This document shows, one piece after another, positions 1 to 64,000 of a DNA stretch of 64,000 bases. Within the stretch, counting starts at the first letter, position 1. The number at the start of each line of letters is the position of its first letter. Source of the stretch: Vicinamibacterales bacterium (GTDB taxonomy: Bacteria; Acidobacteriota; Vicinamibacteria; Vicinamibacterales; UBA2999); the NCBI GenBank assembly GCA_035649635.1, contig DASRJE010000193.1:12072-76071 (forward strand). Reading direction: 5' to 3'. Position numbers and translations under genes: made by a program. The notes under the pieces were generated by a model, which worked only from the letters and a program-made list of their open reading frames with translations, did not search any database and was not told the origin of the DNA.

Positions 1-686
1 TGCAGGTCGGTGAAATCGGCCGCTGCGCCGGACGGACCATCGAGGGACTTCACGTCTGCGACGAGTTGAATCAGATAGCCCGATACGAAACGTGCGGCCA
101 GCCCCAGGTGACGGAGGATCTGCACGAGCAGCCAGCCCGTGTCGCGGCACGAGCCGCTGCGAAGCGTCAGCGTCTCTTCGGGTGCCTGCACTCCGGGCTC
201 GAGTCGAATGACGTACTTGATGTCCTTCGACAGTTGCTGGTTCAGATCAACCAGGAATTCCACCGTTCTTCGCGGTCGGCGATCGATGCCCTTCAACAGA
301 TCGCACAGTTTTGGGCCGACAGGCGCGGGTTCGCGGAACGGGAGGAGGTCCTTCGCGAGCCACGGCTCGTACTCGAACGGGTAAGTCTCTGCCGAGGCTT
401 CGAGGAAGAAGTCGAACGGGTTGATGACCGACAACTCGGCAACCAGATCGACGTCCACCGCCAGCTCGCGCGTCTTCTCCGGGAATACGACTCGGGCCAG
501 GTAGTTGCCGTGCGGATCCTGCTGCCAGTTGAGGAACTGCGTACGCGGCTCCACTTTCAGCGAGTAACTCAGAACGGGCGTACGGCAGTGAGGCGCCGGG
601 CGAAGACGAACGGTGTGGGGCGACAGCGACACCGGCCGGTCGTAGCGATAGCGGGTCGTATGCGACAGGGCGACGTGAATCGGCAT
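1..686 (-). CDS. Transglutaminase-family protein, N-terminal 228 aa (gene continues past the left edge)
   Basis: My own translation of the minus strand from ATG 686-684 gives MPIHVALSHTTRYRYDRPVSLSPHTVRLRPAPHCRTPVLSYSLKVEP...TLRSGSCRDTGWLLVQILRHLGLAARFVSGY. That is a Bact_transglu_N-type start followed by the catalytic-Cys region of the transglutaminase core. It is absent from the ORF track because no stop lies in the window. It sits 9 nt after the alpha-E stop. Confidence 0.85.
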   Translation of the reverse strand, partial: MPIHVALSHTTRYRYDRPVSLSPHTVRLRPAPHCRTPVLSYSLKVEPRTQFLNWQQDPHGNYLARVVFPEKTRELAVDVDLVAELSVINPFDFFLEASAETYPFEYEPWLAKDLLPFREPAPVGPKLCDLLKGIDRRPRRTVEFLVDLNQQLSKDIKYVIRLEPGVQAPEETLTLRSGSCRDTGWLLVQILRHLGLAARFVSGYLIQLVADVKSLDGPSGAAADFTDL

Positions 687-695
687 GAGGTCCTG

Positions 696-1694
696 TTAGC
701 GTGTGCGGACGACGTCGCCACGACGCTGAGACTGCCGCTTGGGCACAGCGCCGCGGCCAGAGAAGAAGGTGTCGTAAATATGGGTGCCTACCTGGTTCAT
801 CTTTGTCTGCAATGCGTCCAGGTACTCGTGCAGACCCCCGGCGATGATCTCATCGACCTGCGCGTACGCCAGCTCCGAGCAGAGAAGGCCGAGCAATTGC
901 TCGACCGGCCCGCGGAACATCGCGGTCGGCGTCTCGGTGATCGCATGCACTGACTCTCGTGCCGCCTTCAGCGAGTGATGGATGGCGCGCGGGAAGTCGT
1001 GGTCGAGCAGCAGGAACTCGACGATGCGGGTGGGCGAGATGCGGCCGTGGCGTTTGTGATACATCTCGAAGGCGCTCGCCGATCGCAGCACCGCCGCCCA
1101 TTGCACGTCGTCCACCGTCGTGCCCACGTCGTCTACCTTCGGCAGCAGGAGAAAGTATTTGACGTCGAGGATCCGCGAGGTCTTGTCGGCCCGCTCGAGT
1201 TGCCGGCCCAGCCGGCAGAAATGCCAGCCCTCGTTGTGCGTCATCGTCGTGTCGGTGATGCCCGTGAAGGCCTGGCTGGCCGTCTTCACCGAAGCGAACA
1301 GCTCGTGCGGGTCGCTGACCTCGCCGTCATCACCGGCTGCGGCGGTCAGCATCAGGTACGACCCGTTGAGATGCTCCCACATCGCTGATGAGATGATCTC
1401 GCGCACCGAGCGGGCGCTCTCACGCGCTGCGCGGACGCAGGACAGAATCGAGTTGGGGTTCTTCGTGTCGAACGTGAGGAACTGGATGACCGACGTCTGG
1501 CAGGCCTCCCCGTAACGCTCGGCGAACTGCTCGGTGTCGCCAGTGATGTCTACGAGCGGCTGCCACTGCTGGTCGGAGCTGCCCGGGAAGTCGAGCATCA
1601 GGTTGAGATTGACGTCCACGAATCGGGCGACGTTCTCCGCCCGCTCGATGTAGCGGCTCATCCAGTAGATGGAATCGGCAACGCGGCTCAACAT
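696..1694 (-). CDS. Alpha-E domain protein (DUF403)
   Basis: ORF 696..1694. The start MLSRVADSIYWMSRYIERAENVARFVDVNLN is the characteristic alpha-E N-terminus. There is a 5-nt gap to the ATP-grasp gene. Confidence 0.9.
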   Translation of the reverse strand: MLSRVADSIYWMSRYIERAENVARFVDVNLNLMLDFPGSSDQQWQPLVDITGDTEQFAERYGEACQTSVIQFLTFDTKNPNSILSCVRAARESARSVREIISSAMWEHLNGSYLMLTAAAGDDGEVSDPHELFASVKTASQAFTGITDTTMTHNEGWHFCRLGRQLERADKTSRILDVKYFLLLPKVDDVGTTVDDVQWAAVLRSASAFEMYHKRHGRISPTRIVEFLLLDHDFPRAIHHSLKAARESVHAITETPTAMFRGPVEQLLGLLCSELAYAQVDEIIAGGLHEYLDALQTKMNQVGTHIYDTFFSGRGAVPKRQSQRRGDVVRTR

Positions 1695-1699
1695 GGCGG

Positions 1700-3196
1700 C
1701 TACCCTCGAAGGGCTGGCGTCATCACGGCATCGACCTCGGGACGATCGGTCTCGACGCGTGGATCACCAGCAAGCACCCAGGTGTCCTTGCTCCCGCCAC
1801 CCTGGGACGAATTGACAACCAACGATCCCTTTTTCAGTGCCACCCGCGTCAGGCCTCCGGGCAGCACGAAGATGTCCTTGCCATACAGAATGTAGGGACG
1901 GAGATCGACGTGTCGTCCCTCGAACGATCCGTCGACAATCGTCGGGACTCGCGACAACGAGAGCGTGGGCTGGGCGATGTAATTCCTTGGGTTCTCTTCG
2001 ATCTTCGCTGCGAACGCTGCCTGCTCGCTCTTCGAAGAGTGCGGCCCCACGAGCATGCCGTAGCCGCCCGACTCGTTGGCCGCCTTGACCACCAGCGAAG
2101 CGATGTTCTCCAGCACGTATTTGCGGTCGCGATCCTCCGCGCAGATGTAGGTCGGGACGTTTGGCAGGATGATGTCTTCGTTCAGGTAGTACTTCACGAT
2201 CTTGGGCACGTACGCGTAGATGACTTTGTCGTCGGCCACCCCGGTGCCGGGTGCGTTCGCCAGCGCGACCCGCCCGGCGATGTAGACCTCCATCAACCCC
2301 GGAACACCAAGCATCGAATCAGCTCTGAACACTGTCGGATCCAGGAAGTCGTCGTCCACGCGCCGGTAGATCACGTCGACACGCTCGAAGCCCTTCGTGG
2401 TCCGCATCCAGACAAAGCCGTCAGAGGCGACGAGGTCGCGGCCCTCGACGAGCTCGACGCCCATTTGCAGCGCCAGAAACGAGTGCTCGAAGTAGGCGGA
2501 GTTGTACGGACCGGGGGTCAACACCACGACGCGTGGAGACTCGACACCGTCGGGTGCGAGATGCTCGAGCGTCGCGCGGAGATGGCTCGGATAGTCGTCC
2601 ACCGGCCGAATGCGCGAGGCCGCGAAGACCTGCGGGAAGGTCCGCTTCATCACATTTCGGTTCTGAAGGACGTACGAGACGCCCGATGGACAGCGGAGGT
2701 TGTCCTCGAGCACGTAAACCTGGCCGTCGGAGTGCCGAACCAGATCGGTTCCGGTGACATGGCACCAGATGCCGCGCGGTGGATTCAGCCCGGCGCACGG
2801 AGCCCGCAACGACTTGGCGGTCTCCAGCACGTACGCAGGGATCACGCCGTCTTTCAAGATCCGTCGATCGTGATAGATGTCGTTGATGAACAGGTTCAGT
2901 GCGTGGATGCGTTGCTTGAGGCCACGCTCGATCGTCCGCCACTCGGCCGCCGCGACGATGCGCGGGATAAGGTCGAAGGGAAAGATGCGTTCAGTCCCCT
3001 CGTCCTCGCCGTAGACGTTGAACGTGATTCCCATCGCGAGCAACGCCCGCTCTGCGGATCGCTGTCGGCGCTCAATCTCGCCGGGAGGCAACGCATCGAT
3101 CACTTGTGTGAGCGCGTGCGCGGCCAGACGCGGCGCTCCCGCCCTGGCGAACATCTCGTCGAAAAATTCTTCCGGGTCGTAGTGAGCGAAGGTCAT
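1700..3196 (-). CDS. Circularly permuted type-2 ATP-grasp protein (DUF404/DUF407)
   Basis: ORF 1700..3196, 498 aa, with family-typical stretches (ITFNVYGEDEGTERIFPFDLIPRI, VVKAANESGGYGMLVGP). It has the conserved position upstream of alpha-E and transglutaminase genes. Confidence 0.9.
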   Translation of the reverse strand: MTFAHYDPEEFFDEMFARAGAPRLAAHALTQVIDALPPGEIERRQRSAERALLAMGITFNVYGEDEGTERIFPFDLIPRIVAAAEWRTIERGLKQRIHALNLFINDIYHDRRILKDGVIPAYVLETAKSLRAPCAGLNPPRGIWCHVTGTDLVRHSDGQVYVLEDNLRCPSGVSYVLQNRNVMKRTFPQVFAASRIRPVDDYPSHLRATLEHLAPDGVESPRVVVLTPGPYNSAYFEHSFLALQMGVELVEGRDLVASDGFVWMRTTKGFERVDVIYRRVDDDFLDPTVFRADSMLGVPGLMEVYIAGRVALANAPGTGVADDKVIYAYVPKIVKYYLNEDIILPNVPTYICAEDRDRKYVLENIASLVVKAANESGGYGMLVGPHSSKSEQAAFAAKIEENPRNYIAQPTLSLSRVPTIVDGSFEGRHVDLRPYILYGKDIFVLPGGLTRVALKKGSLVVNSSQGGGSKDTWVLAGDPRVETDRPEVDAVMTPALRG

Positions 3197-3261
3197 CGCA
3201 GTACTAACCCGTATTCTTGATCTCGTTCCGCCCTCTGACTACTCCACAAAAGTGAAATACA

Positions 3262-4395
3262 TCATCGATTTGGCAACATTGTTGTCGCCATTCCATGCTT
3301 CAGCTGCTCCGCACCGGCTTTCTCGATGATGTCGTGGACGAAGCGAAGCTTCGCGATGGCCGGCTCGGAGAGGATGAAGGGATACAGGTCGGCGAGCCCC
3401 ATGCTTCGATTCAGGCTGTTCAGAGCGTTCGTGAGCGGGAACCACGCAGCGATCAGGTCGTCGAAATCGTCGAAGTGCAGTCGCCTCGCCGTCATATCGG
3501 GAAGCGGCGCGCCGGACGCGGCTCTGGGCTTGAGCGCCAAACCGTACGCGCGAGCCGTTTCCAGCGTGTCGACGATGTGAAGGTAGTGCGCGAAGGTTTC
3601 CGCCCAGTCTTCCCAGGGATGCATCGACGCATAGGCGCTGACGAAGCGCTGCGTCCACTCGGCCGGAGGTCCTGCCTCGTAGTGCTGTTTCTGCGCCTCG
3701 GCATAGTCGGCGGTCTCGTCACCGAACAGCGCTCGAAATGGCTCGATCGAGCGCTGATGCTTGATCAGCCTGTCCCAGTAGTAGTGACCAATCTCGTGCC
3801 GGAAATGGCCGAGGAGCGTACGGTAGGGCTCACCCAGTTCCTGGCGCGTCTTCTCGCGAAACGGATCATTGGCCTCGGCGATATTGATCGTGATGAGCCC
3901 CTCGTTGTGGCCGGTGAAAACGGCCTCTGTGGCCGAGCTGCTCTTGAAGGAAAACGCCAGCCCATGCTCCTCGCCGGCCGATCGCGGTTCGATTGGAAGA
4001 CCAAACGCCAGCAGGCTGTAGAGGAGCCGCCGTTTGGCCGCTTCGAGACGTGCCCATGCCAGCTTCGCCTCCGGAGCGTCGATATCGGGGATCACGTCGT
4101 TGAGCGCACACGAGAGACAGAATGGGCTCTCACTGTCGATCGGGACCGCCCAGTTGCACACATCGTGGCGAACATAGTTGGCGCAGAGCCGGTAGCGATC
4201 GCTCCCAGCCTCCGGGGCGAGCGCCGTGAATTCAGTCTGTTCTGTCGGGATCGCGTTGGCTTGCGCCGGCGGCGGGTCGAGGGCGCTCAGTACGTTCGAG
4301 TCAGGCAAATAGGCGAGGCGATGCCCGCATCGCTCACAGAGAGTGTTTTCGAAGAACAGAACTTGGCCGCAGTTGGCGCAGGTGAACAGTTTCAT
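3262..4395 (-). CDS. Zinc-ribbon plus HExxH zinc metallopeptidase-like protein
   Basis: ORF 3262..4731 trimmed to ATG 4395 (alternative ATG at 4410). The N-terminus MKLFTCANCGQVLFFENTLCERCGH is a CxxC...CxxC ribbon. A later HEIGHYYW is an HExxH motif. It lies on the same strand, 65 nt upstream of the ATP-grasp gene. Confidence 0.8.
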   Translation of the reverse strand: MKLFTCANCGQVLFFENTLCERCGHRLAYLPDSNVLSALDPPPAQANAIPTEQTEFTALAPEAGSDRYRLCANYVRHDVCNWAVPIDSESPFCLSCALNDVIPDIDAPEAKLAWARLEAAKRRLLYSLLAFGLPIEPRSAGEEHGLAFSFKSSSATEAVFTGHNEGLITINIAEANDPFREKTRQELGEPYRTLLGHFRHEIGHYYWDRLIKHQRSIEPFRALFGDETADYAEAQKQHYEAGPPAEWTQRFVSAYASMHPWEDWAETFAHYLHIVDTLETARAYGLALKPRAASGAPLPDMTARRLHFDDFDDLIAAWFPLTNALNSLNRSMGLADLYPFILSEPAIAKLRFVHDIIEKAGAEQLKHGMATTMLPNR

Positions 4396-4475
4396 GCCGC
4401 CAGTCGTCATGCATCGAGCGCGCCAGCTATTGGTCGCTGGAAGAGGCTGATCGTTGTGCCCGCCGCCTCGGGCGC

Positions 4476-4484
4476 TGGTAGAAT
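4476..4484 (+). promoter_or_regulatory. Possible extended -10 element (TGgTAGAAT) for the esterase-family gene
   Basis: TG at 4476-4477 and TAGAAT at 4479-4484, about 33 nt upstream of ATG 4517. No convincing -35 element. Confidence 0.3.
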
Positions 4485-4516
4485 CCGGGCGCCAGCCCTG
4501 TCGGGAGTCACGAGGA

Positions 4517-6259
4517 ATGCGTCGAACTCTCGTCGGTCTTTTTGTCGTGGGCGCTGTCGTTGCCCTCTCTGCGCAGAGGCAACAGGAAGCGGCGGTTGCG
4601 GAATGGGTCCGATCGACGGCTATCCGGCTGCAGACAGTTGAAGCGGGCCACGGGTTCGCCGACCTGCAGCCGCTCAAGCGAGTGGTCGGCAACGCCCGGA
4701 TCGTCGCGCTGGGAGAGGCCACCCACGGCACGCGAGAGTTCTTTCAGCTCAAGCATCGCTTGCTCGAGTTCCTGGCCACCGAGATGGGGTTCACGATCTT
4801 CTCCATCGAGGCGAATCTGCCGGAGGCGTATCGACTCAACGACTACGTCCTGAATGGCGTCGGTGACCCCAGACAACTCCTGCGCGGTATGTACTTCTGG
4901 ACGTGGGACACCGAAGAAGTGCTCGACATGATCCTGTGGATGCGCGCGTTCAACGCCTCGGGCAGGGGCCGCGTGCAGTTCACCGGATTCGACATGCAAA
5001 CACCAACGGTCGCGATGGAGATCGTGCGCGGGTTCGTTGCCCGATACGATCCGGCTTCCGTCACGGCGATCGCCCGCGCAAACGCCGACATACTGTCCCT
5101 GAGCCTCCCATCGAGCTTTGGTGTAGCGACGAGTACGTTCCCTATCGCGTTTGCGGCCGGCAAACGCGTCCGCTACAGCGGCTTCATCAAGACGACGGGC
5201 GTGACGCGCGGATACGCCGGGCTCTGGTGGCGCGTTGACGGTGAGAGCGGGATCCTCGCGTTCGACAACATGTCGAACCGTGGCGTGACGGGAACGAGTG
5301 AGTGGGCGAGATACGAGATCGATCTGCCGGTCGCAGCCAATGCACGGAACATCAACTTCGGCGCCCTGCACACCGGCGATGGCACGGCGTGGTTCGACGG
5401 CCTGACGATCGAGCTCGATGGCGTCCCGTACACCAATCAGAGCTTCTTCGACCTCGACTTCGAGTCAACGACCCCACGAGGCTTCGCCGTGGGGGGCGCG
5501 GGCTATGAGGTTCAGCTCGATCGGCAGACCGTGCGCAACGGGAATCAGAGCCTGCGCATGACGTATCGCTCTGCGGCGCCGGGACAGATCGATGCGGCGC
5601 GTGTGACGGCGACATGGAAGGACGTCGTCCGCACTCTCGAGGCCAATCGAGCGGCGTACCGGTCGCGCGGCGCGACCGAACAGGAAATCGAGTGGGCCAC
5701 TCGGAATGCCATCGTCGTGTTGCAGGGCGTGCAAATGCGTACGAACGAGGTCAGCCGCGATCAGAGCATGGCGGAAAACATCAAGTGGATTCTCGACCAG
5801 TCGCCGAAGGAGAAGATCGTGCTGTGGGCGCACAACGGGCACGTCGCCGCCGGAGGCTTCGGGGGCTTCGAGCCGATGGGCGCGACACTCCGGAAGTTGT
5901 ACGGCAGCGAGATGGTCGTGTTCGGATTTGCGTTCAACCAGGGAGCATTCCAGGCGATGGGACGGCCGATCGGTCTGAGCACATTTACGGTCGCTCCGGC
6001 GCCGGCCGGTAGTCTGGACGCAACACTCTCTTCGGCCCGCATTCCGGCGTTCGCGTTGGACTGGCGGCGCGCACCGTTCGCCGGACGTGGCGTTGTCGTT
6101 GGCCCGTGGATCAACGAACAGAAGAAGACGCGCTGGGTCGGCTCCACCTATTTCGAGAGTGCGCCCGAGGCCTTCTGGATCGATCTGCGCGCGCGCGAGG
6201 CGTTCGACGTGACGCTGTTCATCGAGATGACGACGGCAGCGCGCAGCAACCCTCGTTAG
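4517..6259 (+). CDS. Secreted erythromycin-esterase (EreA/ChaN-like) family protein with an inserted beta-rich domain
   Basis: ORF 4454..6259 trimmed to ATG 4517 (GAGGA RBS). Signal-like MRRTLVGLFVVGAVVALSAQ. Family motifs IVALGEATHGTREFF and IVLWAHNGHV. An insert of about 150 aa lies between them. Confidence 0.8.
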   Translation: MRRTLVGLFVVGAVVALSAQRQQEAAVAEWVRSTAIRLQTVEAGHGFADLQPLKRVVGNARIVALGEATHGTREFFQLKHRLLEFLATEMGFTIFSIEANLPEAYRLNDYVLNGVGDPRQLLRGMYFWTWDTEEVLDMILWMRAFNASGRGRVQFTGFDMQTPTVAMEIVRGFVARYDPASVTAIARANADILSLSLPSSFGVATSTFPIAFAAGKRVRYSGFIKTTGVTRGYAGLWWRVDGESGILAFDNMSNRGVTGTSEWARYEIDLPVAANARNINFGALHTGDGTAWFDGLTIELDGVPYTNQSFFDLDFESTTPRGFAVGGAGYEVQLDRQTVRNGNQSLRMTYRSAAPGQIDAARVTATWKDVVRTLEANRAAYRSRGATEQEIEWATRNAIVVLQGVQMRTNEVSRDQSMAENIKWILDQSPKEKIVLWAHNGHVAAGGFGGFEPMGATLRKLYGSEMVVFGFAFNQGAFQAMGRPIGLSTFTVAPAPAGSLDATLSSARIPAFALDWRRAPFAGRGVVVGPWINEQKKTRWVGSTYFESAPEAFWIDLRAREAFDVTLFIEMTTAARSNPR

Positions 6260-6429
6260 CCCGTTATTCGGGCCAAGGCGATTTATACTCGTTCTCACAA
6301 CCGCAGCAGCCACGCGAAGCGCGGCAATAGATACTGCGGAACTGGAACCCCGCAGGCGCGAATTTCGTTCCTCCTTATAGTGGGCGGCGCGCGGTGCACA
6401 CCGTTCAGCATTCGCATTTACCTGATGCG

Positions 6430-6576
6430 ATGACCACCTTCCTCATGCGGCTATTCGGGCTGTTGCTCCTGACGTTCGCCATCTCTGCCTCGAGTTGCCA
6501 GGCCGTGTTCCAAGGGGGACCGTCGAAGAATGCGCCGCAACAGCTGAGCCCGGCGTCGTTCCAGCATGACCGGTGA
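6430..6576 (+). CDS. Possible small lipoprotein
   Basis: MTTFLMRLFGLLLLTFAISASSC resembles a lipoprotein signal with a lipobox-like ASSC. It overlaps the xpaC-like start by 11 nt. There is no family support. Confidence 0.3.
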   Translation: MTTFLMRLFGLLLLTFAISASSCQAVFQGGPSKNAPQQLSPASFQHDR

Positions 6577-7480
6577 CCCCAGAGGCGTGGCCCCTGTGAA
6601 CGTTCGAATTGGCGCCGTGGCGGCGGCGAAAGCATCGCTGGCGAGGTTCCGAGCGCGCCTGAAGGTGGCCACGTCCGCTGCGCTGTTCCTGCTTCCACTG
6701 CCCCTGTTGATCGTCATTGCCGGTGCACTCATTGCCGACGATATCGAGCGGCTCACGCTGGCGGCAAGCGCACTTGCCTGTTTCTGGATCGCCGGGGTCC
6801 TGACGTGGCGCGGCCTGGCCAGCGAGATGGGTTACGTACTCGGCGAGGAAATCGACCTCGATCGGATCCCTCGCAAGTTCCTGGGCGCCCTGCTCACGGC
6901 CGGCGGTGCGGCACTGGCGGCTTTGACCGCGAACCACAGCGTGGTTGGTGCGGCGACGTTCGCTGCACTTGGCGGCGTCGGCCATCTCTGTTTCTACGGG
7001 TTGGACATGCGCGTGCGTCGGGTGACCGTTACACCAGTGGACGGGCTGGACGTCGGCAGCATCGCCGATCAGCTCGAGCAGGCCCATCTGCGCCTGCGAC
7101 GCATCGATGCCGCGGCGATCGCCATTGCAGTCCCCGAGTTTCGCAGCCGCCTCGCGCGAATCACCGCGGCCGGCCGCGATATCCTCACCGAGATCGCACG
7201 CGATCCACGCAAGGCCAGCGGGGCACGACGCTTTCTCAACCTGTTTCTCGACAGCACCGAGCGGGTCACCGCCGAATACGCCCGCACGCACCCTGGCATC
7301 AGGAGCCGTCCGCTCGAGGAGAACTTCCGAAAGCTGCTTCTCGACATGGAGCAGACATTCTCCCGGCAGCAGCGCAAGCTCCTTGAGAGCGATGCCGTGT
7401 CGCTCGATGTCGAGATGGAAGTGCTGAATGCGCGCCTGAAGCAGGAAGGCGTAATCGAATACGTGGAGAAACGAATATGA
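6566..7480 (+). CDS. XpaC-like (5-bromo-4-chloroindolyl phosphate hydrolysis protein family) membrane protein
   Basis: ORF 6566..7480. Two or three hydrophobic helices are followed by a helical C-terminal half (RFLNLFLDSTERVTAEYAR...LDVEMEVLNARLKQEG). It has an ATGA overlap with the telA-like gene, and that pairing is the classic xpaC-telA/yaaN arrangement. Confidence 0.7.
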   Translation: MTGDPRGVAPVNVRIGAVAAAKASLARFRARLKVATSAALFLLPLPLLIVIAGALIADDIERLTLAASALACFWIAGVLTWRGLASEMGYVLGEEIDLDRIPRKFLGALLTAGGAALAALTANHSVVGAATFAALGGVGHLCFYGLDMRVRRVTVTPVDGLDVGSIADQLEQAHLRLRRIDAAAIAIAVPEFRSRLARITAAGRDILTEIARDPRKASGARRFLNLFLDSTERVTAEYARTHPGIRSRPLEENFRKLLLDMEQTFSRQQRKLLESDAVSLDVEMEVLNARLKQEGVIEYVEKRI

Positions 7481-8628
7481 GCGATACGAATCCGACGACC
7501 GCACCGCGCCCCGGTGCACCCGCAGCTGCTCCTCAGCTACCGGCCAAGGAGATCCAGTCGTACGACGCGGAGCCGCCCGAGCACCGGGCGGACATCGATC
7601 GCGTCCTCTCCGAGCTCGACATCAACGACAGCAATACCATCCTGTTCTTTGGCACGAACGCGCAGGAAGAAGTCACGTCTGTCGCCGATGAGATGCTGGA
7701 GGGCGTCCGCAACAAGGAGACTGGCGCTGCCGGCCAAACCTTGAACGAGATGGTTTCTACCTTACGAGGATTCTCGGCGCAGGAGCTCGATCCGAACCGA
7801 AAGTCCGGTGTGATGTCGCGGCTGCTCGGCCGCGCCCGGCCGCTTGCAAAAGTGCTGCAGCAGTACGAACAGGTCCGCTCGCAGATCGATGCGATCAGCA
7901 ATCGTCTCGACGCACACACGAGCACGTTGATGAAGGACATCGGCATGCTGGACCGCTTGTACGAGCGCACTCTCGACTACTTTCGTCGCCTCGAGATCTA
8001 CATCGCCGCCGGCGATGAGCGCCTGCGCCGCCTCGACACGCAGGAGTTGCCCGCGCTCGCACGCGAGGCCGAATCGAGCAAAGACGTGGTGAAGGCGCAG
8101 CGGCTCGCCGATCTGCGTGCCAAACGCGACGATCTCGAGCGGCGCGTGCACGATCTCAAGCTGACGAGACAGGTCACGATGCAGAGCCTGCCCTCGATCC
8201 GGATCGTGCAGCAGAACGATTCGGCACTGGTCGCGAAAATCGAGTCGACGATCGCGAACACGATTCCGCTGTGGCGGCAACAGTTCGCGATTGCGGTTAC
8301 CGTCGCCCGTTCGGCGGAAGCCGGCGAGACCCTGCAGAGGGCCACCGATTTGACCAACGAGCTGTTGACCGCCAACGCCGAGGCTCTGCGTACGTCGACT
8401 CAGACAATACGCACCCAGGTGGAGCGCGGCATTGTCGACATCGCCGCGCTGAAGAAGGCCAACGATGCGCTCATCGCAACCATCGATGACGCGGTTCGCA
8501 TTGCCGCTGAAGGCAAACGCCAGCGGGTCGAAGCAGAGAAACAACTCGCGGCCTGCGAGGCGGAACTGAAGCAGGCGATTGTGGCCGCGCGCTCCCGAAC
8601 GGCGGCCGCTGCGTCGCGGCCATCGTGA
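7477..8628 (+). CDS. telA: TelA/KlaA toxic-anion-resistance family protein
   Basis: ORF 7477..8628. ILFFGTNAQEEVTSVADEML...LDRLYERTLDYFRRLEIYIAAGDERL is typical TelA. Confidence 0.9.
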   Translation: MSDTNPTTAPRPGAPAAAPQLPAKEIQSYDAEPPEHRADIDRVLSELDINDSNTILFFGTNAQEEVTSVADEMLEGVRNKETGAAGQTLNEMVSTLRGFSAQELDPNRKSGVMSRLLGRARPLAKVLQQYEQVRSQIDAISNRLDAHTSTLMKDIGMLDRLYERTLDYFRRLEIYIAAGDERLRRLDTQELPALAREAESSKDVVKAQRLADLRAKRDDLERRVHDLKLTRQVTMQSLPSIRIVQQNDSALVAKIESTIANTIPLWRQQFAIAVTVARSAEAGETLQRATDLTNELLTANAEALRTSTQTIRTQVERGIVDIAALKKANDALIATIDDAVRIAAEGKRQRVEAEKQLAACEAELKQAIVAARSRTAAAASRPS

Positions 8629-9274
8629 AGCTGCTCGGGACTCATGTAGGCGAGCGTGCCAAGCACCGTCGCGCCGGTCATGTCGGCGATGGTCGAGACA
8701 GCAGTGTGACGCCCAGCGATGAGGAGGCGGTGAGCGGATCGGCAGCATCGGGCTTGGCCAGACCGAAGTCGAGCAGCTTCACCGCGCCCGTGCGCGTCAG
8801 GCCGATGTTGCTCGGCTTCAGGTCGCGATGCACGATCCCCCGCTCGTGCGCTGCGTCGAGGGCTTCCGCGATTTGCCGGGCGAGGCCGAGCACGGTGTTC
8901 ACCGCAAGTCCATGACCTGCACCGGTCAGGAGATCGGCGAGTGTCCCGCCATCGATGAACTCCAGGACCAGCGCGCGCAGGCTCGCGGCCTCTTCGATAC
9001 CGTAGATCGTGGCGATGGCAGGATGGTTGAGCGACGCCAGCACGCGCGCCTCGCGTTCGAAGCGCGCGACACGATCGGCATCACCGGTAAATGCCGCCGG
9101 GAGCATCTTGATGGCAACGTCGCGGCCAAGCCGCGTGTCCAGGGCGCGGTACACCTCGCCCATTCCGCCTTCGCCAAGCTTCTCGAGGACGCGAAAGGCA
9201 CCAATCCGTTCGATCACGACACGCGAATCGGGACTTCCTGGATTGCGTTGTTGCCGTATCCGAGCCGGTTCCAC
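8629..9274 (-). pseudogene. Ser/Thr protein kinase remnant (frameshifted and 3'-truncated)
   Basis: ORF 8678..9274 carries GEGGMGEVYRA, AIK, HRDLKPSN and DFGLAK, then stops. The activation-loop/APE segment TGATVLGTLAYMSPEQL continues in another frame (ORF 8400..8681). Kinase-like sequence ends exactly where the telA stop codon (8626-8628) lies. Confidence 0.8.
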
Positions 9275-10611
9275 TCGGCACGATCGGGCTGAGAACGACC
9301 GGCAAGATCGGTCGCCCGTGCACGGAGGATGAGGTCACTGGCTTTTTCCACGCGCGTAATCAATTCCCACCACTGCCAGCTGTAGCGATTGCGTTCGCTC
9401 ACGAGACGCGCGTCTTGCCAGTCGCGGCCATTCAGGCTTACCTCGACGCGCGCAATCGGCGCCGCACCGGACCATGCGACGCCGCGGATGGCCAATTCGC
9501 CCGGGCCCACCTCTGTATCCGGTAAGGGCTCGGTGATCAGCGCGCGGACCCGTTGCAACGTCACGGGCTCGCTGACGACTCGACCGTCGCGCTCCCATTG
9601 ATACCGGTACTTGTCCCCCTGGTAGTGTCCAGTGAATGCCCGGTCAATGACCTCGATCTCGGTCAACCACTTGACCGACGCGACCGCGTACCAGCGTGGA
9701 ACGATGAGACGCAGTGGATATCCGTGTTCGATCGGCAGTGGCTCGCCGTTCATCGCGTAGGCCAGGAGCACATCGCTGTCGCGCGCGTCGTCGATCCGCA
9801 GACTGCGCTCGAAGCGAATGGATTCCGATCGGCCGTCCACGGCACCGCCATCAGCGCCACGAAACAGCACGTCCTGCGCATCCTGCCGCACGCCGGCGCG
9901 ATCCAGGATCTCGACGAGCGGCACCCCGGTCCATTCCGCCGTGCTGACGGCGCCCAGCCCCCATTTCTCCCCCTCGGTGGGCCGATCGAACAGCGCCCGT
10001 CCATTGCCGGCGCACTCCAACGTGACGACCTGCGTTTTCGATCGCATGTTCTGGAGATCACGAACCGTGAAACTCTGTGACCGCTCGACGAGGCCGCCGA
10101 TCGCGAGCCGAAATGACGCCGCGTCGAGACTGGGCATACGGAAGTTGTTGCGCATATAGAAGCGCGCATTCGGCATGACGACGCCGCCAACGAGCGCCGC
10201 AAGAGACGTCTCGCAGTTGAGAGGATGCGCCCGGTGCACGACCATGCCGGCGTCGATCGCCTGCTGGCAGGCTTCTTCGGGATCCAGCGTCGGCACTTCT
10301 GCGCTCGCCGGCAGAGGCGCCCCACACCCACCGCTCGCGACTGTGCGCACGCACGTCGAAGCCGGGTAGATGTCGAGCGTGCCAGCCTGCTGGAACGGTT
10401 GCATGAACTCGCGAAGGCGGCTCTCGTCGGCAGCTTCGACGATCATGTACATGGTGTGCTCGCCTTGGACGACGGCTTCACCCTGGATCTGCAGTCCGAA
10501 CTTCCTGACGTTCGGGCGACTCAGGTGATTGAGAAGGCTGGCACCCATGAACGGATCCTGCGCAGGACAGCCGTCGGCCGGGTGCTGATGCCGGACGATG
10601 AACAAAGGCAT
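9214..10611 (-). CDS. Sulfite-oxidase-family molybdopterin oxidoreductase with an N-terminal extra domain
   Basis: ORF 9214..10650 trimmed to ATG 10611 (GGAG RBS). Core motifs FYMRNNFRMP, VVTLECAGNGR, GYPLRLIVPRWYAVASVKW, and an Ig-like dimerisation C-terminus. The first roughly 105 aa are additional. Confidence 0.85.
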   Translation of the reverse strand: MPLFIVRHQHPADGCPAQDPFMGASLLNHLSRPNVRKFGLQIQGEAVVQGEHTMYMIVEAADESRLREFMQPFQQAGTLDIYPASTCVRTVASGGCGAPLPASAEVPTLDPEEACQQAIDAGMVVHRAHPLNCETSLAALVGGVVMPNARFYMRNNFRMPSLDAASFRLAIGGLVERSQSFTVRDLQNMRSKTQVVTLECAGNGRALFDRPTEGEKWGLGAVSTAEWTGVPLVEILDRAGVRQDAQDVLFRGADGGAVDGRSESIRFERSLRIDDARDSDVLLAYAMNGEPLPIEHGYPLRLIVPRWYAVASVKWLTEIEVIDRAFTGHYQGDKYRYQWERDGRVVSEPVTLQRVRALITEPLPDTEVGPGELAIRGVAWSGAAPIARVEVSLNGRDWQDARLVSERNRYSWQWWELITRVEKASDLILRARATDLAGRSQPDRAEWNRLGYGNNAIQEVPIRVS

Positions 10612-10866
10612 TTGGTCTCCTCGATGCTCGGCTGTTCTAGTTTTCCACAAACGGGTGGCCGCCCTTTACTTCTTCTGAATCGACGGGAAGTCCAACATGC
10701 TTCCCCGCGACCTCTGACGACTGTGCCTGGCGCCAACCTGACCTACCCAAATCCACGCGCACACCTGGGCCTACTTTGGTCTTGCCGCGCTGTTCGTGGT
10801 TTCAGTAACGGCAATCGCACGCGACATATCCGACAGCATCGCTCAGCTGCAGCACGGAAGGCCATT

Positions 10867-11133
10867 CCGACCGAAAGCGTAACAGTGACTCGGCTGCGCA
10901 AGCAGCAGCATGCGCTCATGCGCTTCGACGACGCTATACCCGACGGTATCAGCGAGGCGATGAACGCGTCGGATGAGGAGTGGGGCGAAGAGCGCTTGAT
11001 GGATGCTGTAGGGCCCAATCGCGCCACCGCTGCGCGCACGCTCATCGACCGGGTGATGACGACGGCCGACACGTTCGTCGCCGGCGCCCCACAGCACGAC
11101 GACATGACCCTGCTCGTGGTGCGCGCCATCTAA
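10867..11133 (+). pseudogene. C-terminal stub of a SpoIIE/PP2C-type phosphatase
   Basis: The tail of ORF 10225..11133, ...DGISEAMNASDEEWGEERLMDAV...FVAGAPQHDDMTLLVVRAI, matches only the last 70-90 aa of SpoIIE-type phosphatases. The rest of that ORF is antisense to the molybdoenzyme gene. Confidence 0.6.
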
Positions 11134-11343
11134 GCAAGGTCCTTGGTCCTTCGGCCTGAGTCCCTGGTCCGCGTTTGACATCGACGCGGCCGTCCCTGGA
11201 TACTGCCGGGAGCGCGCTGACAGGGCGCCACCAACCCGCGGCAAGGGAATACTCCCACCTGTTTGGTCCAAAGTCGTGTGCGTGTGCACCTTCTTTCAGC
11301 CTGGTTTCAGCGGGGCACAGGCGATTCATGAAAGGAGGTCGCC

Positions 11344-12957
11344 ATGACCACTTCGAAGTCCCTCCCGACTCGTCCGTCCCTCGAGTCTCTCCGCAAACAG
11401 GCAAAGAAACTGGCGCGCGACGTCGCCGCCGGTCATGCAGACGCGATCGCCCGTGCAAGACTGCACCTCCCCCACGTCGACCAACCCATCACCCAGCGCA
11501 ACGCGCAACTCGTGATCGCGCGTGAGTACGGCTTTGCCGGCTGGCAGGACCTCATCGCCGAGGTGAGCAAACGTCTTGGCCGCGGTCTCGAGTGGGCGGC
11601 AGCGCAGGCTCGACGCGCCATTCACGACAACGACGTCGAGCGCCTGAAGCAACTGTTGGCTGAATATCCGGCGTTGCTGTCCTGGCAAGGCACCGAATGG
11701 GACGGTAAAGGCGGCCTGCTGGGAATCGCGACGGGCGCCTATGCCGACGCAGGAGACCCGCAGAGAGAACAGTGGTTCACGCGCGGGGCGTGCGCCGAAC
11801 TGTTGATCGACGCCGGCGCCATCGTGCCGCCATCGGTATGCGAGGGCCTCATCGAATCCCGTGCAAAGGGCCTGCTGCAGTTGTTTCACCGCAAGGGCCT
11901 GCTTCCGCGCACACTCAAGTTCTTTGCCGCGCTTGGTGAACTCGATGCTGTTCGCGACGCTCTGGACGATGACGGGCACGATCTCGCGATGGTCAACGAT
12001 GTGTTCATCTGCGCCTGCCGCTTCGGCCACGAGGCCGTCGCCTCACTTTTGCTGGAGCGATCCATCTCGCTCGATCCCGAGCTCGGCAAGCAGGTGGATG
12101 GAAGCCTGGGTCGCCCCGCCTTCGTCAAGTACTTCATCGACACGCGCGTCGCGCACGCGACGGCAGCCCTCGGACCGTGGAAGGCGTTTGTCATGGAGCA
12201 GGTCAGCCGCGCGGCCCACGATGGCGATGTGACGGCATTCGTCAGCACGTTGCAGCATGAGCGGTGGCTGCTCGGTGAAGCGCACGTGGAGTTTCAGGCT
12301 GGGCTCATCGGGGCGGCAACGCTGAACGATCGCGGGGGAATCATTATTGCCCTCCTCGATCTGGATCCGGCACTCCTCCGGCGGCAACGGCCAACCGAAT
12401 GGCAACCGTTCGAATTTGCGTTCACCTATGCGAAGGCACACCTCATCCCACTGCTCACCCGCCTCCGGCCGGTGCCGGACGATCTGCCGCATGCGGCAGG
12501 CATGGGCGACCTCGCCCGGGTGAAGCGCTGGTTCGACGAGTCCGGCGCGCCCGCGCTGGGCGATCTCGACAATCACTATCCCTGCAACAGCGTGCACGCG
12601 CGGAAGTACGATGACCTCCACTGGGGCCCGCCCGATGCGCAGCATGTGGTAGATACGGCGCTCGCATGGTCCGTCATCAACCGTCACTTCGACGTGGCGG
12701 ACTTCCTGCTCGAGCACGGCGCAAACATCAACACCAACTGGAACTCGCACGAGCCGGCGAGCATCCTGCACCATCTGGTTTTCTTGCCGAACCCTTACGA
12801 GTCGATGCAATTCCTCATCGATCGCGGCATCGACCTGACCATCAGGGACTACCGTTGGAACAGTAACGCAGTCGGTTGGGCGCGCCACGGCAACAACGAC
12901 GAGACGATGGCTCAATGGCTGGAGGCGGCGGGGCGGCAGCGGGAACTGAAACGATGA
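11344..12957 (+). CDS. Ankyrin-repeat-like protein
   Basis: ORF 11344..12957 with an AGGAGG-like RBS. N-terminus SLESLRKQAKKLARDV...AQLVIAREYGFAGWQDL, plus repeated helix-turn units (ELLIDAGA, LLLERSISLD, DFLLEHGANIN, FLIDRGIDL). Confidence 0.7.
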   Translation: MTTSKSLPTRPSLESLRKQAKKLARDVAAGHADAIARARLHLPHVDQPITQRNAQLVIAREYGFAGWQDLIAEVSKRLGRGLEWAAAQARRAIHDNDVERLKQLLAEYPALLSWQGTEWDGKGGLLGIATGAYADAGDPQREQWFTRGACAELLIDAGAIVPPSVCEGLIESRAKGLLQLFHRKGLLPRTLKFFAALGELDAVRDALDDDGHDLAMVNDVFICACRFGHEAVASLLLERSISLDPELGKQVDGSLGRPAFVKYFIDTRVAHATAALGPWKAFVMEQVSRAAHDGDVTAFVSTLQHERWLLGEAHVEFQAGLIGAATLNDRGGIIIALLDLDPALLRRQRPTEWQPFEFAFTYAKAHLIPLLTRLRPVPDDLPHAAGMGDLARVKRWFDESGAPALGDLDNHYPCNSVHARKYDDLHWGPPDAQHVVDTALAWSVINRHFDVADFLLEHGANINTNWNSHEPASILHHLVFLPNPYESMQFLIDRGIDLTIRDYRWNSNAVGWARHGNNDETMAQWLEAAGRQRELKR

Positions 12958-13040
12958 CCACACCCAAAGTGCGTGGATATCGCACCAGGCAGAGTCGCTG
13001 GCAAGGTGATCAGCGCGCATCCTCATGAACCAGGAGCCAC

Positions 13041-13649
13041 ATGGCCAAGCGGACCAGGTTGACGAAGACAATGACCGAGAGGCAGTTCGAGAACGGTTAT
13101 TGGTATGCGACCGAGCTGAGAGAGTTCGCGATGAAGATCGGAATTCCGTCGGCCAACAAGCTGCGGAAGGACGAGCTCGAGCGGGCGCTCAAACACTTCA
13201 TCCGAACAGGTGAATCCAGGAACCTGGTCAAGCGCGGGCTCCTGAAATCAGGTCCGCGTGATGTCGACATGGGTCTCCGTCTCGATCTCCCCGTCGTTCA
13301 CTACACGAGCAACAGAGAGACGAAAGATTTCATCCAGCGGGAGGCCTCCAGGATCGAGCCCGGGTTCAAGCGCGCCTCGGGTACGCGCTACTTGCTCAAC
13401 CGCTGGCGTGAGGCGCAGATCAGTAGTGGTCGACGGATCACGTACGGCGATCTGGTCAAGGAAGCCATCCGGCTCAATAAGACGAAGCAGGGTCCGCTTC
13501 GCATCGAGCACGGGCGTTACATCAACTTCATCTCCGACTTCATGCGGGCGAACAAGAACGCGTCGCAAGCAGACGCCGTCCGAGCATGGAAGGAGATCAA
13601 GACAATGGACGCGCCCAAGACATTCGCCGCATGGGCCAAAGCTCGCTGA
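13041..13649 (+). CDS. SAP-motif-like hypothetical protein
   Basis: ORF 13041..13649. ELREFAMKIGIPSANKLRKDELERALKHFI resembles a SAP helix-extended-helix. It is basic. GC is about 57 % over the first 220 nt (hand count), below the neighbouring genes. Confidence 0.6.
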   Translation: MAKRTRLTKTMTERQFENGYWYATELREFAMKIGIPSANKLRKDELERALKHFIRTGESRNLVKRGLLKSGPRDVDMGLRLDLPVVHYTSNRETKDFIQREASRIEPGFKRASGTRYLLNRWREAQISSGRRITYGDLVKEAIRLNKTKQGPLRIEHGRYINFISDFMRANKNASQADAVRAWKEIKTMDAPKTFAAWAKAR

Positions 13650-14122
13650 TCCCCGTGGCGATCGCTGCGCGCCAACACCAGCTCATAGATCGCGCTCTCG
13701 CGCGTCTCGCGCCGCGTCTTCAGTTTGAACCGATCCGAGAGCATCGCCCGCAGCATGATGTTGATCGCGTCAGCCGTCACGACTGCGCCATCGGGCGCCT
13801 TCGCCTCGATGTCATACGGCTCGCCCTGCAGCCAGTCGGATCCGCCGGTGAGCTGGAAGGAGAGGATCCCATACGCCCGCCGGATGACCTCCTGCACGGG
13901 CAGGTTGCGGACCGACACTCGGCCGCCAGGCTGGACGGCCATCATCGACCTCGCGCCACCGCCGGTACTGCGCTTGATGGACACGACTTCGAAACGCGGT
14001 TCCTGCGGAGCGGGAGTCTGCGCATCGAGATCGGCACCAGCGGCCAGACTGACGAATGCCGCAAGGGCGACACCCGGCCAGGACACCCTGTTTCGGCGGG
14101 CGTTCGGGTCGTGTGTGTTCAT
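13517..14122 (-). pseudogene. TIGR03435-family (Solibacter-type) protein, 3'-truncated
   Basis: ORF 13517..14179 trimmed to ATG 14122. It has a signal peptide, then PRFEVVSIKRS...FQLTGGSDWL...YDIEAKAP...RFKLKTRRETRESAIYELVLARSD. Family-like sequence stops near 13661. The last roughly 45 codons are antisense to the SAP-like gene. Confidence 0.6.
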
Positions 14123-14290
14123 TCGCAATTCTCTCCCTGAGGTTGATAGCCCTATGCCCTGGCTAACCGCCGTCACCATAGGCGTGACTGGCCCTCACGG
14201 CGACGTTTTTCCACGCCCGAGAGCACCTCGATCACCCGAGATAACTGCGCCCCGATCGGCGCTGGCAAGAGTAGCTTTCATCACGGGCAG

Positions 14291-15193
14291 CTAGCGCCTC
14301 GTGATTTTCATGACCGTCATCCGTGACGCGCCGGAGACGTAGATCGACCCGTCGGTATCGATACCCATCCCATGCGCGCGATCCGCGGAGACGCTGTCGA
14401 TCCGCTTCCCGTTCTTCACGATGTTGACGATGCCGGCATTCACATCGCTGATGTAGACCGTATCGTCGGCGGCAACGGCGATCCCACCGCGGGAGGGAAA
14501 CGGCCACGACTCCACGAATTTCCCATCCTTGTCGAACACGGACACACGCTGGTTGTCGCTGTCGTTGATCAGGATGCGGCCCTTCGAGTCCAGAGCGACG
14601 CCGTGCGGGAGCTGCAGCTGTCCCGGCTGGGAACCCTTCACCCCGCCAATGTTGCGGACAAATTGTCCGCTCGCGGAGTACTGCACCACCCGCGCATTCA
14701 CGTACCCATCGGACACGTAGATGTCGCCGTTCGGCGCAACGGCGACGTGGTTAGGCTGATTGAACAGATCTCCGGATGTGTTGTCGCCGGCGACACCCTT
14801 TTTGCCCAGCGTCATCAGCATGCGTCCGTCCGCGCTGAACTTGTGGACGACATGAGCCGCGGAGTCTGTCACCCACAAAGCCCCCTGCGCATCGATCGTC
14901 ACGCTATGTGCGCTGTCGAACAGCCCGTCGTCTCCGAAGGCTTTCACCCAGGCGCCATCGCGGGTCAGCACTCGAAAGTACGGCGCGGTTCGCACCAGCA
15001 CCACGACCTGTCCCTTTCCGTCCGCCGTGATCCACGACGTATTCCCATTCCAGGTCGTGCCGGCTGGAAGTCGAGCCCAGTTCGCATCGACCTTGTACTT
15101 CTCGCCGGACTGCGCCGAGACTCCCGGCACGTCGCCCAGGGTGAAGCTCACCACAAGCGCTGAAAGAACGGAGGCGATCACGCGTCTGCTCAC
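14291..15193 (-). CDS. Secreted NHL-repeat beta-propeller protein
   Basis: ORF 14291..15448 trimmed to GTG 15193 (GAAGGAG RBS). It has a signal peptide and repeated NHL-like units (HSVTIDAQGALWVTDSAAHVVHKFS, NHVAVAPNGDIYVSDGYVNARVVQYS, HGVALDSKGRILINDSDNQRVSVF). Confidence 0.8.
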   Translation of the reverse strand: MSRRVIASVLSALVVSFTLGDVPGVSAQSGEKYKVDANWARLPAGTTWNGNTSWITADGKGQVVVLVRTAPYFRVLTRDGAWVKAFGDDGLFDSAHSVTIDAQGALWVTDSAAHVVHKFSADGRMLMTLGKKGVAGDNTSGDLFNQPNHVAVAPNGDIYVSDGYVNARVVQYSASGQFVRNIGGVKGSQPGQLQLPHGVALDSKGRILINDSDNQRVSVFDKDGKFVESWPFPSRGGIAVAADDTVYISDVNAGIVNIVKNGKRIDSVSADRAHGMGIDTDGSIYVSGASRMTVMKITRR

Positions 15194-15463
15194 GTCTGGC
15201 TCCTTCGATCGTCGATGGCGTCCCGGATCCTGCCACAGATCTTCGCTGCGTTTGCATAGGCGGCAGAAGCGGGTCGCATCATACGTGAACCGATGCGACC
15301 GCCTCGCGAACCTGCGATGCACCTCGGTTAGCCCGTTATGCAGGCTCAAGCCCGAATCTTGTACTCGTGCGACGGCATAACGGCCTAGGCGCGCAGAGCG
15401 CGCCAAAGAGACGCTGTCGACTAGTCGAGGGCTTCGCCGGGATATCAAGGACGGAACCCTTGA

Positions 15464-15907
15464 CTAGTCGGGAATCTCGGCCTCGACAAGCTTCGCCAGC
15501 AAGGTGAGTGACTCCTGCCAGCCCAGGGTGCAGGCCTCCGGAGGTATGACATCGGGGAGTCCGTCCTGCACGATGTTCACCTCGGTGCCGACGACCACCT
15601 TCTTCAGGCTCACCGTGACCTTCATCTCACCCGGCAGGTTCGGGTCGTCGAACCGGTCCGTCCAGCGGATGCGTTCGTTCGGGACCAACTCGAGGTACTC
15701 GCCGCCGAAGGAATGGCTCTTGCCCGAGGTGAAATTGGTAAACGACATCTTGTATGTGCCGCCCACACGAGGATCCATGTGATGAACCTTGCCGGTGAAT
15801 CCGTTTGGTGGCAGCCACTTGACCATGGCATCGGGATCGATGAACGCTCGGTAGACTCTCTCGGGCGTCGCCCGCAGCACTCGATGAAACTGAACCGTGT
15901 ACGGCAT
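15464..15907 (-). CDS. SRPBCC / AHSA1-like domain protein
   Basis: ORF 15464..16015 trimmed to ATG 15907 (GAGGAG RBS). The sequence FHRVLRATPERVYRAFIDPDAMVKWLPP...GGTYKMSF is typical. Confidence 0.85.
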   Translation of the reverse strand: MPYTVQFHRVLRATPERVYRAFIDPDAMVKWLPPNGFTGKVHHMDPRVGGTYKMSFTNFTSGKSHSFGGEYLELVPNERIRWTDRFDDPNLPGEMKVTVSLKKVVVGTEVNIVQDGLPDVIPPEACTLGWQESLTLLAKLVEAEIPD

Positions 15908-16002
15908 GACCTGCTCCTCAATGGCACCCTGGTGCCGTTTATTCTGAACATTAGACCGGCGATCTCGGTGCGAATCATCGGTCAGCGGTTTGAATCGCAC
16001 GG

Positions 16003-16890
16003 ATGATGCTGGCACTGTACGACATTGATATGACGCACGAGACCGGTGACGACCAGACCAGGCTTTGGAACGGACCGGGCGGAGACGCCTGGGTCGACGA
16101 GCAGGAGTTACTCGATCGGTTGCTCAAGCCATTCGAAACGCTGCTCATCGAAGCCGTTGCGGCGCGCTCCCCAAAACAGCTGCTCGACGTCGGCTGCGGC
16201 ACGGGCAGCACGACGCTCGCCGCCGCGCGCTTGCTCGGAGCACAGGGTCGTTGCATCGGCGTCGACATTTCGGCCCCGATGATCGCGGCCGCGCGCGCAC
16301 GCGCCGAACGCGAGGGCTCCCAGGCCCGCTTCATCTGCGCCAACGCAGAGGACCACGCGTTCGATCCCGCGAGCGCTGACATGATCATTTCGCGATTCGG
16401 CGTGATGTTCTTCGACGACTCGGTACGCGCCTTCGCTAATCTGCGGCGCGCCGCGACTGGCGATGCCGAGATGCGGTGCATCGCATGGCGGAGTGCCGCA
16501 GAGAATCCGTTCATGACGGCGGCTGAGCGCGCCGCCGCACCGCTGCTGCCGAATCTTCCCGTCCGCCGGCCTGATGCGCCGGGACAGTTCGCCTTCGGCA
16601 ACCGCGATCGCGTGCGCAGCATCCTGGAGAAGAGCGGCTGGGCTGAGATTGATATCCGGCCGATCGACGTTGCCAGCGCGCTACCCGAGAAAGAGCTGGT
16701 CCGATATGTGACGCGCTTCGGTCCGGTTGGCCGCATCCTGCAAGACGCAGACGCCCAGACGCGCGCCCGGGTCATCGACGCGATCCGCCCGGCTTTTGAT
16801 CCCTATGTTCACGGAGATGAAGTCCGCGTTGTTGCCGCTTGCTGGATCATCTGCGGCCAGGCTGATCCGTCATATCCGAGCTCCCAATAG
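16003..16890 (+). CDS. Class I SAM-dependent methyltransferase
   Basis: ORF 16003..16890. Motif I LLDVGCGTGSTT, followed by VDISAPMI. The start is uncertain (16003 or 16030). Confidence 0.85.
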   Translation: MMLALYDIDMTHETGDDQTRLWNGPGGDAWVDEQELLDRLLKPFETLLIEAVAARSPKQLLDVGCGTGSTTLAAARLLGAQGRCIGVDISAPMIAAARARAEREGSQARFICANAEDHAFDPASADMIISRFGVMFFDDSVRAFANLRRAATGDAEMRCIAWRSAAENPFMTAAERAAAPLLPNLPVRRPDAPGQFAFGNRDRVRSILEKSGWAEIDIRPIDVASALPEKELVRYVTRFGPVGRILQDADAQTRARVIDAIRPAFDPYVHGDEVRVVAACWIICGQADPSYPSSQ

Positions 16891-16945
16891 GGAATAGCGG
16901 CTTCATGGCACTGAGAATCATCTCTACACGCCGGGAATCTATCCA

Positions 16946-16973
16946 TTGACAATATACGCATAGTGGCTATAGT
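16946..16973 (+). promoter_or_regulatory. Sigma-70-like promoter TTGACA-16 nt-TATAGT in front of the padR-permease operon
   Basis: TTGACA at 16946-16951 and TATAGT at 16968-16973. The GTG start of padR is at 16982, implying a leaderless or near-leaderless mRNA. Confidence 0.5.
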
Positions 16974-16981
16974 CTGGGCGC

Positions 16982-17332
16982 GTGGACGACGTCGCGCAGC
17001 TGCTCCCACTCCCACCTGTGACCTTTCATATCCTCTTGGCGCTTGCCGACGAGGACCGCCACGGTTACGCAATCATCAAGGAGGTCTCGCTGCGCACGCG
17101 CGGCGAGCTGACACTCAGTGCCGGCACGCTCTACCGCTCGATTCACCGCATGCTCGAACAGGGGCTCGTGGTGGAGTTGCGTGAGCGACCCGCGCCGGAG
17201 GAGGACGACGAGCGTCGGCGCTACTATCAAATCACCAAGTTCGGAATCGAGGCGGCCAAGGCTGAATCGCGTCGTCTCGAGCAATTAGTCAAGCTTGCCC
17301 GGCAGAGTGGCTTCGCGCCTGGGAGGGCGTGA
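16982..17332 (+). CDS. PadR-family transcriptional regulator (acidobacterial type)
   Basis: ORF 16982..17332. HILLALADEDRHGYAIIKEV...GTLYRSIHRMLEQGLV...RRRYYQITKFG is the PadR winged helix. It overlaps the permease start. Confidence 0.9.
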   Translation: MDDVAQLLPLPPVTFHILLALADEDRHGYAIIKEVSLRTRGELTLSAGTLYRSIHRMLEQGLVVELRERPAPEEDDERRRYYQITKFGIEAAKAESRRLEQLVKLARQSGFAPGRA

Positions 17333-19881
17333 TGCGTTTCTACCGCCTTCTCCTGCGTTTGTATCCAGCCTCGTTCCGCGCCGAGTACGGCGACGAGATG
17401 TGTGCGGTCTTCGCGGCACGACGTCGTGAAGTGAATCCAATCGCGCTCTGGGCTGATGCCATTACCGACGTGATCATCAACGCGGTTCGCGTCCATCTCA
17501 GCCTGTTACAAGACGATCTTCGCTGGGCCGCGCGCGTCCTGTGGAAGTCGCCCGGGTTCACGCTGACGGCAGTACTCGTCGCGAGCCTGGGCATGGGCGC
17601 AACGACGGCCGCGTTCACGCTGGTCGATCACGTCCTCTTGAGACCGCTCCCATTTCCCCATCCCGAGCAGCTCGTCACCTTGAACGAGATCGAGCGCGAT
17701 GGTTCGTTCGAGCCTGCGACACCGCCAGGCTTCGACGACTGGCGCGCCATGAACACGAGCTTCAGTTCCGTCGGCGCCTACATCGGAGCGTCCCTCCCGA
17801 TGAACCTCTCCGGCGGCGGTGAACCGCTCCGTCCGAACGTCATCGTCGCCAGCGCTGATGTCTTCAAGACGCTCGAGATCGGTCCAGTCGCAGGACGACC
17901 CCTGACCGCAGACGACGACCGCGACGATTCGTCACCCGTGGCACTTCTCAGCACACCGCTGGCGAACGCGCTCTTCGGCAACCCGACTGCCGCCATCGGT
18001 CGCACGATTCGACTCGACGGCCGTCCGCGCGACATCGTGGGCGTGATGCCGGCAACCTTCGTGTTCCCGTTCCGTGACGCCGACGTGTGGATCCCTCGAC
18101 GCACCTGGGGCTCGAGTCGCAGCAACCACATGCTCGGTGTCGTGGCTCGCCTGCGTCCCGGTGTTTCTCTCGACCAGGCGCGCGCCGATATGAACGTCGT
18201 CGCCGCGCAACTCGAACGAGCCTACCCGAAGGAGAACGCCGGCGTCGGAATTGGCATCCAGCGTATCCGCGACCGCATGTCCCCGCGGACGCGGATGCTA
18301 CCGCTGGCCGTACTCGGCGCCGCGTTCTGCCTGACGTTGATCGGCTGCACGAACCTCGCGAGCCTGCTGTTTGCGCGCGCGACTGGACGACGGCAGGAAA
18401 TGGCCGTCCGGGTCGCCGTCGGGGCCTCGCGCGAGCGGATTGCGCGGCAGTTGTTGACCGAGAGCTTCGTCCTCGCCATTACCGGTGGCGTCATCGGGTT
18501 GCTGCTGGCCGTCGTCGTGACGCCGTGGTTGACGCGGATGGTGCCGGAGGGTCTTCCAATCGGCGCAGTCCCTGAAATCGACTGGCGTGTGTTTGCATTC
18601 GCCGGCGCGCTCACGCTCGTCACGACCATCGCGTTCGGCGTCGGACCAGCGCTGCGCTTATCGAGGGGCGTCGATCTGAGCTGGCTGCGTACTCGATCCG
18701 CCGATGGCGGTCGCTCAACGCGCTTGCGCGCCGCGCTCGTGCTGAGCGAGGTGATCGGAACCGTCGTATTACTGGTCGCCGCAGGCTTGCTGCTCAAGGC
18801 GATGTGGCGTGTTCAGGCGGTCGACACCGGGTTCCGCCCGGAGGGCGTGCTGACACTGAAGACAGTACTTCCCATCTCCGCGCCAGCAGCGTCGCGGCAG
18901 ACGTTCTATTCGCGCGTGCTCGCTGACGCTCGGGCGCTGCCGGGCGTCACCTCGGCTGCGTACATCACCTTCGTGCCAATGACATTTGCGTCGGGCAACT
19001 TTGTCGTGACGGTTCCCGGTGCACTGACGGAGGCACAAGCACATACGCGCTTCGTCACGCCTGACTTTTTCCAGACGCTCGGGATCCCGATGTTGCGCGG
19101 CCGTGACCTGGATGAACGAGATGATCAACCGACATCGCCGCCGGTGGTCGTCATCGGCCGCTCCCTCGCTGACCGCTTGTGGCCGCTTCAGGACGCCATC
19201 GGACAAACGATGACGCTCGCAGAAGTCGACTGGCAAGTTGTCGGAGTCGTAGGCGACGTCGCGGTTCACGGCCTGGAGCAGGTCGCCATTCCACAGGCCT
19301 ATTTCCCAGCGAGCAAGGTGCCGCCCGGATTGAGTTTCTACGCTCCCAAGGACCTGGTGGTACGAACGTCAGGTTCTCCGATCGCGCTCGCGCCGGCGCT
19401 ACGCAGGATCGTTCACGCGATCGATCCCGAGCAGTCAGTCTCTGACGTGCGCACACTTGAAGACGTCGTCGGCGCTCAGACAGCATCACGTCGCGTTCAG
19501 TTCACGGTGCTCGCCGCGTTTGCTGCCGTCGCGGTGCTGCTCGCCGCGGTCGGCATCTACGGCTTGCTCTCGTTCGCCGTCTCGATGCGGACGCGAGAGG
19601 TCGGTGTGCGTATGGCCCTTGGTGCCGGCCGCCGGGATGTTCTGACCATGTTCCTTCGCCAGGGGATAGTGCTTGGTTCGGCTGGCATCATCATCGGCGC
19701 GCCGCTGGCGTACGCAGCCGGCCGTGGGATGACGTCACTTCTCTTCGGCGTTACGCCCGGCGACCCTGTCATTTACGGGGCGGCGGCGCTGTTGGCGATT
19801 CTGATGACGCTGGGCGGGAGTGTCCGCCCGGCGTTCCGCGCAGCGAGCGTGGACCCGGTGATTGCGATTCAATCCGAATAG
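17329..19881 (+). CDS. ADOP-family duplicated MacB/FtsX-like permease
   Basis: ORF 17329..19881, 850 aa, with two MacB_PCD plus FtsX halves (CTNLASLLFARATGRRQEMAVRVAVGASR and MRTREVGVRMALGAGRRDV). Confidence 0.9.
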   Translation: MMRFYRLLLRLYPASFRAEYGDEMCAVFAARRREVNPIALWADAITDVIINAVRVHLSLLQDDLRWAARVLWKSPGFTLTAVLVASLGMGATTAAFTLVDHVLLRPLPFPHPEQLVTLNEIERDGSFEPATPPGFDDWRAMNTSFSSVGAYIGASLPMNLSGGGEPLRPNVIVASADVFKTLEIGPVAGRPLTADDDRDDSSPVALLSTPLANALFGNPTAAIGRTIRLDGRPRDIVGVMPATFVFPFRDADVWIPRRTWGSSRSNHMLGVVARLRPGVSLDQARADMNVVAAQLERAYPKENAGVGIGIQRIRDRMSPRTRMLPLAVLGAAFCLTLIGCTNLASLLFARATGRRQEMAVRVAVGASRERIARQLLTESFVLAITGGVIGLLLAVVVTPWLTRMVPEGLPIGAVPEIDWRVFAFAGALTLVTTIAFGVGPALRLSRGVDLSWLRTRSADGGRSTRLRAALVLSEVIGTVVLLVAAGLLLKAMWRVQAVDTGFRPEGVLTLKTVLPISAPAASRQTFYSRVLADARALPGVTSAAYITFVPMTFASGNFVVTVPGALTEAQAHTRFVTPDFFQTLGIPMLRGRDLDERDDQPTSPPVVVIGRSLADRLWPLQDAIGQTMTLAEVDWQVVGVVGDVAVHGLEQVAIPQAYFPASKVPPGLSFYAPKDLVVRTSGSPIALAPALRRIVHAIDPEQSVSDVRTLEDVVGAQTASRRVQFTVLAAFAAVAVLLAAVGIYGLLSFAVSMRTREVGVRMALGAGRRDVLTMFLRQGIVLGSAGIIIGAPLAYAAGRGMTSLLFGVTPGDPVIYGAAALLAILMTLGGSVRPAFRAASVDPVIAIQSE

Positions 19882-20015
19882 GCCACGTCGGGGATCTGGC
19901 TGGCCGGCGGACCCCCCCCTCGCGCACACGCAATTCCCCCTCTACGCTTGCACATCACGGTACAATCCGCATTTTGATAACGTCTGTTCTACCTGGCCGT
20001 AAAGGAGGATGAGCT

Positions 20016-21491
20016 GTGGTGAAACGACTGGCTCTAGTCGCAATTTGCTTTTCGTACCTGACTGGGAACGCGCTGGCGCAGGACGCCAAGGCCGTCATCG
20101 CCAACGCGCAGAAAGCATTGGGCGATCCCAAATCCATCACCTACTCGGGATCGGCGAAGGACGTCGCGTTCCAGCAGTGCGGAGCCAATGCCGCCGCGAT
20201 GAACTGCCAGGGAACGCACGATCCGATGCGGCCGATCACCAACTACGTCCGCGTGATCGATCTCGCGGCGCCGGCCTCGCGTCATACGGGCGGGACCAAC
20301 AACATCGGAGCCGGCGGCTCGACGACGGTGACGCCTGGAACCTTCTTCCAGCAGGTCACGCCGCAGCAGGCCGACGTCGCGCAGCCCTGGGGCGGCTCGC
20401 TCGAGCTCTACATCACGCCGTGGGGGTTCCTGAAAGGCGCGGCCGACAACAACGCGATGGCACGCCGCAGTGGCAAGTTCACGGTCGTGTCGTGGAGCCC
20501 GAAAGTGATGGCGCCGTCCGGCAAGCCGTATGTCATCAACGGCTACGTTGACGAAAAGAACATGATCGACCACGTCGAGACGTGGCTCGGTGAGAACATC
20601 ATGGGCGACATGCACATCGTCTCCACTTACACCGGGTGGAAGGATTTCGGCGGCGCGATGGCGCCAGCGAAGATCGTGCAGACGCGCGGTGGATTGCCGT
20701 TCTTCGAAGTCGATGTCACGGGCGCGAAAGTCAACCCGCCTGACGTGGCGGCGCTGGCTCCGGCACCGGCGCCACCGGCCGGCCGTGGCGGCGGCCCACC
20801 CGCGGGCGGAGGTCCGGGCGGCGCACCGGCGCTCACCGTGACGTCTGAAAAACTCGGCGAAGGGCTCTACAGGTTGACCACCGGACCCGGCAGCTACGAC
20901 TCAGTGATCGTGGAGTTCAGGGACTACGTGATGATGCTCGAGGCCGGGCAGTCCGAGGCGCGTGGCTTGGCGTATATCGCTGAGACGAAGAAGCTCATTC
21001 CCAACAAGCCGATTCGCTACGTGATGAACACGCATCCGCATTCCGATCACACCGGAGGTCTGCCGGCGCTCGTGGCCGAAGGCGCAACGATCATCACGCA
21101 GAAGAACAACGAGGCATTCTTCGACAAGGCACTCAACACGCCGAGAACGCTTCTCAACGACACGCTGGCAAAGAATCCGAAGAAGGCGAAGGTCGAGGCC
21201 GTTGCCGAGAAGAAGGTCTACTCGGATGGCACGCGGACCGTCGAGATGTACCACATCTACCCGGCGCCTCACTCGAATGGCCTGATGGTCGCGTACATCC
21301 CGAAGGAGAAGGTGCTCTTCCAGGGCGATTTCTCGCTGCCTGCTCCAGGGCAGCCGGGCAACGATCATGTCAAAGCCCTCGTGCCGGCGCTCGAAAAGCT
21401 GAAGCTGGTCGACTTCGATCGCTACATCAACGTCCACACGTCCGCGGCTCCGCAGACGAAGGCCGAACTGTGGAAGGCGGCTGGGAAATAG
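20016..21491 (+). CDS. Secreted MBL-fold metallo-hydrolase with an N-terminal extra domain
   Basis: ORF 20016..21491 (GTG start, AGGAGG RBS). It has a signal peptide, a Pro/Gly linker, then NTHPHSDHTGG (HxHxDH). Confidence 0.85.
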   Translation: MVKRLALVAICFSYLTGNALAQDAKAVIANAQKALGDPKSITYSGSAKDVAFQQCGANAAAMNCQGTHDPMRPITNYVRVIDLAAPASRHTGGTNNIGAGGSTTVTPGTFFQQVTPQQADVAQPWGGSLELYITPWGFLKGAADNNAMARRSGKFTVVSWSPKVMAPSGKPYVINGYVDEKNMIDHVETWLGENIMGDMHIVSTYTGWKDFGGAMAPAKIVQTRGGLPFFEVDVTGAKVNPPDVAALAPAPAPPAGRGGGPPAGGGPGGAPALTVTSEKLGEGLYRLTTGPGSYDSVIVEFRDYVMMLEAGQSEARGLAYIAETKKLIPNKPIRYVMNTHPHSDHTGGLPALVAEGATIITQKNNEAFFDKALNTPRTLLNDTLAKNPKKAKVEAVAEKKVYSDGTRTVEMYHIYPAPHSNGLMVAYIPKEKVLFQGDFSLPAPGQPGNDHVKALVPALEKLKLVDFDRYINVHTSAAPQTKAELWKAAGK

Positions 21492-21531
21492 CAGAACCTG
21501 AAGTGGACAGAGGCGGGTTTTAGGATCCGCC

Positions 21532-22617
21532 TCAACCGCCAATGATCAGGTGTGAGTCACCGAACTCGTGCCACAGGTACCCGGCCTCCTGCGCCTCGCG
21601 GTAGGCGCGAAGGAGGTGGAACAACGATCGCCCGCCCGCGGCCACAATCACTTGTTCAACCATCGCGAGGTGCGTTGCCTGCGGTTCGTGGAAGCCAGTG
21701 ATCATGCCGTTCACCGAGCGCAGCGGTCGTCCGGGACCAATCACGAGATTGGTCCATCCCTCGCCCGGGGAGACCCGTCCCCGGATGTCGGTGACGGTCT
21801 CGAGCGCGCGCACGACTGTCGTACCGACGGCAACGACTCGATGACCCGCGCTCTTCGCGGCGTTGACGCGGTCGGCCGTCTCCGGCGGCACGCGATAGAA
21901 CTCCTCATACGGTGGCTCGTGATCTTCGAGGCTCGCCACGCCCGTGTGCAGCAACAGCGGCGCGACCTGAATGCCGCTCGCCACGAGCCGCGTCACCAGC
22001 TCGGGAGTGAACGGCCGCGCCGCCGACGGCATCTCCGCGCTTCCGGGCTCAGTTGCGAAGACGGTCTGGTACATCGATTCCGGCCAGGGTAGCGGGACGT
22101 AGTTGTATCGAATCGGGTTGCCAAATCGTTCGAGATACGACAGCACCGGTTCTGCAAGATCAAGCGCCGCCATCCACAATCGCGACTGCGCTTCCAGTCC
22201 GCCGACGAACGGGTAGGGCGCGAGGAGAGTCATGCGGCCGCCACCTTCGAGTTCAAACAGCGTTCCCGCGCGCATGTCGCGACAGGGAAGCGAAGCGACC
22301 GGCCCCGGACGTCGAACCTCGATCACCCAGAAGTTTCCCGGCAGGCGTGTCGAAAGATGCAACTCGAATCGATCGTCGTCGCGGGTTCTTCCCGTCAGCG
22401 CTGCTTTCAACGTGCCGCTGGTGTTGACGACCAGAAGATCGCCCGGGGCCAGCCACTGCGGCAACTCTCGGAACCTCGAATGAGCAACTGAGTCAGTGTC
22501 GACATGTGAGACGAGCAGGCGGACCTCGTCTCTCCTCAGCCCGCGCGCCTCGGGCGGTTCGGTTGCCTCGAGACGCGCCGGCAACGTGAGGGCGTCGATC
22601 ACGCCTGCTGGAGCCAT
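21532..22617 (-). CDS. QueA-like S-adenosylmethionine:tRNA ribosyltransferase-isomerase family protein (divergent paralogue)
   Basis: ORF 21532..22617. LLVVNTSGT, MYQTVFATEPGSAEMPSAARPF, VVAVGTTVVRALE and ITGFHEPQATHL align with QueA landmarks (YQTVY, AVGTT, TNFHLP). It overlaps the SDR gene by 19 nt. Confidence 0.75.
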   Translation of the reverse strand: MAPAGVIDALTLPARLEATEPPEARGLRRDEVRLLVSHVDTDSVAHSRFRELPQWLAPGDLLVVNTSGTLKAALTGRTRDDDRFELHLSTRLPGNFWVIEVRRPGPVASLPCRDMRAGTLFELEGGGRMTLLAPYPFVGGLEAQSRLWMAALDLAEPVLSYLERFGNPIRYNYVPLPWPESMYQTVFATEPGSAEMPSAARPFTPELVTRLVASGIQVAPLLLHTGVASLEDHEPPYEEFYRVPPETADRVNAAKSAGHRVVAVGTTVVRALETVTDIRGRVSPGEGWTNLVIGPGRPLRSVNGMITGFHEPQATHLAMVEQVIVAAGGRSLFHLLRAYREAQEAGYLWHEFGDSHLIIGG

Positions 22618-23327
22618 CGCGCGTCCTCGTGTTGGGCTGCGAACCGCTGGCCACGAACAGCGTCCGGATCCTGGTCGAACAGCCAGTTCCAGAATGGCGC
22701 CGTGATCTCTGGCAGTGGTCGGTCGGAGATGTCGTCGTTGGGAAACGCCTCCTGGTGCATCCGCGTCCGCATATCGCCCGGATCCACCAGAACGGCGGAT
22801 ACGCCTTGTTCACGCAGTTCGGAGGCCAGCGTCCTCGTCACCAGCTCCAGCGCGGCCTTGGTGGCGCCGTAAGGTCCCCACCCGGGATAGGCCGCCGTGG
22901 CGGCATCGCTGGTGATGTTGACAATCAGTCCGCGCCTTTCGGCCAGCAGCGGCAGGGCCAATTGCATTAACACCAATGGCGCCCCGACGTTCACCGGGAA
23001 CAAACGGCCGAAACGCGGTACATCGAACGTCGATAGCGGTCCGATCGGGCCGAGCTCGGAGGCGTTGTTGACGAGCAGGTTCAGCCCACCCAACCGCCGA
23101 GCCGCGTCAATCAGGTTGACGCGTACCTGCGCATCCGTAATGTCGCCTGCTATCGGCAGCACATCGGGCGCCTGCGCCGAAAGTTCCGCGGCGGCAGCCG
23201 TCAGGGCATCCCGATCGCGGCCGCCGATCACGAGGCCGTATCCACGCCTTCCCAGGACGCCGGCAATGACACGCCCGAGCCCGCGACTGGCGCCGGTGAT
23301 CAGGGCGATACGAGTCGATTCAGTCAT
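22599..23327 (-). CDS. SDR-family oxidoreductase
   Basis: ORF 22599..23327. ALITGASRGLG (TGxxxGxG), NNAS, YGATKAAL (YxxxK). Confidence 0.9.
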   Translation of the reverse strand: MTESTRIALITGASRGLGRVIAGVLGRRGYGLVIGGRDRDALTAAAAELSAQAPDVLPIAGDITDAQVRVNLIDAARRLGGLNLLVNNASELGPIGPLSTFDVPRFGRLFPVNVGAPLVLMQLALPLLAERRGLIVNITSDAATAAYPGWGPYGATKAALELVTRTLASELREQGVSAVLVDPGDMRTRMHQEAFPNDDISDRPLPEITAPFWNWLFDQDPDAVRGQRFAAQHEDARWLQQA

Positions 23328-23359
23328 GAGTGTTTCTCACCTCCAACCAGCACGGATCA

Positions 23360-23390
23360 AGCATCGAACTTCAAGTGCACTTGAAGTCAA
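23360..23390 (-). promoter_or_regulatory. SoxR-type promoter: TTGACT-19 nt-GATGCT with a perfect 20-bp palindrome ACTTCAAGTGCACTTGAAGT (23368-23387)
   Basis: Read on the minus strand: cgcTTGACTTCAAGTGCACTTGAAGTTCGATGCT. The palindrome fills an over-long 19-bp spacer, as in soxS and other SoxR targets (compare CCTCAAGTTAACTTGAGG). It faces the SDR/QueA-like operon (ATG 23327). Confidence 0.75.
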
Positions 23391-23416
23391 GCGAAAAGCG
23401 GCGCACACTGGTTACC

Positions 23417-23863
23417 GTGGGTGATGCGTTGACGATCGGCGAAGTGGCCAGTCGCAGCGGCGTGGCAACATCCGCGCTGCGCTTCTATGAGGAACAGCGC
23501 TTGATCGCCTCGGAACGGACCGATTCCGGGCACCGCAGGTACCCGCGCACGGTTCTTCGTCTCGTCGCCTTCATCGTGTTCGCACAGAAGGTTGGCTTGT
23601 CGTTGGAGGAAATCCGCGGGGAGCTCGCACGGCTGCCGCGCAACCGCGCGCCGGAACGCGCGGACTGGGCCAAATTGTCGGGGAGCTGGACGAAACGGAT
23701 CGAGGAGCGGATCGCGGAATTGGAACGAATGAAGACGACGCTCACCGAGTGTATCGGCTGCGGATGCCTTTCACTCGACCGCTGCCAGTTTGCGAACCCC
23801 GGCGATCGCGCGGCGCGACGCGGCGCCGGTCCGCGTTACTGGATTCAATCGACGGCCCGCTGA
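23417..23863 (+). CDS. soxR: SoxR, redox-sensitive MerR-family activator
   Basis: ORF 23330..23863 trimmed to GTG 23417. LTIGEVASRSGVATSALRFYEEQRLI is the MerR HTH. The C-terminal CIGCGCLSLDRCQFANP is the SoxR [2Fe-2S] motif. Confidence 0.9.
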   Translation: MGDALTIGEVASRSGVATSALRFYEEQRLIASERTDSGHRRYPRTVLRLVAFIVFAQKVGLSLEEIRGELARLPRNRAPERADWAKLSGSWTKRIEERIAELERMKTTLTECIGCGCLSLDRCQFANPGDRAARRGAGPRYWIQSTAR

Positions 23864-23898
23864 TTCCACGCGGATCACATTTGCTATGCTCCGCCATC

Positions 23899-25071
23899 AT
23901 GCCTTCGTCTGCCGACGTCGTCATCATTGGCGGAGGTGTCGTCGGGTCGGCCGTCGCCTACCATCTGCGTGAAGCCGGGTGCCGGGGCCGGATTGTCGTC
24001 ATCGAACGCGACGACAGCTATTCACGCGCCTCGTCCAATCTGGCAATGGGCGGCATTCGACAACAGTTCACGCTCGAAGCCAGCGTCCGGATGGTCCAAT
24101 ACAGCGTCGGCTTCTATCAGGACCTGGATCGACGCGTTCCCGTTGCCGGCGTGAATTTCCGCCAGCGTGGGTATCTCTTTCTCGCCGACACCGACAGCGC
24201 CGCGCGACTCACGCGACGATACGAGGCGATGCGTTCGGCCGGCGCTCACGTCGCGTGGCTCAGCCGAGACGAGATTCGGCGCAGACTGCCGGATGCTTCA
24301 CTCGACGACATCGAGTTCGGAGTGTTCGGTCCTGAGGACGGCTACGCCAATCCCAAAGCTGTGCTCTTCGCGATGAAGACGATCGCCGAAGATGCGGGCG
24401 CGGAATACGTGCGCGCCGAGGTCCACGCGATCGAGCGGACGAACAACAAAGTGACAGGGGTCGCGTTCGGCGCTGATTCGATCGATACGTCAGTTGTCGT
24501 GAACGCCGCAGGCGCCTTCGCTGGGCGGGTCGCCGAGCTCGCCGGCGTATCGCTGCCGGTGTCGCCAGTGCGTCAGCAGTTGTTCCGCTGCGATCTGCCA
24601 CGTCATTGGGAGTACCGGTTTCCGATGGTGATCGACCCCGACGGCGTACACTGGCGGCACGATGATGCGCCCACCGCAGATCGACCCGATCGGATCGTGG
24701 TGGCCAAAACGAAACATCACGAGGTGCCCGGCGAGAACTTCACGTGCGACGACGGCCGATGGCTGAGCGATTTCTTTCCGACTCTCGTCCGTCGCATGCC
24801 GCCTTTTACCGGACTCACGCTCGTCGAAGGATGGGCCGGTCTCTACGAGATGACCCCCGATCACAACCCCATCATCGGCGAACATCCCGAGGCACCCGGG
24901 TTCTTCCTCGCGAACGGATTCAGCGGTCACGGGCTCATGATGGCGCCCGCGACCGGCAAGGCGGTCGCCGAGATCGTCATGACTGGAACGTCGCGCACGA
25001 TCGACATCGGCGTGTTCGCGTACGATCGATATCGCCTGGGTGCGCTCCTCGACGACGAAGCGACGCTGTAG
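23899..25071 (+). CDS. FAD-dependent oxidoreductase (DAO / sarcosine-oxidase-beta-like)
   Basis: ORF 23749..25071 trimmed to ATG 23899. VVIIGGGVVGSAVAYHL is the GxGxxG dinucleotide fold. C-terminal ANGFSGHGLMMAPATG. Confidence 0.85.
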   Translation: MPSSADVVIIGGGVVGSAVAYHLREAGCRGRIVVIERDDSYSRASSNLAMGGIRQQFTLEASVRMVQYSVGFYQDLDRRVPVAGVNFRQRGYLFLADTDSAARLTRRYEAMRSAGAHVAWLSRDEIRRRLPDASLDDIEFGVFGPEDGYANPKAVLFAMKTIAEDAGAEYVRAEVHAIERTNNKVTGVAFGADSIDTSVVVNAAGAFAGRVAELAGVSLPVSPVRQQLFRCDLPRHWEYRFPMVIDPDGVHWRHDDAPTADRPDRIVVAKTKHHEVPGENFTCDDGRWLSDFFPTLVRRMPPFTGLTLVEGWAGLYEMTPDHNPIIGEHPEAPGFFLANGFSGHGLMMAPATGKAVAEIVMTGTSRTIDIGVFAYDRYRLGALLDDEATL

Positions 25072-25087
25072 CAGGTTATTGTCAACA

Positions 25088-25153
25088 CCCAACCTCCAAC
25101 TCCCAAAGCAGCCTGATTGCTTGCTTGGAAGTTGGAAATTGGTAGTTGGGAGG
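25088..25153. terminator. Long imperfect hairpin between convergent genes (possible bidirectional terminator or REP-like element)
   Basis: Left arm cccaacctccaactcccaaagca (25088-25110). Right arm tgcttggaagttggaaattggtagttgggagg (25122-25153). The arm ends pair (CCCAAC/GTTGGG, CCAAC/GTTGG, GCA/TGC) with internal mismatches. Confidence 0.4.
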
Positions 25154-25175
25154 TATCAGTTTAGCCGGTCAGCCT

Positions 25176-25583
25176 TCACTCGCAGTTGATGGACCATGGG
25201 ATTCCGAACTCGTCGACGAGAACGCCAAACCGCCTGGCCCAGAATGTTTCCTGGAGCGGCATCCCTATCGTGGCGTTTTCTGCAAGCGCCTGAAATATCC
25301 GGTCTGCAGCGACTGGGTCGTCCATCTCGAGTATCAGCGAAAAACCCTTCGGTTTCTCGTACTGGTGCGGAAGCGTGTCCCCGCCGTTGATCACGGTATC
25401 GCCGATCTTGAGCGTGGCGTGATAGACCTTGGCGCCCCAGCCGTCAGGTGCCTCGGCCGCCATCGGCGAGTCACCCCACTTGAGCATGTAGCTGATCGTT
25501 CCGTCCAGGGACCGCTCGTAGCGCTTGAACGCAGCCTCGCACTGACCGTTGAAGGAAAGCGAGATGTTCGTATTCAGCTTCAT
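25176..25583 (-). CDS. VOC-superfamily protein (PhnB-like)
   Basis: ORF 25176..25583. ISLSFNGQCEAAFKRYE...ETFWARRFGVLVDEFGIPWSIN is the PhnB-like pattern. Confidence 0.85.
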   Translation of the reverse strand: MKLNTNISLSFNGQCEAAFKRYERSLDGTISYMLKWGDSPMAAEAPDGWGAKVYHATLKIGDTVINGGDTLPHQYEKPKGFSLILEMDDPVAADRIFQALAENATIGMPLQETFWARRFGVLVDEFGIPWSINCE

Positions 25584-25654
25584 CGAATCCCTGCGTTCAA
25601 CCCATTCGGCCGTTCTGCTGACTCGCGGATGAAGCGCTCCTGCAGCCGATTGGG

Positions 25655-26755
25655 CTACTTCGTCCCTGGCGACGTGAGCGGGCCGGCCGGCACCGCTCCC
25701 TTTGCTTCGACCAGGCGACGCGCCAGGTAGTTCGTGACCTGCGCATCTGTCCGCACGGCGGTGAGGTAGGCGGTTCGGAGAAGCTGCTCCTTGCGCCCAC
25801 GCAGCGTCTGCGTGATACCGTCGCGCACCGGTGGCATCGATAAATCACGTTGGCCGGCTTGTTCGTGGGCGACGACGAGCACCAGTGCGTACGCGCCGTT
25901 CGACTGCGCCACGTTCACGGCGCCCGCTTCCTTGTTCAGCACGGCATCGCGCAGCGGCGGCGGAGCCTGTTTGAGCTGCGACAACGGCACGAGGCCCAGG
26001 TCGCCGCCGCGTGGCGCTGAGTCAGGATCCTCCGAATACCCGAGCGCAAGGTCGCGGAAGTCGGCGCCGGCCTTGAGACGTTCCATCAACATCTGAATCT
26101 TTGCGACCGCCGCTTGTGGCGTCGTCGCGTCATCACCGGTCCGGTTGGTGACGCGGGCGTCGCGTACGGGCGTCACCACGATTTGCGCCACGTGATACGA
26201 CTCTTCGGCTACATTGAACTGTGCGCGATTGGCGTTGAAGAAATCGCTCACCTCCTGATCGGTGACCGTGACCTTCGTCCCGACCTCTTGATTGACGACC
26301 TTCTCCGTGAGCAGCTCGCGTCGCAGTCCTTCGCGAATGTCCGCGGGCGTGAGACCACGCCGGCTCACTTCCTGCTGAAATTCGGTGTCGGTGATGTTCT
26401 TCTTTGCGTTCCCGTATGCGGTTTCGAGCTCACTCTCGGGAACTTCGAGTTTGAGCGCCGCGGCCTTGGCCAACAGCAGGTCCTGGACGATCAGATCGTT
26501 CAGCAGTCCAAGCTTGGCCGTCATCTCTTCTTCTGCTGACATGGCCTGCGACGAGTCCCGCACCCGCCGAAAGGCCTTTTCGACGTCGTCGCGTTTGATC
26601 TCGCGGCCGTCGACCACGGCCCACGCATCTGGCGAAGCGGCCGGCGCCGCAGCTGGCGTCGACCGGCACGCGACGGCCGAGCATGCGGCGAGAGCGACCA
26701 GGATAGTAGACAGGGTGAGCTCGGAGCGGAGAGGCGTGCGTCGTGGGCTTCGCAT
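25655..26755 (-). CDS. SurA-N plus PpiC-type peptidyl-prolyl isomerase lipoprotein
   Basis: ORF 25655..26791 trimmed to ATG 26755. Signal LSTILVALAACSAVAC. Contains a SurA-like chaperone region and a parvulin segment (YHVAQIVV...GGDLGLVP). Confidence 0.8.
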   Translation of the reverse strand: MRSPRRTPLRSELTLSTILVALAACSAVACRSTPAAAPAASPDAWAVVDGREIKRDDVEKAFRRVRDSSQAMSAEEEMTAKLGLLNDLIVQDLLLAKAAALKLEVPESELETAYGNAKKNITDTEFQQEVSRRGLTPADIREGLRRELLTEKVVNQEVGTKVTVTDQEVSDFFNANRAQFNVAEESYHVAQIVVTPVRDARVTNRTGDDATTPQAAVAKIQMLMERLKAGADFRDLALGYSEDPDSAPRGGDLGLVPLSQLKQAPPPLRDAVLNKEAGAVNVAQSNGAYALVLVVAHEQAGQRDLSMPPVRDGITQTLRGRKEQLLRTAYLTAVRTDAQVTNYLARRLVEAKGAVPAGPLTSPGTK

Positions 26756-26878
26756 TCGTGGCAGCGTACTCTCTGTTCGCGCCGCGAACAATACTCGGCT
26801 GCACCCTCCTCGTTTCGCCAGGTAATAGCAAGGGTGCGGCTCTCCAGAGCATGCAGAAGATTTCCGGTCCCGTGGAGT

Positions 26879-27657
26879 TCACTTGAACGCCGCAACTTCG
26901 CCGGGCGTGAGCAGTCTCCACTTTCCGATCGGCAGCGTGCCGATACCAATGGGCCCGACCTTCACACGAACCAGCTTCAGGACTTTTGCGCCGAGAGCTT
27001 CCACCATCCGGCGAACCTGCCGGTTGCGCCCTTCGGTGAGCGTGATCTCGAAGTGCGTGTATTTCGCCGAATCGCGTACTCGCTTCACGATGGCGGGCCG
27101 CGTTGTCCCGTCGGCGAGCTCGATGCCGTGACGGAGTTGCTGGAGCTGCAGGTCGGTGAGCCGCGTCGACGCCTTGACGAGATAGGTCTTGGGCACGTGT
27201 GAGTCCGGATTCGTCACACGCTCGGCGAACCGATTGTCGTTGGTCATCAGCAACAGCCCTGAGGTATCGAGGTCGAGCCTCCCCACCGGGGAAAGAAACG
27301 TCCCAACGTTGGCGATCAAGTCATAGACCGTCGGGCGCCCTTCCGGGTCTTTGTGTACGTCGTCAGGTAACCGGTTGGTTTGTAGAGCAGAACGTAGAGG
27401 CGCTCTCGAGCCACGAGCGGCTTCCCATCGAAGCGAACTCGATCGCGTTGCATGTCGACCCAGTGATCGGGATTCCGAATGACCTTCCCGTTCACCTGCA
27501 CGCGCCCCGCGTGAATCCAACTGCGCGCCTCGACGCGCGAGCCGATGCCGGCCTTCGAGAGTACTCGTTCGAGTGTCTTGAGCGGGCGCTTCTGCGTGTG
27601 CACAGTCGTTCTCTCGATAGTCGAGTAGGGCGGGTCCTGTTTGATGAACCGCCTCAT
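26879..27657 (-). pseudogene. RsuA/RluB-type pseudouridine synthase with a single-nucleotide frameshift
   Basis: The S4 domain and start of the catalytic domain lie in ORF 27316..27756 (LERVLSKAGIGSRVEARSWI...YVLLYKPTGYLTTY). The rest lies in ORF 26879..27730 (KDPEGRPTVYDLI...VGRLDLDTSGLLLMTND...). The frames meet at the run caaag, around 27350-27356. Confidence 0.8.
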
Positions 27658-28050
27658 ATGACGGGTCTCTACAAAGCAAGACCCGGCCTGGGGCGCTGTC
27701 CGGGTTCTCCACCCTCCTGCGTAGAGACAAAGCAGAGGGCGCGCCCGCGGGCGCAACAGTGCTCAGAAACGGAACTCAACTGCCAGGAGAACCTATCATC
27801 ATGAAATCACTCAAGACTGTCACATCCGCTGCCATTGCCATCAGGTTGCTGATGGCGGGAACCGCCTTCGCCCAGCGCCCGGCCAATATCGCGGCTACCA
27901 CGTGGACGCCGCAGACGAACGTGGATGTCGAAACGCTCGTGATCAAGGATGCCGTGCGCTCACATCACCTCCTGATCCGTATCGCGGCCTCGAGACTCTA
28001 CGCGTCCCTTGACGGCAGGAAGCTCTGCACACAAGATCGGGTGGTTCCCG

Positions 28051-29346
28051 ATGCACTTCAGACTGCTTCTTGCGGCGGCAATCTGTCTGTATGTTCTTGG
28101 TGGTCTCTCGGCGCCCATCGTTGCCCAGCGTGCCGGCGCATTCAGAGGCTCGACCGAGGATCCGGCGATCAAGTATTCGAGCACGCCGCTGAATAACGCC
28201 GTCGTCGAAGCGAATCGGAAGATTCAAGATGGGTCGCTTCGGCTCAGCTTGGAAGGCACGAGCGGGTTCTTGCGTTCAGCCCTCGACGCCCTGCAGATTC
28301 CGGTGGATTCACAACTGCTTGTCTTCTCGCGAGCGAGCCTGCAGGGAAAACTGATCAACGAGCGCAATCCGCGCGCGCTGTTCTTCAACGATCGTGTCGC
28401 CCTCGGCTGGGTGCGCGGCGGTGAGATCATCGAGGTGGCCGCTCACGACGAATCTGCGGGCGTCGTCTTCTACACCCTCGACCAGCGCGACGCGTCAGGC
28501 TCGCAACAATTCAAGCGAGCCTTCGAATGCCTGGGATGTCACCTGGCCGGGGACACGCTCGGCGTACCCGGCTTCTTGATGTTCAGCTCGACGCGTCCCG
28601 CCCAATCGCAGGAGTTCAGCCTTCCGCGTGCAGTCGATCACAGCGATGCTTTGAGCCGTCGTTTTGGCGGCTGGTTCGTCACCGGTAGCACCGGTTCCGC
28701 TTCGCACATGGGAAACGACACGCCTTCGTTGGATGGGCGCGCGAGCCGCGAGCTCACGTCGGTCGAGGGATTGTTCGACGCCGATGGGTATCGCGCCCTC
28801 TCGAGCGACATCGTCGCTCACCTTGTCTTCACGCATCAGATCGGCATGGCCAATCTGCTCACGCGCGCGAGCTGGCAGGCGCGCGCCGCCGATCCGTTGC
28901 TCCACCCACCATATACTGCGACGCCAGGTGAAGAGACTCGCATCGCCGTCATGATGAGTGGCGTCGCGAGCGAAGTGGTCGACTACTTGCTGTTTATCGA
29001 TGAAACAAAACTGACCGACCAAGTACGTGGCCAGTCGGGCTTCGCAGAACGCTTCTCGTCCGTCGGCCCGCGAGACCGGAGAGGACGCTCGCTCCACGAG
29101 CTCGATCTGAATCGCCGCTTGATGAAGTACCCCTGCAGTTACTTAATCTACTCATCCGCATTCGACGCGTTACCGCCGAGCGCGAAGGATCCGATTTACA
29201 AACGACTGTGGGAAGTCTTGTCAGGAGAAGAACAGGGCGAGCGGTACCGCTCCGCCCTCTCGCTCGCCGACCGTCAAGCGATCGCGGAGATTCTGCGAGA
29301 CACCAAGAAGGACCTGCCGCCGTATTTTCAAACTGTGGCGAAATAG
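28051..29346 (+). CDS. Secreted hypothetical protein with a single CxxCH motif
   Basis: ORF 28009..29346 trimmed to ATG 28051. It has a signal peptide, FECLGCHLAG (CxxCH) and a conserved-looking C-terminus LMKYPCSYLIYSSAFDALP. Confidence 0.65.
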   Translation: MHFRLLLAAAICLYVLGGLSAPIVAQRAGAFRGSTEDPAIKYSSTPLNNAVVEANRKIQDGSLRLSLEGTSGFLRSALDALQIPVDSQLLVFSRASLQGKLINERNPRALFFNDRVALGWVRGGEIIEVAAHDESAGVVFYTLDQRDASGSQQFKRAFECLGCHLAGDTLGVPGFLMFSSTRPAQSQEFSLPRAVDHSDALSRRFGGWFVTGSTGSASHMGNDTPSLDGRASRELTSVEGLFDADGYRALSSDIVAHLVFTHQIGMANLLTRASWQARAADPLLHPPYTATPGEETRIAVMMSGVASEVVDYLLFIDETKLTDQVRGQSGFAERFSSVGPRDRRGRSLHELDLNRRLMKYPCSYLIYSSAFDALPPSAKDPIYKRLWEVLSGEEQGERYRSALSLADRQAIAEILRDTKKDLPPYFQTVAK

Positions 29347-29371
29347 GACGGGGTCAGACCCCACCTCAGAA

Positions 29372-29848
29372 ATGCACGTCAGAGCTGCGGAACCCACCGA
29401 GATCGATCCACTCGCACAACTCTGGTTCGACGGCTGGCATGAAGCACATGCCCATCTGGTTCCGCCGCCACTCACGCGCGTTCGCACGCTGGCGAATTTT
29501 CGAGAAAGGCTTCGTGCCGCGCTCCCGGATATTCGTGTCGTCGGTGAGCCCGGTTCGCCGGCGGGTTTCTGCGTCGTGAAGGACGACGAGCTCTATCAAC
29601 TGTTCGTGTCGCGGCACGCGAGAGGCTCGGGTGTCGCGGCCGCATTGCTGGCCGACGGCGAAGCGCGGCTCTCGGCAAACGGTGTCGTCACTGCGTGGCT
29701 GGCGTGCGCGATTGGAAATGATCGCGCAGCACGCTTCTATGAGAAGTGTGGATGGCGCCGGATGGGAACGATGATCAACGAACTGGAAACAATCGAAGGA
29801 CTGTTTCTGCTCGAGGTCTGGCGCTATGAAAAATCTCTAATCGGATGA
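29372..29848 (+). CDS. GNAT-family N-acetyltransferase
   Basis: ORF 29372..29848. LFVSRHARGSGVAAALL (acetyl-CoA loop, R/Q-x-x-G-x-G/A) and ARFYEKCGW. Confidence 0.85.
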   Translation: MHVRAAEPTEIDPLAQLWFDGWHEAHAHLVPPPLTRVRTLANFRERLRAALPDIRVVGEPGSPAGFCVVKDDELYQLFVSRHARGSGVAAALLADGEARLSANGVVTAWLACAIGNDRAARFYEKCGWRRMGTMINELETIEGLFLLEVWRYEKSLIG

Positions 29849-29877
29849 GTCACCACAACCGACTTCAATAGTTCACC

Positions 29878-29898
29878 TACGCATGCTCGGCATGCGTA
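29878..29898. terminator. Inverted repeat TACGCATGC-tcg-GCATGCGTA
   Basis: A 9-bp perfect stem with a 3-nt loop, 30 nt after the GNAT stop and about 80 nt before the next ATG. No T-tract, so it could be a terminator or an operator. Confidence 0.3.
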
Positions 29899-29979
29899 CT
29901 GCTCTCGTCATGAGGCGTATGAGAACAGGAATCGGATGGGTTGTAAGCCCATCAAGGAGACCCATGAAGGAGGGAACCT

Positions 29980-30516
29980 ATGGCCTCAGACATCGTCGCG
30001 TATGGCATCTACCCGGATCGGCTTGCATTTGAACGCGCCCTCGAGGCGCTGCGCGCGGCCGGGTTTCGCAACAGCGACATCTCAGCGATTCTGCCCGATC
30101 GAGATGGGACGACGAGAGACCTCGCGGCGGAGATCAACACCAAAGCACCAGAAGGGTTTACAACAGGGGCAAGCACCGGTGCGGCCATCGGCGGCGTACT
30201 CGGATGGCTGGTCGGAATTGGCGCGATCATCATTCCTGGCATTGGACCGATCGTGGCCGCCGGCCCGGTCGTCGCGGCTCTTGCCGGGGCGGGCGCTGCC
30301 GGAGCGACCGGCGGACTCGTGGGAGGCCTGATCGGCGCCGGCATTCCGGAGATCGAAGCCAAGAGATATGCGGGACGGATTCGCGAGGGCGCGTACCTCG
30401 TTTCCGTGCACTGCGACGATCGCAAATGGGCGAAGCGGGCGGAAGAAATTCTCGAGACCACCGGTGGCCGAGACGTCGTCAAAACATCAGAAGCGAGCGC
30501 TGATTACAAGCCGTAA
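29980..30516 (+). CDS. Glycine-zipper membrane stress-protein-like (YflT/general-stress-like ends)
   Basis: ORF 29980..30516 (GAAGGAGG RBS). The central part is G/A/I-rich (GAAIGGVLGWLVGIGAIIIPGIGPIVAAG...). The flanks include GIPEIEAKRYAGRIREGAYLVSVH. Confidence 0.65.
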   Translation: MASDIVAYGIYPDRLAFERALEALRAAGFRNSDISAILPDRDGTTRDLAAEINTKAPEGFTTGASTGAAIGGVLGWLVGIGAIIIPGIGPIVAAGPVVAALAGAGAAGATGGLVGGLIGAGIPEIEAKRYAGRIREGAYLVSVHCDDRKWAKRAEEILETTGGRDVVKTSEASADYKP

Positions 30517-30617
30517 ATCGCTTCTGCCCCTGTCCGGCGCGGCCCGGAATGGCTGAGGCCACTTCCGGGCCCGCCGCCCGTAACATGTAGGCACCCCTCA
30601 GTCCAACGTTTGCCGAT

Positions 30618-30941
30618 GTGACCAGCCCCTCACCGCCTTTGAACGACCGACTGCGATATGCGATCGAGCACAAGCACCTGATCGAGATCAGTTACCACGG
30701 GAGCATGCGCGTCGCCGAGCCGCACGACTACGGCGTTCACAAGGGAATCGAGCGGCTACTGGTGTTCCAACTGCGCGACTCCGTCCACGCGCAGAACCAC
30801 AGCGCGACGGGTTGGAGGCTTCTCGATATCTCGCAAATCGACGAGTGCCTCGTCCTCGAAAAGAACTTTCCCGGCAGTCGTGGACAGTTGCATCAAAGTC
30901 ACCTCCTGTGGGACAAGGTCTACGCGCGCGTGAGCTGCTAA
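30618..30941 (+). CDS. Small stand-alone WYL/SH3-like domain protein
   Basis: ORF 30618..30941 (GTG start, weak RBS). The pattern IEISYHGSMRVAEPHDYG...LLVFQL...GWRLLDISQIDECLVLEKNF fits the WYL-type beta-barrel pattern (x-I-x-Y...R-x-V-x-P...aromatic-R-x-F/L...I...L...F). Confidence 0.5.
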   Translation: MTSPSPPLNDRLRYAIEHKHLIEISYHGSMRVAEPHDYGVHKGIERLLVFQLRDSVHAQNHSATGWRLLDISQIDECLVLEKNFPGSRGQLHQSHLLWDKVYARVSC

Positions 30942-30954
30942 ACGCGTACACTCC

Positions 30955-32214
30955 TTGCGCGTGGATAAGACGCCGCGCTGTCTGACCGTCCTCACGCCGA
31001 TACTGCCCGGCAAAGACGCCGCTCTGCGCGCGCGGCTGCGCGCGATCGGCGATGACATCAACGGCAAGAAAGTCTCCGCAGGGACTCGTCCCGACATTGC
31101 GTTCGTTCGTAGTCGGCGTATTCATTTCGCGCGATTCGCCATCCTGAACGATCCCGATCGTGGACCTGGACGCACCCGCCTGCTGTTTGCGTCGGTCTAT
31201 GACGGCCCCCTCGATGAACACCTCGATGAGCTCGTCGCGATTACGTCCGATGTCGACGCGATTTGGGGAGCGTGCGAGGGCTACACCGGCGTCAACCGAT
31301 TTCAGTCGTTCATCCAGGCCCACGCCTGCGATGCAAACGCGTATTACGTCGCCTTTCGCGACGAGTCCGCGTCATCCATCACGAGCGCTATCGACGCGCG
31401 CCGTCGTCGGCACGCACTCCAGGATTCACACACACCGAGCAGGGACGAGCGCACGAACGCGCGTGCTGCTATTGATTCCCCTTCCCTTTTTCGTTCGTTA
31501 GTTGCGGCCACACGGCGTGTCGTGCGCGCCGCGCCTGTTGTAACGGATGTCGTTCGCGCAGTCGTGCAGAACGGCTTTGGCAACGTCTACCACGGCACGC
31601 TGCGGATCACGGCGAGCCTCGATCGATACCGCGTATTCCGCGTTCTCAACTGGATCACGAGAAACCGCACTCCACCAAGGAAGTCTGCGTTCAGCAGCGT
31701 TCCCATCGACCAGCGCAGCGCGTTTGCCCCCCTGGTGACCGGCGACGAAATCCCAGCCGAATGGACGGCCATCGCCCCTGAGTTCCGGGAGGACGCCGTC
31801 GCGCAGAATCAGCTCACCCTGCTGACCGTTGTCGATCCGGCCTCTGTCGGCCGTGTGCGGGCAGTTCTGGCGGCGATTGATTCGTACGCGCGGCGTCTTT
31901 CGCCCCCGGGCTCGTTGATTGGGATCAGCACGATCCATTTCGTGCGATGGCTGTTGATCGATCGCGGCCGCCGGTTACTATTCATCAGCGACTACGATGG
32001 AAGCTGGGAAAGCTACATCGATGAATTCGCCGAAATGATCTTGTCCGGTCTCGACGCGATCTGGGAGACCTCATACGGAATGCCTCCTGACGGCGCGCGG
32101 GATTTCCCCGCGTTCAAGCGCTTTCTTCGCAGCCATCAGGTGCCGTCTGACATTTTCTTTGCCGCGTACCCGGATGCTACGGTTCTGAACATCATCTCGG
32201 ACCGGGCGCACTAG
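30955..32214 (+). CDS. Hypothetical protein built from two homologous alpha/beta repeats (conserved HF[AV]R[FW] motif)
   Basis: ORF 30955..32214 (TTG 30955 or GTG 30961). The internal duplication is visible by eye: CLTVLTPILPG..IHFARFAILND..LLFASVYDGPLDEHLDEL..AIWG versus QLTLLTVVDPA..IHFVRWLLIDRG..LLFISDYDGSWESYIDEF..AIWE. Confidence 0.7.
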   Translation: MRVDKTPRCLTVLTPILPGKDAALRARLRAIGDDINGKKVSAGTRPDIAFVRSRRIHFARFAILNDPDRGPGRTRLLFASVYDGPLDEHLDELVAITSDVDAIWGACEGYTGVNRFQSFIQAHACDANAYYVAFRDESASSITSAIDARRRRHALQDSHTPSRDERTNARAAIDSPSLFRSLVAATRRVVRAAPVVTDVVRAVVQNGFGNVYHGTLRITASLDRYRVFRVLNWITRNRTPPRKSAFSSVPIDQRSAFAPLVTGDEIPAEWTAIAPEFREDAVAQNQLTLLTVVDPASVGRVRAVLAAIDSYARRLSPPGSLIGISTIHFVRWLLIDRGRRLLFISDYDGSWESYIDEFAEMILSGLDAIWETSYGMPPDGARDFPAFKRFLRSHQVPSDIFFAAYPDATVLNIISDRAH

Positions 32215-32234
32215 CCAAAGGGGTTCATCACACG

Positions 32235-33746
32235 TTGCGGCTGACAGACGAAGCCCTTGCCGATATCCAGGGCGTCATCACGAGCGGCTATCGACATCTG
32301 CCGCAGGCCGCGTACCTCTTCGTCAGGATGACAGACCTGACCGGTGCGCGCCGTTGGCTTTCACGCATATCGGCTTCGATCACTACTTCGAGACGATGGC
32401 CTGTCGAACGCGCATCGGCGAACGTGAAACCGCAATCGGCGATTAACGTCGGGATCACAGCAGCAGGGCTGCGCGCGTGCGGACTGCCCTCTCGTGTACT
32501 GTGCACCTTCCCTTCGGAGTTCCAGGACGGCATCACGTCCCCGGAGCGATCGCGTATTCTTGGCGACACCGGCGAGAGCGCTCCGGAGCGGTGGGAAATC
32601 GGTGGACTGCGTTCCGATCCGGTGCATGCTCTCCTGCTCCTCTTCGCGTCTGACGAGACCAACCTCAATGCACTCTGCGCGGCCCAGCGCGCGATTCTCG
32701 AGTTGTGCGATGGTGTCGTCGAGTTGCGCGACAGCATGCAACGTGGCTACAGACCAGAAACGGAGTCGGAGCCCTTCGGTTTCCACGACGGCCTCGCGCA
32801 ACCACGAATCAGAGGGGTCGACGGCCGTGGTGTAGCGACCGGTGAGTTCATCCTCGGTTACGAGAATCACTACGGGCTCATTCCGCCGACGCCAGTCGTG
32901 CCCCGCGATCTGGATCCGTCGGAGATCCTTCCGCCGCTCTCAAACCCGTACCACTCGATGGAGTCTCTGGCCGACCTTGGCAAGAACGGCTCCTATCTCG
33001 TGTATCGCAAGCTCCAGCAGGACGTCGCGGGGTTCTGGCAGTTCATGGCCAGGGAGGCCGCACGCGGCGGTCGCACCGACCCGACCACCATCATCTGGCT
33101 CGCATCGAAGTGTGTGGGACGCTGGCCCTCGGGGGCGCCTCTCGCGTTAGCACCCGACCGCGATGCGCCCGACCTGTCTGAACGGGACGACTTCTTTTAT
33201 TCAGATGATCCTGACGGGCTGCGATGCCCGGTCGGGGCGCATGTCCGCCGCACCAACCCGCGCGACGCGCTCAAGCCGTATCCGCCGCGGCAATCGCTCA
33301 GCATGACCGATGCCCATCGGTTGATCCGGCGGGGGCGCGTCTTCGGCCCGCCTCTATTCGATCCCGGCGTGCTTCGTCGCGCGTCGATAGACGCGCGAGA
33401 GACACTGCCCGAGATGCGGGACGATGGCCAGGCCCGGGGCGTGCATTTCTTCTGCGTCAACGCCAGTTTGAAAAGTCAGTTCGAGTTCGTGCAACAAACG
33501 TGGGCCAACAACCCGCGGTTTGGCGGATTGAACGACAACATGGATCCGCTGACGAGCAGTCCATGTGACGAAAAAACCGCAAGCCGCATGACGATCGCGC
33601 GTCGAGGCGCGCCCGCGGGAGCGGGCGCAGGCGCACTGCGCACACAGGTGTTGCCACGATTCGTCACGGTTAAAGCCGGCGCATACTTGTTCCTTCCGAG
33701 CCTCACGGCACTGCGCTTCCTTGGAAGGGCCGCGGCGGACACGTAG
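32235..33746 (+). CDS. DyP-type peroxidase (long form)
   Basis: ORF 32235..33746 (TTG start, AAAGGGG RBS). DIQGVITSGY, EPFGFHDGLAQP (GFxDG), SYLVYRKLQQDV, GAHVRRTNPRD and FFCVNASLKSQFEFVQ are DyP landmarks. Confidence 0.85.
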   Translation: MRLTDEALADIQGVITSGYRHLPQAAYLFVRMTDLTGARRWLSRISASITTSRRWPVERASANVKPQSAINVGITAAGLRACGLPSRVLCTFPSEFQDGITSPERSRILGDTGESAPERWEIGGLRSDPVHALLLLFASDETNLNALCAAQRAILELCDGVVELRDSMQRGYRPETESEPFGFHDGLAQPRIRGVDGRGVATGEFILGYENHYGLIPPTPVVPRDLDPSEILPPLSNPYHSMESLADLGKNGSYLVYRKLQQDVAGFWQFMAREAARGGRTDPTTIIWLASKCVGRWPSGAPLALAPDRDAPDLSERDDFFYSDDPDGLRCPVGAHVRRTNPRDALKPYPPRQSLSMTDAHRLIRRGRVFGPPLFDPGVLRRASIDARETLPEMRDDGQARGVHFFCVNASLKSQFEFVQQTWANNPRFGGLNDNMDPLTSSPCDEKTASRMTIARRGAPAGAGAGALRTQVLPRFVTVKAGAYLFLPSLTALRFLGRAAADT

Positions 33747-33756
33747 GCGCAAAACC

Positions 33757-33777
33757 GCGCAGGATAAAAGCCTGCGC
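33757..33777 (+). terminator. Hairpin GCGCAGG-ataaaag-CCTGCGC after the DyP gene
   Basis: A 7-bp GC-rich stem 11 nt after the stop, followed by tct. The U-tract is weak. Confidence 0.4.
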
Positions 33778-33910
33778 TCTACGCACGGGTCGAATCACTG
33801 TCAAACAACCGTAGAGCGAAGCGCCAGGCGCCGCCAACCCGCAGGTCGCGGCGAGAGCGCCTTGTCAAGAGTCCCGCTTCAGTTCAGCATGAGAGCGCTG
33901 GAGCAGATAC

Positions 33911-34327
33911 ATGAGCGTCAAGGGAGCGCATGCCGCCGCAGGGACCTTGTGGTCGATCGGCGTGATTCGATCAGTGCTGACCGAACGTCATGGCGCGCCG
34001 AAACAGGGATCGGAAGGCGCGCCCGACGCCTGGCTCGAAGTCCATCCATCGGTGTCCGACGGGTTGCTCGGGGTTTCGGTCGGCGACGAGCTCATCGTCA
34101 TCACGTGGTTACACCAGGGACGCCGCGACGTGCTCCAGGTCCACCCACGCGGTAATCCGACCAATCCACTCACCGGTGTCTTCGCGACGCGGTCGCCCGA
34201 TCGGCCCAATCCGCTTGGCCTGCACCCCGTCGTCGTGCGCGAAATCGACGGACGTCGGCTGCGCATCGGCCCCATCGAAGCGATCGACGGGACGCCCGTC
34301 GTCGACATCAAGCCCGTGCTTTGTTAG
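33911..34327 (+). CDS. TsaA/TrmO-like (YaeB, UPF0066) domain protein
   Basis: ORF 33911..34327. IGVIRS...APKQG...RPNPLGLHPVVVREIDGRRLRIGPIEAIDGTPVVDIKP is the TsaA-like barrel. Confidence 0.85.
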   Translation: MSVKGAHAAAGTLWSIGVIRSVLTERHGAPKQGSEGAPDAWLEVHPSVSDGLLGVSVGDELIVITWLHQGRRDVLQVHPRGNPTNPLTGVFATRSPDRPNPLGLHPVVVREIDGRRLRIGPIEAIDGTPVVDIKPVLC

Positions 34328-34841
34328 ATCGACGTGTTGTTGCGGCGCTGCTCGTCCGGGTGCGCTTCACTTTCTTGGTCGTGGCCGGCTTCGTCTTCTT
34401 CGTGCCGCGCGTGCTCCCCGCGTTGACCTCGCTCGCCGCTGAGAAGTCGTACGCTTCGTGAAGCCAATCGGTGATGGGTGGTTCGACCTCATCGCGATGA
34501 CGAATCTGCATGACGTGGGCGACCTTCGACTTCGATGTGCGCTCGGCACGGCGCACCTGCGGCGCCTTCACCATGCGCCCAAGGAACACGCAGACCTCGA
34601 GAAAGCCTTTCTTCGGGCGCACGAAGAAGTAACACGACTTCCGCGAGAACATGATCGAGTTGTGGGAAGCGTAGATCCTCTGCTCACCAAATTCGGCGGC
34701 AGTGTCGCGCAGCCGTCCCCACGCGTCGCGCAGGTCTTCCGTTAGGTCCTGCGTGAGCGCCGCTTCAGTCGTCGTCCAGCAGTCGTGGACCTCGCCTTCC
34801 TCGACCCACTGTTTGCAGTGGTAACACTCTCGACCAGCCAT
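34308..34841 (-). CDS. DUF5655-like protein with an N-terminal CxxC...HxC motif and a Lys/Arg/Thr-rich tail
   Basis: ORF 34308..34955 trimmed to ATG 34841 (GGAGG RBS). ECYHCKQWVEEGEVHDCW; core IMFSRKSCYFFVRPKKGFLEVCVFL; tail TRGTKKTKPATTKKVKRTRTSSAATTRRSNKARA. Confidence 0.7.
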   Translation of the reverse strand: MAGRECYHCKQWVEEGEVHDCWTTTEAALTQDLTEDLRDAWGRLRDTAAEFGEQRIYASHNSIMFSRKSCYFFVRPKKGFLEVCVFLGRMVKAPQVRRAERTSKSKVAHVMQIRHRDEVEPPITDWLHEAYDFSAASEVNAGSTRGTKKTKPATTKKVKRTRTSSAATTRRSNKARA

Positions 34842-34903
34842 AACCTCCAGAAGGTGCTCACGTCCTAGCATAGGACAGTGGAGGTCCAGCGAGACTGAAT
34901 TCC

Positions 34904-35299
34904 TTACAATCGTTCGCTCACGGCGAGGATGTTTCCCTCGGTGTCTTTGAACCACGCAGTCTTGGCACCGCCTCCGGTCGCAATGCCGTTCACGGTCTTG
35001 ATGCTGGGCAGGTCGTACTCTTCGAATACCACGCCGCGAGATTTCAGTTCAGCGACCTCGCTGGCGACGTCGTCGACGCTCCAGAAAGCCGTGCTCGCTT
35101 TAGATGTGCCGGCGCCTGCAGATGGATACATGAACACGCGCGCCCCGCCGCACTCGTAGAACACGCCGCCGGCGTATTCTTCGATGGGTATCAGGCCGAC
35201 TATTTCTTCGTAGAATTTTCGTGCGCGCCGGACGTTGGCCACCGGGATGTACGGCACGATTCGCGCGTCCTTCAACATATGTCCATCCTTGAGATTCAT
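34904..35299 (-). CDS. VOC-family (glyoxalase/bleomycin-resistance fold) protein
   Basis: ORF 34904..35299. ARKFYEEIVGL...AWFKDTEGNILAV is typical. The start could instead be ATG 35278. Confidence 0.85.
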   Translation of the reverse strand: MNLKDGHMLKDARIVPYIPVANVRRARKFYEEIVGLIPIEEYAGGVFYECGGARVFMYPSAGAGTSKASTAFWSVDDVASEVAELKSRGVVFEEYDLPSIKTVNGIATGGGAKTAWFKDTEGNILAVSERL

Positions 35300-35367
35300 T
35301 TGCTTGTTTCTTCAAGGAAGAACGCTGCCAAAGTACAGCCCAACAGCAATCACAAGCGAGGTCGTCA

Positions 35368-36084
35368 ATGCTGGCTCGTCTGATCGGCACCGTGCGGACC
35401 ACCGAGGATGTCATCGCTACGATGCGCGCCATTCACGAAACGCTGCCGGACACCGACGGCGTGAAATGGTTCAATTTTCTCTACCTCAACGTGACAGAGG
35501 CCGTGCTGGCTGACACGAGCGTGTGGGAGGACTGGCCGTTCCTTCAGCGTTTCGACGTCACCTTTGCGATCCTCTACTTCGACGCCATCGTGAACTGGGA
35601 ACAGGACCGCGCGAGGACACCGCACGCGTGGCGGCCGCTGCTGAGGGCCCGCTATCAGTCCGGGCGCGCACCAATACAGTTCGCGCTCGCCGGCATGAAT
35701 GCGCACATCAACCACGATCTCGCGATCGCGCTCGACCGCATGGCGGGACTCGACGGCCGTTATCCTTCACGCGATGGCGCCCGCTTCACTGATTTCCGAA
35801 AAGTGAACGACGTCCTCGAGCGCATGGAGGCGCGGCTACGCGAGCAACTGACCACTGGTCTTGCTGGCGAGATCGATCGCTCACTTGGCGACGTCGACAG
35901 CGTCGTGATGATGTGGAACATCCGCCAGGCGCGCGACGCCGCATGGACGAACGGCGAAGTCCTCTGGCAACTTCGTTCCACACCGCACCTGCAGAGAGAC
36001 TACCTTGCGCACCTCGATCAGTTCGCATCGTTCGCCGGCCGCGGTTTGCTGGTGCCACGGCTTGGCGTGAGCGCCGGCACTTAG
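35368..36084 (+). CDS. DUF5995-like protein
   Basis: ORF 35368..36084. FNFLYLNVTEAV...IQFALAGMNAHINHDLAIAL is the pattern I associate with DUF5995. Confidence 0.7.
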   Translation: MLARLIGTVRTTEDVIATMRAIHETLPDTDGVKWFNFLYLNVTEAVLADTSVWEDWPFLQRFDVTFAILYFDAIVNWEQDRARTPHAWRPLLRARYQSGRAPIQFALAGMNAHINHDLAIALDRMAGLDGRYPSRDGARFTDFRKVNDVLERMEARLREQLTTGLAGEIDRSLGDVDSVVMMWNIRQARDAAWTNGEVLWQLRSTPHLQRDYLAHLDQFASFAGRGLLVPRLGVSAGT

Positions 36085-36114
36085 GAGAAACCCGATTTCG
36101 AGTATCGTCTCCCT

Positions 36115-36483
36115 ATGCGATTGAGCAGTGCGATGGTGTACGTGAAGGATCTTCCTCGCATGCGGGCGTTCTATGGCGAGATGCTTGGCGTCAAGCCCAG
36201 CAACGACACCTGGACCGACTCGTGGACCGAATTCGACGCGGGCGGTGTTCGGTTCGCTTTGCACGCAATTCCTCCCGAGATTGCCAGCCAGATCGAGATC
36301 ACCTCGCCGCCTCGCCCGCGCGGACAGAACCCCGTGAAGCTGATTTTCGAAGTCGAAGATGTCGATGCGGAGCGCGTGCGGTTGGAGTCACTGGGGATCA
36401 CGATGGTGCAGCGGCCATGGGGCGCATGGGATGGGATCGACCCGGAAGGTAACGTGTTTGGCATTCGGTCGCCCGAGGTCTGA
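36115..36483 (+). CDS. VOC-family protein
   Basis: ORF 36115..36483. VYVKDLPRMRAFYGEMLG...DPEGNVFGI. Confidence 0.85.
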   Translation: MRLSSAMVYVKDLPRMRAFYGEMLGVKPSNDTWTDSWTEFDAGGVRFALHAIPPEIASQIEITSPPRPRGQNPVKLIFEVEDVDAERVRLESLGITMVQRPWGAWDGIDPEGNVFGIRSPEV

Positions 36484-36508
36484 CGCGGGCGCCCGCCGAA
36501 ACTCACGT

Positions 36509-37780
36509 CTATCGTGAGGCAGCCCGCATGGACGCAGGCCACTTGAGGCGGACGACCCTGGTTGCCTCCTGACCCTCAGGACCCAGCGCCTCATTCGCGA
36601 GATACACACCGGCGGCGGATGGGACGGCGGACGCAACCGACGCGAGCGCATCCCCTTCATAGAGCGCGGAATACAGCGGCGTGCGGCCATCCGGACTGAC
36701 GACCAGCACTCCCGTTTTCTGCGGCAGCGCCATGAGCAGCCGCGCCGGCACTCTCATGAGCAACGGTTTGACCCACGCGTGTTCGTGCACCCAAGTGAGG
36801 AGCCGAGTGCGATTCGAGAACAGCGCGAGCCAGATACGCCCCGCGGAATCTCGATCCATCCCGTCATCCAGCCCGATGATGCCGTCGAGGACGATTTCAT
36901 CCTGCCCCGCTTTCGGCCCTCTCAGATAGAGGCGCGTCAGGCGAAACAGCGAAGTCTGCGTAACCAGCACAGACTCCTCACGCGGTTGCCCGGGATGAAG
37001 GTCGTAGAGCACGCCGTTGATGAAGTGGAATCCTTCTGCGATGAGACGCGTCGTACGCGTCTCCAGGTCGTAGCGCCACAGGCGTCCGTTCGGCGACAGC
37101 GCAAGCGCTTCATCCAGCGCGTCGTCAACCGACGCACCGCTGTAGTCGAAGGGCTCCGAGAAGTAGATGCGCTTCCCGTCCTCCGACACTTCCAGGTTGT
37201 CGCACACGATGAGCGGCCGTTTGGGAGCCGTTATCCCCGGGCCGAGCTCGGGGGCGCCGCTATCGTTGTCCGCGTAAACGATCGAACGTTCGTTCATCAG
37301 ATCGGTCGCAGGCACGTCCACAACGAGCGGGTCAACTTTACGCGTGTCGAGAGAAAGCCGGTACAACCCAACCCGTTCGTTTGGCGCCGCCGCCGAGTAC
37401 GATCGCGATGCGCAGAAGTAAATGTGATTCGGGTCACCCGGTGCATCGTGAATCCCGTAAGCCATCAAGGGCGGATCCACGAGCGGTTCCCCGGAGTGGT
37501 TTCCGAGATTCAGCCGCCATATCTGCCCGTCGGTGGCCGTGACGAGCGCGGTGGTTCCGTCCTGCAGGAACACCGCGTCATCGAAGGCGGGCACCTTCGA
37601 TGGAAATCGCTCGAGGGCTTCCGCAAACTCAGCCGACCGATCGACCGATTGAATCGCCGCCTCGGTCGCTCGATCGATTGCGATCGAGTCGGCGATCTGA
37701 ATCTCGGCTCGCGGCGCCGCCATCACCCACCAGCCAGCGACCAGCAACGCCAGCACGACGACGGTGACGACGCGAGTCAT
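36509..37780 (-). CDS. Membrane-anchored strictosidine-synthase-like / SMP-30-type beta-propeller protein
   Basis: ORF 36509..37891 trimmed to ATG 37780 (ATGA overlap with the upstream gene). It has a TM anchor. The stretch NLEVSEDGKRIYFSE...GRLWRYDL...INGVLYD...GLDDGMDRDSAGRIWLA is propeller-like. Confidence 0.7.
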   Translation of the reverse strand: MTRVVTVVVLALLVAGWWVMAAPRAEIQIADSIAIDRATEAAIQSVDRSAEFAEALERFPSKVPAFDDAVFLQDGTTALVTATDGQIWRLNLGNHSGEPLVDPPLMAYGIHDAPGDPNHIYFCASRSYSAAAPNERVGLYRLSLDTRKVDPLVVDVPATDLMNERSIVYADNDSGAPELGPGITAPKRPLIVCDNLEVSEDGKRIYFSEPFDYSGASVDDALDEALALSPNGRLWRYDLETRTTRLIAEGFHFINGVLYDLHPGQPREESVLVTQTSLFRLTRLYLRGPKAGQDEIVLDGIIGLDDGMDRDSAGRIWLALFSNRTRLLTWVHEHAWVKPLLMRVPARLLMALPQKTGVLVVSPDGRTPLYSALYEGDALASVASAVPSAAGVYLANEALGPEGQEATRVVRLKWPASMRAASR

Positions 37781-38814
37781 CGCACGCCCGCGCCATGACC
37801 CTGCGCGGCTGACTCGGCGGGGCTTGATGACGGGTTCTGCAGCCAGCGAATCGTGTCCATCAACGTTTCGCGCAGCGGCCGCGTCGACCATCCGAGCTCA
37901 GCTCGCGCTTTCGACGTGTCGTACCACGCATAACGCCCGATGATTTGGAGCACATCGCGAGTCAAGGGAGCTGGTTTGCCGCGAATCGAGCTGATCAGCT
38001 CGAGAAGGCCGACCAGTCCACGCAGGATCGGCGTCGGAGGCACAAAGCGGGGGGCTCGAACCCCCGCGATCTCGGCCACCTGTTCGAGCAGTTGGTTGAC
38101 CGAGACGTTGTCGCCACTGAGGAGATATCGCTGCCCGGAACGGCCTCGTTCGGCGGCGAGCACGACACCAGTCGCAAAGTCCCGCACATCGAGGGCTCCG
38201 AACCCGATCGGCAGGGTGAACCGCAGTTTTTTCGTGATCACCGACTGCACCAGTTTGTTCGCTGGTGCGCCCACAGGATCGTCCGGGCCGAATGTAAATG
38301 CCGGGCACACCGTCATGACGGCGAAGTTCGACGAGGCGTACGCCAGAGCATTCAATTCCGCCTGACGCCGCATGTTGGCGTATGGAAGATCGAACGAATG
38401 CTCCTCCCAGTTGGCCGATTCATCGAGCGGTTTCGGATTCCTGTTCACACCAACGGCGAGCGCGCTCCCCGCGACGACGGCGCGCTTGACGCCGCACGCT
38501 GCAGCGGTTTCCAGGAGCTGCCGGGTGCCAGCGATGTTGATCCGTTGCATGTCATCGAGGAGCTGAGCGCCGCCCCCAACGCTCACCTTGAAAGCAAGAT
38601 GTAGCAAGGTGCCGACACCCGAGCAGGCGGAGCGCACTGAGGTGGCATCGTCCACGTACCCGGGACAGCGCTCAACATTCAGTCCCTTGAGCACATCGGG
38701 ACGGCCGTCGCGCAACTCGAGCACGCGGGGACGGACTCCGACCTCGTTCAGCCTCTTGGCGACATGGTACCCAAGGAACCCGGTCGCACCCGTGAGCAGG
38801 ACATTGGTCTCCAT
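37777..38814 (-). CDS. NAD-dependent epimerase/dehydratase (dihydroflavonol-reductase-like extended SDR)
   Basis: ORF 37777..38844 trimmed to ATG 38814 (GGAGG RBS). VLLTGATGFLGYHV is the Rossmann motif. YANMRRQAE is the YxxxK-equivalent region with R in place of K. Confidence 0.85.
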   Translation of the reverse strand: METNVLLTGATGFLGYHVAKRLNEVGVRPRVLELRDGRPDVLKGLNVERCPGYVDDATSVRSACSGVGTLLHLAFKVSVGGGAQLLDDMQRINIAGTRQLLETAAACGVKRAVVAGSALAVGVNRNPKPLDESANWEEHSFDLPYANMRRQAELNALAYASSNFAVMTVCPAFTFGPDDPVGAPANKLVQSVITKKLRFTLPIGFGALDVRDFATGVVLAAERGRSGQRYLLSGDNVSVNQLLEQVAEIAGVRAPRFVPPTPILRGLVGLLELISSIRGKPAPLTRDVLQIIGRYAWYDTSKARAELGWSTRPLRETLMDTIRWLQNPSSSPAESAAQGHGAGVR

Positions 38815-39067
38815 CGTGAGCCTCCGGCCAACAGAATTAGTCAAGAGCTAAACGACCGGCGTCGCGCGCTTGAACACGATATGACGTATGCGTGCATGGA
38901 TCGTTCGAAATGGGGGGTGTCGTCGTTTTTTCTTTGAGCGCGAGAAAGGGCGTCCGCGCGGTCGCCTGCGCGCGCGTCTAATCTCATCCATTGCTCGCGG
39001 ATTTGTTCTTGTTTCGACAAGAACGGCCAGTGAGAATGAGCCACCCCTACTGGCTGAGGTTTTACCC

Positions 39068-40903
39068 ATGCGCCTCTCCATTGATGACCATGTATACCTG
39101 CCGCCGGCTGCCGCTGCGGCGCCGGCCGCGCCCGTCGTCCCGGCCGATCCCACAGCGCCGGACATCACGTTTCTTACGAAGGAGACCGCAGCCGCGCTTC
39201 AGTCCTTCTACGCGACCATCGATCGGATTACGGCTGACAACCCCGTTCCAATCGCCAGGCTCCAGGAGCTCGCCGGGAAGGCCCGCCTCGGTCAGATCAC
39301 TCCGCCGGAATTGCAGGAACTGCAGGGACTGAAGGTCCACGCTGTTCGGCAGGGCAAGGCTGTCGCCGCCGTTATCGGCTTCTTCCTCAAGCTGAAGCCG
39401 TACCCGATGCTCGACGAGGTCAGGAAGAAGGCAAAGCTGTTTCAGGCGGTCTTCGGCCCGGTGTTGGTCGTCGAGGGAAATGCCGTTCGGGATGTGCTCG
39501 AGCGAGACCAGGATTTTACGGTTGATCCCTACGGCGTCGAGATGGTGAAAGCGATGAGCCCGGCGCACAACGGCGGGTTCACGACTTTCATCCTGAGCAC
39601 CGACGACAACGCCGCTTACGAGCCGGACAAGCGCCTGCTTTCGACGGTGTGCAACCGCGAGGACGCAGCGCGGATCACTGAGATTATCCACCGCGATTGC
39701 GTTCGCCGAGTGGGAGCTGCCCTTGCGGCGGCGCGATCCAGCGGATCATCGACGATCGACGTCGTGCAGACGCTCGCGCGCTACGTCCCGGTCACGCTTG
39801 GGCACAAGTATCTCGGCGTCCCGGTAGCTGCGAAGCCCGGCACTTTCGAATTGACTCCGGAAATGCTGACCTATTACGGGTCGCCGATTGACGGGCAAAT
39901 CGAGACCGGGCTGAACAAAGAAGATGGCGTGATCCCCGACGAGAAGCAGATGTACCTGTGGATCAAGGCGGCCTTCCGGCACTTCTTCAACAACGTGCAG
40001 AAAGACCCGCAGGTACAGAAGGACGGATTGCGCTCGTGCCGCCTGCTGCTGGCTTACCTGCTGCGCGAGGTCGCCATCCAGCGCGAGCGTGTGCTGAGCG
40101 GTCAGCCGGTGGACGACACGATGTTGACCAGGCTTGTGCTCTTTCAGCATGGCCGCTCGGCGCCCACCGTCGCGCACCCCGCGAATCTCGACCCACGCCT
40201 GGTCAGCGACCTTCGCATCGCCGAGAACGTCATGGGCACGATCGTCGGCGCCATCGCCGGCCAGGAAGAGGCCACGTGCCGCGTGATCGACTCGCTGATG
40301 CGATTGAAGGAAAGCGAGTATCGAACCACCGGATCCGCGCCGGCGAGATATGGCAGCTTTTCCGAGGTCACCGCGCTCGCCGTCAATGTCTTGAGTGGAA
40401 CTCGCGTCGCTGAAAGCCGGCGCGACCTGTACAAATACTTCCTGGAGGCTCTGCGTCTGCAGCCGCAGGGAGAAGTCCTGCTCAGAAAGTGCGTCAGCGA
40501 CGGAGCACGCATTGCGGAAAGCCGGCCACTTTTGGCCGGCACGCTCGTCTTCGCCGCACACGGGTCGGCGATGAGGGACATCCCCGATCCAGATGCCTTC
40601 ATCCTGGACAGGCCCCGTCAGCACTATCTGCAGTACGGCTGGAGCCGGCACACGTGCCTCGGGCAGCACGTCTCACCCGTCATCATCGTCGAGTCGATGA
40701 TTGCCGTGCTCGGCCTTCAGGATCTTTCGCGGCCTGACCCCGCACCCGGCGAATCGTCGTTCCCGTTCGAACGGCGGTTCGGACGGCTTCAGCTCGACGA
40801 TCAAAACCTTTATGCCACCACGTTCTCTCTCCGATTTGCCGACGCGGGTAGCACCCGTCTGTTCTGGCCGCACGCGGCGGCCGGCAAAGTCGAGGTGATT
40901 TGA
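39068..40903 (+). CDS. Atypical cytochrome P450-like protein with a roughly 130-aa N-terminal extension
   Basis: ORF 38888..40903 trimmed to ATG 39068 (GAGG RBS). Heme-thiolate loop YGWSRHTCLGQH (Cys codon 40655-40657) fits FGxGxHxCxG. I-helix-like IAGQEEAT. PDPDAFILDRP precedes the loop. Confidence 0.7.
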   Translation: MRLSIDDHVYLPPAAAAAPAAPVVPADPTAPDITFLTKETAAALQSFYATIDRITADNPVPIARLQELAGKARLGQITPPELQELQGLKVHAVRQGKAVAAVIGFFLKLKPYPMLDEVRKKAKLFQAVFGPVLVVEGNAVRDVLERDQDFTVDPYGVEMVKAMSPAHNGGFTTFILSTDDNAAYEPDKRLLSTVCNREDAARITEIIHRDCVRRVGAALAAARSSGSSTIDVVQTLARYVPVTLGHKYLGVPVAAKPGTFELTPEMLTYYGSPIDGQIETGLNKEDGVIPDEKQMYLWIKAAFRHFFNNVQKDPQVQKDGLRSCRLLLAYLLREVAIQRERVLSGQPVDDTMLTRLVLFQHGRSAPTVAHPANLDPRLVSDLRIAENVMGTIVGAIAGQEEATCRVIDSLMRLKESEYRTTGSAPARYGSFSEVTALAVNVLSGTRVAESRRDLYKYFLEALRLQPQGEVLLRKCVSDGARIAESRPLLAGTLVFAAHGSAMRDIPDPDAFILDRPRQHYLQYGWSRHTCLGQHVSPVIIVESMIAVLGLQDLSRPDPAPGESSFPFERRFGRLQLDDQNLYATTFSLRFADAGSTRLFWPHAAAGKVEVI

Positions 40904-40904
40904 G

Positions 40905-43391
40905 ATGCCGATCAACAGGATCCGACCAGTCAAGGGCTCTGCCCTGAATATCCCCGCAGAGCCCTTGTCTGGTCGCCGGTGTTTCTTGGCGCGCTTCGCG
41001 CGCCTGCGACCGCTATGCGGGGAGAGCGAGTCCAGAAATTCCACAACGAAGTGCAGAGCGGTCGCCTCCTATGTCTTGTTAACTCTGCTCGTCTGTGGCT
41101 GCGGTCGCGGGGCCGCCAACAACGAGGCCGCGGCGACAACGACGGCTGTGGCAAAGGGGACCGCGGGGCTTGTCGGACCGTTGACGAACGACAACAGCGA
41201 CGACATCGTCTCGTGGGTGGACGGACAGGTCGTGAGCGACTGGGGAGCGGAAATCAAGAAGCGCGACAACGCGATCGACGGGTATTTGAACGATACCGAT
41301 CCGGCACGATCGGAGAAGTATGGCTTTCGCAGCGGGCAGAATCCGCAGTTGGCGTGGAGTTGGTTCCGCGACTACCCGGTCGGATTCAATGGCGTTCCGT
41401 ACGTGCTGTTCAAGACGATCCTGGATCTCGATCCAAATGACCCGGATCCCACGCTCCAGAGGATTGCCCGGATTTGGAAGCACCAGTCGACAATGCCGAT
41501 CGGATCGGGGCCGTCTGCTGCGTGGACGTTCGATCACATCGGCGTAGGACCGAACCCGTCTGACTACGTCGACGGAGTGGCCCGGCCGGTCAGTGAGCGC
41601 CAGGCTGCATTGCCGTTTGGGTTCGCCTACGAGAACCCGCGATCGTTCGAGCCGCTCTCAGAAATCGAGATGAAGCGGTATGACACGCAACTGCGCCTGA
41701 AGAGCGTGTTTCAGATCACGAGCCTGCTGCTCGCCAAGCTCAGAACGGCCGATCAGGAGGAGACCTGGGAAGACGATCGGAAGGGCTTTGGCACTCCGGG
41801 ATCCATGGATCGAGTGTTCTTCTCGTGCGCGGCGTGCCACGTCGGTCGCGTCGTCGTCGGCGGGAAGATGAAATTCCTGCCCGGGATGCCGAACACCGAA
41901 GTCGAAGCGCAGTACTACTCGAAGCTGCTGATGCTGACCGCAGCGGCGCTGGTCGAGTCTGGATTCGATCCCACATCGACGACACCGGTGAACCCTGCCA
42001 ACATCTCCCCCAACAGGAATGCTATCCGCGCGCTCTATGGGGCGATGCTGAAGAAGGCGCTCGACGACCCCGAGACGATGTACGGTTCGTCACCCGGACA
42101 GATCGCCCGGGCGAAGATTCAGACGCTCGCGGTGGCCGACAAATTCCCGGATGTCATGAAGGATGTCATTGCCATCGGGGTAAAGACCCACTTCATCTAC
42201 TATGTCGTCGCCAAGAACAACGGCTACAAGCAGCCGCTTCCCGACGTGCTCGAAGATCGGCCCGGGCAGATGGATGCGTTCGGCATCGCGTCGGGTCTCG
42301 TGGCGATCCACACGCGGCGAACCAAGAATACGTTCCTGGAATTCGTGAAGAGCGATAACCCGAAGAGCCCAATCTTTACCGGGTTCTCGAAGGCCAACGG
42401 ACTGCCCACGGACACTCCAGGGATGACCGATGCGGTCACCGATCCGAAAGTCGCCGGCGACCGCGTCTTCAAGAACATCCCGGCCTGGGCCCCGCCCGTA
42501 CCGGCGCCGATCGACGTCAAGAGCGTCAATTGGGCGGTTGAACGCTATCACGCCAACTGGGATGGCAATCAGGGGGCGTCGTCGCGAACACTCGCCTCGG
42601 GCTCGTCAGCCACTGGCGATCCGCGGATGGTGAACGTTCGCATTCACGAACCGCTCAACCCGTTCATCGACAATCTACCACCACCGCCGTACCCCTTTAC
42701 GAGCGTCGATCTGGTGCGCGCAAAAGAAGGCAAGGCACTGTTCAAATCGACGTGCGCCAATTGCCACATGCCCCGGAATCAAATGATTTATCCGGCGCTG
42801 AAACTCGGCGTCGACGTGAACCGCACGATGGTGAACACGAGCGTGTCTCGCTACGGGCTTGCTGCACTGGTGACCGAGGCCTGCAGCATCTATGGCGAGA
42901 ATAACAAGGGTCAACCAGGTGCGGACTGGTGCGTACCGCAAGGCGACTGGCAGGCGAGGCTCGATGAGTACTTCCGAGACACGCCGCGCCGCTTGGCGGA
43001 AGGCACCAACGGCTACAAGGCGGACGTGCTGCACGGCATCTGGGCCCAGGCGCCCTACCTGCACAATGGCTCGGTTCCAACACTGGGCCAGCTGGTCTGC
43101 CCATCCACCCGCCCGCAGAAGTTCCTGCGCGGCAACTTGAACTACGACGAAGCGCTGGTCGGATTTGAATGGGCGACTCGGCCGTCGATGCGTTACGGTC
43201 CCAACGAGACGCTCCTCGTGAAGGAGTACGACACGACGGTTCCGGGTAAGTCCAACGCCGGTCACACTTTCGGCTCGAGCCTCTGTCCCGACACCAGCGG
43301 TCTCGATCCCGTCAACGATCGCAAGGAAATCGAATCGCGGCTGCTGCAATCGCCAGTCGGTGCGTTGCTCGCATACCTGAAGACTCTGTAA
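40905..43391 (+). CDS. Di-heme c-type cytochrome, CCP/MauG/RoxA-like peroxidase or oxygenase superfamily (probable lipoprotein)
   Basis: ORF 40905..43391. Two CxxCH motifs: CAACH (41826-41840) and CANCH (42753-42767). LHGIWAQAPYLHNGSVPTL matches the CCP/MauG-type PYxHNGS segment. A hydrophobic LLTLLVCGCG lies near residue 60. The start codon is uncertain. Confidence 0.7.
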   Translation: MPINRIRPVKGSALNIPAEPLSGRRCFLARFARLRPLCGESESRNSTTKCRAVASYVLLTLLVCGCGRGAANNEAAATTTAVAKGTAGLVGPLTNDNSDDIVSWVDGQVVSDWGAEIKKRDNAIDGYLNDTDPARSEKYGFRSGQNPQLAWSWFRDYPVGFNGVPYVLFKTILDLDPNDPDPTLQRIARIWKHQSTMPIGSGPSAAWTFDHIGVGPNPSDYVDGVARPVSERQAALPFGFAYENPRSFEPLSEIEMKRYDTQLRLKSVFQITSLLLAKLRTADQEETWEDDRKGFGTPGSMDRVFFSCAACHVGRVVVGGKMKFLPGMPNTEVEAQYYSKLLMLTAAALVESGFDPTSTTPVNPANISPNRNAIRALYGAMLKKALDDPETMYGSSPGQIARAKIQTLAVADKFPDVMKDVIAIGVKTHFIYYVVAKNNGYKQPLPDVLEDRPGQMDAFGIASGLVAIHTRRTKNTFLEFVKSDNPKSPIFTGFSKANGLPTDTPGMTDAVTDPKVAGDRVFKNIPAWAPPVPAPIDVKSVNWAVERYHANWDGNQGASSRTLASGSSATGDPRMVNVRIHEPLNPFIDNLPPPPYPFTSVDLVRAKEGKALFKSTCANCHMPRNQMIYPALKLGVDVNRTMVNTSVSRYGLAALVTEACSIYGENNKGQPGADWCVPQGDWQARLDEYFRDTPRRLAEGTNGYKADVLHGIWAQAPYLHNGSVPTLGQLVCPSTRPQKFLRGNLNYDEALVGFEWATRPSMRYGPNETLLVKEYDTTVPGKSNAGHTFGSSLCPDTSGLDPVNDRKEIESRLLQSPVGALLAYLKTL

Positions 43392-43410
43392 GAAGATAAC
43401 CTCCCAGATT

Positions 43411-43452
43411 CCTCCAACTCCGAACGGCAACAAGCTCTTTCGGAGTTGGAGG
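43411..43452 (+). terminator. 13-bp-stem hairpin CCTCCAACTCCGA...TCGGAGTTGGAGG after the di-heme gene
   Basis: Perfect 13-bp stem (43411-43423 and 43440-43452) with a 16-nt loop, 20 nt after the stop. No clear U-tract. Confidence 0.5.
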
Positions 43453-43604
43453 TGTCGATTCCGGCCGCCTTCATTCGACGCCAGCATAGAGGTAAGTGAG
43501 CAAGCCACCCCAAGAAGTAGCCATTCGTCCCAATTTGCCTGTGGGCGGTGTCGATCTGGCGGGGGTCGTTTCGACTATAAGTAGAGGCGCCAGGCGGAGG
43601 ATTC

Positions 43605-46052
43605 ATGAGTTTCGTTACAGATCTCAGGTTTGCGTTGCGCTCGCTGCTCCGGGCGAGAGGGTTGACCATCACTGTCGTGATCACCCTGGCGCTTGGTATC
43701 GGCGCCAATGCCGCCATTTTCAGCGTGGTTCGCGGCGTCCTGCTCAAGCCTCTGACCAACCGTGATGAAAATCGATTGATCTACATCCGGCAGAGCGCGC
43801 CCGGGCTCGGCGCCCCAAACGCGGCGTTCTCCGTCCCGGAGATCGACGACCTCAAGGCACGGGTCAAGTCAGTGTCCGCCTTCGGCGATTTCTCGACCAT
43901 CGGGTTCACGATGATCGGACTCGGCGAGCCTCGCGTCGTCAGTGCCGGTGTCGTCGGCGGATCGTATTTCGAGGTCATGGGGCTGCGCCCGGTGCTGGGC
44001 CGATTGATCAATGCGTCAGACGATGGGCCGCAGGCCGCGGGCGTGGTGGTGCTGACCCATCGTTTCTGGACGACGGAGTTCAAGAGCGATCCGTCGGTGA
44101 TCGGCAAGACCGTCAGGCTCGACTCGCGGGCGGCCACCGTCATCGGTGTCCTCGAGCCCTCGGTGCCCTATCCACAGGAAACGGAGATCATCGCCAACGT
44201 CGTGACCAGTCCGCACCATCTCTCAGCGACGATGGTCACCGGCCGCGTTCATCGTATGACCGAGCTGTTCGGACGCCTTGCCCCTGGCGCCGACCTCGAC
44301 GCCGCGCGCGCAGAGCTCCGCACGGCGCACGACGCCATCCGCGGTGAATATCCCGACGTGTATTCAGCGAAGGCTGACTTCCGCATCGATGCGGTGCGGC
44401 TGCGCGATCAGATCACTTCTCCGGCCAGGACGGTGCTGTGGGTGCTGCTTGCCGCTTCCGCTCTCGTGTTCGTGATCGCGTGCTCGAACGTCGCCAATCT
44501 CATCCTCGCGCGATCGGTACGACGCGAGGGTGAGCTGGCGGTGCGCGCGGCGCTCGGCGCGCGCGCGAGCGCGCTTCGTCGAACGCTGCTTGCGGAGAGT
44601 CTGCTGCTGTGCGGCACCGGCGCCGTACTTGGTGTGCTGATGGCACGACCGATGGTCGCCGTGCTATCGCGCTACGCAGCGCGATTCTCGGTGCGCGCGC
44701 TCGACGTCACCGTCGATTCCAGCCTTTTGTGGATCGGCGTGGGGCTCGCGCTGGTTGCCGCAACTCTCCTGGCGTTCGTCCCCAGGCTACCATCGGCCGA
44801 GGCGTCGAGCGGCTTCGGCCTGTCCAACGGCAGCGCCCGCTTGACGACCGGAACGAACCGACGCCTGCGCGTGTTCGCCGTGTTGCAAATCGCGGCGTCG
44901 TTCGTGCTTCTCGCAGGCGCCGGAATGTTGTTGACGACGCTTCTGGAGCTGCAGTCAGCGCAGTTGAAGCTCAACACGAGCAATGTGCTGGCACTACACG
45001 TGCCGGTCATCTCGGGCCGCGAACCGGGACAGGTCACGGCGTTCTACCAGGAAGTGCTGCGTCGTATTTCGGCGCTCCCGGGGGTTGAGCGGGTCGCCGT
45101 GGGGACGCTGGTGCCGTGGCGGGAAGCCGGCGGGTTCGGCCCGGGCTTCCAGTTCTCCGCCGAGGGCTACGCCAAGGTCGACGGCGAGGATGATCCTCGC
45201 GGACGATTCCGGACCGTCTCACCCGGCTTCTTCGCGGCCCTCGGAGCTCCGCTCATTGCCGGGCGCGATTTCAACGACGCGGATCGACGTGACTCGGAGA
45301 AAGTCGTCATCGTCAGCCAGAGCCTGGCGCAACGAATGTTTCCCAATCAGGACGCGGTGAACCGTCACGTCAGCTGGACCGATCCGGTCATGAAGTTCAT
45401 CGACGTCAGCCCGGAACCCAGACGGATCGTCGGCGTCGTTGCGGACATCGATGATGAGAATGTCGTCCCCGGCCCGGCGGTGACCATCTATCACCCTCTG
45501 GGCCAGGCTCTAGGCGGCGGAAGGCTGTTCGTGCACGCGCGGACCGATCCGTACGCGCTCGTGCCGCCGATTACGCGCATCATCAGGGAGCTCTCGGCGG
45601 ATCAACCGGTTGAAAAAGCGGCGACGCTCGACGACGTGCGCGCGGAGGTACTGGCGCCGAACCGGCTCAATGCGTTGGTCTTTGGCGGCTTTGCCGGGGT
45701 AGCACTCCTCATCGCGATCGTGGGTGTGGCAGGTGTGCTGGCCTTCTCGGTGAGCGCACGCACGCGCGAGTTCGGCATTCGGCTCGCGATCGGATCCGCG
45801 CCCAAGGATCTCTTGCAAGGGGTCGTGAAAGAGGGCGCGACGATCGCGGCCGTGGGAGTCGTGGCTGGGGTTGTCGGAGGGCTCGCACTGACACGCGCGG
45901 TCGCAAGTTACATCAACGAAGTCAGCTTACCTGGATTCGTACCGACGCTCGGCGCCGCGCTGGTTCTCGTTATTGCGGCGCTGGTCGCGTCGCTCGTGCC
46001 AGCAGCGCGCGCATCTCGTGTGGATGTCATCGACGCGCTTCGCCCGGAGTAG
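43605..46052 (+). CDS. ADOP-family duplicated MacB/FtsX-like permease
   Basis: ORF 43605..46052. DLRFALRSLLRARGLTITVVITLALGIGANAAIFSVV, plus two FtsX halves (CSNVANLILARSVRREGELAVRAALGAR and ARTREFGIRLAIGSAPKD). No padR gene lies upstream. Confidence 0.9.
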   Translation: MSFVTDLRFALRSLLRARGLTITVVITLALGIGANAAIFSVVRGVLLKPLTNRDENRLIYIRQSAPGLGAPNAAFSVPEIDDLKARVKSVSAFGDFSTIGFTMIGLGEPRVVSAGVVGGSYFEVMGLRPVLGRLINASDDGPQAAGVVVLTHRFWTTEFKSDPSVIGKTVRLDSRAATVIGVLEPSVPYPQETEIIANVVTSPHHLSATMVTGRVHRMTELFGRLAPGADLDAARAELRTAHDAIRGEYPDVYSAKADFRIDAVRLRDQITSPARTVLWVLLAASALVFVIACSNVANLILARSVRREGELAVRAALGARASALRRTLLAESLLLCGTGAVLGVLMARPMVAVLSRYAARFSVRALDVTVDSSLLWIGVGLALVAATLLAFVPRLPSAEASSGFGLSNGSARLTTGTNRRLRVFAVLQIAASFVLLAGAGMLLTTLLELQSAQLKLNTSNVLALHVPVISGREPGQVTAFYQEVLRRISALPGVERVAVGTLVPWREAGGFGPGFQFSAEGYAKVDGEDDPRGRFRTVSPGFFAALGAPLIAGRDFNDADRRDSEKVVIVSQSLAQRMFPNQDAVNRHVSWTDPVMKFIDVSPEPRRIVGVVADIDDENVVPGPAVTIYHPLGQALGGGRLFVHARTDPYALVPPITRIIRELSADQPVEKAATLDDVRAEVLAPNRLNALVFGGFAGVALLIAIVGVAGVLAFSVSARTREFGIRLAIGSAPKDLLQGVVKEGATIAAVGVVAGVVGGLALTRAVASYINEVSLPGFVPTLGAALVLVIAALVASLVPAARASRVDVIDALRPE

Positions 46053-46257
46053 CCGAACGGCGACTCCGCAGGGCGCGTCTGGGTTGGTAGATCTGCCGGG
46101 AATGCCGGTCCGACCGCCTCCGCCAACGTCCCGGCGGGTCTCCACAGCAACACCGCCCTACGGTTGCGGACGCAGGCGTAGTGTCCGGCTTTAGCCGGAC
46201 CTTGGCTGCGCGCCACTCGTCTTACGTCGCTTCCAAATCCTGCCGATAAGTGAAGAC

Positions 46258-46671
46258 GTGCAGACCTACGGTCGATGGCTCTGGGCTCTGACGGCGCTCT
46301 TCGTATTTCGCATCATTGCGCAGCCACTCGCGCTCGTGATCGATTCGCCGCTGTTGCCGCCGTTCGAGTCGTGGCATAGCGGTCTGCTGCCGTATCCATT
46401 GCTCGTCGTCGCCCAGCTTTTCATCGTGGCCTGGCTCGCGCTCACCGCCTGGCGTGTCTCGCACGATACGGTGACACCGAACCGCAAGGCTGGCAGATTC
46501 CTACTCACGATTGCGGGGCTGTACGCGGCGACGATGCTGACGCGGTTGATTCTCGGCGCAACCGTGCTGCGCGACGAGCGGTGGTTCGGGAGCCCGGTGC
46601 CGACTGTCTTTCACCTTGGCCTGGCGAGCTACCTGTTCGTATTCGGCCACCTGCATACGCGCCATGGCTAG
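46258..46671 (+). CDS. Hypothetical 4-TM membrane protein
   Basis: ORF 46258..46671 (GTG start) with four hydrophobic segments. Its stop overlaps the next gene's ATG by 8 nt. Confidence 0.55.
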   Translation: MQTYGRWLWALTALFVFRIIAQPLALVIDSPLLPPFESWHSGLLPYPLLVVAQLFIVAWLALTAWRVSHDTVTPNRKAGRFLLTIAGLYAATMLTRLILGATVLRDERWFGSPVPTVFHLGLASYLFVFGHLHTRHG

Positions 46672-47518
46672 GTTGCTGCCGTCGATTCACTACCCGGCCA
46701 CCATGGTCGGGGCATTTGCGTTGTTCGCCATGCTGCGAGCGGCCGGAATGCCCCTCATCGTCAGCACATACCTTCCCGCGTTGTCGGTCGCGGCCATCGT
46801 GACGTGGCTCGAGTTACGACAGCCAAACCGCGAGACCTGGCGTCCGCCCGCACGCGAGATCAGGACGGACCTGGTCTTTATGATCGTGGTGCAGTTGGCG
46901 ATGCCGCCGCTGGTCGGGTTCCTCTTCGCGAACGCGCTGGTCGAGCCCGCACGATCGCTGAATCTTCCAATCGCACGCGCGTGGCCCCACAGCTGGCCGA
47001 TATGGACGCAGGCGATCCTCATGGTGCTGGCGGTCGACTTCATGCGCTATTGGCTGCACCGTGCCGCGCACGAGAGCGACACGTTATGGCGCCTCCACGC
47101 CGTGCATCACTCCGTCGATCAGCTGTACTGGCTCAACACCGCGCGCTTCCACCCGATCGAGAAGGCGCTGCAGATGTGCCTCGACAGTCTCCCGTTCCTG
47201 CTCATGGGAGTCGATGCCACCGTGCTCGCGCTGTACTACCTGGCCTACGCGTCCAACGGTTTCTTCCAGCACTGCAACATCCGCTTGCGCTACGGCTTTC
47301 TCAATTACATCGTCGGCAGCGCCGAAACGCATCGCTGGCATCATTCGCGCGAGCCGCGCGAGTCCAACGCGAACTACGGCAACACCGTAATCGTGTGGGA
47401 CCTGATCTTCGGCACGTGGTTCCTGCCAACCGACCGGGCTGTCGACTCGCTCGGACTCAAAGACCCGGCCTATCCGAAGGCTTTCCTCGGGCTGATGCGC
47501 GCGCCGTTCAACAAGTAA
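46664..47518 (+). CDS. Fatty-acid hydroxylase / sterol desaturase superfamily membrane di-iron enzyme
   Basis: ORF 46616..47518 trimmed to ATG 46664. Histidine boxes HRAAH, HAVHHS and HRWHHS. Confidence 0.85.
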   Translation: MARLLPSIHYPATMVGAFALFAMLRAAGMPLIVSTYLPALSVAAIVTWLELRQPNRETWRPPAREIRTDLVFMIVVQLAMPPLVGFLFANALVEPARSLNLPIARAWPHSWPIWTQAILMVLAVDFMRYWLHRAAHESDTLWRLHAVHHSVDQLYWLNTARFHPIEKALQMCLDSLPFLLMGVDATVLALYYLAYASNGFFQHCNIRLRYGFLNYIVGSAETHRWHHSREPRESNANYGNTVIVWDLIFGTWFLPTDRAVDSLGLKDPAYPKAFLGLMRAPFNK

Positions 47519-47532
47519 TTGCAGAACCACTC

Positions 47533-49173
47533 ATGCACGCATTTCTGAGACGAGCGGCGATGCGCATCTACCGGCATCGCCATTGGCTGCCGCTCGAAAG
47601 AAACGCATCGCGACCGGACATCGCGCAACGCGAGGTGCTACGCGCGATTGTGTCCGCCAACAGCGCTACGACCTTTGGACGGGAACACGGGTTTGCCGAG
47701 ATCGACTGCGCTCGGATATTCGGCGAGCGGGTGCCCGTGCAACAGTACGAGACGCTGCGGCCTTACATCGAGCGACAACGGCGAACTGGTCAGACCGAGC
47801 TGACCGCCGAGGCGCCGCTCTTCTACGCACAGACCAGTGGAACGACCGGCACACCCAAGTACATCCCGATCACCAGAACATCACTGGCGATGCATCGAGC
47901 GGAGCAGGCGCTCTTCTCTTATCTGCAGTTCAGGGCGTGTCCGTCGGCATTCGACGGGATGGCGATGGGCATTATGGGCGCTGCCGTCGAGGGCCGGCTC
48001 GACTCGGGTCACTCGGTGGGATCGGTATCCGGTCATCTGTATGCGTCGCTCCCCCGATTCATTCAGTCCAGGTTCGTCGTGCCGCCCGCTGTGTCGACGA
48101 TCGCGGACTATGACCTGAAATACCGGGTCATCCTCCACCTCGCGCTCGCACAACCTCGCATCACGTATATCGGATCGCCAAACCCGTCGACATTTCTCCG
48201 GCTTCTCCATGTGTTGAAGATCGAGCGCGAGATGCTGCTGCGCTCGCTGGCTACAGGCCTGTCCAGCGTGACTGCAGCGCTCGATCCGTCGCTGCAGCAG
48301 CTCGTCGCGAGTCGTATGCCGGCGATGCCGGATCGCGCTGCGCTGCTGAACAAACTGCCTGAGCTCACTTACGCCAACGTCTGGCCCGACGTGAAGCTAC
48401 TCACGACGTGGACGGGTGGGAGTTGTGGCATTGCTCTGGGTGCGCTTCGAAAGACGCTTCCTGTCCAGACCCTCGTCATGGAACTTGGCTACCAGGCAAC
48501 CGAAGTTCGCGGGACGATTCCGCTCGAGGCCGAAACGCCCGGCGGGCTGCCACCCCTGGGGCACACGTTCTTCGAGTTCGTCGAGCGCTCGGCATGGGAC
48601 CGTGAGCGACCCGACTACCTCACCGTCGATCAGCTGGAGCAGGGATTTCAGTACTACGTTCTGATCACGACGCCGGCCGGGTTGTATCGCTACTTCATGA
48701 ACGATCTCGTTGAGGTCACAGGCTTCTTTCGAAAAACGCCACTCCTGCGGTTCGTCCAGAAGGGCAAGGGCGTCACGAGCCTGACCGGCGAGAAGCTGTA
48801 CGAAGCCCAGGTCATCGACGCGGTTCAAAACGAGCTCCCTCGATGCGGAGTCATTCCAACGTTCTTCGTCATGATCGCTGACGATGAGAAGATGTCGTAT
48901 CGACTGCTGGTCGAGGGGCAGGCTGGCCTGCCTGAGTCAAGCGCGGTGGGGCAGGCGGTCGACCGCCGTCTCGCGGAACTGAATATCGAATACCGCGCGA
49001 AACGTGACAGCGGCCGCCTCGCACCGTTGACGCTCGCGTGGCTCCGGCCCGGTGCGGGCGAGGCGTACAAGGCTGCCGCTGTCAGTGCCGGTCAGCGAGA
49101 GGGGCAACTGAAGCCTGCGGTCCTGCAACATCGTAAAGACCTGCTCATACCGCTGGACCAGTTCGTCGCATAA
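47533..49173 (+). CDS. GH3-family acyl-acid amido synthetase-like protein
   Basis: In-frame ATG 47533 within ORF 46804..49173 (the upstream part overlaps the hydroxylase gene). FYAQTSGTTGTPKYIP nucleotide motif, GLYRYFMNDLVEV, and RFVQKGKGVTSLTGEKL. Confidence 0.85.
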   Translation: MHAFLRRAAMRIYRHRHWLPLERNASRPDIAQREVLRAIVSANSATTFGREHGFAEIDCARIFGERVPVQQYETLRPYIERQRRTGQTELTAEAPLFYAQTSGTTGTPKYIPITRTSLAMHRAEQALFSYLQFRACPSAFDGMAMGIMGAAVEGRLDSGHSVGSVSGHLYASLPRFIQSRFVVPPAVSTIADYDLKYRVILHLALAQPRITYIGSPNPSTFLRLLHVLKIEREMLLRSLATGLSSVTAALDPSLQQLVASRMPAMPDRAALLNKLPELTYANVWPDVKLLTTWTGGSCGIALGALRKTLPVQTLVMELGYQATEVRGTIPLEAETPGGLPPLGHTFFEFVERSAWDRERPDYLTVDQLEQGFQYYVLITTPAGLYRYFMNDLVEVTGFFRKTPLLRFVQKGKGVTSLTGEKLYEAQVIDAVQNELPRCGVIPTFFVMIADDEKMSYRLLVEGQAGLPESSAVGQAVDRRLAELNIEYRAKRDSGRLAPLTLAWLRPGAGEAYKAAAVSAGQREGQLKPAVLQHRKDLLIPLDQFVA

Positions 49174-50300
49174 TGCGTCTCGAGCAACTCGCCCTCAGCG
49201 AACTCCACATCCCCTTCAGAACGACGTTTCGGCACGCGTCTGCCGAGCGTAGCGAGACCGCCAGCATCTGGGTCGAGGCACGCTCGGAGGGCTTCGTTGG
49301 CTATGGAGAGTCGTGTCCTCGTCCCTACGTCACGGGTGAGACCACCGAGTCGGCTCGCGCGTTCTTCGCCGACTTCCACGAGTCGTTACGGCAGGACATC
49401 GTGAACCTCGATTCACTCCGAAAGTGGATGACCACGCACGCCGATGCCATCGACACCAACCCGGCGGCCTGGTGCGCCGTCGAGCTCGCGCTTCTCGATC
49501 TGCTCGCCAAGATCACGGGCGAGACAGTTGAAACGCTGCTGTCGCTGCCTGTCTTGTCGGGCCCCTTTCGCTACACTGCGGTGCTCGGCGACTCCAGCGA
49601 GGCGGCTTTCGCCGCAACGGCCCACGCCTATCAGCGCCTGGGCTTTCGAGACTTCAAACTGAAACTGTCGGGCGACCTCGAACGAGACACACGGAAGCTC
49701 GCACTCCTCGATTCGGCGGACTCCACGTTTCGAGTGCGCGTTGACGCCAACAATCTGTGGGCGGATGTCCACGTCGCCGAAATGTATTTGCGAAACCTGG
49801 GAAGATCGTTCGTTGGACTCGAGGAACCGCTGATCTCGAGACGCTACGCGGAGCTTGGCCAGCTTTCTGAGGCGCTCGGATGCCCGATCATCCTCGACGA
49901 GAGTCTCACCGCCAGCGACCAGCTCCGCTTCCTCGAGGGCACGGCCGATCGCTGGGTGATCAACGTACGAGTGTCCAAGATGGGCGGGCTCCTGCGATCA
50001 CTTGAAGTCGTCTCGGCCGCCCGCGCCCGCGGCATTCCCCTTATCGTGGGCGCCCAAGTCGGCGAAACGAGCCTGTTGACCCGCGCGGCGCTCGTTGTCG
50101 CGCAAGCGGCAGGCGCTGACCTGCTCGCGCAGGAAGGGGCCTTCGGGACGTTCCTGCTCGAGCGCGACGTGTGCGAGCCGTCGCTGATGTTTGGCGCAGA
50201 CGGGATACTCGATCCGCGGACCTATCCGTTCGACACCGTGGGGTTCGGCCTTCCCCTGTCGCCTTACGGTGCGAATGGGAAGCCGCCGAAGAATACGTAA
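49173..50300 (+). CDS. Enolase-superfamily enzyme, MLE subgroup (racemase/epimerase/cycloisomerase type)
   Basis: ORF 49173..50300 (TAATG overlap with the GH3 gene). FKLKLSG (KxK), RVDANN (Asp), GLEEP (Glu), ILDES (Asp) and RVSKMGG (second Lys). Confidence 0.85.
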   Translation: MRLEQLALSELHIPFRTTFRHASAERSETASIWVEARSEGFVGYGESCPRPYVTGETTESARAFFADFHESLRQDIVNLDSLRKWMTTHADAIDTNPAAWCAVELALLDLLAKITGETVETLLSLPVLSGPFRYTAVLGDSSEAAFAATAHAYQRLGFRDFKLKLSGDLERDTRKLALLDSADSTFRVRVDANNLWADVHVAEMYLRNLGRSFVGLEEPLISRRYAELGQLSEALGCPIILDESLTASDQLRFLEGTADRWVINVRVSKMGGLLRSLEVVSAARARGIPLIVGAQVGETSLLTRAALVVAQAAGADLLAQEGAFGTFLLERDVCEPSLMFGADGILDPRTYPFDTVGFGLPLSPYGANGKPPKNT

Positions 50301-51526
50301 GCGGCTGCGAGCGTCACTAACAGATTGAACGCCTGGGCGCCAAGAAATGCGACCGCCGGGCGACCGCCATCGGTCGTCACGAGACTCGGCAAAGAGGTTT
50401 CCAGGCCGATCGACACGAACGCCATCGCAAACAGCGCCGTACGAATTGCCGTCAATGGGCCGCGCGTTTCGGCGACCGTGGCATCGCCAACCAGCCACGA
50501 AAAGACGATCGACGCAACGAGGAATCCAAACACGAATTTCGGAAAGCGTTCCCAGATCACGGCGAGGCTCGTTCGCGGCGTCTCCGATCCGTCAGGCGTG
50601 CTCCCCTTGCGTTTCATCGCCCACCAGACCGTCAGCAGAAACGCGGCGACACCAATCAGCGCGTTCTGCGACAGCTTCACGACGACGGCCGCATCGCGCG
50701 CCGCATCGCTGATCAACTCGCCGCCGGCAACGACCGCCGCACTCGTATCGAGCGTCCCGCCGAGCCAAGAGCCCGCGACCACGTCAGGCATGCCCATCGC
50801 TTTCGCCACCCACGGCATGAGGACCATCATCGGCATTGCGACGACGAGCACGAGTGATGTCACATACGACAGCTTCTTGCGATCGCCTTGAATGGCGCCG
50901 CACGTCGCAATCGCAGCCGATACACCACAGATCGACACCGCGCTCGCCAGCATCGTCGCAAACTCATCGTCGACACGAAGGCGTCGCGCCAGCCAGAACG
51001 CGAACGTCCACACGCTCAACACCACGACGAGCGCCTGAGCGATACCGAGAAACCCGGCGCGGGCAATGTCGTCGATCAGAATGCCGGCGCCAAGGACGAC
51101 GAGCCCGGTCTTGATGTAGAACTCGGTGCGGACCGCTTCACGAAGCCACGTTGGCACGGTGACGACGTGATTGACGACCAAGCCGATGGCCAACGCGAAC
51201 ACCACGTACTCGAGGCTCCACGCGGCGACCGCGGGGAGCGCGGCAATCGCCTGCGCCAGCCATGCCAGCGCTGATACGAGGAGCACGCCGGGGACAAATC
51301 GCATCAACCGCGCGCCGAGCACGACGGCGCCGATCGTCAGCGGCACCAGCACCTGCAGCCCGACTCGTATCGGATCTGTCGATCGCACGCCCGCAAGGGC
51401 AAGGGCGATGAGCGACCCGCCTACCAGGACCGAGAGCCAGTCCTCGCTGATGAGGGGTGGGCGCGCGGCAATCGACTCGCGGGTTGTGTCCGAGACCCCG
51501 GCGGTATGAGTGGCAGCTGTCTGCAT
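50264..51526 (-). CDS. YeiH/UPF0324-family (putative sulfate-exporter-type) membrane transporter
   Basis: ORF 50264..51619 trimmed to ATG 51526. It is polytopic, and ASAVSICGVSAAIATCGAI is the family motif. Confidence 0.8.
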   Translation of the reverse strand: MQTAATHTAGVSDTTRESIAARPPLISEDWLSVLVGGSLIALALAGVRSTDPIRVGLQVLVPLTIGAVVLGARLMRFVPGVLLVSALAWLAQAIAALPAVAAWSLEYVVFALAIGLVVNHVVTVPTWLREAVRTEFYIKTGLVVLGAGILIDDIARAGFLGIAQALVVVLSVWTFAFWLARRLRVDDEFATMLASAVSICGVSAAIATCGAIQGDRKKLSYVTSLVLVVAMPMMVLMPWVAKAMGMPDVVAGSWLGGTLDTSAAVVAGGELISDAARDAAVVVKLSQNALIGVAAFLLTVWWAMKRKGSTPDGSETPRTSLAVIWERFPKFVFGFLVASIVFSWLVGDATVAETRGPLTAIRTALFAMAFVSIGLETSLPSLVTTDGGRPAVAFLGAQAFNLLVTLAAAYVFFGGFPFAP

Positions 51527-51643
51527 GGGCGAGAGATTACTCCAATCGCCCGCGCCGTAGGGCGGGTCCGGCTTTAATAGACCCGCCGGTCCGAAGCGAC
51601 CATGACCCACCGGGTCCACAGAGCAGGACCCGGCCTACGAAGC

Positions 51644-52411
51644 TCAGGCCGCAGATTCGGCCTGTACGTCGTCTTTCCAGCAGAATTCGAGGATGAGGCC
51701 GCTGACGTTCAGCATGTCGCCGTCCTGCAGGATGCGACGTCCTTCGAGGCGCTCGTCGTTGATGAGCGTCTTGCCGCCGAGCGGCGTTGCAACGTAGCTG
51801 TTGCCGCTCCGGGCAATCGCGACCGCGACCGACGGTTTGAACCAGCCGCGCAGCCGGACGAGCGCCGTATCGGAGCGCCCGATCAGTGACGTATGCGCCC
51901 CGAGATCGTATTGATCCTGCTCGGAGCGTCCCGCGATGACGCGAAGGACTCCAACGCGGCGCGGTGCCGTTGCGACCGGCGTCGCCGGACGCGCGTTGAC
52001 CGACTTGGCTGCGTCGGCACGAGCCGATTCGAGCGTGGCGCGCAGCGCGCGGTGCTGCTTGGTGTCGAGATAGACCGTGTCACCGAGACTTTCGAGTGGT
52101 GCACCGGCCACAGGCTGCGGTTCGACGGCATTCTGATCGAACACGATGGAGTGCTTGCCCACGAGCACTTCGTCGCCGTGCTGGAGGACATGTCGCGTGA
52201 TCGGGCGGCCGTTGACGAACGTGCCGTTCGTGCTGCGCAGGTCTTCAAGGATGACCTGCTGTCCCTCGAGCAACACCCGCGCATGATGACCAGACACCGC
52301 GGGGTTGTCGATGATCATCGCGTTGTCCGGAAGACGCCCGATCGTCACGCCTGATCCAAGAGCGTAGTCCTTGAGGACGATACCTTCATACTGCAGCGTA
52401 AGTTTCGACAT
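51644..52411 (-). CDS. Double FHA-domain protein
   Basis: ORF 51644..52648 trimmed to ATG 52411. FHA 1: VTIGRLPDNAMIIDNPAVSGHHARV...STNGTFVNG. The second FHA is degenerate: SLIGRSDTALVRL...KTLINDERL. Confidence 0.85.
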   Translation of the reverse strand: MSKLTLQYEGIVLKDYALGSGVTIGRLPDNAMIIDNPAVSGHHARVLLEGQQVILEDLRSTNGTFVNGRPITRHVLQHGDEVLVGKHSIVFDQNAVEPQPVAGAPLESLGDTVYLDTKQHRALRATLESARADAAKSVNARPATPVATAPRRVGVLRVIAGRSEQDQYDLGAHTSLIGRSDTALVRLRGWFKPSVAVAIARSGNSYVATPLGGKTLINDERLEGRRILQDGDMLNVSGLILEFCWKDDVQAESAA

Positions 52412-53232
52412 CCTGCCCTCGTCAATGGGGTCGGGAGTGTCCTTCTTAAATGACTCCCGACCCCTTTTATCAACTGGTGCCACCATCGCCCTGTTACTTC
52501 CACGACCACGACCGTGATGTTGTCCGCGCCCCCGTTGTGGTTGGCCGTCGCGATCAGGTGATCGCAGATCTGCTGGGGCTCCTGGAACGTCTGAATCGCC
52601 TTCGCCAACTCCTCCTCGGACACCATCCGGGTCAAACCGTCGCTGCACAGCAGCACGTAATCTCCCGACTGCACCGGCACTTCGGTGACGTCGACTTCGA
52701 CAGCAGGCTCGCGACCCAGCACACGCACGAGCAGGTTTTGCTGCTCGACCGGGAGCTTCTTGCCTTCGTCAGCGAGCCCCGCCTCGATATGCGCTTCCAT
52801 CAACGAGTGATCGCGCGTGAGCGGCTCGAGCCGCTCGTTGTGCCACAGATATGCCCGGCTGTCTCCGACGTGAGCGACGCCAGCAATCTGTTCGCGGATC
52901 CACGCGCTGACCACAGTTGTTCCCATCCCGGCCTGACGCGGATCCTTCTGCGCCTGGCCGTAGATGAACTCGTTCGACTGACGAACGGCATCCAGAAGAC
53001 GCGTCGTGTGCGGCAGAAACGGCGATGACGTCGAACCCTCGCCGCTTTCGTCGCCAGTCAGTCGACGCGCAATGGCCTGGATGGCCAATTCACTCGCCAC
53101 TTCTCCAGCCGGTGCGCCGCCCATACCGTCGCAGACTACGAACAGGCCTTCCTCGGCCCGCGACATGAACGCGTCCTCGTTCTGAGGACGAACCCGTCCG
53201 GTATCGGTGCGCGCTCCGACTCGCAGCCGCAT
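52345..53232 (-). CDS. PP2C-family Ser/Thr phosphatase
   Basis: ORF 52345..53232. RTDTGRVRPQNEDAF, VVCDGMGG, LLCSDGL and GGADNITVVVVEV. Confidence 0.9.
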   Translation of the reverse strand: MRLRVGARTDTGRVRPQNEDAFMSRAEEGLFVVCDGMGGAPAGEVASELAIQAIARRLTGDESGEGSTSSPFLPHTTRLLDAVRQSNEFIYGQAQKDPRQAGMGTTVVSAWIREQIAGVAHVGDSRAYLWHNERLEPLTRDHSLMEAHIEAGLADEGKKLPVEQQNLLVRVLGREPAVEVDVTEVPVQSGDYVLLCSDGLTRMVSEEELAKAIQTFQEPQQICDHLIATANHNGGADNITVVVVEVTGRWWHQLIKGVGSHLRRTLPTPLTRAGCRNLRCSMKVSSSRTTLLDQA

Positions 53233-53380
53233 CAGTGATGGTGATTACAAGCCGTACGCCGGGATGGTCCTGAGGGTGAAAGTAGCGACCTACGAGAGAG
53301 ATACGGCCGAGCTTAGGTAGGTTTCGGACACGCGCGCGAGGGTGATCGTGAGCGGTTTTTGAACGATGGTTACAGAAGCG

Positions 53381-55204
53381 TCAGTCTTTTTCCCTGGGCA
53401 ATTCGATGAAGCGCGGTTGATGACCGGTTCGCTCTTCGAGCGCCAGCAGGACACGCTTCAACAGGACCTCGTCGAAGCGCATCGAGACAAACTGTTCTTC
53501 GGTGCTCGTTCGCAACGCGACCCAATCGCGCGAGACCTGTATACCAAACTTGCTCAGCGTTCCACCGGCGCGCGCGACAGGCGACGGCCCTTGTGGCGAA
53601 TCCCACAGCGGATCGCGTCCGCGCGACACGTTGATGGCGATGACACGTCCGTACGGGAACGAGCACAATGGCGACGCCGGGTTGTTGGTCGGGATGATGG
53701 TGATCTTCCCGTCGCCCATGAGGAGCTGCGCGCCCTGCTCCTTTGACTTGCGCGTACCGACCAAGGCCCTCGTCTCGAACACCAGGATCGGGTCTTCGAT
53801 CGCGGGCCGCGCGGCTCGCCGCTCCACAGGCACGGGTGCGGGCGCTTCGACAGGTGCAGGGGCAGGCGGCTCGACGACCGCAACCGGCTCCGGCGGCGGC
53901 GCGGGAGTCGCAACGACCGGAGCACGGCTCGCCACTCGACGCGCCGCCACAGGTGCCGCCGCCACCGCGGGTGCCGGTTCGGTCGCTGGAGGCGGAACAG
54001 CCTTCACAGCGCGAGCCTCTTCGTGCGGAGTCTCGACGACAACGTCCTCGACCGGGGGCGGCGCAGTCGCTGGAATCGATGTCGTCGTTGCGGTTTCGGT
54101 GACGACGGGCTCCACGACAGAAGACGGCGTGGGAGCGATTGCGTCTTGCGTTTCGTCGCCGCGCAGCATCACGTAGGCGGCGGCGAACGCGCCGATCGCC
54201 AGGACCACCGCTGCCGCTTGCGCCCACCGATAGCGAGCTCGCGGTGCGACTGTTGGACGCTCGGCGACCACAGCTGCGACCGCGCTCGCAGGCCGCGGCT
54301 GTGCCAAGTCGATCGTGTCCATCACCGGTTGCGCCAGCACCATGCCTTCACGATTGCTGGCGGCGAACGTCCTCGCGAGATCGGCCGCCGGGAGCGGCCC
54401 TGTGGCGCGAGACAACTCCTCTCGGAATTCTTCGGCGGACTGGAACCGGTCGGCCTGAGTTTTTGCGAGCGCTCGCTGAACGATCGCTTCGCACCAATCG
54501 GGAAGACCACTGCGATGCGCGCAGAGCGGGATCGGCGCATCGCGAAGCTGGCGTTGCAACATCCCGAGCGCGGTGTCAGCGGCAAACGGCAACGCGCCGG
54601 TCAGCAGGCGATAGAACAGCACGCCAACAGAATAGAGGTCCGAGCGCCCATCGACCTCCTCGCCGAGGACCTGCTCTGGTGACATGTACGCCGGTGTGCC
54701 CATCAAGCGGAAGTCGACGGTCTTCTGCTCGGCGCCGAGGACGCGAGCGATACCGAAGTCCATGATCTTGATCGAGCCCTCGTCGGTCACCATGACGTTG
54801 GCCGGCTTGACGTCGCGATGTACGACGCCGGCGCGGTGAGCGTGCTCGAGCGCCGACAGGATCAGGTCGATGACGTAGGCGGCGCGTTCTGGCGACAGCG
54901 CACCGAGCCGCTCGGACAGCTTGTCGAGCGATTCGCCGCGAACGAACTCCATCACCATCAGGAGGTCGCCATCGGCGCGGAACAATTCGAAAATGGTCGC
55001 GATCTGCGGGTGATTGAGCCGCGCCAGGATCGTCGCTTCGGCGCGGAAGCGTGACATGACCTCGGTATTGGCAAGGTCGGGGTTCAACGTCTTGACGGCG
55101 ACGTCGCGATGCAGCGTTTCGTCGACGGCCTTGTAGACGACGCCCGCGCCACCTCGCCCGAGTTGGCCAACGATTCGGTATTTGCCGATGGTCCTGCCAA
55201 TCAT
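53381..55204 (-). CDS. Ser/Thr protein kinase with a TM segment, a Pro/Ala-rich spacer and an unassigned C-terminal domain
   Basis: ORF 53381..55204. GRGGAGVVYKA, AVK, HRDVKPAN, DFGIAR and GTPAYMSPEQ. TM segment WAQAAAVVLAIGAFAAAYV. Confidence 0.9.
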   Translation of the reverse strand: MIGRTIGKYRIVGQLGRGGAGVVYKAVDETLHRDVAVKTLNPDLANTEVMSRFRAEATILARLNHPQIATIFELFRADGDLLMVMEFVRGESLDKLSERLGALSPERAAYVIDLILSALEHAHRAGVVHRDVKPANVMVTDEGSIKIMDFGIARVLGAEQKTVDFRLMGTPAYMSPEQVLGEEVDGRSDLYSVGVLFYRLLTGALPFAADTALGMLQRQLRDAPIPLCAHRSGLPDWCEAIVQRALAKTQADRFQSAEEFREELSRATGPLPAADLARTFAASNREGMVLAQPVMDTIDLAQPRPASAVAAVVAERPTVAPRARYRWAQAAAVVLAIGAFAAAYVMLRGDETQDAIAPTPSSVVEPVVTETATTTSIPATAPPPVEDVVVETPHEEARAVKAVPPPATEPAPAVAAAPVAARRVASRAPVVATPAPPPEPVAVVEPPAPAPVEAPAPVPVERRAARPAIEDPILVFETRALVGTRKSKEQGAQLLMGDGKITIIPTNNPASPLCSFPYGRVIAINVSRGRDPLWDSPQGPSPVARAGGTLSKFGIQVSRDWVALRTSTEEQFVSMRFDEVLLKRVLLALEERTGHQPRFIELPREKD

Positions 55205-55308
55205 CAGAGTCCCGTGCAGCGAACGGTCACTTTACGCCGCCTCTACGGTCCTTTCGGACTGATGCAAAACAGGCGATAGGCGCCATAATCTTTTCTTCTT
55301 CTCCTGAC

Positions 55309-56301
55309 ATGAATCTGCATGCTTCGACGATTGCTCTCGTACTCCTATTCGTGACGACATCCGCTCTCGCCCAACGGGGAGGAGGACCTCAGGGAGCACG
55401 AGAAGTAAAGGTCACCGCGATCGCCGGTATCGTTGCCGAAGGAGCAACGTGGAAGGTGGCCTGGCAAGGGACCGACAACGCCGACGGCATCGTCGGCACG
55501 GCCGATGGCGGTCTGCTCTTTGCGCAGGAGCAACCCCGGCGCATCCGCAAGTTGGATTCAATGGACCGCGTGTCGGTGGCTCTCGCCGAGACACACGGCG
55601 TCGGATCGATCGCCGTCGACTCCAAGGGACGGATCCTCGGCGTGGAGCGCACATGCACCGATCCTGGCGGACGGCCCGATCAGTGCACCGAGTCACCAGC
55701 GGTGAGCGTGCTCACTCCTACGCGCTCGATTCTGGCGGATCGATTCGAAGGCAAGCCGTTGGGGCGGCTCAACGATCTCGTCGTCGACCGCAAGGGCACG
55801 ACTTACTTCACCGTCGGCGGCGCGTACTACGTTGGCGCAAATGGCACCGTGAAGAGTCTTGGCGAGAACATCCGCGCCAACGGCATCATGTTGAACCGCG
55901 ATGAAAAGATCGTCTACATCACCAACGGCAATACGATCCTGGCGTTCGACATCCTGCCCGATGGCAGTGTGACCAACAGGCGCGACTTCGCGACGCTCGA
56001 AGCTGGTGGCAACGGTGACGGGATGGCCATCGATAACGCGGGTCGCCTGTATGTCACATCGCCGCCGGGCGTTCAGGTCTTTGCTGTGGACGGCACGTAT
56101 CTCGGTCTCATCCCGACGCCGCGAAGCGCGATCAGTGTCGCCTTCTCCGGCCCTCGCAAACAGACACTCTACATCGTTGGCAGTGGTGCTCTCGGAGCAG
56201 ATGGACAGGAGTTCAGGACGCCAGACGGCGTGAGGAACAACGCGAAGACGATCTATCGGCTTCCAATGCTTGCTTCAGGATTCACGGGCCGCGCCAAGTA
56301 G
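55309..56301 (+). CDS. Secreted SMP-30/gluconolactonase/LRE-like beta-propeller
   Basis: ORF 55309..56301. It has a signal peptide and propeller-like repeats (NDLVVDRKGTTYFT, ANGIMLNRDEKIVYIT, GDGMAIDNAGRLYVT). Confidence 0.8.
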   Translation: MNLHASTIALVLLFVTTSALAQRGGGPQGAREVKVTAIAGIVAEGATWKVAWQGTDNADGIVGTADGGLLFAQEQPRRIRKLDSMDRVSVALAETHGVGSIAVDSKGRILGVERTCTDPGGRPDQCTESPAVSVLTPTRSILADRFEGKPLGRLNDLVVDRKGTTYFTVGGAYYVGANGTVKSLGENIRANGIMLNRDEKIVYITNGNTILAFDILPDGSVTNRRDFATLEAGGNGDGMAIDNAGRLYVTSPPGVQVFAVDGTYLGLIPTPRSAISVAFSGPRKQTLYIVGSGALGADGQEFRTPDGVRNNAKTIYRLPMLASGFTGRAK

Positions 56302-56352
56302 GGCGGCGGTCTCGTCATAGCGCGGGGCGCAAAGAAGGAAGCCCGCGCGACG

Positions 56353-57297
56353 TCAGCTCACCGGATTGGGGCGCGCCAGTCGCACGAGCTCGGGCGCGTG
56401 AAGGCGCTGCCCCTTGTAGGCCGTGACGATGCCAAAGCGGCGGCCGCTTTCCCAATCGTCGCGCGCATCGCGGATCTCCTCAGGAGTCCGCGCCACGAAG
56501 TTCCACCACATCAGAATCGTTTCCGGGAAAGGCGGACCACCGACGAGCAGCACGCGCGCACCGCTCTGACTTGCGAACGCAGCTTGCGTGCGTTGCATTC
56601 CCAGGTAATAGAGCATGCGCTCGTGGAGCGGCTGTCCATCCAGCACGCAATCGCCCGTCAACACGAGTACCGCGTACTCGAAGTCCTGACGTAGTGGGAC
56701 GGCGAGCGATTCACCTCGATGCACCTGAAGATCGGCTCCGACTAAATCCGCGAAGTGCAGCGCCGGCGACGCAGCTCGATCGACGTTGCCGGAAAACACG
56801 CGCACGATTCCACCTGGCTGTTCGAGGATCGGGACCGACTGCACATGCTGAAACGAGGGCTCGCCGTGCCGGTCGCGATCCGGCAGCGCCGTCCAGAGCT
56901 GTACTCCGTTCAGCCGGCCGCTGTTGTCAACAGGTGTTCGCTCCGCATGCGCGATGGCATGGCCGGAGGTCATCACGTTCACTCCGCCGGGGCGCAGCAC
57001 GGCTTCCTCCCCGAGGCTGTCGTCGTGCACGACTTCTCCTTCGAGCAGCCACGTCACCGTCTGCAGGCCCATGTGCGGGTGAGGCGCCACGTCCATTGGC
57101 ATTCCCTCGGTGAACGACAGCGGACCGAACCGATCGAGAAAACACCACGGCCCGATCATGCGCCGCCCTCTGACCGGGAGCGCCCGCGAAATACGAAGGG
57201 TGCCAAGGTTGATCTCATAGTTCGGATACTCATCGAGCCGACGATCGGTGGCACCAAGTGCCACCAATGACTCTGCGGCAACGATCGGCTTCGTCAT
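56353..57297 (-). CDS. Pirin-family protein
   Basis: ORF 56353..57297. APHPHMGLQTVTWLLEGEVVHDDSLG and GHAIAHAE are the cupin metal motifs. Confidence 0.9.
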   Translation of the reverse strand: MTKPIVAAESLVALGATDRRLDEYPNYEINLGTLRISRALPVRGRRMIGPWCFLDRFGPLSFTEGMPMDVAPHPHMGLQTVTWLLEGEVVHDDSLGEEAVLRPGGVNVMTSGHAIAHAERTPVDNSGRLNGVQLWTALPDRDRHGEPSFQHVQSVPILEQPGGIVRVFSGNVDRAASPALHFADLVGADLQVHRGESLAVPLRQDFEYAVLVLTGDCVLDGQPLHERMLYYLGMQRTQAAFASQSGARVLLVGGPPFPETILMWWNFVARTPEEIRDARDDWESGRRFGIVTAYKGQRLHAPELVRLARPNPVS

Positions 57298-57617
57298 GCG
57301 GACAGTGTACTGCGCGCGGAGGAAGCCGAGGACGCAGAGAAAAACGTCAACGCGGGGATCGCAAAGGAGCAGAGAGAGTGGGGCAGTTCGAAGGGCTCAG
57401 GATCAGTCGCGCGGGTGCCGGCCCATGGCTGCATTGGCCGGCAACGCATGGAGCAGCGCCCGACGCTCCACGAGGTGCCGCGCACAGCGCGGCCCGCGCG
57501 ACTGACCGTGGTTTGCTTCGAGTCACCTGATTCCCTCTGCACCCCTGCGCTCTCCGCGTTGAAACCTCCAGTGAACCAAGCACCCACTGAAAGCGAGGGC
57601 TCGACTTACAATGCGGA

Positions 57618-59204
57618 ATGCTCTTGCGTCGCCAGACCGCCATTCTTGTCGGCTTCTTCCTGATTTCAGCCGCTCTCATCTCTTGCTCTCGTTCGCCGGC
57701 TTCCTCAGCGGGCTCAATTCCAAGAACCGCGGCCGGCAAACCTGACTTGTCCGGGATCTGGCAGGTTCGCAACCGCGCCGCGGCCGACCTCGAGGATCAC
57801 GTCGCCCGTCACCAGGCCCCGGCGGGTAAGGGCGTCGTCCAGGGCGGACCGATTCCGTATCAGCCGTGGGCGGCCGCGAAGAAGATCGAGAACGCCAGGA
57901 ATCGGGCGACTGCCGATCCGTTAGCAACGTGCTACATGCCGGGCGTGCCCCGCATCATGTACATGGAGTTCCCGTTCCAGATCTTCCAAACATCCGATCA
58001 CATCGCCATGACGTTCGAGTGGTCGCAGGTCCATCGGACGATCTACACCAACGGTGCTCCGGCTCCCGAAGGCATCGACTTCTGGATGGGCGACTCGCGT
58101 GGGCGCTGGGAGGGAGACACACTGGTCGTGGACGTAAAGAACCACAACGATCGCACGTGGTTCGACATGGCTGGCAATTTTCACAGCGAGGCGCTGCACC
58201 TGGTCGAGCGCTATACGATGCGTGACGCCAACACGATCGACTACGAGGTGACCATCGACGATGCGAAGGTCTTCACCCGAACGTGGACGATCAAGATGCC
58301 GCTGCATCGCCAGACCGATGCAGATCGCATCTTCGAATATCAGTGCCAGGCCGAGGCCGAGGAAGCCAGCGGCGCGTTCGAACCGGATCCGAAGACGTGG
58401 TACCCGGGACCTTCAGTGACCGTCCAGACACCAGCGGAATGGAAAGACGTGCCGACGGCCTGGAAGGCGCCGGAGCGCAAGGGCGAAATCAAGCGCATGC
58501 CGGACGGCAAGCCTGACCTGCAGGGTTACTTCATGCCCGACGGCGGCGGTGGCAACTACGGACTTGGCAAGCACGAACAGGACTTCCTCACGCCGGGCGG
58601 GCGCGGTGTGATCGTCGATCCTCCCGACGGCAATCTTCCGATGCAAGCGTGGGCGAAGGCCGAGGCCGAGGATCGCAAAACACCCGAGCGCGGGTACGAC
58701 GATCCAACAGCCCACTGTTTCGTCGCCGGAGTTCCGCGATCGATGTACGTGCCGTCTCCCTTGCAGATTCTCCAGCCGCCGGGCTACATCGTCATCCTGC
58801 ACGAGCGAATGTCATGGCGAACGATCCCAATGGATGGGCGCGCTCACCTGCCAGACCATTTACGATTGTGGCAAGGCGATTCGATCGGCCGCTGGGAAGG
58901 CGATACGCTCGTCATCGAGACCACGAACCTGAATGGGAAAGCGTGGTTGAACGAAGTAGGCGAGATCGTGAGTCACACCCAGCGCGTCATCGAACGGCTG
59001 ACGCCGATCGACGCCGATACGATTCAGTACGAGGCGACTGTCTCCGATCCGCTCGTCTACACGCGTCCATGGACGATTGCCTTCCCGATAAACCGGCAGA
59101 AGGATGAACTCCTGGAAGTCGCGTGCCACGAGGACAACCAGGATCTGCAACACTTGAAGGACATCCGAGACGAAGCTCGCGCAAAGGCGAAGAGCCAGAG
59201 CTAG
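57618..59204 (+). CDS. Lipoprotein consisting of a tandem duplication of an uncharacterised domain of roughly 230 aa
   Basis: ORF 57618..59204. Lipobox LISC. Both halves share KPDL[SQ]G, C..[PA]GVPR.MY, W.GDS.GRWEGDTLV and the D[AP]..[FY]TR.WTI pattern. Confidence 0.75.
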   Translation: MLLRRQTAILVGFFLISAALISCSRSPASSAGSIPRTAAGKPDLSGIWQVRNRAAADLEDHVARHQAPAGKGVVQGGPIPYQPWAAAKKIENARNRATADPLATCYMPGVPRIMYMEFPFQIFQTSDHIAMTFEWSQVHRTIYTNGAPAPEGIDFWMGDSRGRWEGDTLVVDVKNHNDRTWFDMAGNFHSEALHLVERYTMRDANTIDYEVTIDDAKVFTRTWTIKMPLHRQTDADRIFEYQCQAEAEEASGAFEPDPKTWYPGPSVTVQTPAEWKDVPTAWKAPERKGEIKRMPDGKPDLQGYFMPDGGGGNYGLGKHEQDFLTPGGRGVIVDPPDGNLPMQAWAKAEAEDRKTPERGYDDPTAHCFVAGVPRSMYVPSPLQILQPPGYIVILHERMSWRTIPMDGRAHLPDHLRLWQGDSIGRWEGDTLVIETTNLNGKAWLNEVGEIVSHTQRVIERLTPIDADTIQYEATVSDPLVYTRPWTIAFPINRQKDELLEVACHEDNQDLQHLKDIRDEARAKAKSQS

Positions 59205-59217
59205 GGAGGCGCGTTCG

Positions 59218-59616
59218 ATGAAGACATTCCGGTTGGTGGCGATTCTCCTGGTGACGATGGCGGCATCACCCGTCGTCGCTCATCATTCGTTCTCGGCTGA
59301 GTACGACTTCAACAAACCGCTCAAGCTCAAAGGCAAGGTCGTCGAGATGAAGTGGGCGAATCCGCACGCCTGGATCTACATCGACGTCGCCGGCAAAGAC
59401 GGCAAGGTCGAGAAATGGGCGTGGGAAACTGGCGGGGCCAACGCGCTGTATCGACGCGGCTGGAGAAAGGAAGATCTGGTCGCAGGGACCGTGCTGGTGA
59501 TCGACGGCTACCAGGCGCGCAACGGATCCAAGACCGCCAACGCGACGAGCATCACCTTCGAGAACGGCACGCGTCTCTTCGCCGGTTCCTCATCTCAAAA
59601 CAGCGCGACGAAGTAG
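59218..59616 (+). CDS. DUF6152-like small secreted protein
   Basis: ORF 59218..59616. A signal peptide is followed by AHHSFSAEYDFNKPLKLKGKVVEMKWANPHAWIYIDV. Confidence 0.7.
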   Translation: MKTFRLVAILLVTMAASPVVAHHSFSAEYDFNKPLKLKGKVVEMKWANPHAWIYIDVAGKDGKVEKWAWETGGANALYRRGWRKEDLVAGTVLVIDGYQARNGSKTANATSITFENGTRLFAGSSSQNSATK

Positions 59617-59768
59617 AGCGGGGCTTTCTTGTCCACCGTAGCCTTCGGCGAAGGTGGATGCTCCCGCCGGCAGATAAATCCGCAGAATGCTCAATAATTC
59701 TGCGCGCTTGCACATATAACTCTATATATGCTTAACTCTACATAGCCTGTGTCGACAGGGAGGAAATC

Positions 59769-62280
59769 ATGGCTCTGATTCGCGGCGCGACCAACTCGCC
59801 TCCGCTTCTCTCCCGGATCAGACGCCAGCTCACTCTCGATGCAGATGCGGTGCACGACGCGATGCACGCCGTCCGAATGCTCGTCAAGGCGCCCGCCTTC
59901 ACCCGCGATCGTTCTGTTCGTTTTCGCTATCGGAATTGGATCGACAACGGCGATGGTAAGCATCGCCGACGCCTTGTTTCTTCGCGCGCTGCCGGTGTCG
60001 CAGCCCGAACGGGTTATGACGCTCTGGCAGTACAACCGTGACACGGGCACCGGTTAGCAGGACGTGTCGCCAGCCAATGCCATCGACTGGGTCGAGCGCT
60101 CCGGCTCGTCGCGCGCGTTTGAGGCCATGGCCCTCATGGAACCGTGGGGCGTCAATTCACTCATTCCCGGACACGAGCCCGAGTACTTCGAGGCCGCACG
60201 CGTGAGCGAACAGTTTTTCGCGCTGCTCGGCACGCCGATGCTTCACGGGCGCGCATTTCTTCCACAGGAGTACCTTCGCGGGGCCGGCCGCTTCGCGATC
60301 CTGAGCTTTCCCATGTGGCGCGACCGGTTTGGCGCCGATCCATCCGTTGTCGGCCGCGCCGTGCAGCTCGATCAGCGTGGGGCGTACACGATCGTCGGCG
60401 TGCTGCCACAAGGGTTCGAGTTGCGGCTCTTCGATGGCAGCGAGAGGCGGCCAGAACCGTGGTTGTGGCTGCCGAAACAGGGCTTCGAGGAGTTCGAGCC
60501 GAGACTCCGCGGTTCAGGGTACTGGAACGTGCTCGGCCGGCTTCGGCCAGGGGCTTCGATCGCCGAAGCCAACGCCGAGCTCGACGTACTCTCAGACCAA
60601 CTGGCACGTGAGTACCCGCAAACCAACAAGAGCACGACCGCGCATGTCCTGCCGTTGCGCACGCATCTGGTTGGCAGCTTTCGGGCCGTGCTGCCGTTGC
60701 TGCTTGGCGCTGCGGTGGTGCTCCTGATCGTGGCGTGCGCGAACGTCGCGAACCTGTTGCTGGCGCGTGGTGTCGCACGCGGACGGGAGTTCGGAGTACG
60801 GCAGGCACTGGGTGCGAGCCGCTTCAGGCTGGCCCAACAAATGTTGGTCGAAAGCCTCGTGCTTGCCATCGTGGGCGGGACGCTGGGACTGGCACTCGCG
60901 CGCTGGACGCTCGACGTGATCGCGCGGCTGCGACCGATGGATGTGGCACGGGTCGATCAGATCCCGATCGACATGCGCGCTGCCGCCATCGCCTTCGGCG
61001 TCGCGGTCGTTGCGGCGATCATCGCCGGACTGGTTCCATCGATTCAGCTTTCGCGGCCAGTGTCCGCCAGCGCCCTGAGAGATGGATTAACGAGCTCCCG
61101 CAGAGGAGTGCGCGGCGCCCTCGTCGTCGTGGAAGTGGCGGCGGCAGTTGTCCTCGCCGTTGGCGCCGGATTGCTGGTGCGCAGCTTCGTCACGGTCCAG
61201 CGCGTGGATCCCGGATTCCGACCCTCCCGCGTGGCAGCGCTTCAGATCTTTCCCTCGCCGCGCTATGACACGCCTCAAAAACGGATCCTCTTCTTCGAGC
61301 AGGCAATCGATCGCATGCGCGCGCTGCCCGGTGTCCTTGCGGCGGGCGCCGTCTCGGCGATGCCGTTCGGCTTTGCACGAGTGACGGCGCGCTCGCCGCT
61401 GGCCATCGATGGACGGCCGCCTGCGACTGGAGAAGACGCACTCATCCTCACGACCAGCGTGGCCGGCGACTATTTCCGCGTGATGGGTGTGCCGCTGCTC
61501 AAAGGACGGCTGTTCGAGGTGTCTGATACGGCAGACTCGCGCAACGTCGTCCTCGTGTCACGAAAAGCCGCGCACACGCTGTGGCCAGGCGCCGACCCTA
61601 TCGGATCGCGCGTGCGGTTCCGGCTGTCCGGAGCGGACTACGAGGCGGAAGTCGTTGGAGTCGTTGGCGACCTGCATCATGAGGCGCTGGATCAGCCCGC
61701 TGCCGCCGAACTGTTTCTCCCTCACGCACAATCGGGCTTCTACGCGTTGACGGTTGTGGTGCAGGCCACGCCTGAATCGCCGCTGACGCTGCAAACGCTC
61801 AAGCAGCAGATCTGGGCTCTCGATCCGCTCCAGACGATCGTTCGCACTGCCGCGGTGGAAGACTGGATTTCGCGGAGCCTGGACAATCGCCGTTTCAGTT
61901 TGTTCCTGCTCGGCGGCTTTGCCTTTGCGACGCTCGTGCTTGCCGCAGCCGGCGTATACGGCGTGACGAGCTTCACGACCGGACAGCGCACGCGCGAGTT
62001 CGGCGTGCGCATGACACTCGGCGCCAAGGGTCGCGACATCATGCGCATGGTGGTTGGCGAAGGAGTAACGCTGGCGAGTGTCGGCGTCATCATCGGGATC
62101 CTTCTCGCCTTGCCGTTGACGCGGCTGTTACAGGCGTTCCTCTTCGGCGTCACGCCGCTCGACCCCTTGACGTTCCTCTCCGTCGTGATCGGGTTTGTCG
62201 CGATTGCAGCAGCCGCCTGCTATGTGCCGGCCCAGCGGGCGGTCAGCCTTGATCCCTCGAAGGCACTCCGGTTCGACTGA
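59769..62280 (+). pseudogene. ADOP-family permease disrupted by a +1 frameshift and an in-frame TAG
   Basis: N-terminus in ORF 59769..60041 (HAVRMLVKAPAFT). TM1 in ORF 59839..60057 (AIVLFVFAIGIGSTTAMVSIADALFLRALP). The frames join if one C of accc (59901-59904) is removed. TAG at 60055-60057 is in frame with ORF 60064..62280, which carries the remainder. Confidence 0.8.
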
Positions 62281-62281
62281 C

Positions 62282-62605
62282 ATGAAAATCACCTACTCCA
62301 CGACGCTGGTACTCGAAGCGCTGGCCCGTGGCTACCACTACGGGTTCGACATCATGGACGCGACGAACCTGCCCAGTGGCACCGTCTATCCCATCCTTCG
62401 CCGGCTCGAACGGGAAAACATGGTGACCTCGGAATGGGAAGCCGATGGCGTCGCGCAATCCGAGCAGCGTCCCCCGCGACGGTACTACGCGCTCACGGCC
62501 GAGGGGCAGAAGGTTTTCGAAGGGACAGCGGAACGCTATCGGGCCGCTGGCGCGATTGCGCCACGAAGTGCGCGCGGACTGCGTCCCGCGCGGGGACGAG
62601 GCTGA
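62282..62605 (+). CDS. PadR-family transcriptional regulator (acidobacterial type)
   Basis: In-frame ATG 62282 of ORF 62195..62605. LVLEALARGYHYGFDIMDAT...GTVYPILRRLERENMV...RRYYALTAEG. Confidence 0.9.
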   Translation: MKITYSTTLVLEALARGYHYGFDIMDATNLPSGTVYPILRRLERENMVTSEWEADGVAQSEQRPPRRYYALTAEGQKVFEGTAERYRAAGAIAPRSARGLRPARGRG

Positions 62606-62607
62606 CT

Positions 62608-64000
62608 ATGGCCAACCCACGACGCGATCCTCTTGCTGTTCGAGTATCAATGGCGCTGTTCCGGGCCATCAAAGTTCTCGTGCCGTCGGCCATTCGCCAC
62701 GATTGGCTACGCGAGTGGGAAGCGGAGGTTCGTCACCGCTGGACGACCGTGGCGCGAGGGCGCGAGGTGCGCTGGCAGGATCAGGCCGACGTCGTCCGTC
62801 GATCGACCGGTGCGATCAGCGATGCGGCCTGGCTGCGACAGCAGTTCACCGCCGACCACGACATCATGCGCGATGTGCACTACGCCATGCGCATGCTCAG
62901 TCGCCGGCCGCTGATCTCGACGCTTGCCGTGGTTGTTCTGGCGATCGGCATCGGCGGCACAGTGGCCGTCTTCTCCGTCGTCGACACCCTGCTTCTTCGG
63001 GAACTGCCGTATCGAGACCCCGAGCGGATCGTGACGCTGTGGCTCACGCAACGCGATCATCCCGAGGACCGTGAAGGGGTTGCGCCCGGCGCGTTTCTCG
63101 ATTGGCACGACCGATCGAAGTCCTTCAGCCATATTGCGGCGGCAAGCCCGGAGAGCTTCGACTACTTCGACGGCACCGAGCCGGAGACCGTCATTGGCGC
63201 TCGAGTCACAGAAGGATTCTTCGACGCGCTTGGCGTCCAACCCGCGCTGGGGCGGCTGTTCGTCCCGCGCGAATACACCGTCTTTCCATCGAGCGTCGTC
63301 GTGATCAGCCACGGTGCCTGGCAGCGGATGTTCGCCGGAGACCCGGCTATCGTCGGCCGCAAGGTCGTACTCGAAGGGGAGCCACTCGAAGTTGTGGGTG
63401 TGCTGCCGAGATGGTTTCATCCGTCAGTCCTCGGGCGCCTTCGGCAGGAAGAGGTCTGGGTTCCCGGAACGCTGAAAAATCCGGAGTTCGCGAACAGACG
63501 CACACGTTACTGGGGCTCTGTCGCGCGGCTGGCGCCGGGCGTCGACATCGACAGCGCCCGCGCGGAACTCTCGATCATCTCCGAGCAGCTTTCGCGTGAA
63601 TACCCGATTGTGCTCGGTGCGATGACCGCTACCGTCGTCCCCTTCCGCGATCACCTCGCTGGCCCCATTCGCGATCCGTTGCGTGTCCTCCTGGGAGCAG
63701 TCTTGCTGGTGCTCCTGCTCGGATGCGCAAACGTCGCGAGCCTGCTGCTGAGCAGCGCCGCGGCTCGCCAGCGCGAGTTTGCGGTGCGCGCCGCGATTGG
63801 CGCAAATCGCTGGCGGCTCGTTCGACAGACTCTGGTCGAAAGTCTCGTCCTCTCGATGCTCGCGTGCCTGGCTGGACTCGCAATCGCGCGAACCGCGATC
63901 GATGCTTTCGTCGTGATTGGCTCGACGACGGTACCGCAGCTCTCAGAGCTCGCGCTGGATGGCCGCCTCGTCGTCTTTGCGCTCGTGACGTCCGCGCTGA
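62608..64000 (+). CDS. ADOP-family permease (N-terminal 464 aa; continues past the right edge)
   Basis: My own translation from ATG 62608 is open to the window end and absent from the ORF track: MANPRRDPLAVRVSMALFRAIKVLVPSAIRHDWLREWEAEV...DVHYAMRMLSRRPLISTLAVVVLAIGIGGTVAVFSVVDTLLL...GCANVASLLLSSAAARQREFAVRAAIGANR. Confidence 0.85.
   Translation, partial: MANPRRDPLAVRVSMALFRAIKVLVPSAIRHDWLREWEAEVRHRWTTVARGREVRWQDQADVVRRSTGAISDAAWLRQQFTADHDIMRDVHYAMRMLSRRPLISTLAVVVLAIGIGGTVAVFSVVDTLLLRELPYRDPERIVTLWLTQRDHPEDREGVAPGAFLDWHDRSKSFSHIAAASPESFDYFDGTEPETVIGARVTEGFFDALGVQPALGRLFVPREYTVFPSSVVVISHGAWQRMFAGDPAIVGRKVVLEGEPLEVVGVLPRWFHPSVLGRLRQEEVWVPGTLKNPEFANRRTRYWGSVARLAPGVDIDSARAELSIISEQLSREYPIVLGAMTATVVPFRDHLAGPIRDPLRVLLGAVLLVLLLGCANVASLLLSSAAARQREFAVRAAIGANRWRLVRQTLVESLVLSMLACLAGLAIARTAIDAFVVIGSTTVPQLSELALDGRLVVFALVTSAL

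Follow-up and report, generated by a model that had tools for sequence, protein, structure and literature searches.

A candidate haem-enzyme module built around a predicted divergent cytochrome P450 and a RoxA-type di-haem lipoprotein in a Vicinamibacterales bacterium and distant relatives

A precedent is set by PA2077 and PA2078, di-haem proteins of the RoxA clade that, in the periplasm, dioxygenate fatty acids and isomerise the hydroperoxides (PMC4496055). Fungi use a P450 domain for the isomerase step (cited in PMC4496055 and PMC9719856). Subclass V4 of the DyP peroxidases comprises DyP-P450 fusions, called unexplored by the authors, who suggested a Ppo-like two-step reaction (PMC9719856). 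No published description of the gene set presented here was found in the literature.

The window is the whole analysed stretch of 64,000 nucleotides from a Vicinamibacterales bacterium (contig DASRJE010000193.1). Four open reading frames, encoding a P450-like protein, a RoxA-like di-haem protein, an SDR and a strictosidine-synthase-like (SSL) protein, were verified in it. The features are the following:

30955..32214, plus strand: duplicated-unit DUF protein, 419 aa, two copies of an unannotated unit of ~210 aa
32235..33746, plus strand: divergent DyP-type peroxidase, directly after the DUF gene (TIGR01413 89 bits, DyP_N 24.6 bits)
36509..37780, minus strand: SSL beta-propeller, 423 aa, membrane anchor MTRVVTVVVLALLVAGWWVMAAP at the N terminus; start overlapping the SDR stop
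37777..38814, minus strand: extended SDR of the HpnA / 3-beta-HSD type, 345 aa (Pfam, NCBIfam, PDB 3wj7)
38815..39067, no strand: divergent intergenic region between the SDR and P450 starts (alignment of seven loci)
39068..40903, plus strand: predicted divergent cytochrome P450, 611 aa, no signal peptide (family profile, AlphaFold, Foldseek)
40890..40907, plus strand: coupling junction, Shine-Dalgarno-like GAGGTGA within the P450 3' end, then TGA, 1 nt and ATG
40905..43391, plus strand: RoxA-type di-haem cytochrome c lipoprotein, 828 aa (Pfam, PDB profile match, invariant haem motifs)
40926..41075 (boundaries approximate), plus strand: in-frame palindromic insertion of ~132 nt within the signal-peptide-coding region
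43411..43452, plus strand: hairpin, perfect 14-bp stem (43411-43424 / 43439-43452), 20 nt past the RoxA-like stop codon

The earlier note had described a P450 gene coupled to a di-haem gene and, divergent from them, an SDR and SSL pair joined by an ATGA overlap. This layout holds: a single nucleotide separates the P450 stop TGA (40901-40903) from the ATG that follows (40905); the SDR stop and SSL start share 37777-37780; and SDR and SSL are on the minus strand, the other two genes on the plus strand. The GAGGTGA sits 7 nt 5' of the di-haem ATG and is internal to the P450 gene. The arrangement GAGGTGA-TGA-N-ATG is aligned in loci L002, L003, L004 and L005, and an ATG 1 nt past the P450 stop was also identified in L006, L007, L018, L019, L020 and L046, the TGA-N-ATG junction being recurrent in at least nine close relatives of the window. 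The perfect hairpin claimed to close the pair is present, but with a stem of 14 bp and not 13. Its folding energy is -32.7 kcal/mol (z = -4.4 vs shuffles). A U tract is missing and no terminator was called there by the scan; the hairpin may mark a transcript end. In the divergent intergenic region, a block at 38980-39060 is kept among relatives in the alignment of seven loci. Inside this block are a perfect palindrome, GTTCTTGT-TTCG-ACAAGAAC (39005-39024, inverted-repeat search), and a weak promoter-like pair, TTGTTT-17-GAGAAT (39009-39037), at which the promoter scan made no call. No family was matched in the Rfam search of 38815-39067.

The P450 start, placed earlier at 38888, is corrected to the ATG at 39068, with GAGG 8 nt upstream. 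The resulting 611-aa product matches database entry P0001 residue for residue over its full length and is in line with its homologues (602-614 aa). The protein is atypical, as had been proposed: it has no Pfam match of its own, PF00067 being unmatched even at E <= 10, and carries an N-terminal helical extension of ~95 aa. Relatives at 30-40% identity pass PF00067 (P0271 with 49 bits, P0291 with 34 and P0340 with 79; cut-off 22.8); since the window protein is below this threshold, its membership of the superfamily rests on transitive and profile evidence. The family profile matched 299 solved P450s in the PDB, the best at 5.6e-14. The AlphaFold model (pLDDT 87.6, pTM 0.87) has a P450 fold, and Foldseek with this model returned 1353 PDB matches at E <= 0.001. 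The best 50 of these 1353 are all P450s, with target-normalised TM of 0.65-0.80 to bacterial P450s at 12-19% identity; most are ordinary bacterial enzymes (CYP109, TbtJ1, EryK, CYP142), joined by CYP97A3, a carotenoid hydroxylase of plants, and TxtE, a P450 that nitrates. Judged from sequence and model, the window protein is a member of a deep and very divergent P450 clade, missed by standard domain models, and is predicted to bind haem.

The Cys-ligand loop, for which the superfamily pattern is FxxGxxxCxG, spans Y523-G532 (nt 40634-40663, with Cys530 at 40655-40657) and reads Y-G-W-S-R-H-T-C530-L-G, with G524, R527, H528, C530, L531 and G532 invariant in 56 family members. It had been called non-canonical and does depart from the consensus, but only mildly, at two positions of the PROSITE pattern (Y for F/W, S for G/D). 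The ExxR motif of the K helix is E460-R463 (EALR), both E460 and R463 being invariant in the family. The I helix spans approximately residues 381-414. Aligned with canonical relatives, it lacks the acid-alcohol pair, (A/G)Gx(D/E)T, and A397-G398 stand where those relatives have D-T. One turn beyond is E400-E401, E401 being family-invariant. The pair is missing across the whole clade; canonical DTT I helices are present in relatives at ~30% identity.

The 828-aa partner carries two CxxCH motifs, C308AACH312 (nt 41826-41840) and C617ANCH621 (nt 42753-42767), and a PYLHNGS segment at residues 717-723 (nt 43053-43073); all three had been read correctly and are invariant in homologues. Two c-type haem motifs in one monomer of ~65-80 kDa are characteristic of RoxA-type di-haem oxygenases. 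Pfam PF21419 (RoxA-like_Cyt-c) scores 63 bits vs a cut-off of 26.7. The NCBIfam model NF040606, a di-haem cytochrome c peroxidase subfamily, reaches 122 bits, below its cut-off of 150, and the RoxA, RoxB and RoxC equivalog models give 36-50 bits vs cut-offs of 900-1000. By these sequence scores the protein is a relative, not an orthologue, of RoxA/RoxB/RoxC. Its sole PDB relative is RoxA 4b2n (3.6e-14 with the family profile), and the match is collinear over four motifs: the CxxCH-1 region, the stretch before CxxCH-2, PY[FL]HNGSVP and the GGH641 region. Segment 494-539 of 4b2n is aligned at 2.9e-10. The invariant His787 (SNAGH, nt 43263-43265) is aligned with RoxA His641 (GGH641), the distal ligand of the second haem, with a segment score of only 0.8 bits. 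The AlphaFold model is unusable (pLDDT 44.5), and the 4b2n alignment does not take in the RoxA active-site residues W302 and F317. An identity as a routine cytochrome c peroxidase or MauG was rejected, as PF03150 was unmatched (E <= 0.01) and no CCP or MauG chain appeared in the PDB searches. This agrees with the PF21419 score and with 4b2n as only PDB relative; canonical CCP or MauG would be expected at ~35-40 kDa, vs 828 aa here.

For the di-haem protein a signal peptide is predicted and the lipobox Cys66 (nt 41100-41102) is invariant, whereas the P450 of the window has no signal. The topological puzzle posed by the earlier note is therefore real. In the window, 65 residues precede Cys66 because of the palindromic insertion, most homologues being 780-786 aa long with a 21-aa signal peptide. 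The insertion was identified only in the window, L003 and P0121 and is absent from L002, L004 and L005. The RNA fold of 40890-41070 has -86.6 kcal/mol (z = -4.7), and a 12-nt arm of the insertion has a single location in the window.

The two divergent genes are as first described. The SDR, reported as a reductase/epimerase, matches Pfam Epimerase (7.5e-20) and 3Beta_HSD, reaches 208 bits with the HpnA model vs a cut-off of 367, and finds PDB 3wj7 at 1.2e-37. The ATG at 38814, preceded by a conserved GGAGG, is most likely its start. Both the Ser and the NAD(P) motif TGxxGFLG are present, and YxxxR replaces YxxxK in all 33 family members. The SSL, reported as a membrane-anchored strictosidine-synthase-like propeller, matches Str_synth PF03088 at 26.6 bits, just over the cut-off of 25, has rice SSL 8kg3 as best PDB match (2.1e-5) and begins with a hydrophobic anchor. 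Upstream, the DUF protein matched nothing in Pfam, NCBIfam or the PDB, and the DyP is narrowly under the cut-off with both of its models. A DUF and DyP set adjoins the P450 relative in L054, L056, L072 and L074 and lies ~5 kb upstream in L005; the pair at 30955..33746 is possibly associated with the P450 module.

Linkage was counted over 75 species-representative loci carrying a P450 relative. A RoxA-like gene is present in 54 of them, within 600 nt of the P450 gene in 51 of the 54 and on the same strand in 53. A DyP peroxidase, sometimes fused to the P450, was identified in 14, and one or other partner in 65. The SDR is found in 40 and the SSL in 18, including Nitrosomonas, Methylocaldum, Geodermatophilus, Egibacteraceae and an alphaproteobacterium. 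P450 identity to the window tracks that of the RoxA-like neighbour (Spearman 0.91, n = 54). The two genes are always neighbours, in an order that goes with the clade: P450 before RoxA in Vicinamibacterales, Methylococcaceae and Rhodobacteraceae, and RoxA before P450 in Nitrosomonas, Methylocaldum and Methylobacter. In N. halophila (L052) the four genes are consecutive and all in one direction; in Egibacteraceae (L072) the order is DUF-DyP-P450-SDR-SSL, also consecutive. The DyP-P450 fusions of L075 and P0364 have the DyP first, the P450 last and no membrane segment. Carriers are soil Acidobacteria, methane oxidisers, ammonia oxidisers and marine Rhodobacteraceae; Actinobacteria carry the set with the different haem peroxidase, DyP. 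At least nine Nitrosomonas loci and many Methylococcaceae have the module, which is equally common in Vicinamibacterales, Rhodobacteraceae and Actinobacteria.

The proposed pairing of P450 and di-haem gene is thus kept far beyond close relatives, and SDR and SSL are part of the same conserved set. The tie between the two genes stands as same-strand adjacency in 51 of the 75 species, over four phyla and two gene orders, but not as a strict rule: RoxA-like genes of the same clade are without an adjacent P450 in L081 and L082. P450 and SDR are without a second-haem partner in the flanks of L011, L033, L036, L041 and L048. Besides the set, the only families in at least 10 of 76 loci were a PG-binding protein, the DyP-linked DUF and ADOP permeases, the last clustering in 10 loci mostly as paralogues only ~30% identical. 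As no further family is kept at this level, there is no conserved ferredoxin or reductase within +/-7 kb across the 76 loci, in agreement with the absence reported for the window. Many bacterial P450s are served by unlinked ferredoxins, so a missing ferredoxin neighbour counts for little.

With its conservation, co-orientation, coupling, folds, haem-ligand motifs and localisation signals all observed, the P450/RoxA-type set, with SDR and SSL, is very probably a real functional module. That the four genes form one set, centred on a haem-thiolate P450 free of redox partners and on another haem (per)oxidase, and act by the route below, has somewhat less than an even chance, and the specific chemistry is put forward tentatively. 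The module most likely serves one pathway, divided between the two sides of the inner membrane, with a substrate that would be lipophilic and unsaturated; we infer the substrate class, the chemistry, the order of steps and the independence from redox partners. The RoxA-type enzyme would add O2 to a C=C bond of a fatty acyl or isoprenoid substrate on the periplasmic side, giving a hydroperoxide or a cleaved carbonyl that would cross the inner membrane or remain in it. The cytoplasmic P450, without the I-helix Thr required for normal O2 activation, would rearrange or further oxidise this product without a dedicated ferredoxin system. The hand-off of a peroxide or hydroperoxide between the two enzymes, as suggested before, is drawn by analogy. 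The HpnA / 3-beta-HSD-type SDR would reduce the resulting carbonyl, and the membrane-anchored SSL propeller would hydrolyse or cyclise the product outside the membrane.

Several observations speak against this route. In this genome the P450 and its RoxA-type partner are predicted in separate compartments. DyP, the alternative partner, lacks a signal peptide and belongs to the peroxidases, not the dioxygenases, so it may not be equivalent to the RoxA-type enzyme. The fold neighbours of the P450 are mostly ordinary monooxygenases. Linkage of P450 and RoxA-like genes is not absolute. The SSL is in less than a quarter of the loci (18/75).

Incidental adjacency of independently functioning genes would fit the solitary RoxA-like genes of L081 and L082 and the P450 loci partnerless in their flanks. 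It is very improbable: the same-strand neighbours in 51 species, four phyla and two gene orders, the fusions with the alternative partner and the conserved coupling junction argue strongly against it. A peroxide-handling set, though on balance unlikely, deserves more weight. RoxA-like protein in the periplasm, DyP in the cytoplasm and P450 as peroxygenase or peroxidase would consume H2O2 or organic and lipid hydroperoxides, and SDR and PON-like SSL would clear carbonyls and lactones, for repair or detoxification of oxidised membrane lipids rather than biosynthesis. This is favoured by a partner that varies between two unrelated haem peroxidase-type enzymes, one on each side of the membrane, by the DyP-P450 fusions and by the strongly aerobic, membrane-rich or oxidatively stressed hosts (nitrifiers, methanotrophs, Geodermatophilaceae). 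In haem-thiolate peroxygenases a distal Glu performs the acid-base catalysis, and P450s in which Thr is mutated to Glu acquire activity driven by H2O2; with the O2-activation Thr missing, the family-invariant Glu401 one turn on is a lead, but it is not at the Thr position when aligned with canonical relatives. Moreover, neither a regulator of the OxyR/PerR type nor any other stress gene is kept near the set in the 76 loci, and RoxA is a dioxygenase, not a peroxidase (PMC4496055).

About equally unlikely is an ordinary class I monooxygenase that takes electrons from unlinked ferredoxin and reductase in the catabolism or tailoring of a terpenoid, steroid or hopanoid-like compound; the RoxA-like protein would then act on this compound extracellularly or serve only as an electron carrier. 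Structural and profile searches both had bacterial monooxygenases as best matches, among them steroid-oxidising CYP125, CYP142 and CYP109, but the steroid P450 matches are generic at 12-19% identity. The SDR is nearest to HpnA, SdmB and 3-beta-HSD-type enzymes, which suits such a pathway, and P450 relatives at ~30% identity retain the DTT; however, the acid-alcohol pair is lost throughout the clade, whose consistent partner, adjacent or fused, is a second haem enzyme and not a redox protein. Nitrogen-oxide chemistry, with P450nor- or TxtE-like use of NO, is quite improbable. The set does occur in ammonia oxidisers and methanotrophs, and TxtE is the only NCBIfam model touching the window P450 (1.1e-5) and is also among the fold matches, but it scores 24 bits vs a cut-off of 500, the module is just as frequent outside those hosts, and no role would be left for SDR and SSL.

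The most far-reaching reading, a lipid-oxidising route shared by the two haem enzymes, is offered as a possibility only. It would be a widespread, undescribed bacterial pathway in which a redox-partner-independent P450 clade works with a second haem enzyme, either a RoxA-type dioxygenase in the periplasm or, in some lineages, a DyP in the cytoplasm that is sometimes fused to the P450. Unsaturated lipids or isoprenoids soluble in the membrane would be converted to oxylipin-like or cleaved products and finished by SDR and SSL. The pathway would represent a third, hybrid diol-synthase-type solution in nitrifiers, methanotrophs and abundant soil Acidobacteria, and sister P450 lineages would be lipoproteins exported through the Tat system. 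Members of the P450 clade nearly always have a second haem enzyme, not redox partners, next to them or fused to them, and the clade is a good place to seek natural peroxide- or hydroperoxide-driven P450 chemistry. RoxA-type oxygenases are extended far past rubber degraders, to ammonia oxidisers, methanotrophs and dominant soil Acidobacteria, where oxidised lipids or isoprenoid fragments could act as signals or repair intermediates. Some carriers are in culture (Ruegeria sp. HKCCD8929, Nitrosomonas eutropha, N. halophila, N. communis, Methylobacter, Methylocaldum, Geodermatophilus and Modestobacter), and the function of the module is therefore directly testable.

Among known systems, CYP74 allene oxide synthase, CYP152 peroxygenase and P450nor share with the window P450 the lack of a canonical I-helix Thr and of a linked redox partner. 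The likeness to CYP74 or CYP152 suggested earlier was not borne out as a specific resemblance: none of the three is among the best 50 fold matches, the Cys loop has normal spacing without a CYP74-type insertion, and the I-helix stretch, read against canonical P450 relatives, has no Arg-Pro as in CYP152. Rubber oxygenase RoxA (4b2n) is the only solved relative of the di-haem protein, with collinear motifs and RoxA-like_Cyt-c above cut-off, but it is secreted and soluble whereas the window protein is a lipoprotein ~100 residues longer, and the hosts of the latter are not known rubber degraders. In DyP V4 (PMC9719856) DyP and P450 domains are likewise linked in nature, but there the P450 comes first, membrane segments follow and the DyP is at the C terminus, the reverse of the fusions described here, which have no membrane segment.

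The oleate diol synthase of Pseudomonas aeruginosa, PA2077/PA2078 (FadCcp; PMC4496055), likened here by description and not by sequence alignment, is also a two-gene unit with an exported RoxA-clade di-haem c protein (~65-70 kDa), and as in the proposed route a dioxygenase acts first on a lipid double bond and hydroperoxide isomerisation is second. It differs in that both enzymes are di-haem and periplasmic, the second here being a predicted cytoplasmic P450, and in having no SDR or SSL partner. The fungal linoleate diol synthases (Ppo) are single eukaryotic polypeptides in one compartment, their oxygenase domain is of the animal-peroxidase / cyclo-oxygenase type and not c-type di-haem or DyP, and no sequence kinship was seen past the level of the P450 superfamily. 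Like the proposed route, however, they partner a haem oxygenase with a redox-partner-free P450 rearranging the hydroperoxide, and their physical fusion is mirrored by the bacterial DyP-P450 fusions of this P450 clade.

The conserved core of this module is formed by a P450 without a linked redox partner and a second haem (per)oxidase. ORF calling in the window placed it within a region made up of two mutually divergent gene pairs:

36509-37780, minus strand: strictosidine-synthase-like (SSL) propeller
37777-38814, minus strand: SDR
39068-40903, plus strand: P450-like protein
40905-43391, plus strand: RoxA-like di-haem protein

Going by the names on the closest homologues and loci, the source organism belongs to the Vicinamibacterales (Acidobacteriota). 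The layout described in the earlier note held, with corrections. On the plus strand the P450 gene ends with TGA at 40901-40903 and an 828-codon ORF opens at ATG 40905, its product containing the two CxxCH motifs and the PYLHNGS segment; on the minus strand the SDR end (37777) and the SSL start share an ATGA overlap. The perfect hairpin reported 3' of the second gene is present (43411-43452), its stem being of 14 bp rather than 13, with a folding energy of -32.7 kcal/mol (z = -4.4). It has no U tract, the terminator scan makes no call there and no exact second copy of its arm was identified elsewhere in the window.

The P450 start was set at ATG 39068, which gives 611 aa as in the database entry P0001, is preceded by GAGG 8 nt upstream, and agrees with the 602-614 aa measured in 120 homologues. 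A longer, Tat-like start at 38888 (CRRFFFERE) was dropped in favour of that form, because the Shine-Dalgarno sequence (SD) and ATG 39068 are conserved and the DNA further upstream diverges as non-coding. The SDR most likely starts at ATG 38814, after a conserved GGAGG. Candidate TTG starts of the RoxA-like gene were rejected at codon 27 (without SD) and at codon 58 (remaining signal too short), and ATG 40905 was kept. Upstream of the P450 start, a block at 38980-39060 is kept in seven Vicinamibacterales loci and contains the invariant CAGTGAGAATG; inside it lies a perfect 8-bp palindrome, GTTCTTGT-TTCG-ACAAGAAC, at 39005-39024. The block, a possible promoter with an operator, matched no Rfam family, the sole match of an Rfam scan of 36000-44000 being isrO at chance level (E = 0.61), and the promoter and terminator scans left both block and hairpin uncalled.

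The window P450-like protein has no match in Pfam, even at E <= 10, and a single-sequence search of solved P450s gave matches around the Cys loop only (best E = 6e-4). It is nevertheless predicted to be a real, deeply divergent haem-thiolate P450, since relatives of 30-40% identity score above the Pfam cut-off for P450s; a 56-member family profile matched 299 solved P450s (best 5.6e-14); the AlphaFold model from the 56-member alignment is confident (pLDDT 87.6, pTM 0.87) and superposes on CYP109B4, TbtJ1, EryK, CYP142 and CalO2 (target-normalised TM 0.65-0.80, identity 12-19%); and Cys530 (in Y-G-W-S-R-H-T-C-L-G) and the ExxR pair E460/R463 are invariant in the family. Spacing within the Cys loop is normal. 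The long N-terminal extension noticed earlier was borne out as ~95 helical residues, with residues 34-109 modelled at pLDDT > 90, and no signal peptide was identified in the window protein. The I helix is without the acid-alcohol pair, A397-G398-Q399 aligning to D-T-T of canonical relatives; E400-E401 follow one turn after A397-G398 and E401 is invariant in the family. Glu401 as a direct stand-in for the catalytic Thr is unsupported, the D-T positions holding A397-G398 in the canonical alignment. The suggestion of a CYP74- or CYP152-like enzyme was not sustained: the 50 best fold matches include neither family, nor P450nor.

A side group was identified among the retrieved P450 relatives, ~21 of 250 having a twin-arginine motif [ST]RRxxL with a hydrophobic stretch and then a lipobox Cys behind it (database proteins P0271, P0274, P0280, P0281, P0288, P0289, P0291, P0294, P0298, P0301 and P0464-P0466 among them). 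These motifs suggest a sub-clade of candidate Tat-exported lipoprotein P450s. The four neighbourhoods checked (loci L078, L080, L084 and L085) have no RoxA or DyP neighbour; the gene adjoins Lipase_3 and esterase genes in L078 and a FeeM-like acyltransferase in L084.

The di-haem protein matches Pfam RoxA-like_Cyt-c (63 bits against a cut-off of 26.7) and no ordinary peroxidase/MauG Pfam domain. In NCBIfam the RoxA, RoxB and RoxC equivalog cut-offs are missed by far and the NF040606 subfamily cut-off narrowly. The sole solved relative is the rubber oxygenase RoxA (PDB 4b2n; family-profile match 3.6e-14), which aligns collinearly in four places: haem motif 1, the segment preceding haem motif 2, PY[FL]HNGSVP and the C-terminal GGH. 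In the last segment, which is weak (0.8 bits), RoxA His641 is aligned with the invariant His787. The protein is a predicted exported lipoprotein, since every homologue has a signal peptide ending in a lipobox whose Cys is invariant (Cys66 in the window). Its AlphaFold model, from a shallow alignment (74-89% identity), was too low for use (pLDDT 44.5). In Nitrosomonas, Methylocaldum and Methylobacter (L051, L052, L058, L065) the second haem motif is CASACH (CX3CH), not CXXCH, and in L057 it is CASCH.

Translational coupling of the two genes, proposed from the window alone, proved to be real and conserved when junctions of close relatives were compared. The RoxA-like ATG lies 1 nt past the P450 stop in at least nine of them (L002, L004, L005, L006, L007, L018, L019, L020 and L046), and there begins an ordinary lipoprotein signal of 21 residues (MPTNWIRLL...GC); in the DNA alignment GAGGTGA is directly 5' of the P450 stop in each of L002, L003, L004 and L005. 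The window keeps the same ATG (MPINRIR...) and has an in-frame gain of ~132 nt that separates the first codons from the hydrophobic core (40926-41075, limits approximate), which moves the lipobox Cys to 65 residues past the ATG, versus 21. The gained segment is strongly palindromic, with three hairpins (-86.6 kcal/mol, z = -4.7), and is common only to the window, L003 and the database protein P0121, being absent in L002, L004 and L005. L003 has no compensatory changes preserving the hairpin arms. The odd 65-residue segment before the lipobox is thus a lineage-specific insertion, and resembles a small repeat element that entered coding sequence and was tolerated there.

Conservation of the gene set was followed by scanning a single genome for each species, which yielded 76 loci with a P450 relative, 75 of them counted; loci were compared by tblastn with the window proteins and all locus ORFs were clustered.

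Genes accompanying the P450 relatives; locus counts are lower bounds because many contigs are short
RoxA-like gene in flanks: 54/75 loci
RoxA-like gene <= 600 nt from P450 gene: 51/75 loci
RoxA-like gene on P450 strand: 53/54
DyP-type peroxidase in flanks: 14/75 loci
RoxA-like or DyP in flanks: 65/75 loci
SDR in flanks: 40/75 loci
SSL in flanks: 18/75 loci

The order P450 then RoxA-like was identified in Vicinamibacterales, several Methylococcaceae and Rhodobacteraceae, and the order RoxA-like then P450 in Nitrosomonas, Methylocaldum and Methylobacter, whose P450 is ~33% identical to that of the window. DyP then P450, often behind two small unannotated genes, is the order in Geodermatophilus, Modestobacter, Egibacteraceae, Crenothrix and Methyloglobulus; DyP-P450 fusion proteins were also found (L075; P0364, of 905 aa). 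The set is consecutive in N. halophila L052 (RoxA-like, P450, SDR and SSL, on one strand) and in Egibacteraceae L072 (DUF, DyP, P450, SDR and SSL, the last two overlapping by 4 nt), DUF being an unannotated ~210-aa unit that accompanies DyP. P450s and their RoxA-like neighbours covary in identity to the window proteins (Spearman 0.91). The linkage is strong, not absolute; in L081 and L082 a RoxA-like gene of the clade stands with no P450 beside it, and several Vicinamibacterales loci have P450 and SDR only. The absence of a ferredoxin or reductase partner near the window P450 extends to the family, none being conserved among the clustered locus ORFs; the strict ferredoxin motif CxxCxxCxxxCP occurs in 2 of 75 loci only, looser patterns being uninformative. 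The only other families in at least 10 loci are a peptidoglycan-binding-domain protein, the DyP-linked DUF and ADOP permeases, the latter clustering in 10 loci mostly as ~30% identical paralogues.

Several neighbours are worth recording. The SDR and 32 locus homologues have a conserved Y-x-x-x-R-R where short-chain dehydrogenases have their catalytic YxxxK, and the top structural relative of the SDR is PDB 3wj7, deposited as "putative oxidoreductase". A DUF and DyP pair lies 5 kb upstream in the window (30955-33746) and also occurs in L005. The window DUF (419 aa) comprises two copies of the ~210-aa unit with motifs IHF[AV]RW and DGxWxxYIDxF, matches nothing in Pfam, NCBIfam or PDB, and is followed by a divergent DyP peroxidase of ~500 aa; in Methyloglobulus, Crenothrix and Egibacteraceae the DUF, as two separate genes, and DyP adjoin the P450 relative. 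A DUF5995 gene (35368-36084) lies between the DyP and SSL genes, and Nitrosomonas eutropha L065 has a member of that family immediately 5' of the module. Directly downstream, 43605-46052 encodes an 815-aa duplicated MacB/FtsX-type ADOP permease typical of Acidobacteria, kept at this position in the closest relatives only (L005, L009). At 46616-50300 a fatty-acid-hydroxylase-family membrane protein, a GH3-family acyl-acid amido synthetase and an MR/MLE enolase-superfamily gene stand in a row, an unusual context for GH3 in bacteria and one not conserved in L005. The peptidoglycan-binding protein (PF01471), secreted, Cys-rich and of ~316 aa, adjoins the P450 relative in 10 loci, of Rhodobacteraceae and some methanotrophs (L031, L034, L042, L043, L056, L074 among them), and is absent from the window.

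Taken singly, the proteins are members of known superfamilies, and they are already labelled "cytochrome P450" and "RoxA-like" in public annotation. Four features appear to be new: the association is conserved in four phyla, RoxA-type and DyP partners replace one another, the whole P450 clade has lost the O2-activation pair, and the layout spans two compartments; a literature search found no published description of the module.

The established part comprises folds, motifs, signals, coupling and conservation, and the chemistry is what we infer. Rival explanations are clearance of peroxide or oxidised lipids, an ordinary monooxygenase using unlinked partners, and NO chemistry. Favoured is a sequential action of the module enzymes on a lipophilic unsaturated substrate: the RoxA-type lipoprotein would add oxygen outside the membrane, the cytoplasmic P450 would rearrange or further oxidise the product, the SDR would reduce a carbonyl and the membrane-anchored SSL propeller would hydrolyse or cyclise a product. 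As the P450 and the RoxA-like protein would act in different compartments, the intermediate of such a route would have to be membrane-soluble. DyP, which takes the partner role in other loci, lacks a signal peptide; this too points to a substrate reachable from both membrane faces, or else to a small oxidant, for example peroxide.

The proposed chemistry has two precedents. A P. aeruginosa pair of RoxA-clade di-haem enzymes dioxygenates fatty acids and then isomerises the hydroperoxide, in the periplasm (PMC4496055). In fungi dioxygenation and isomerisation fall to a fusion of a haem dioxygenase with a P450, and a 2022 survey also flagged uncharacterised DyP-P450 fusions, suggesting a similar two-step role (PMC9719856). 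The sequential model is favoured because the P450 and RoxA-like pair looks like a hybrid of the P. aeruginosa di-haem pair and the fungal dioxygenase-P450.
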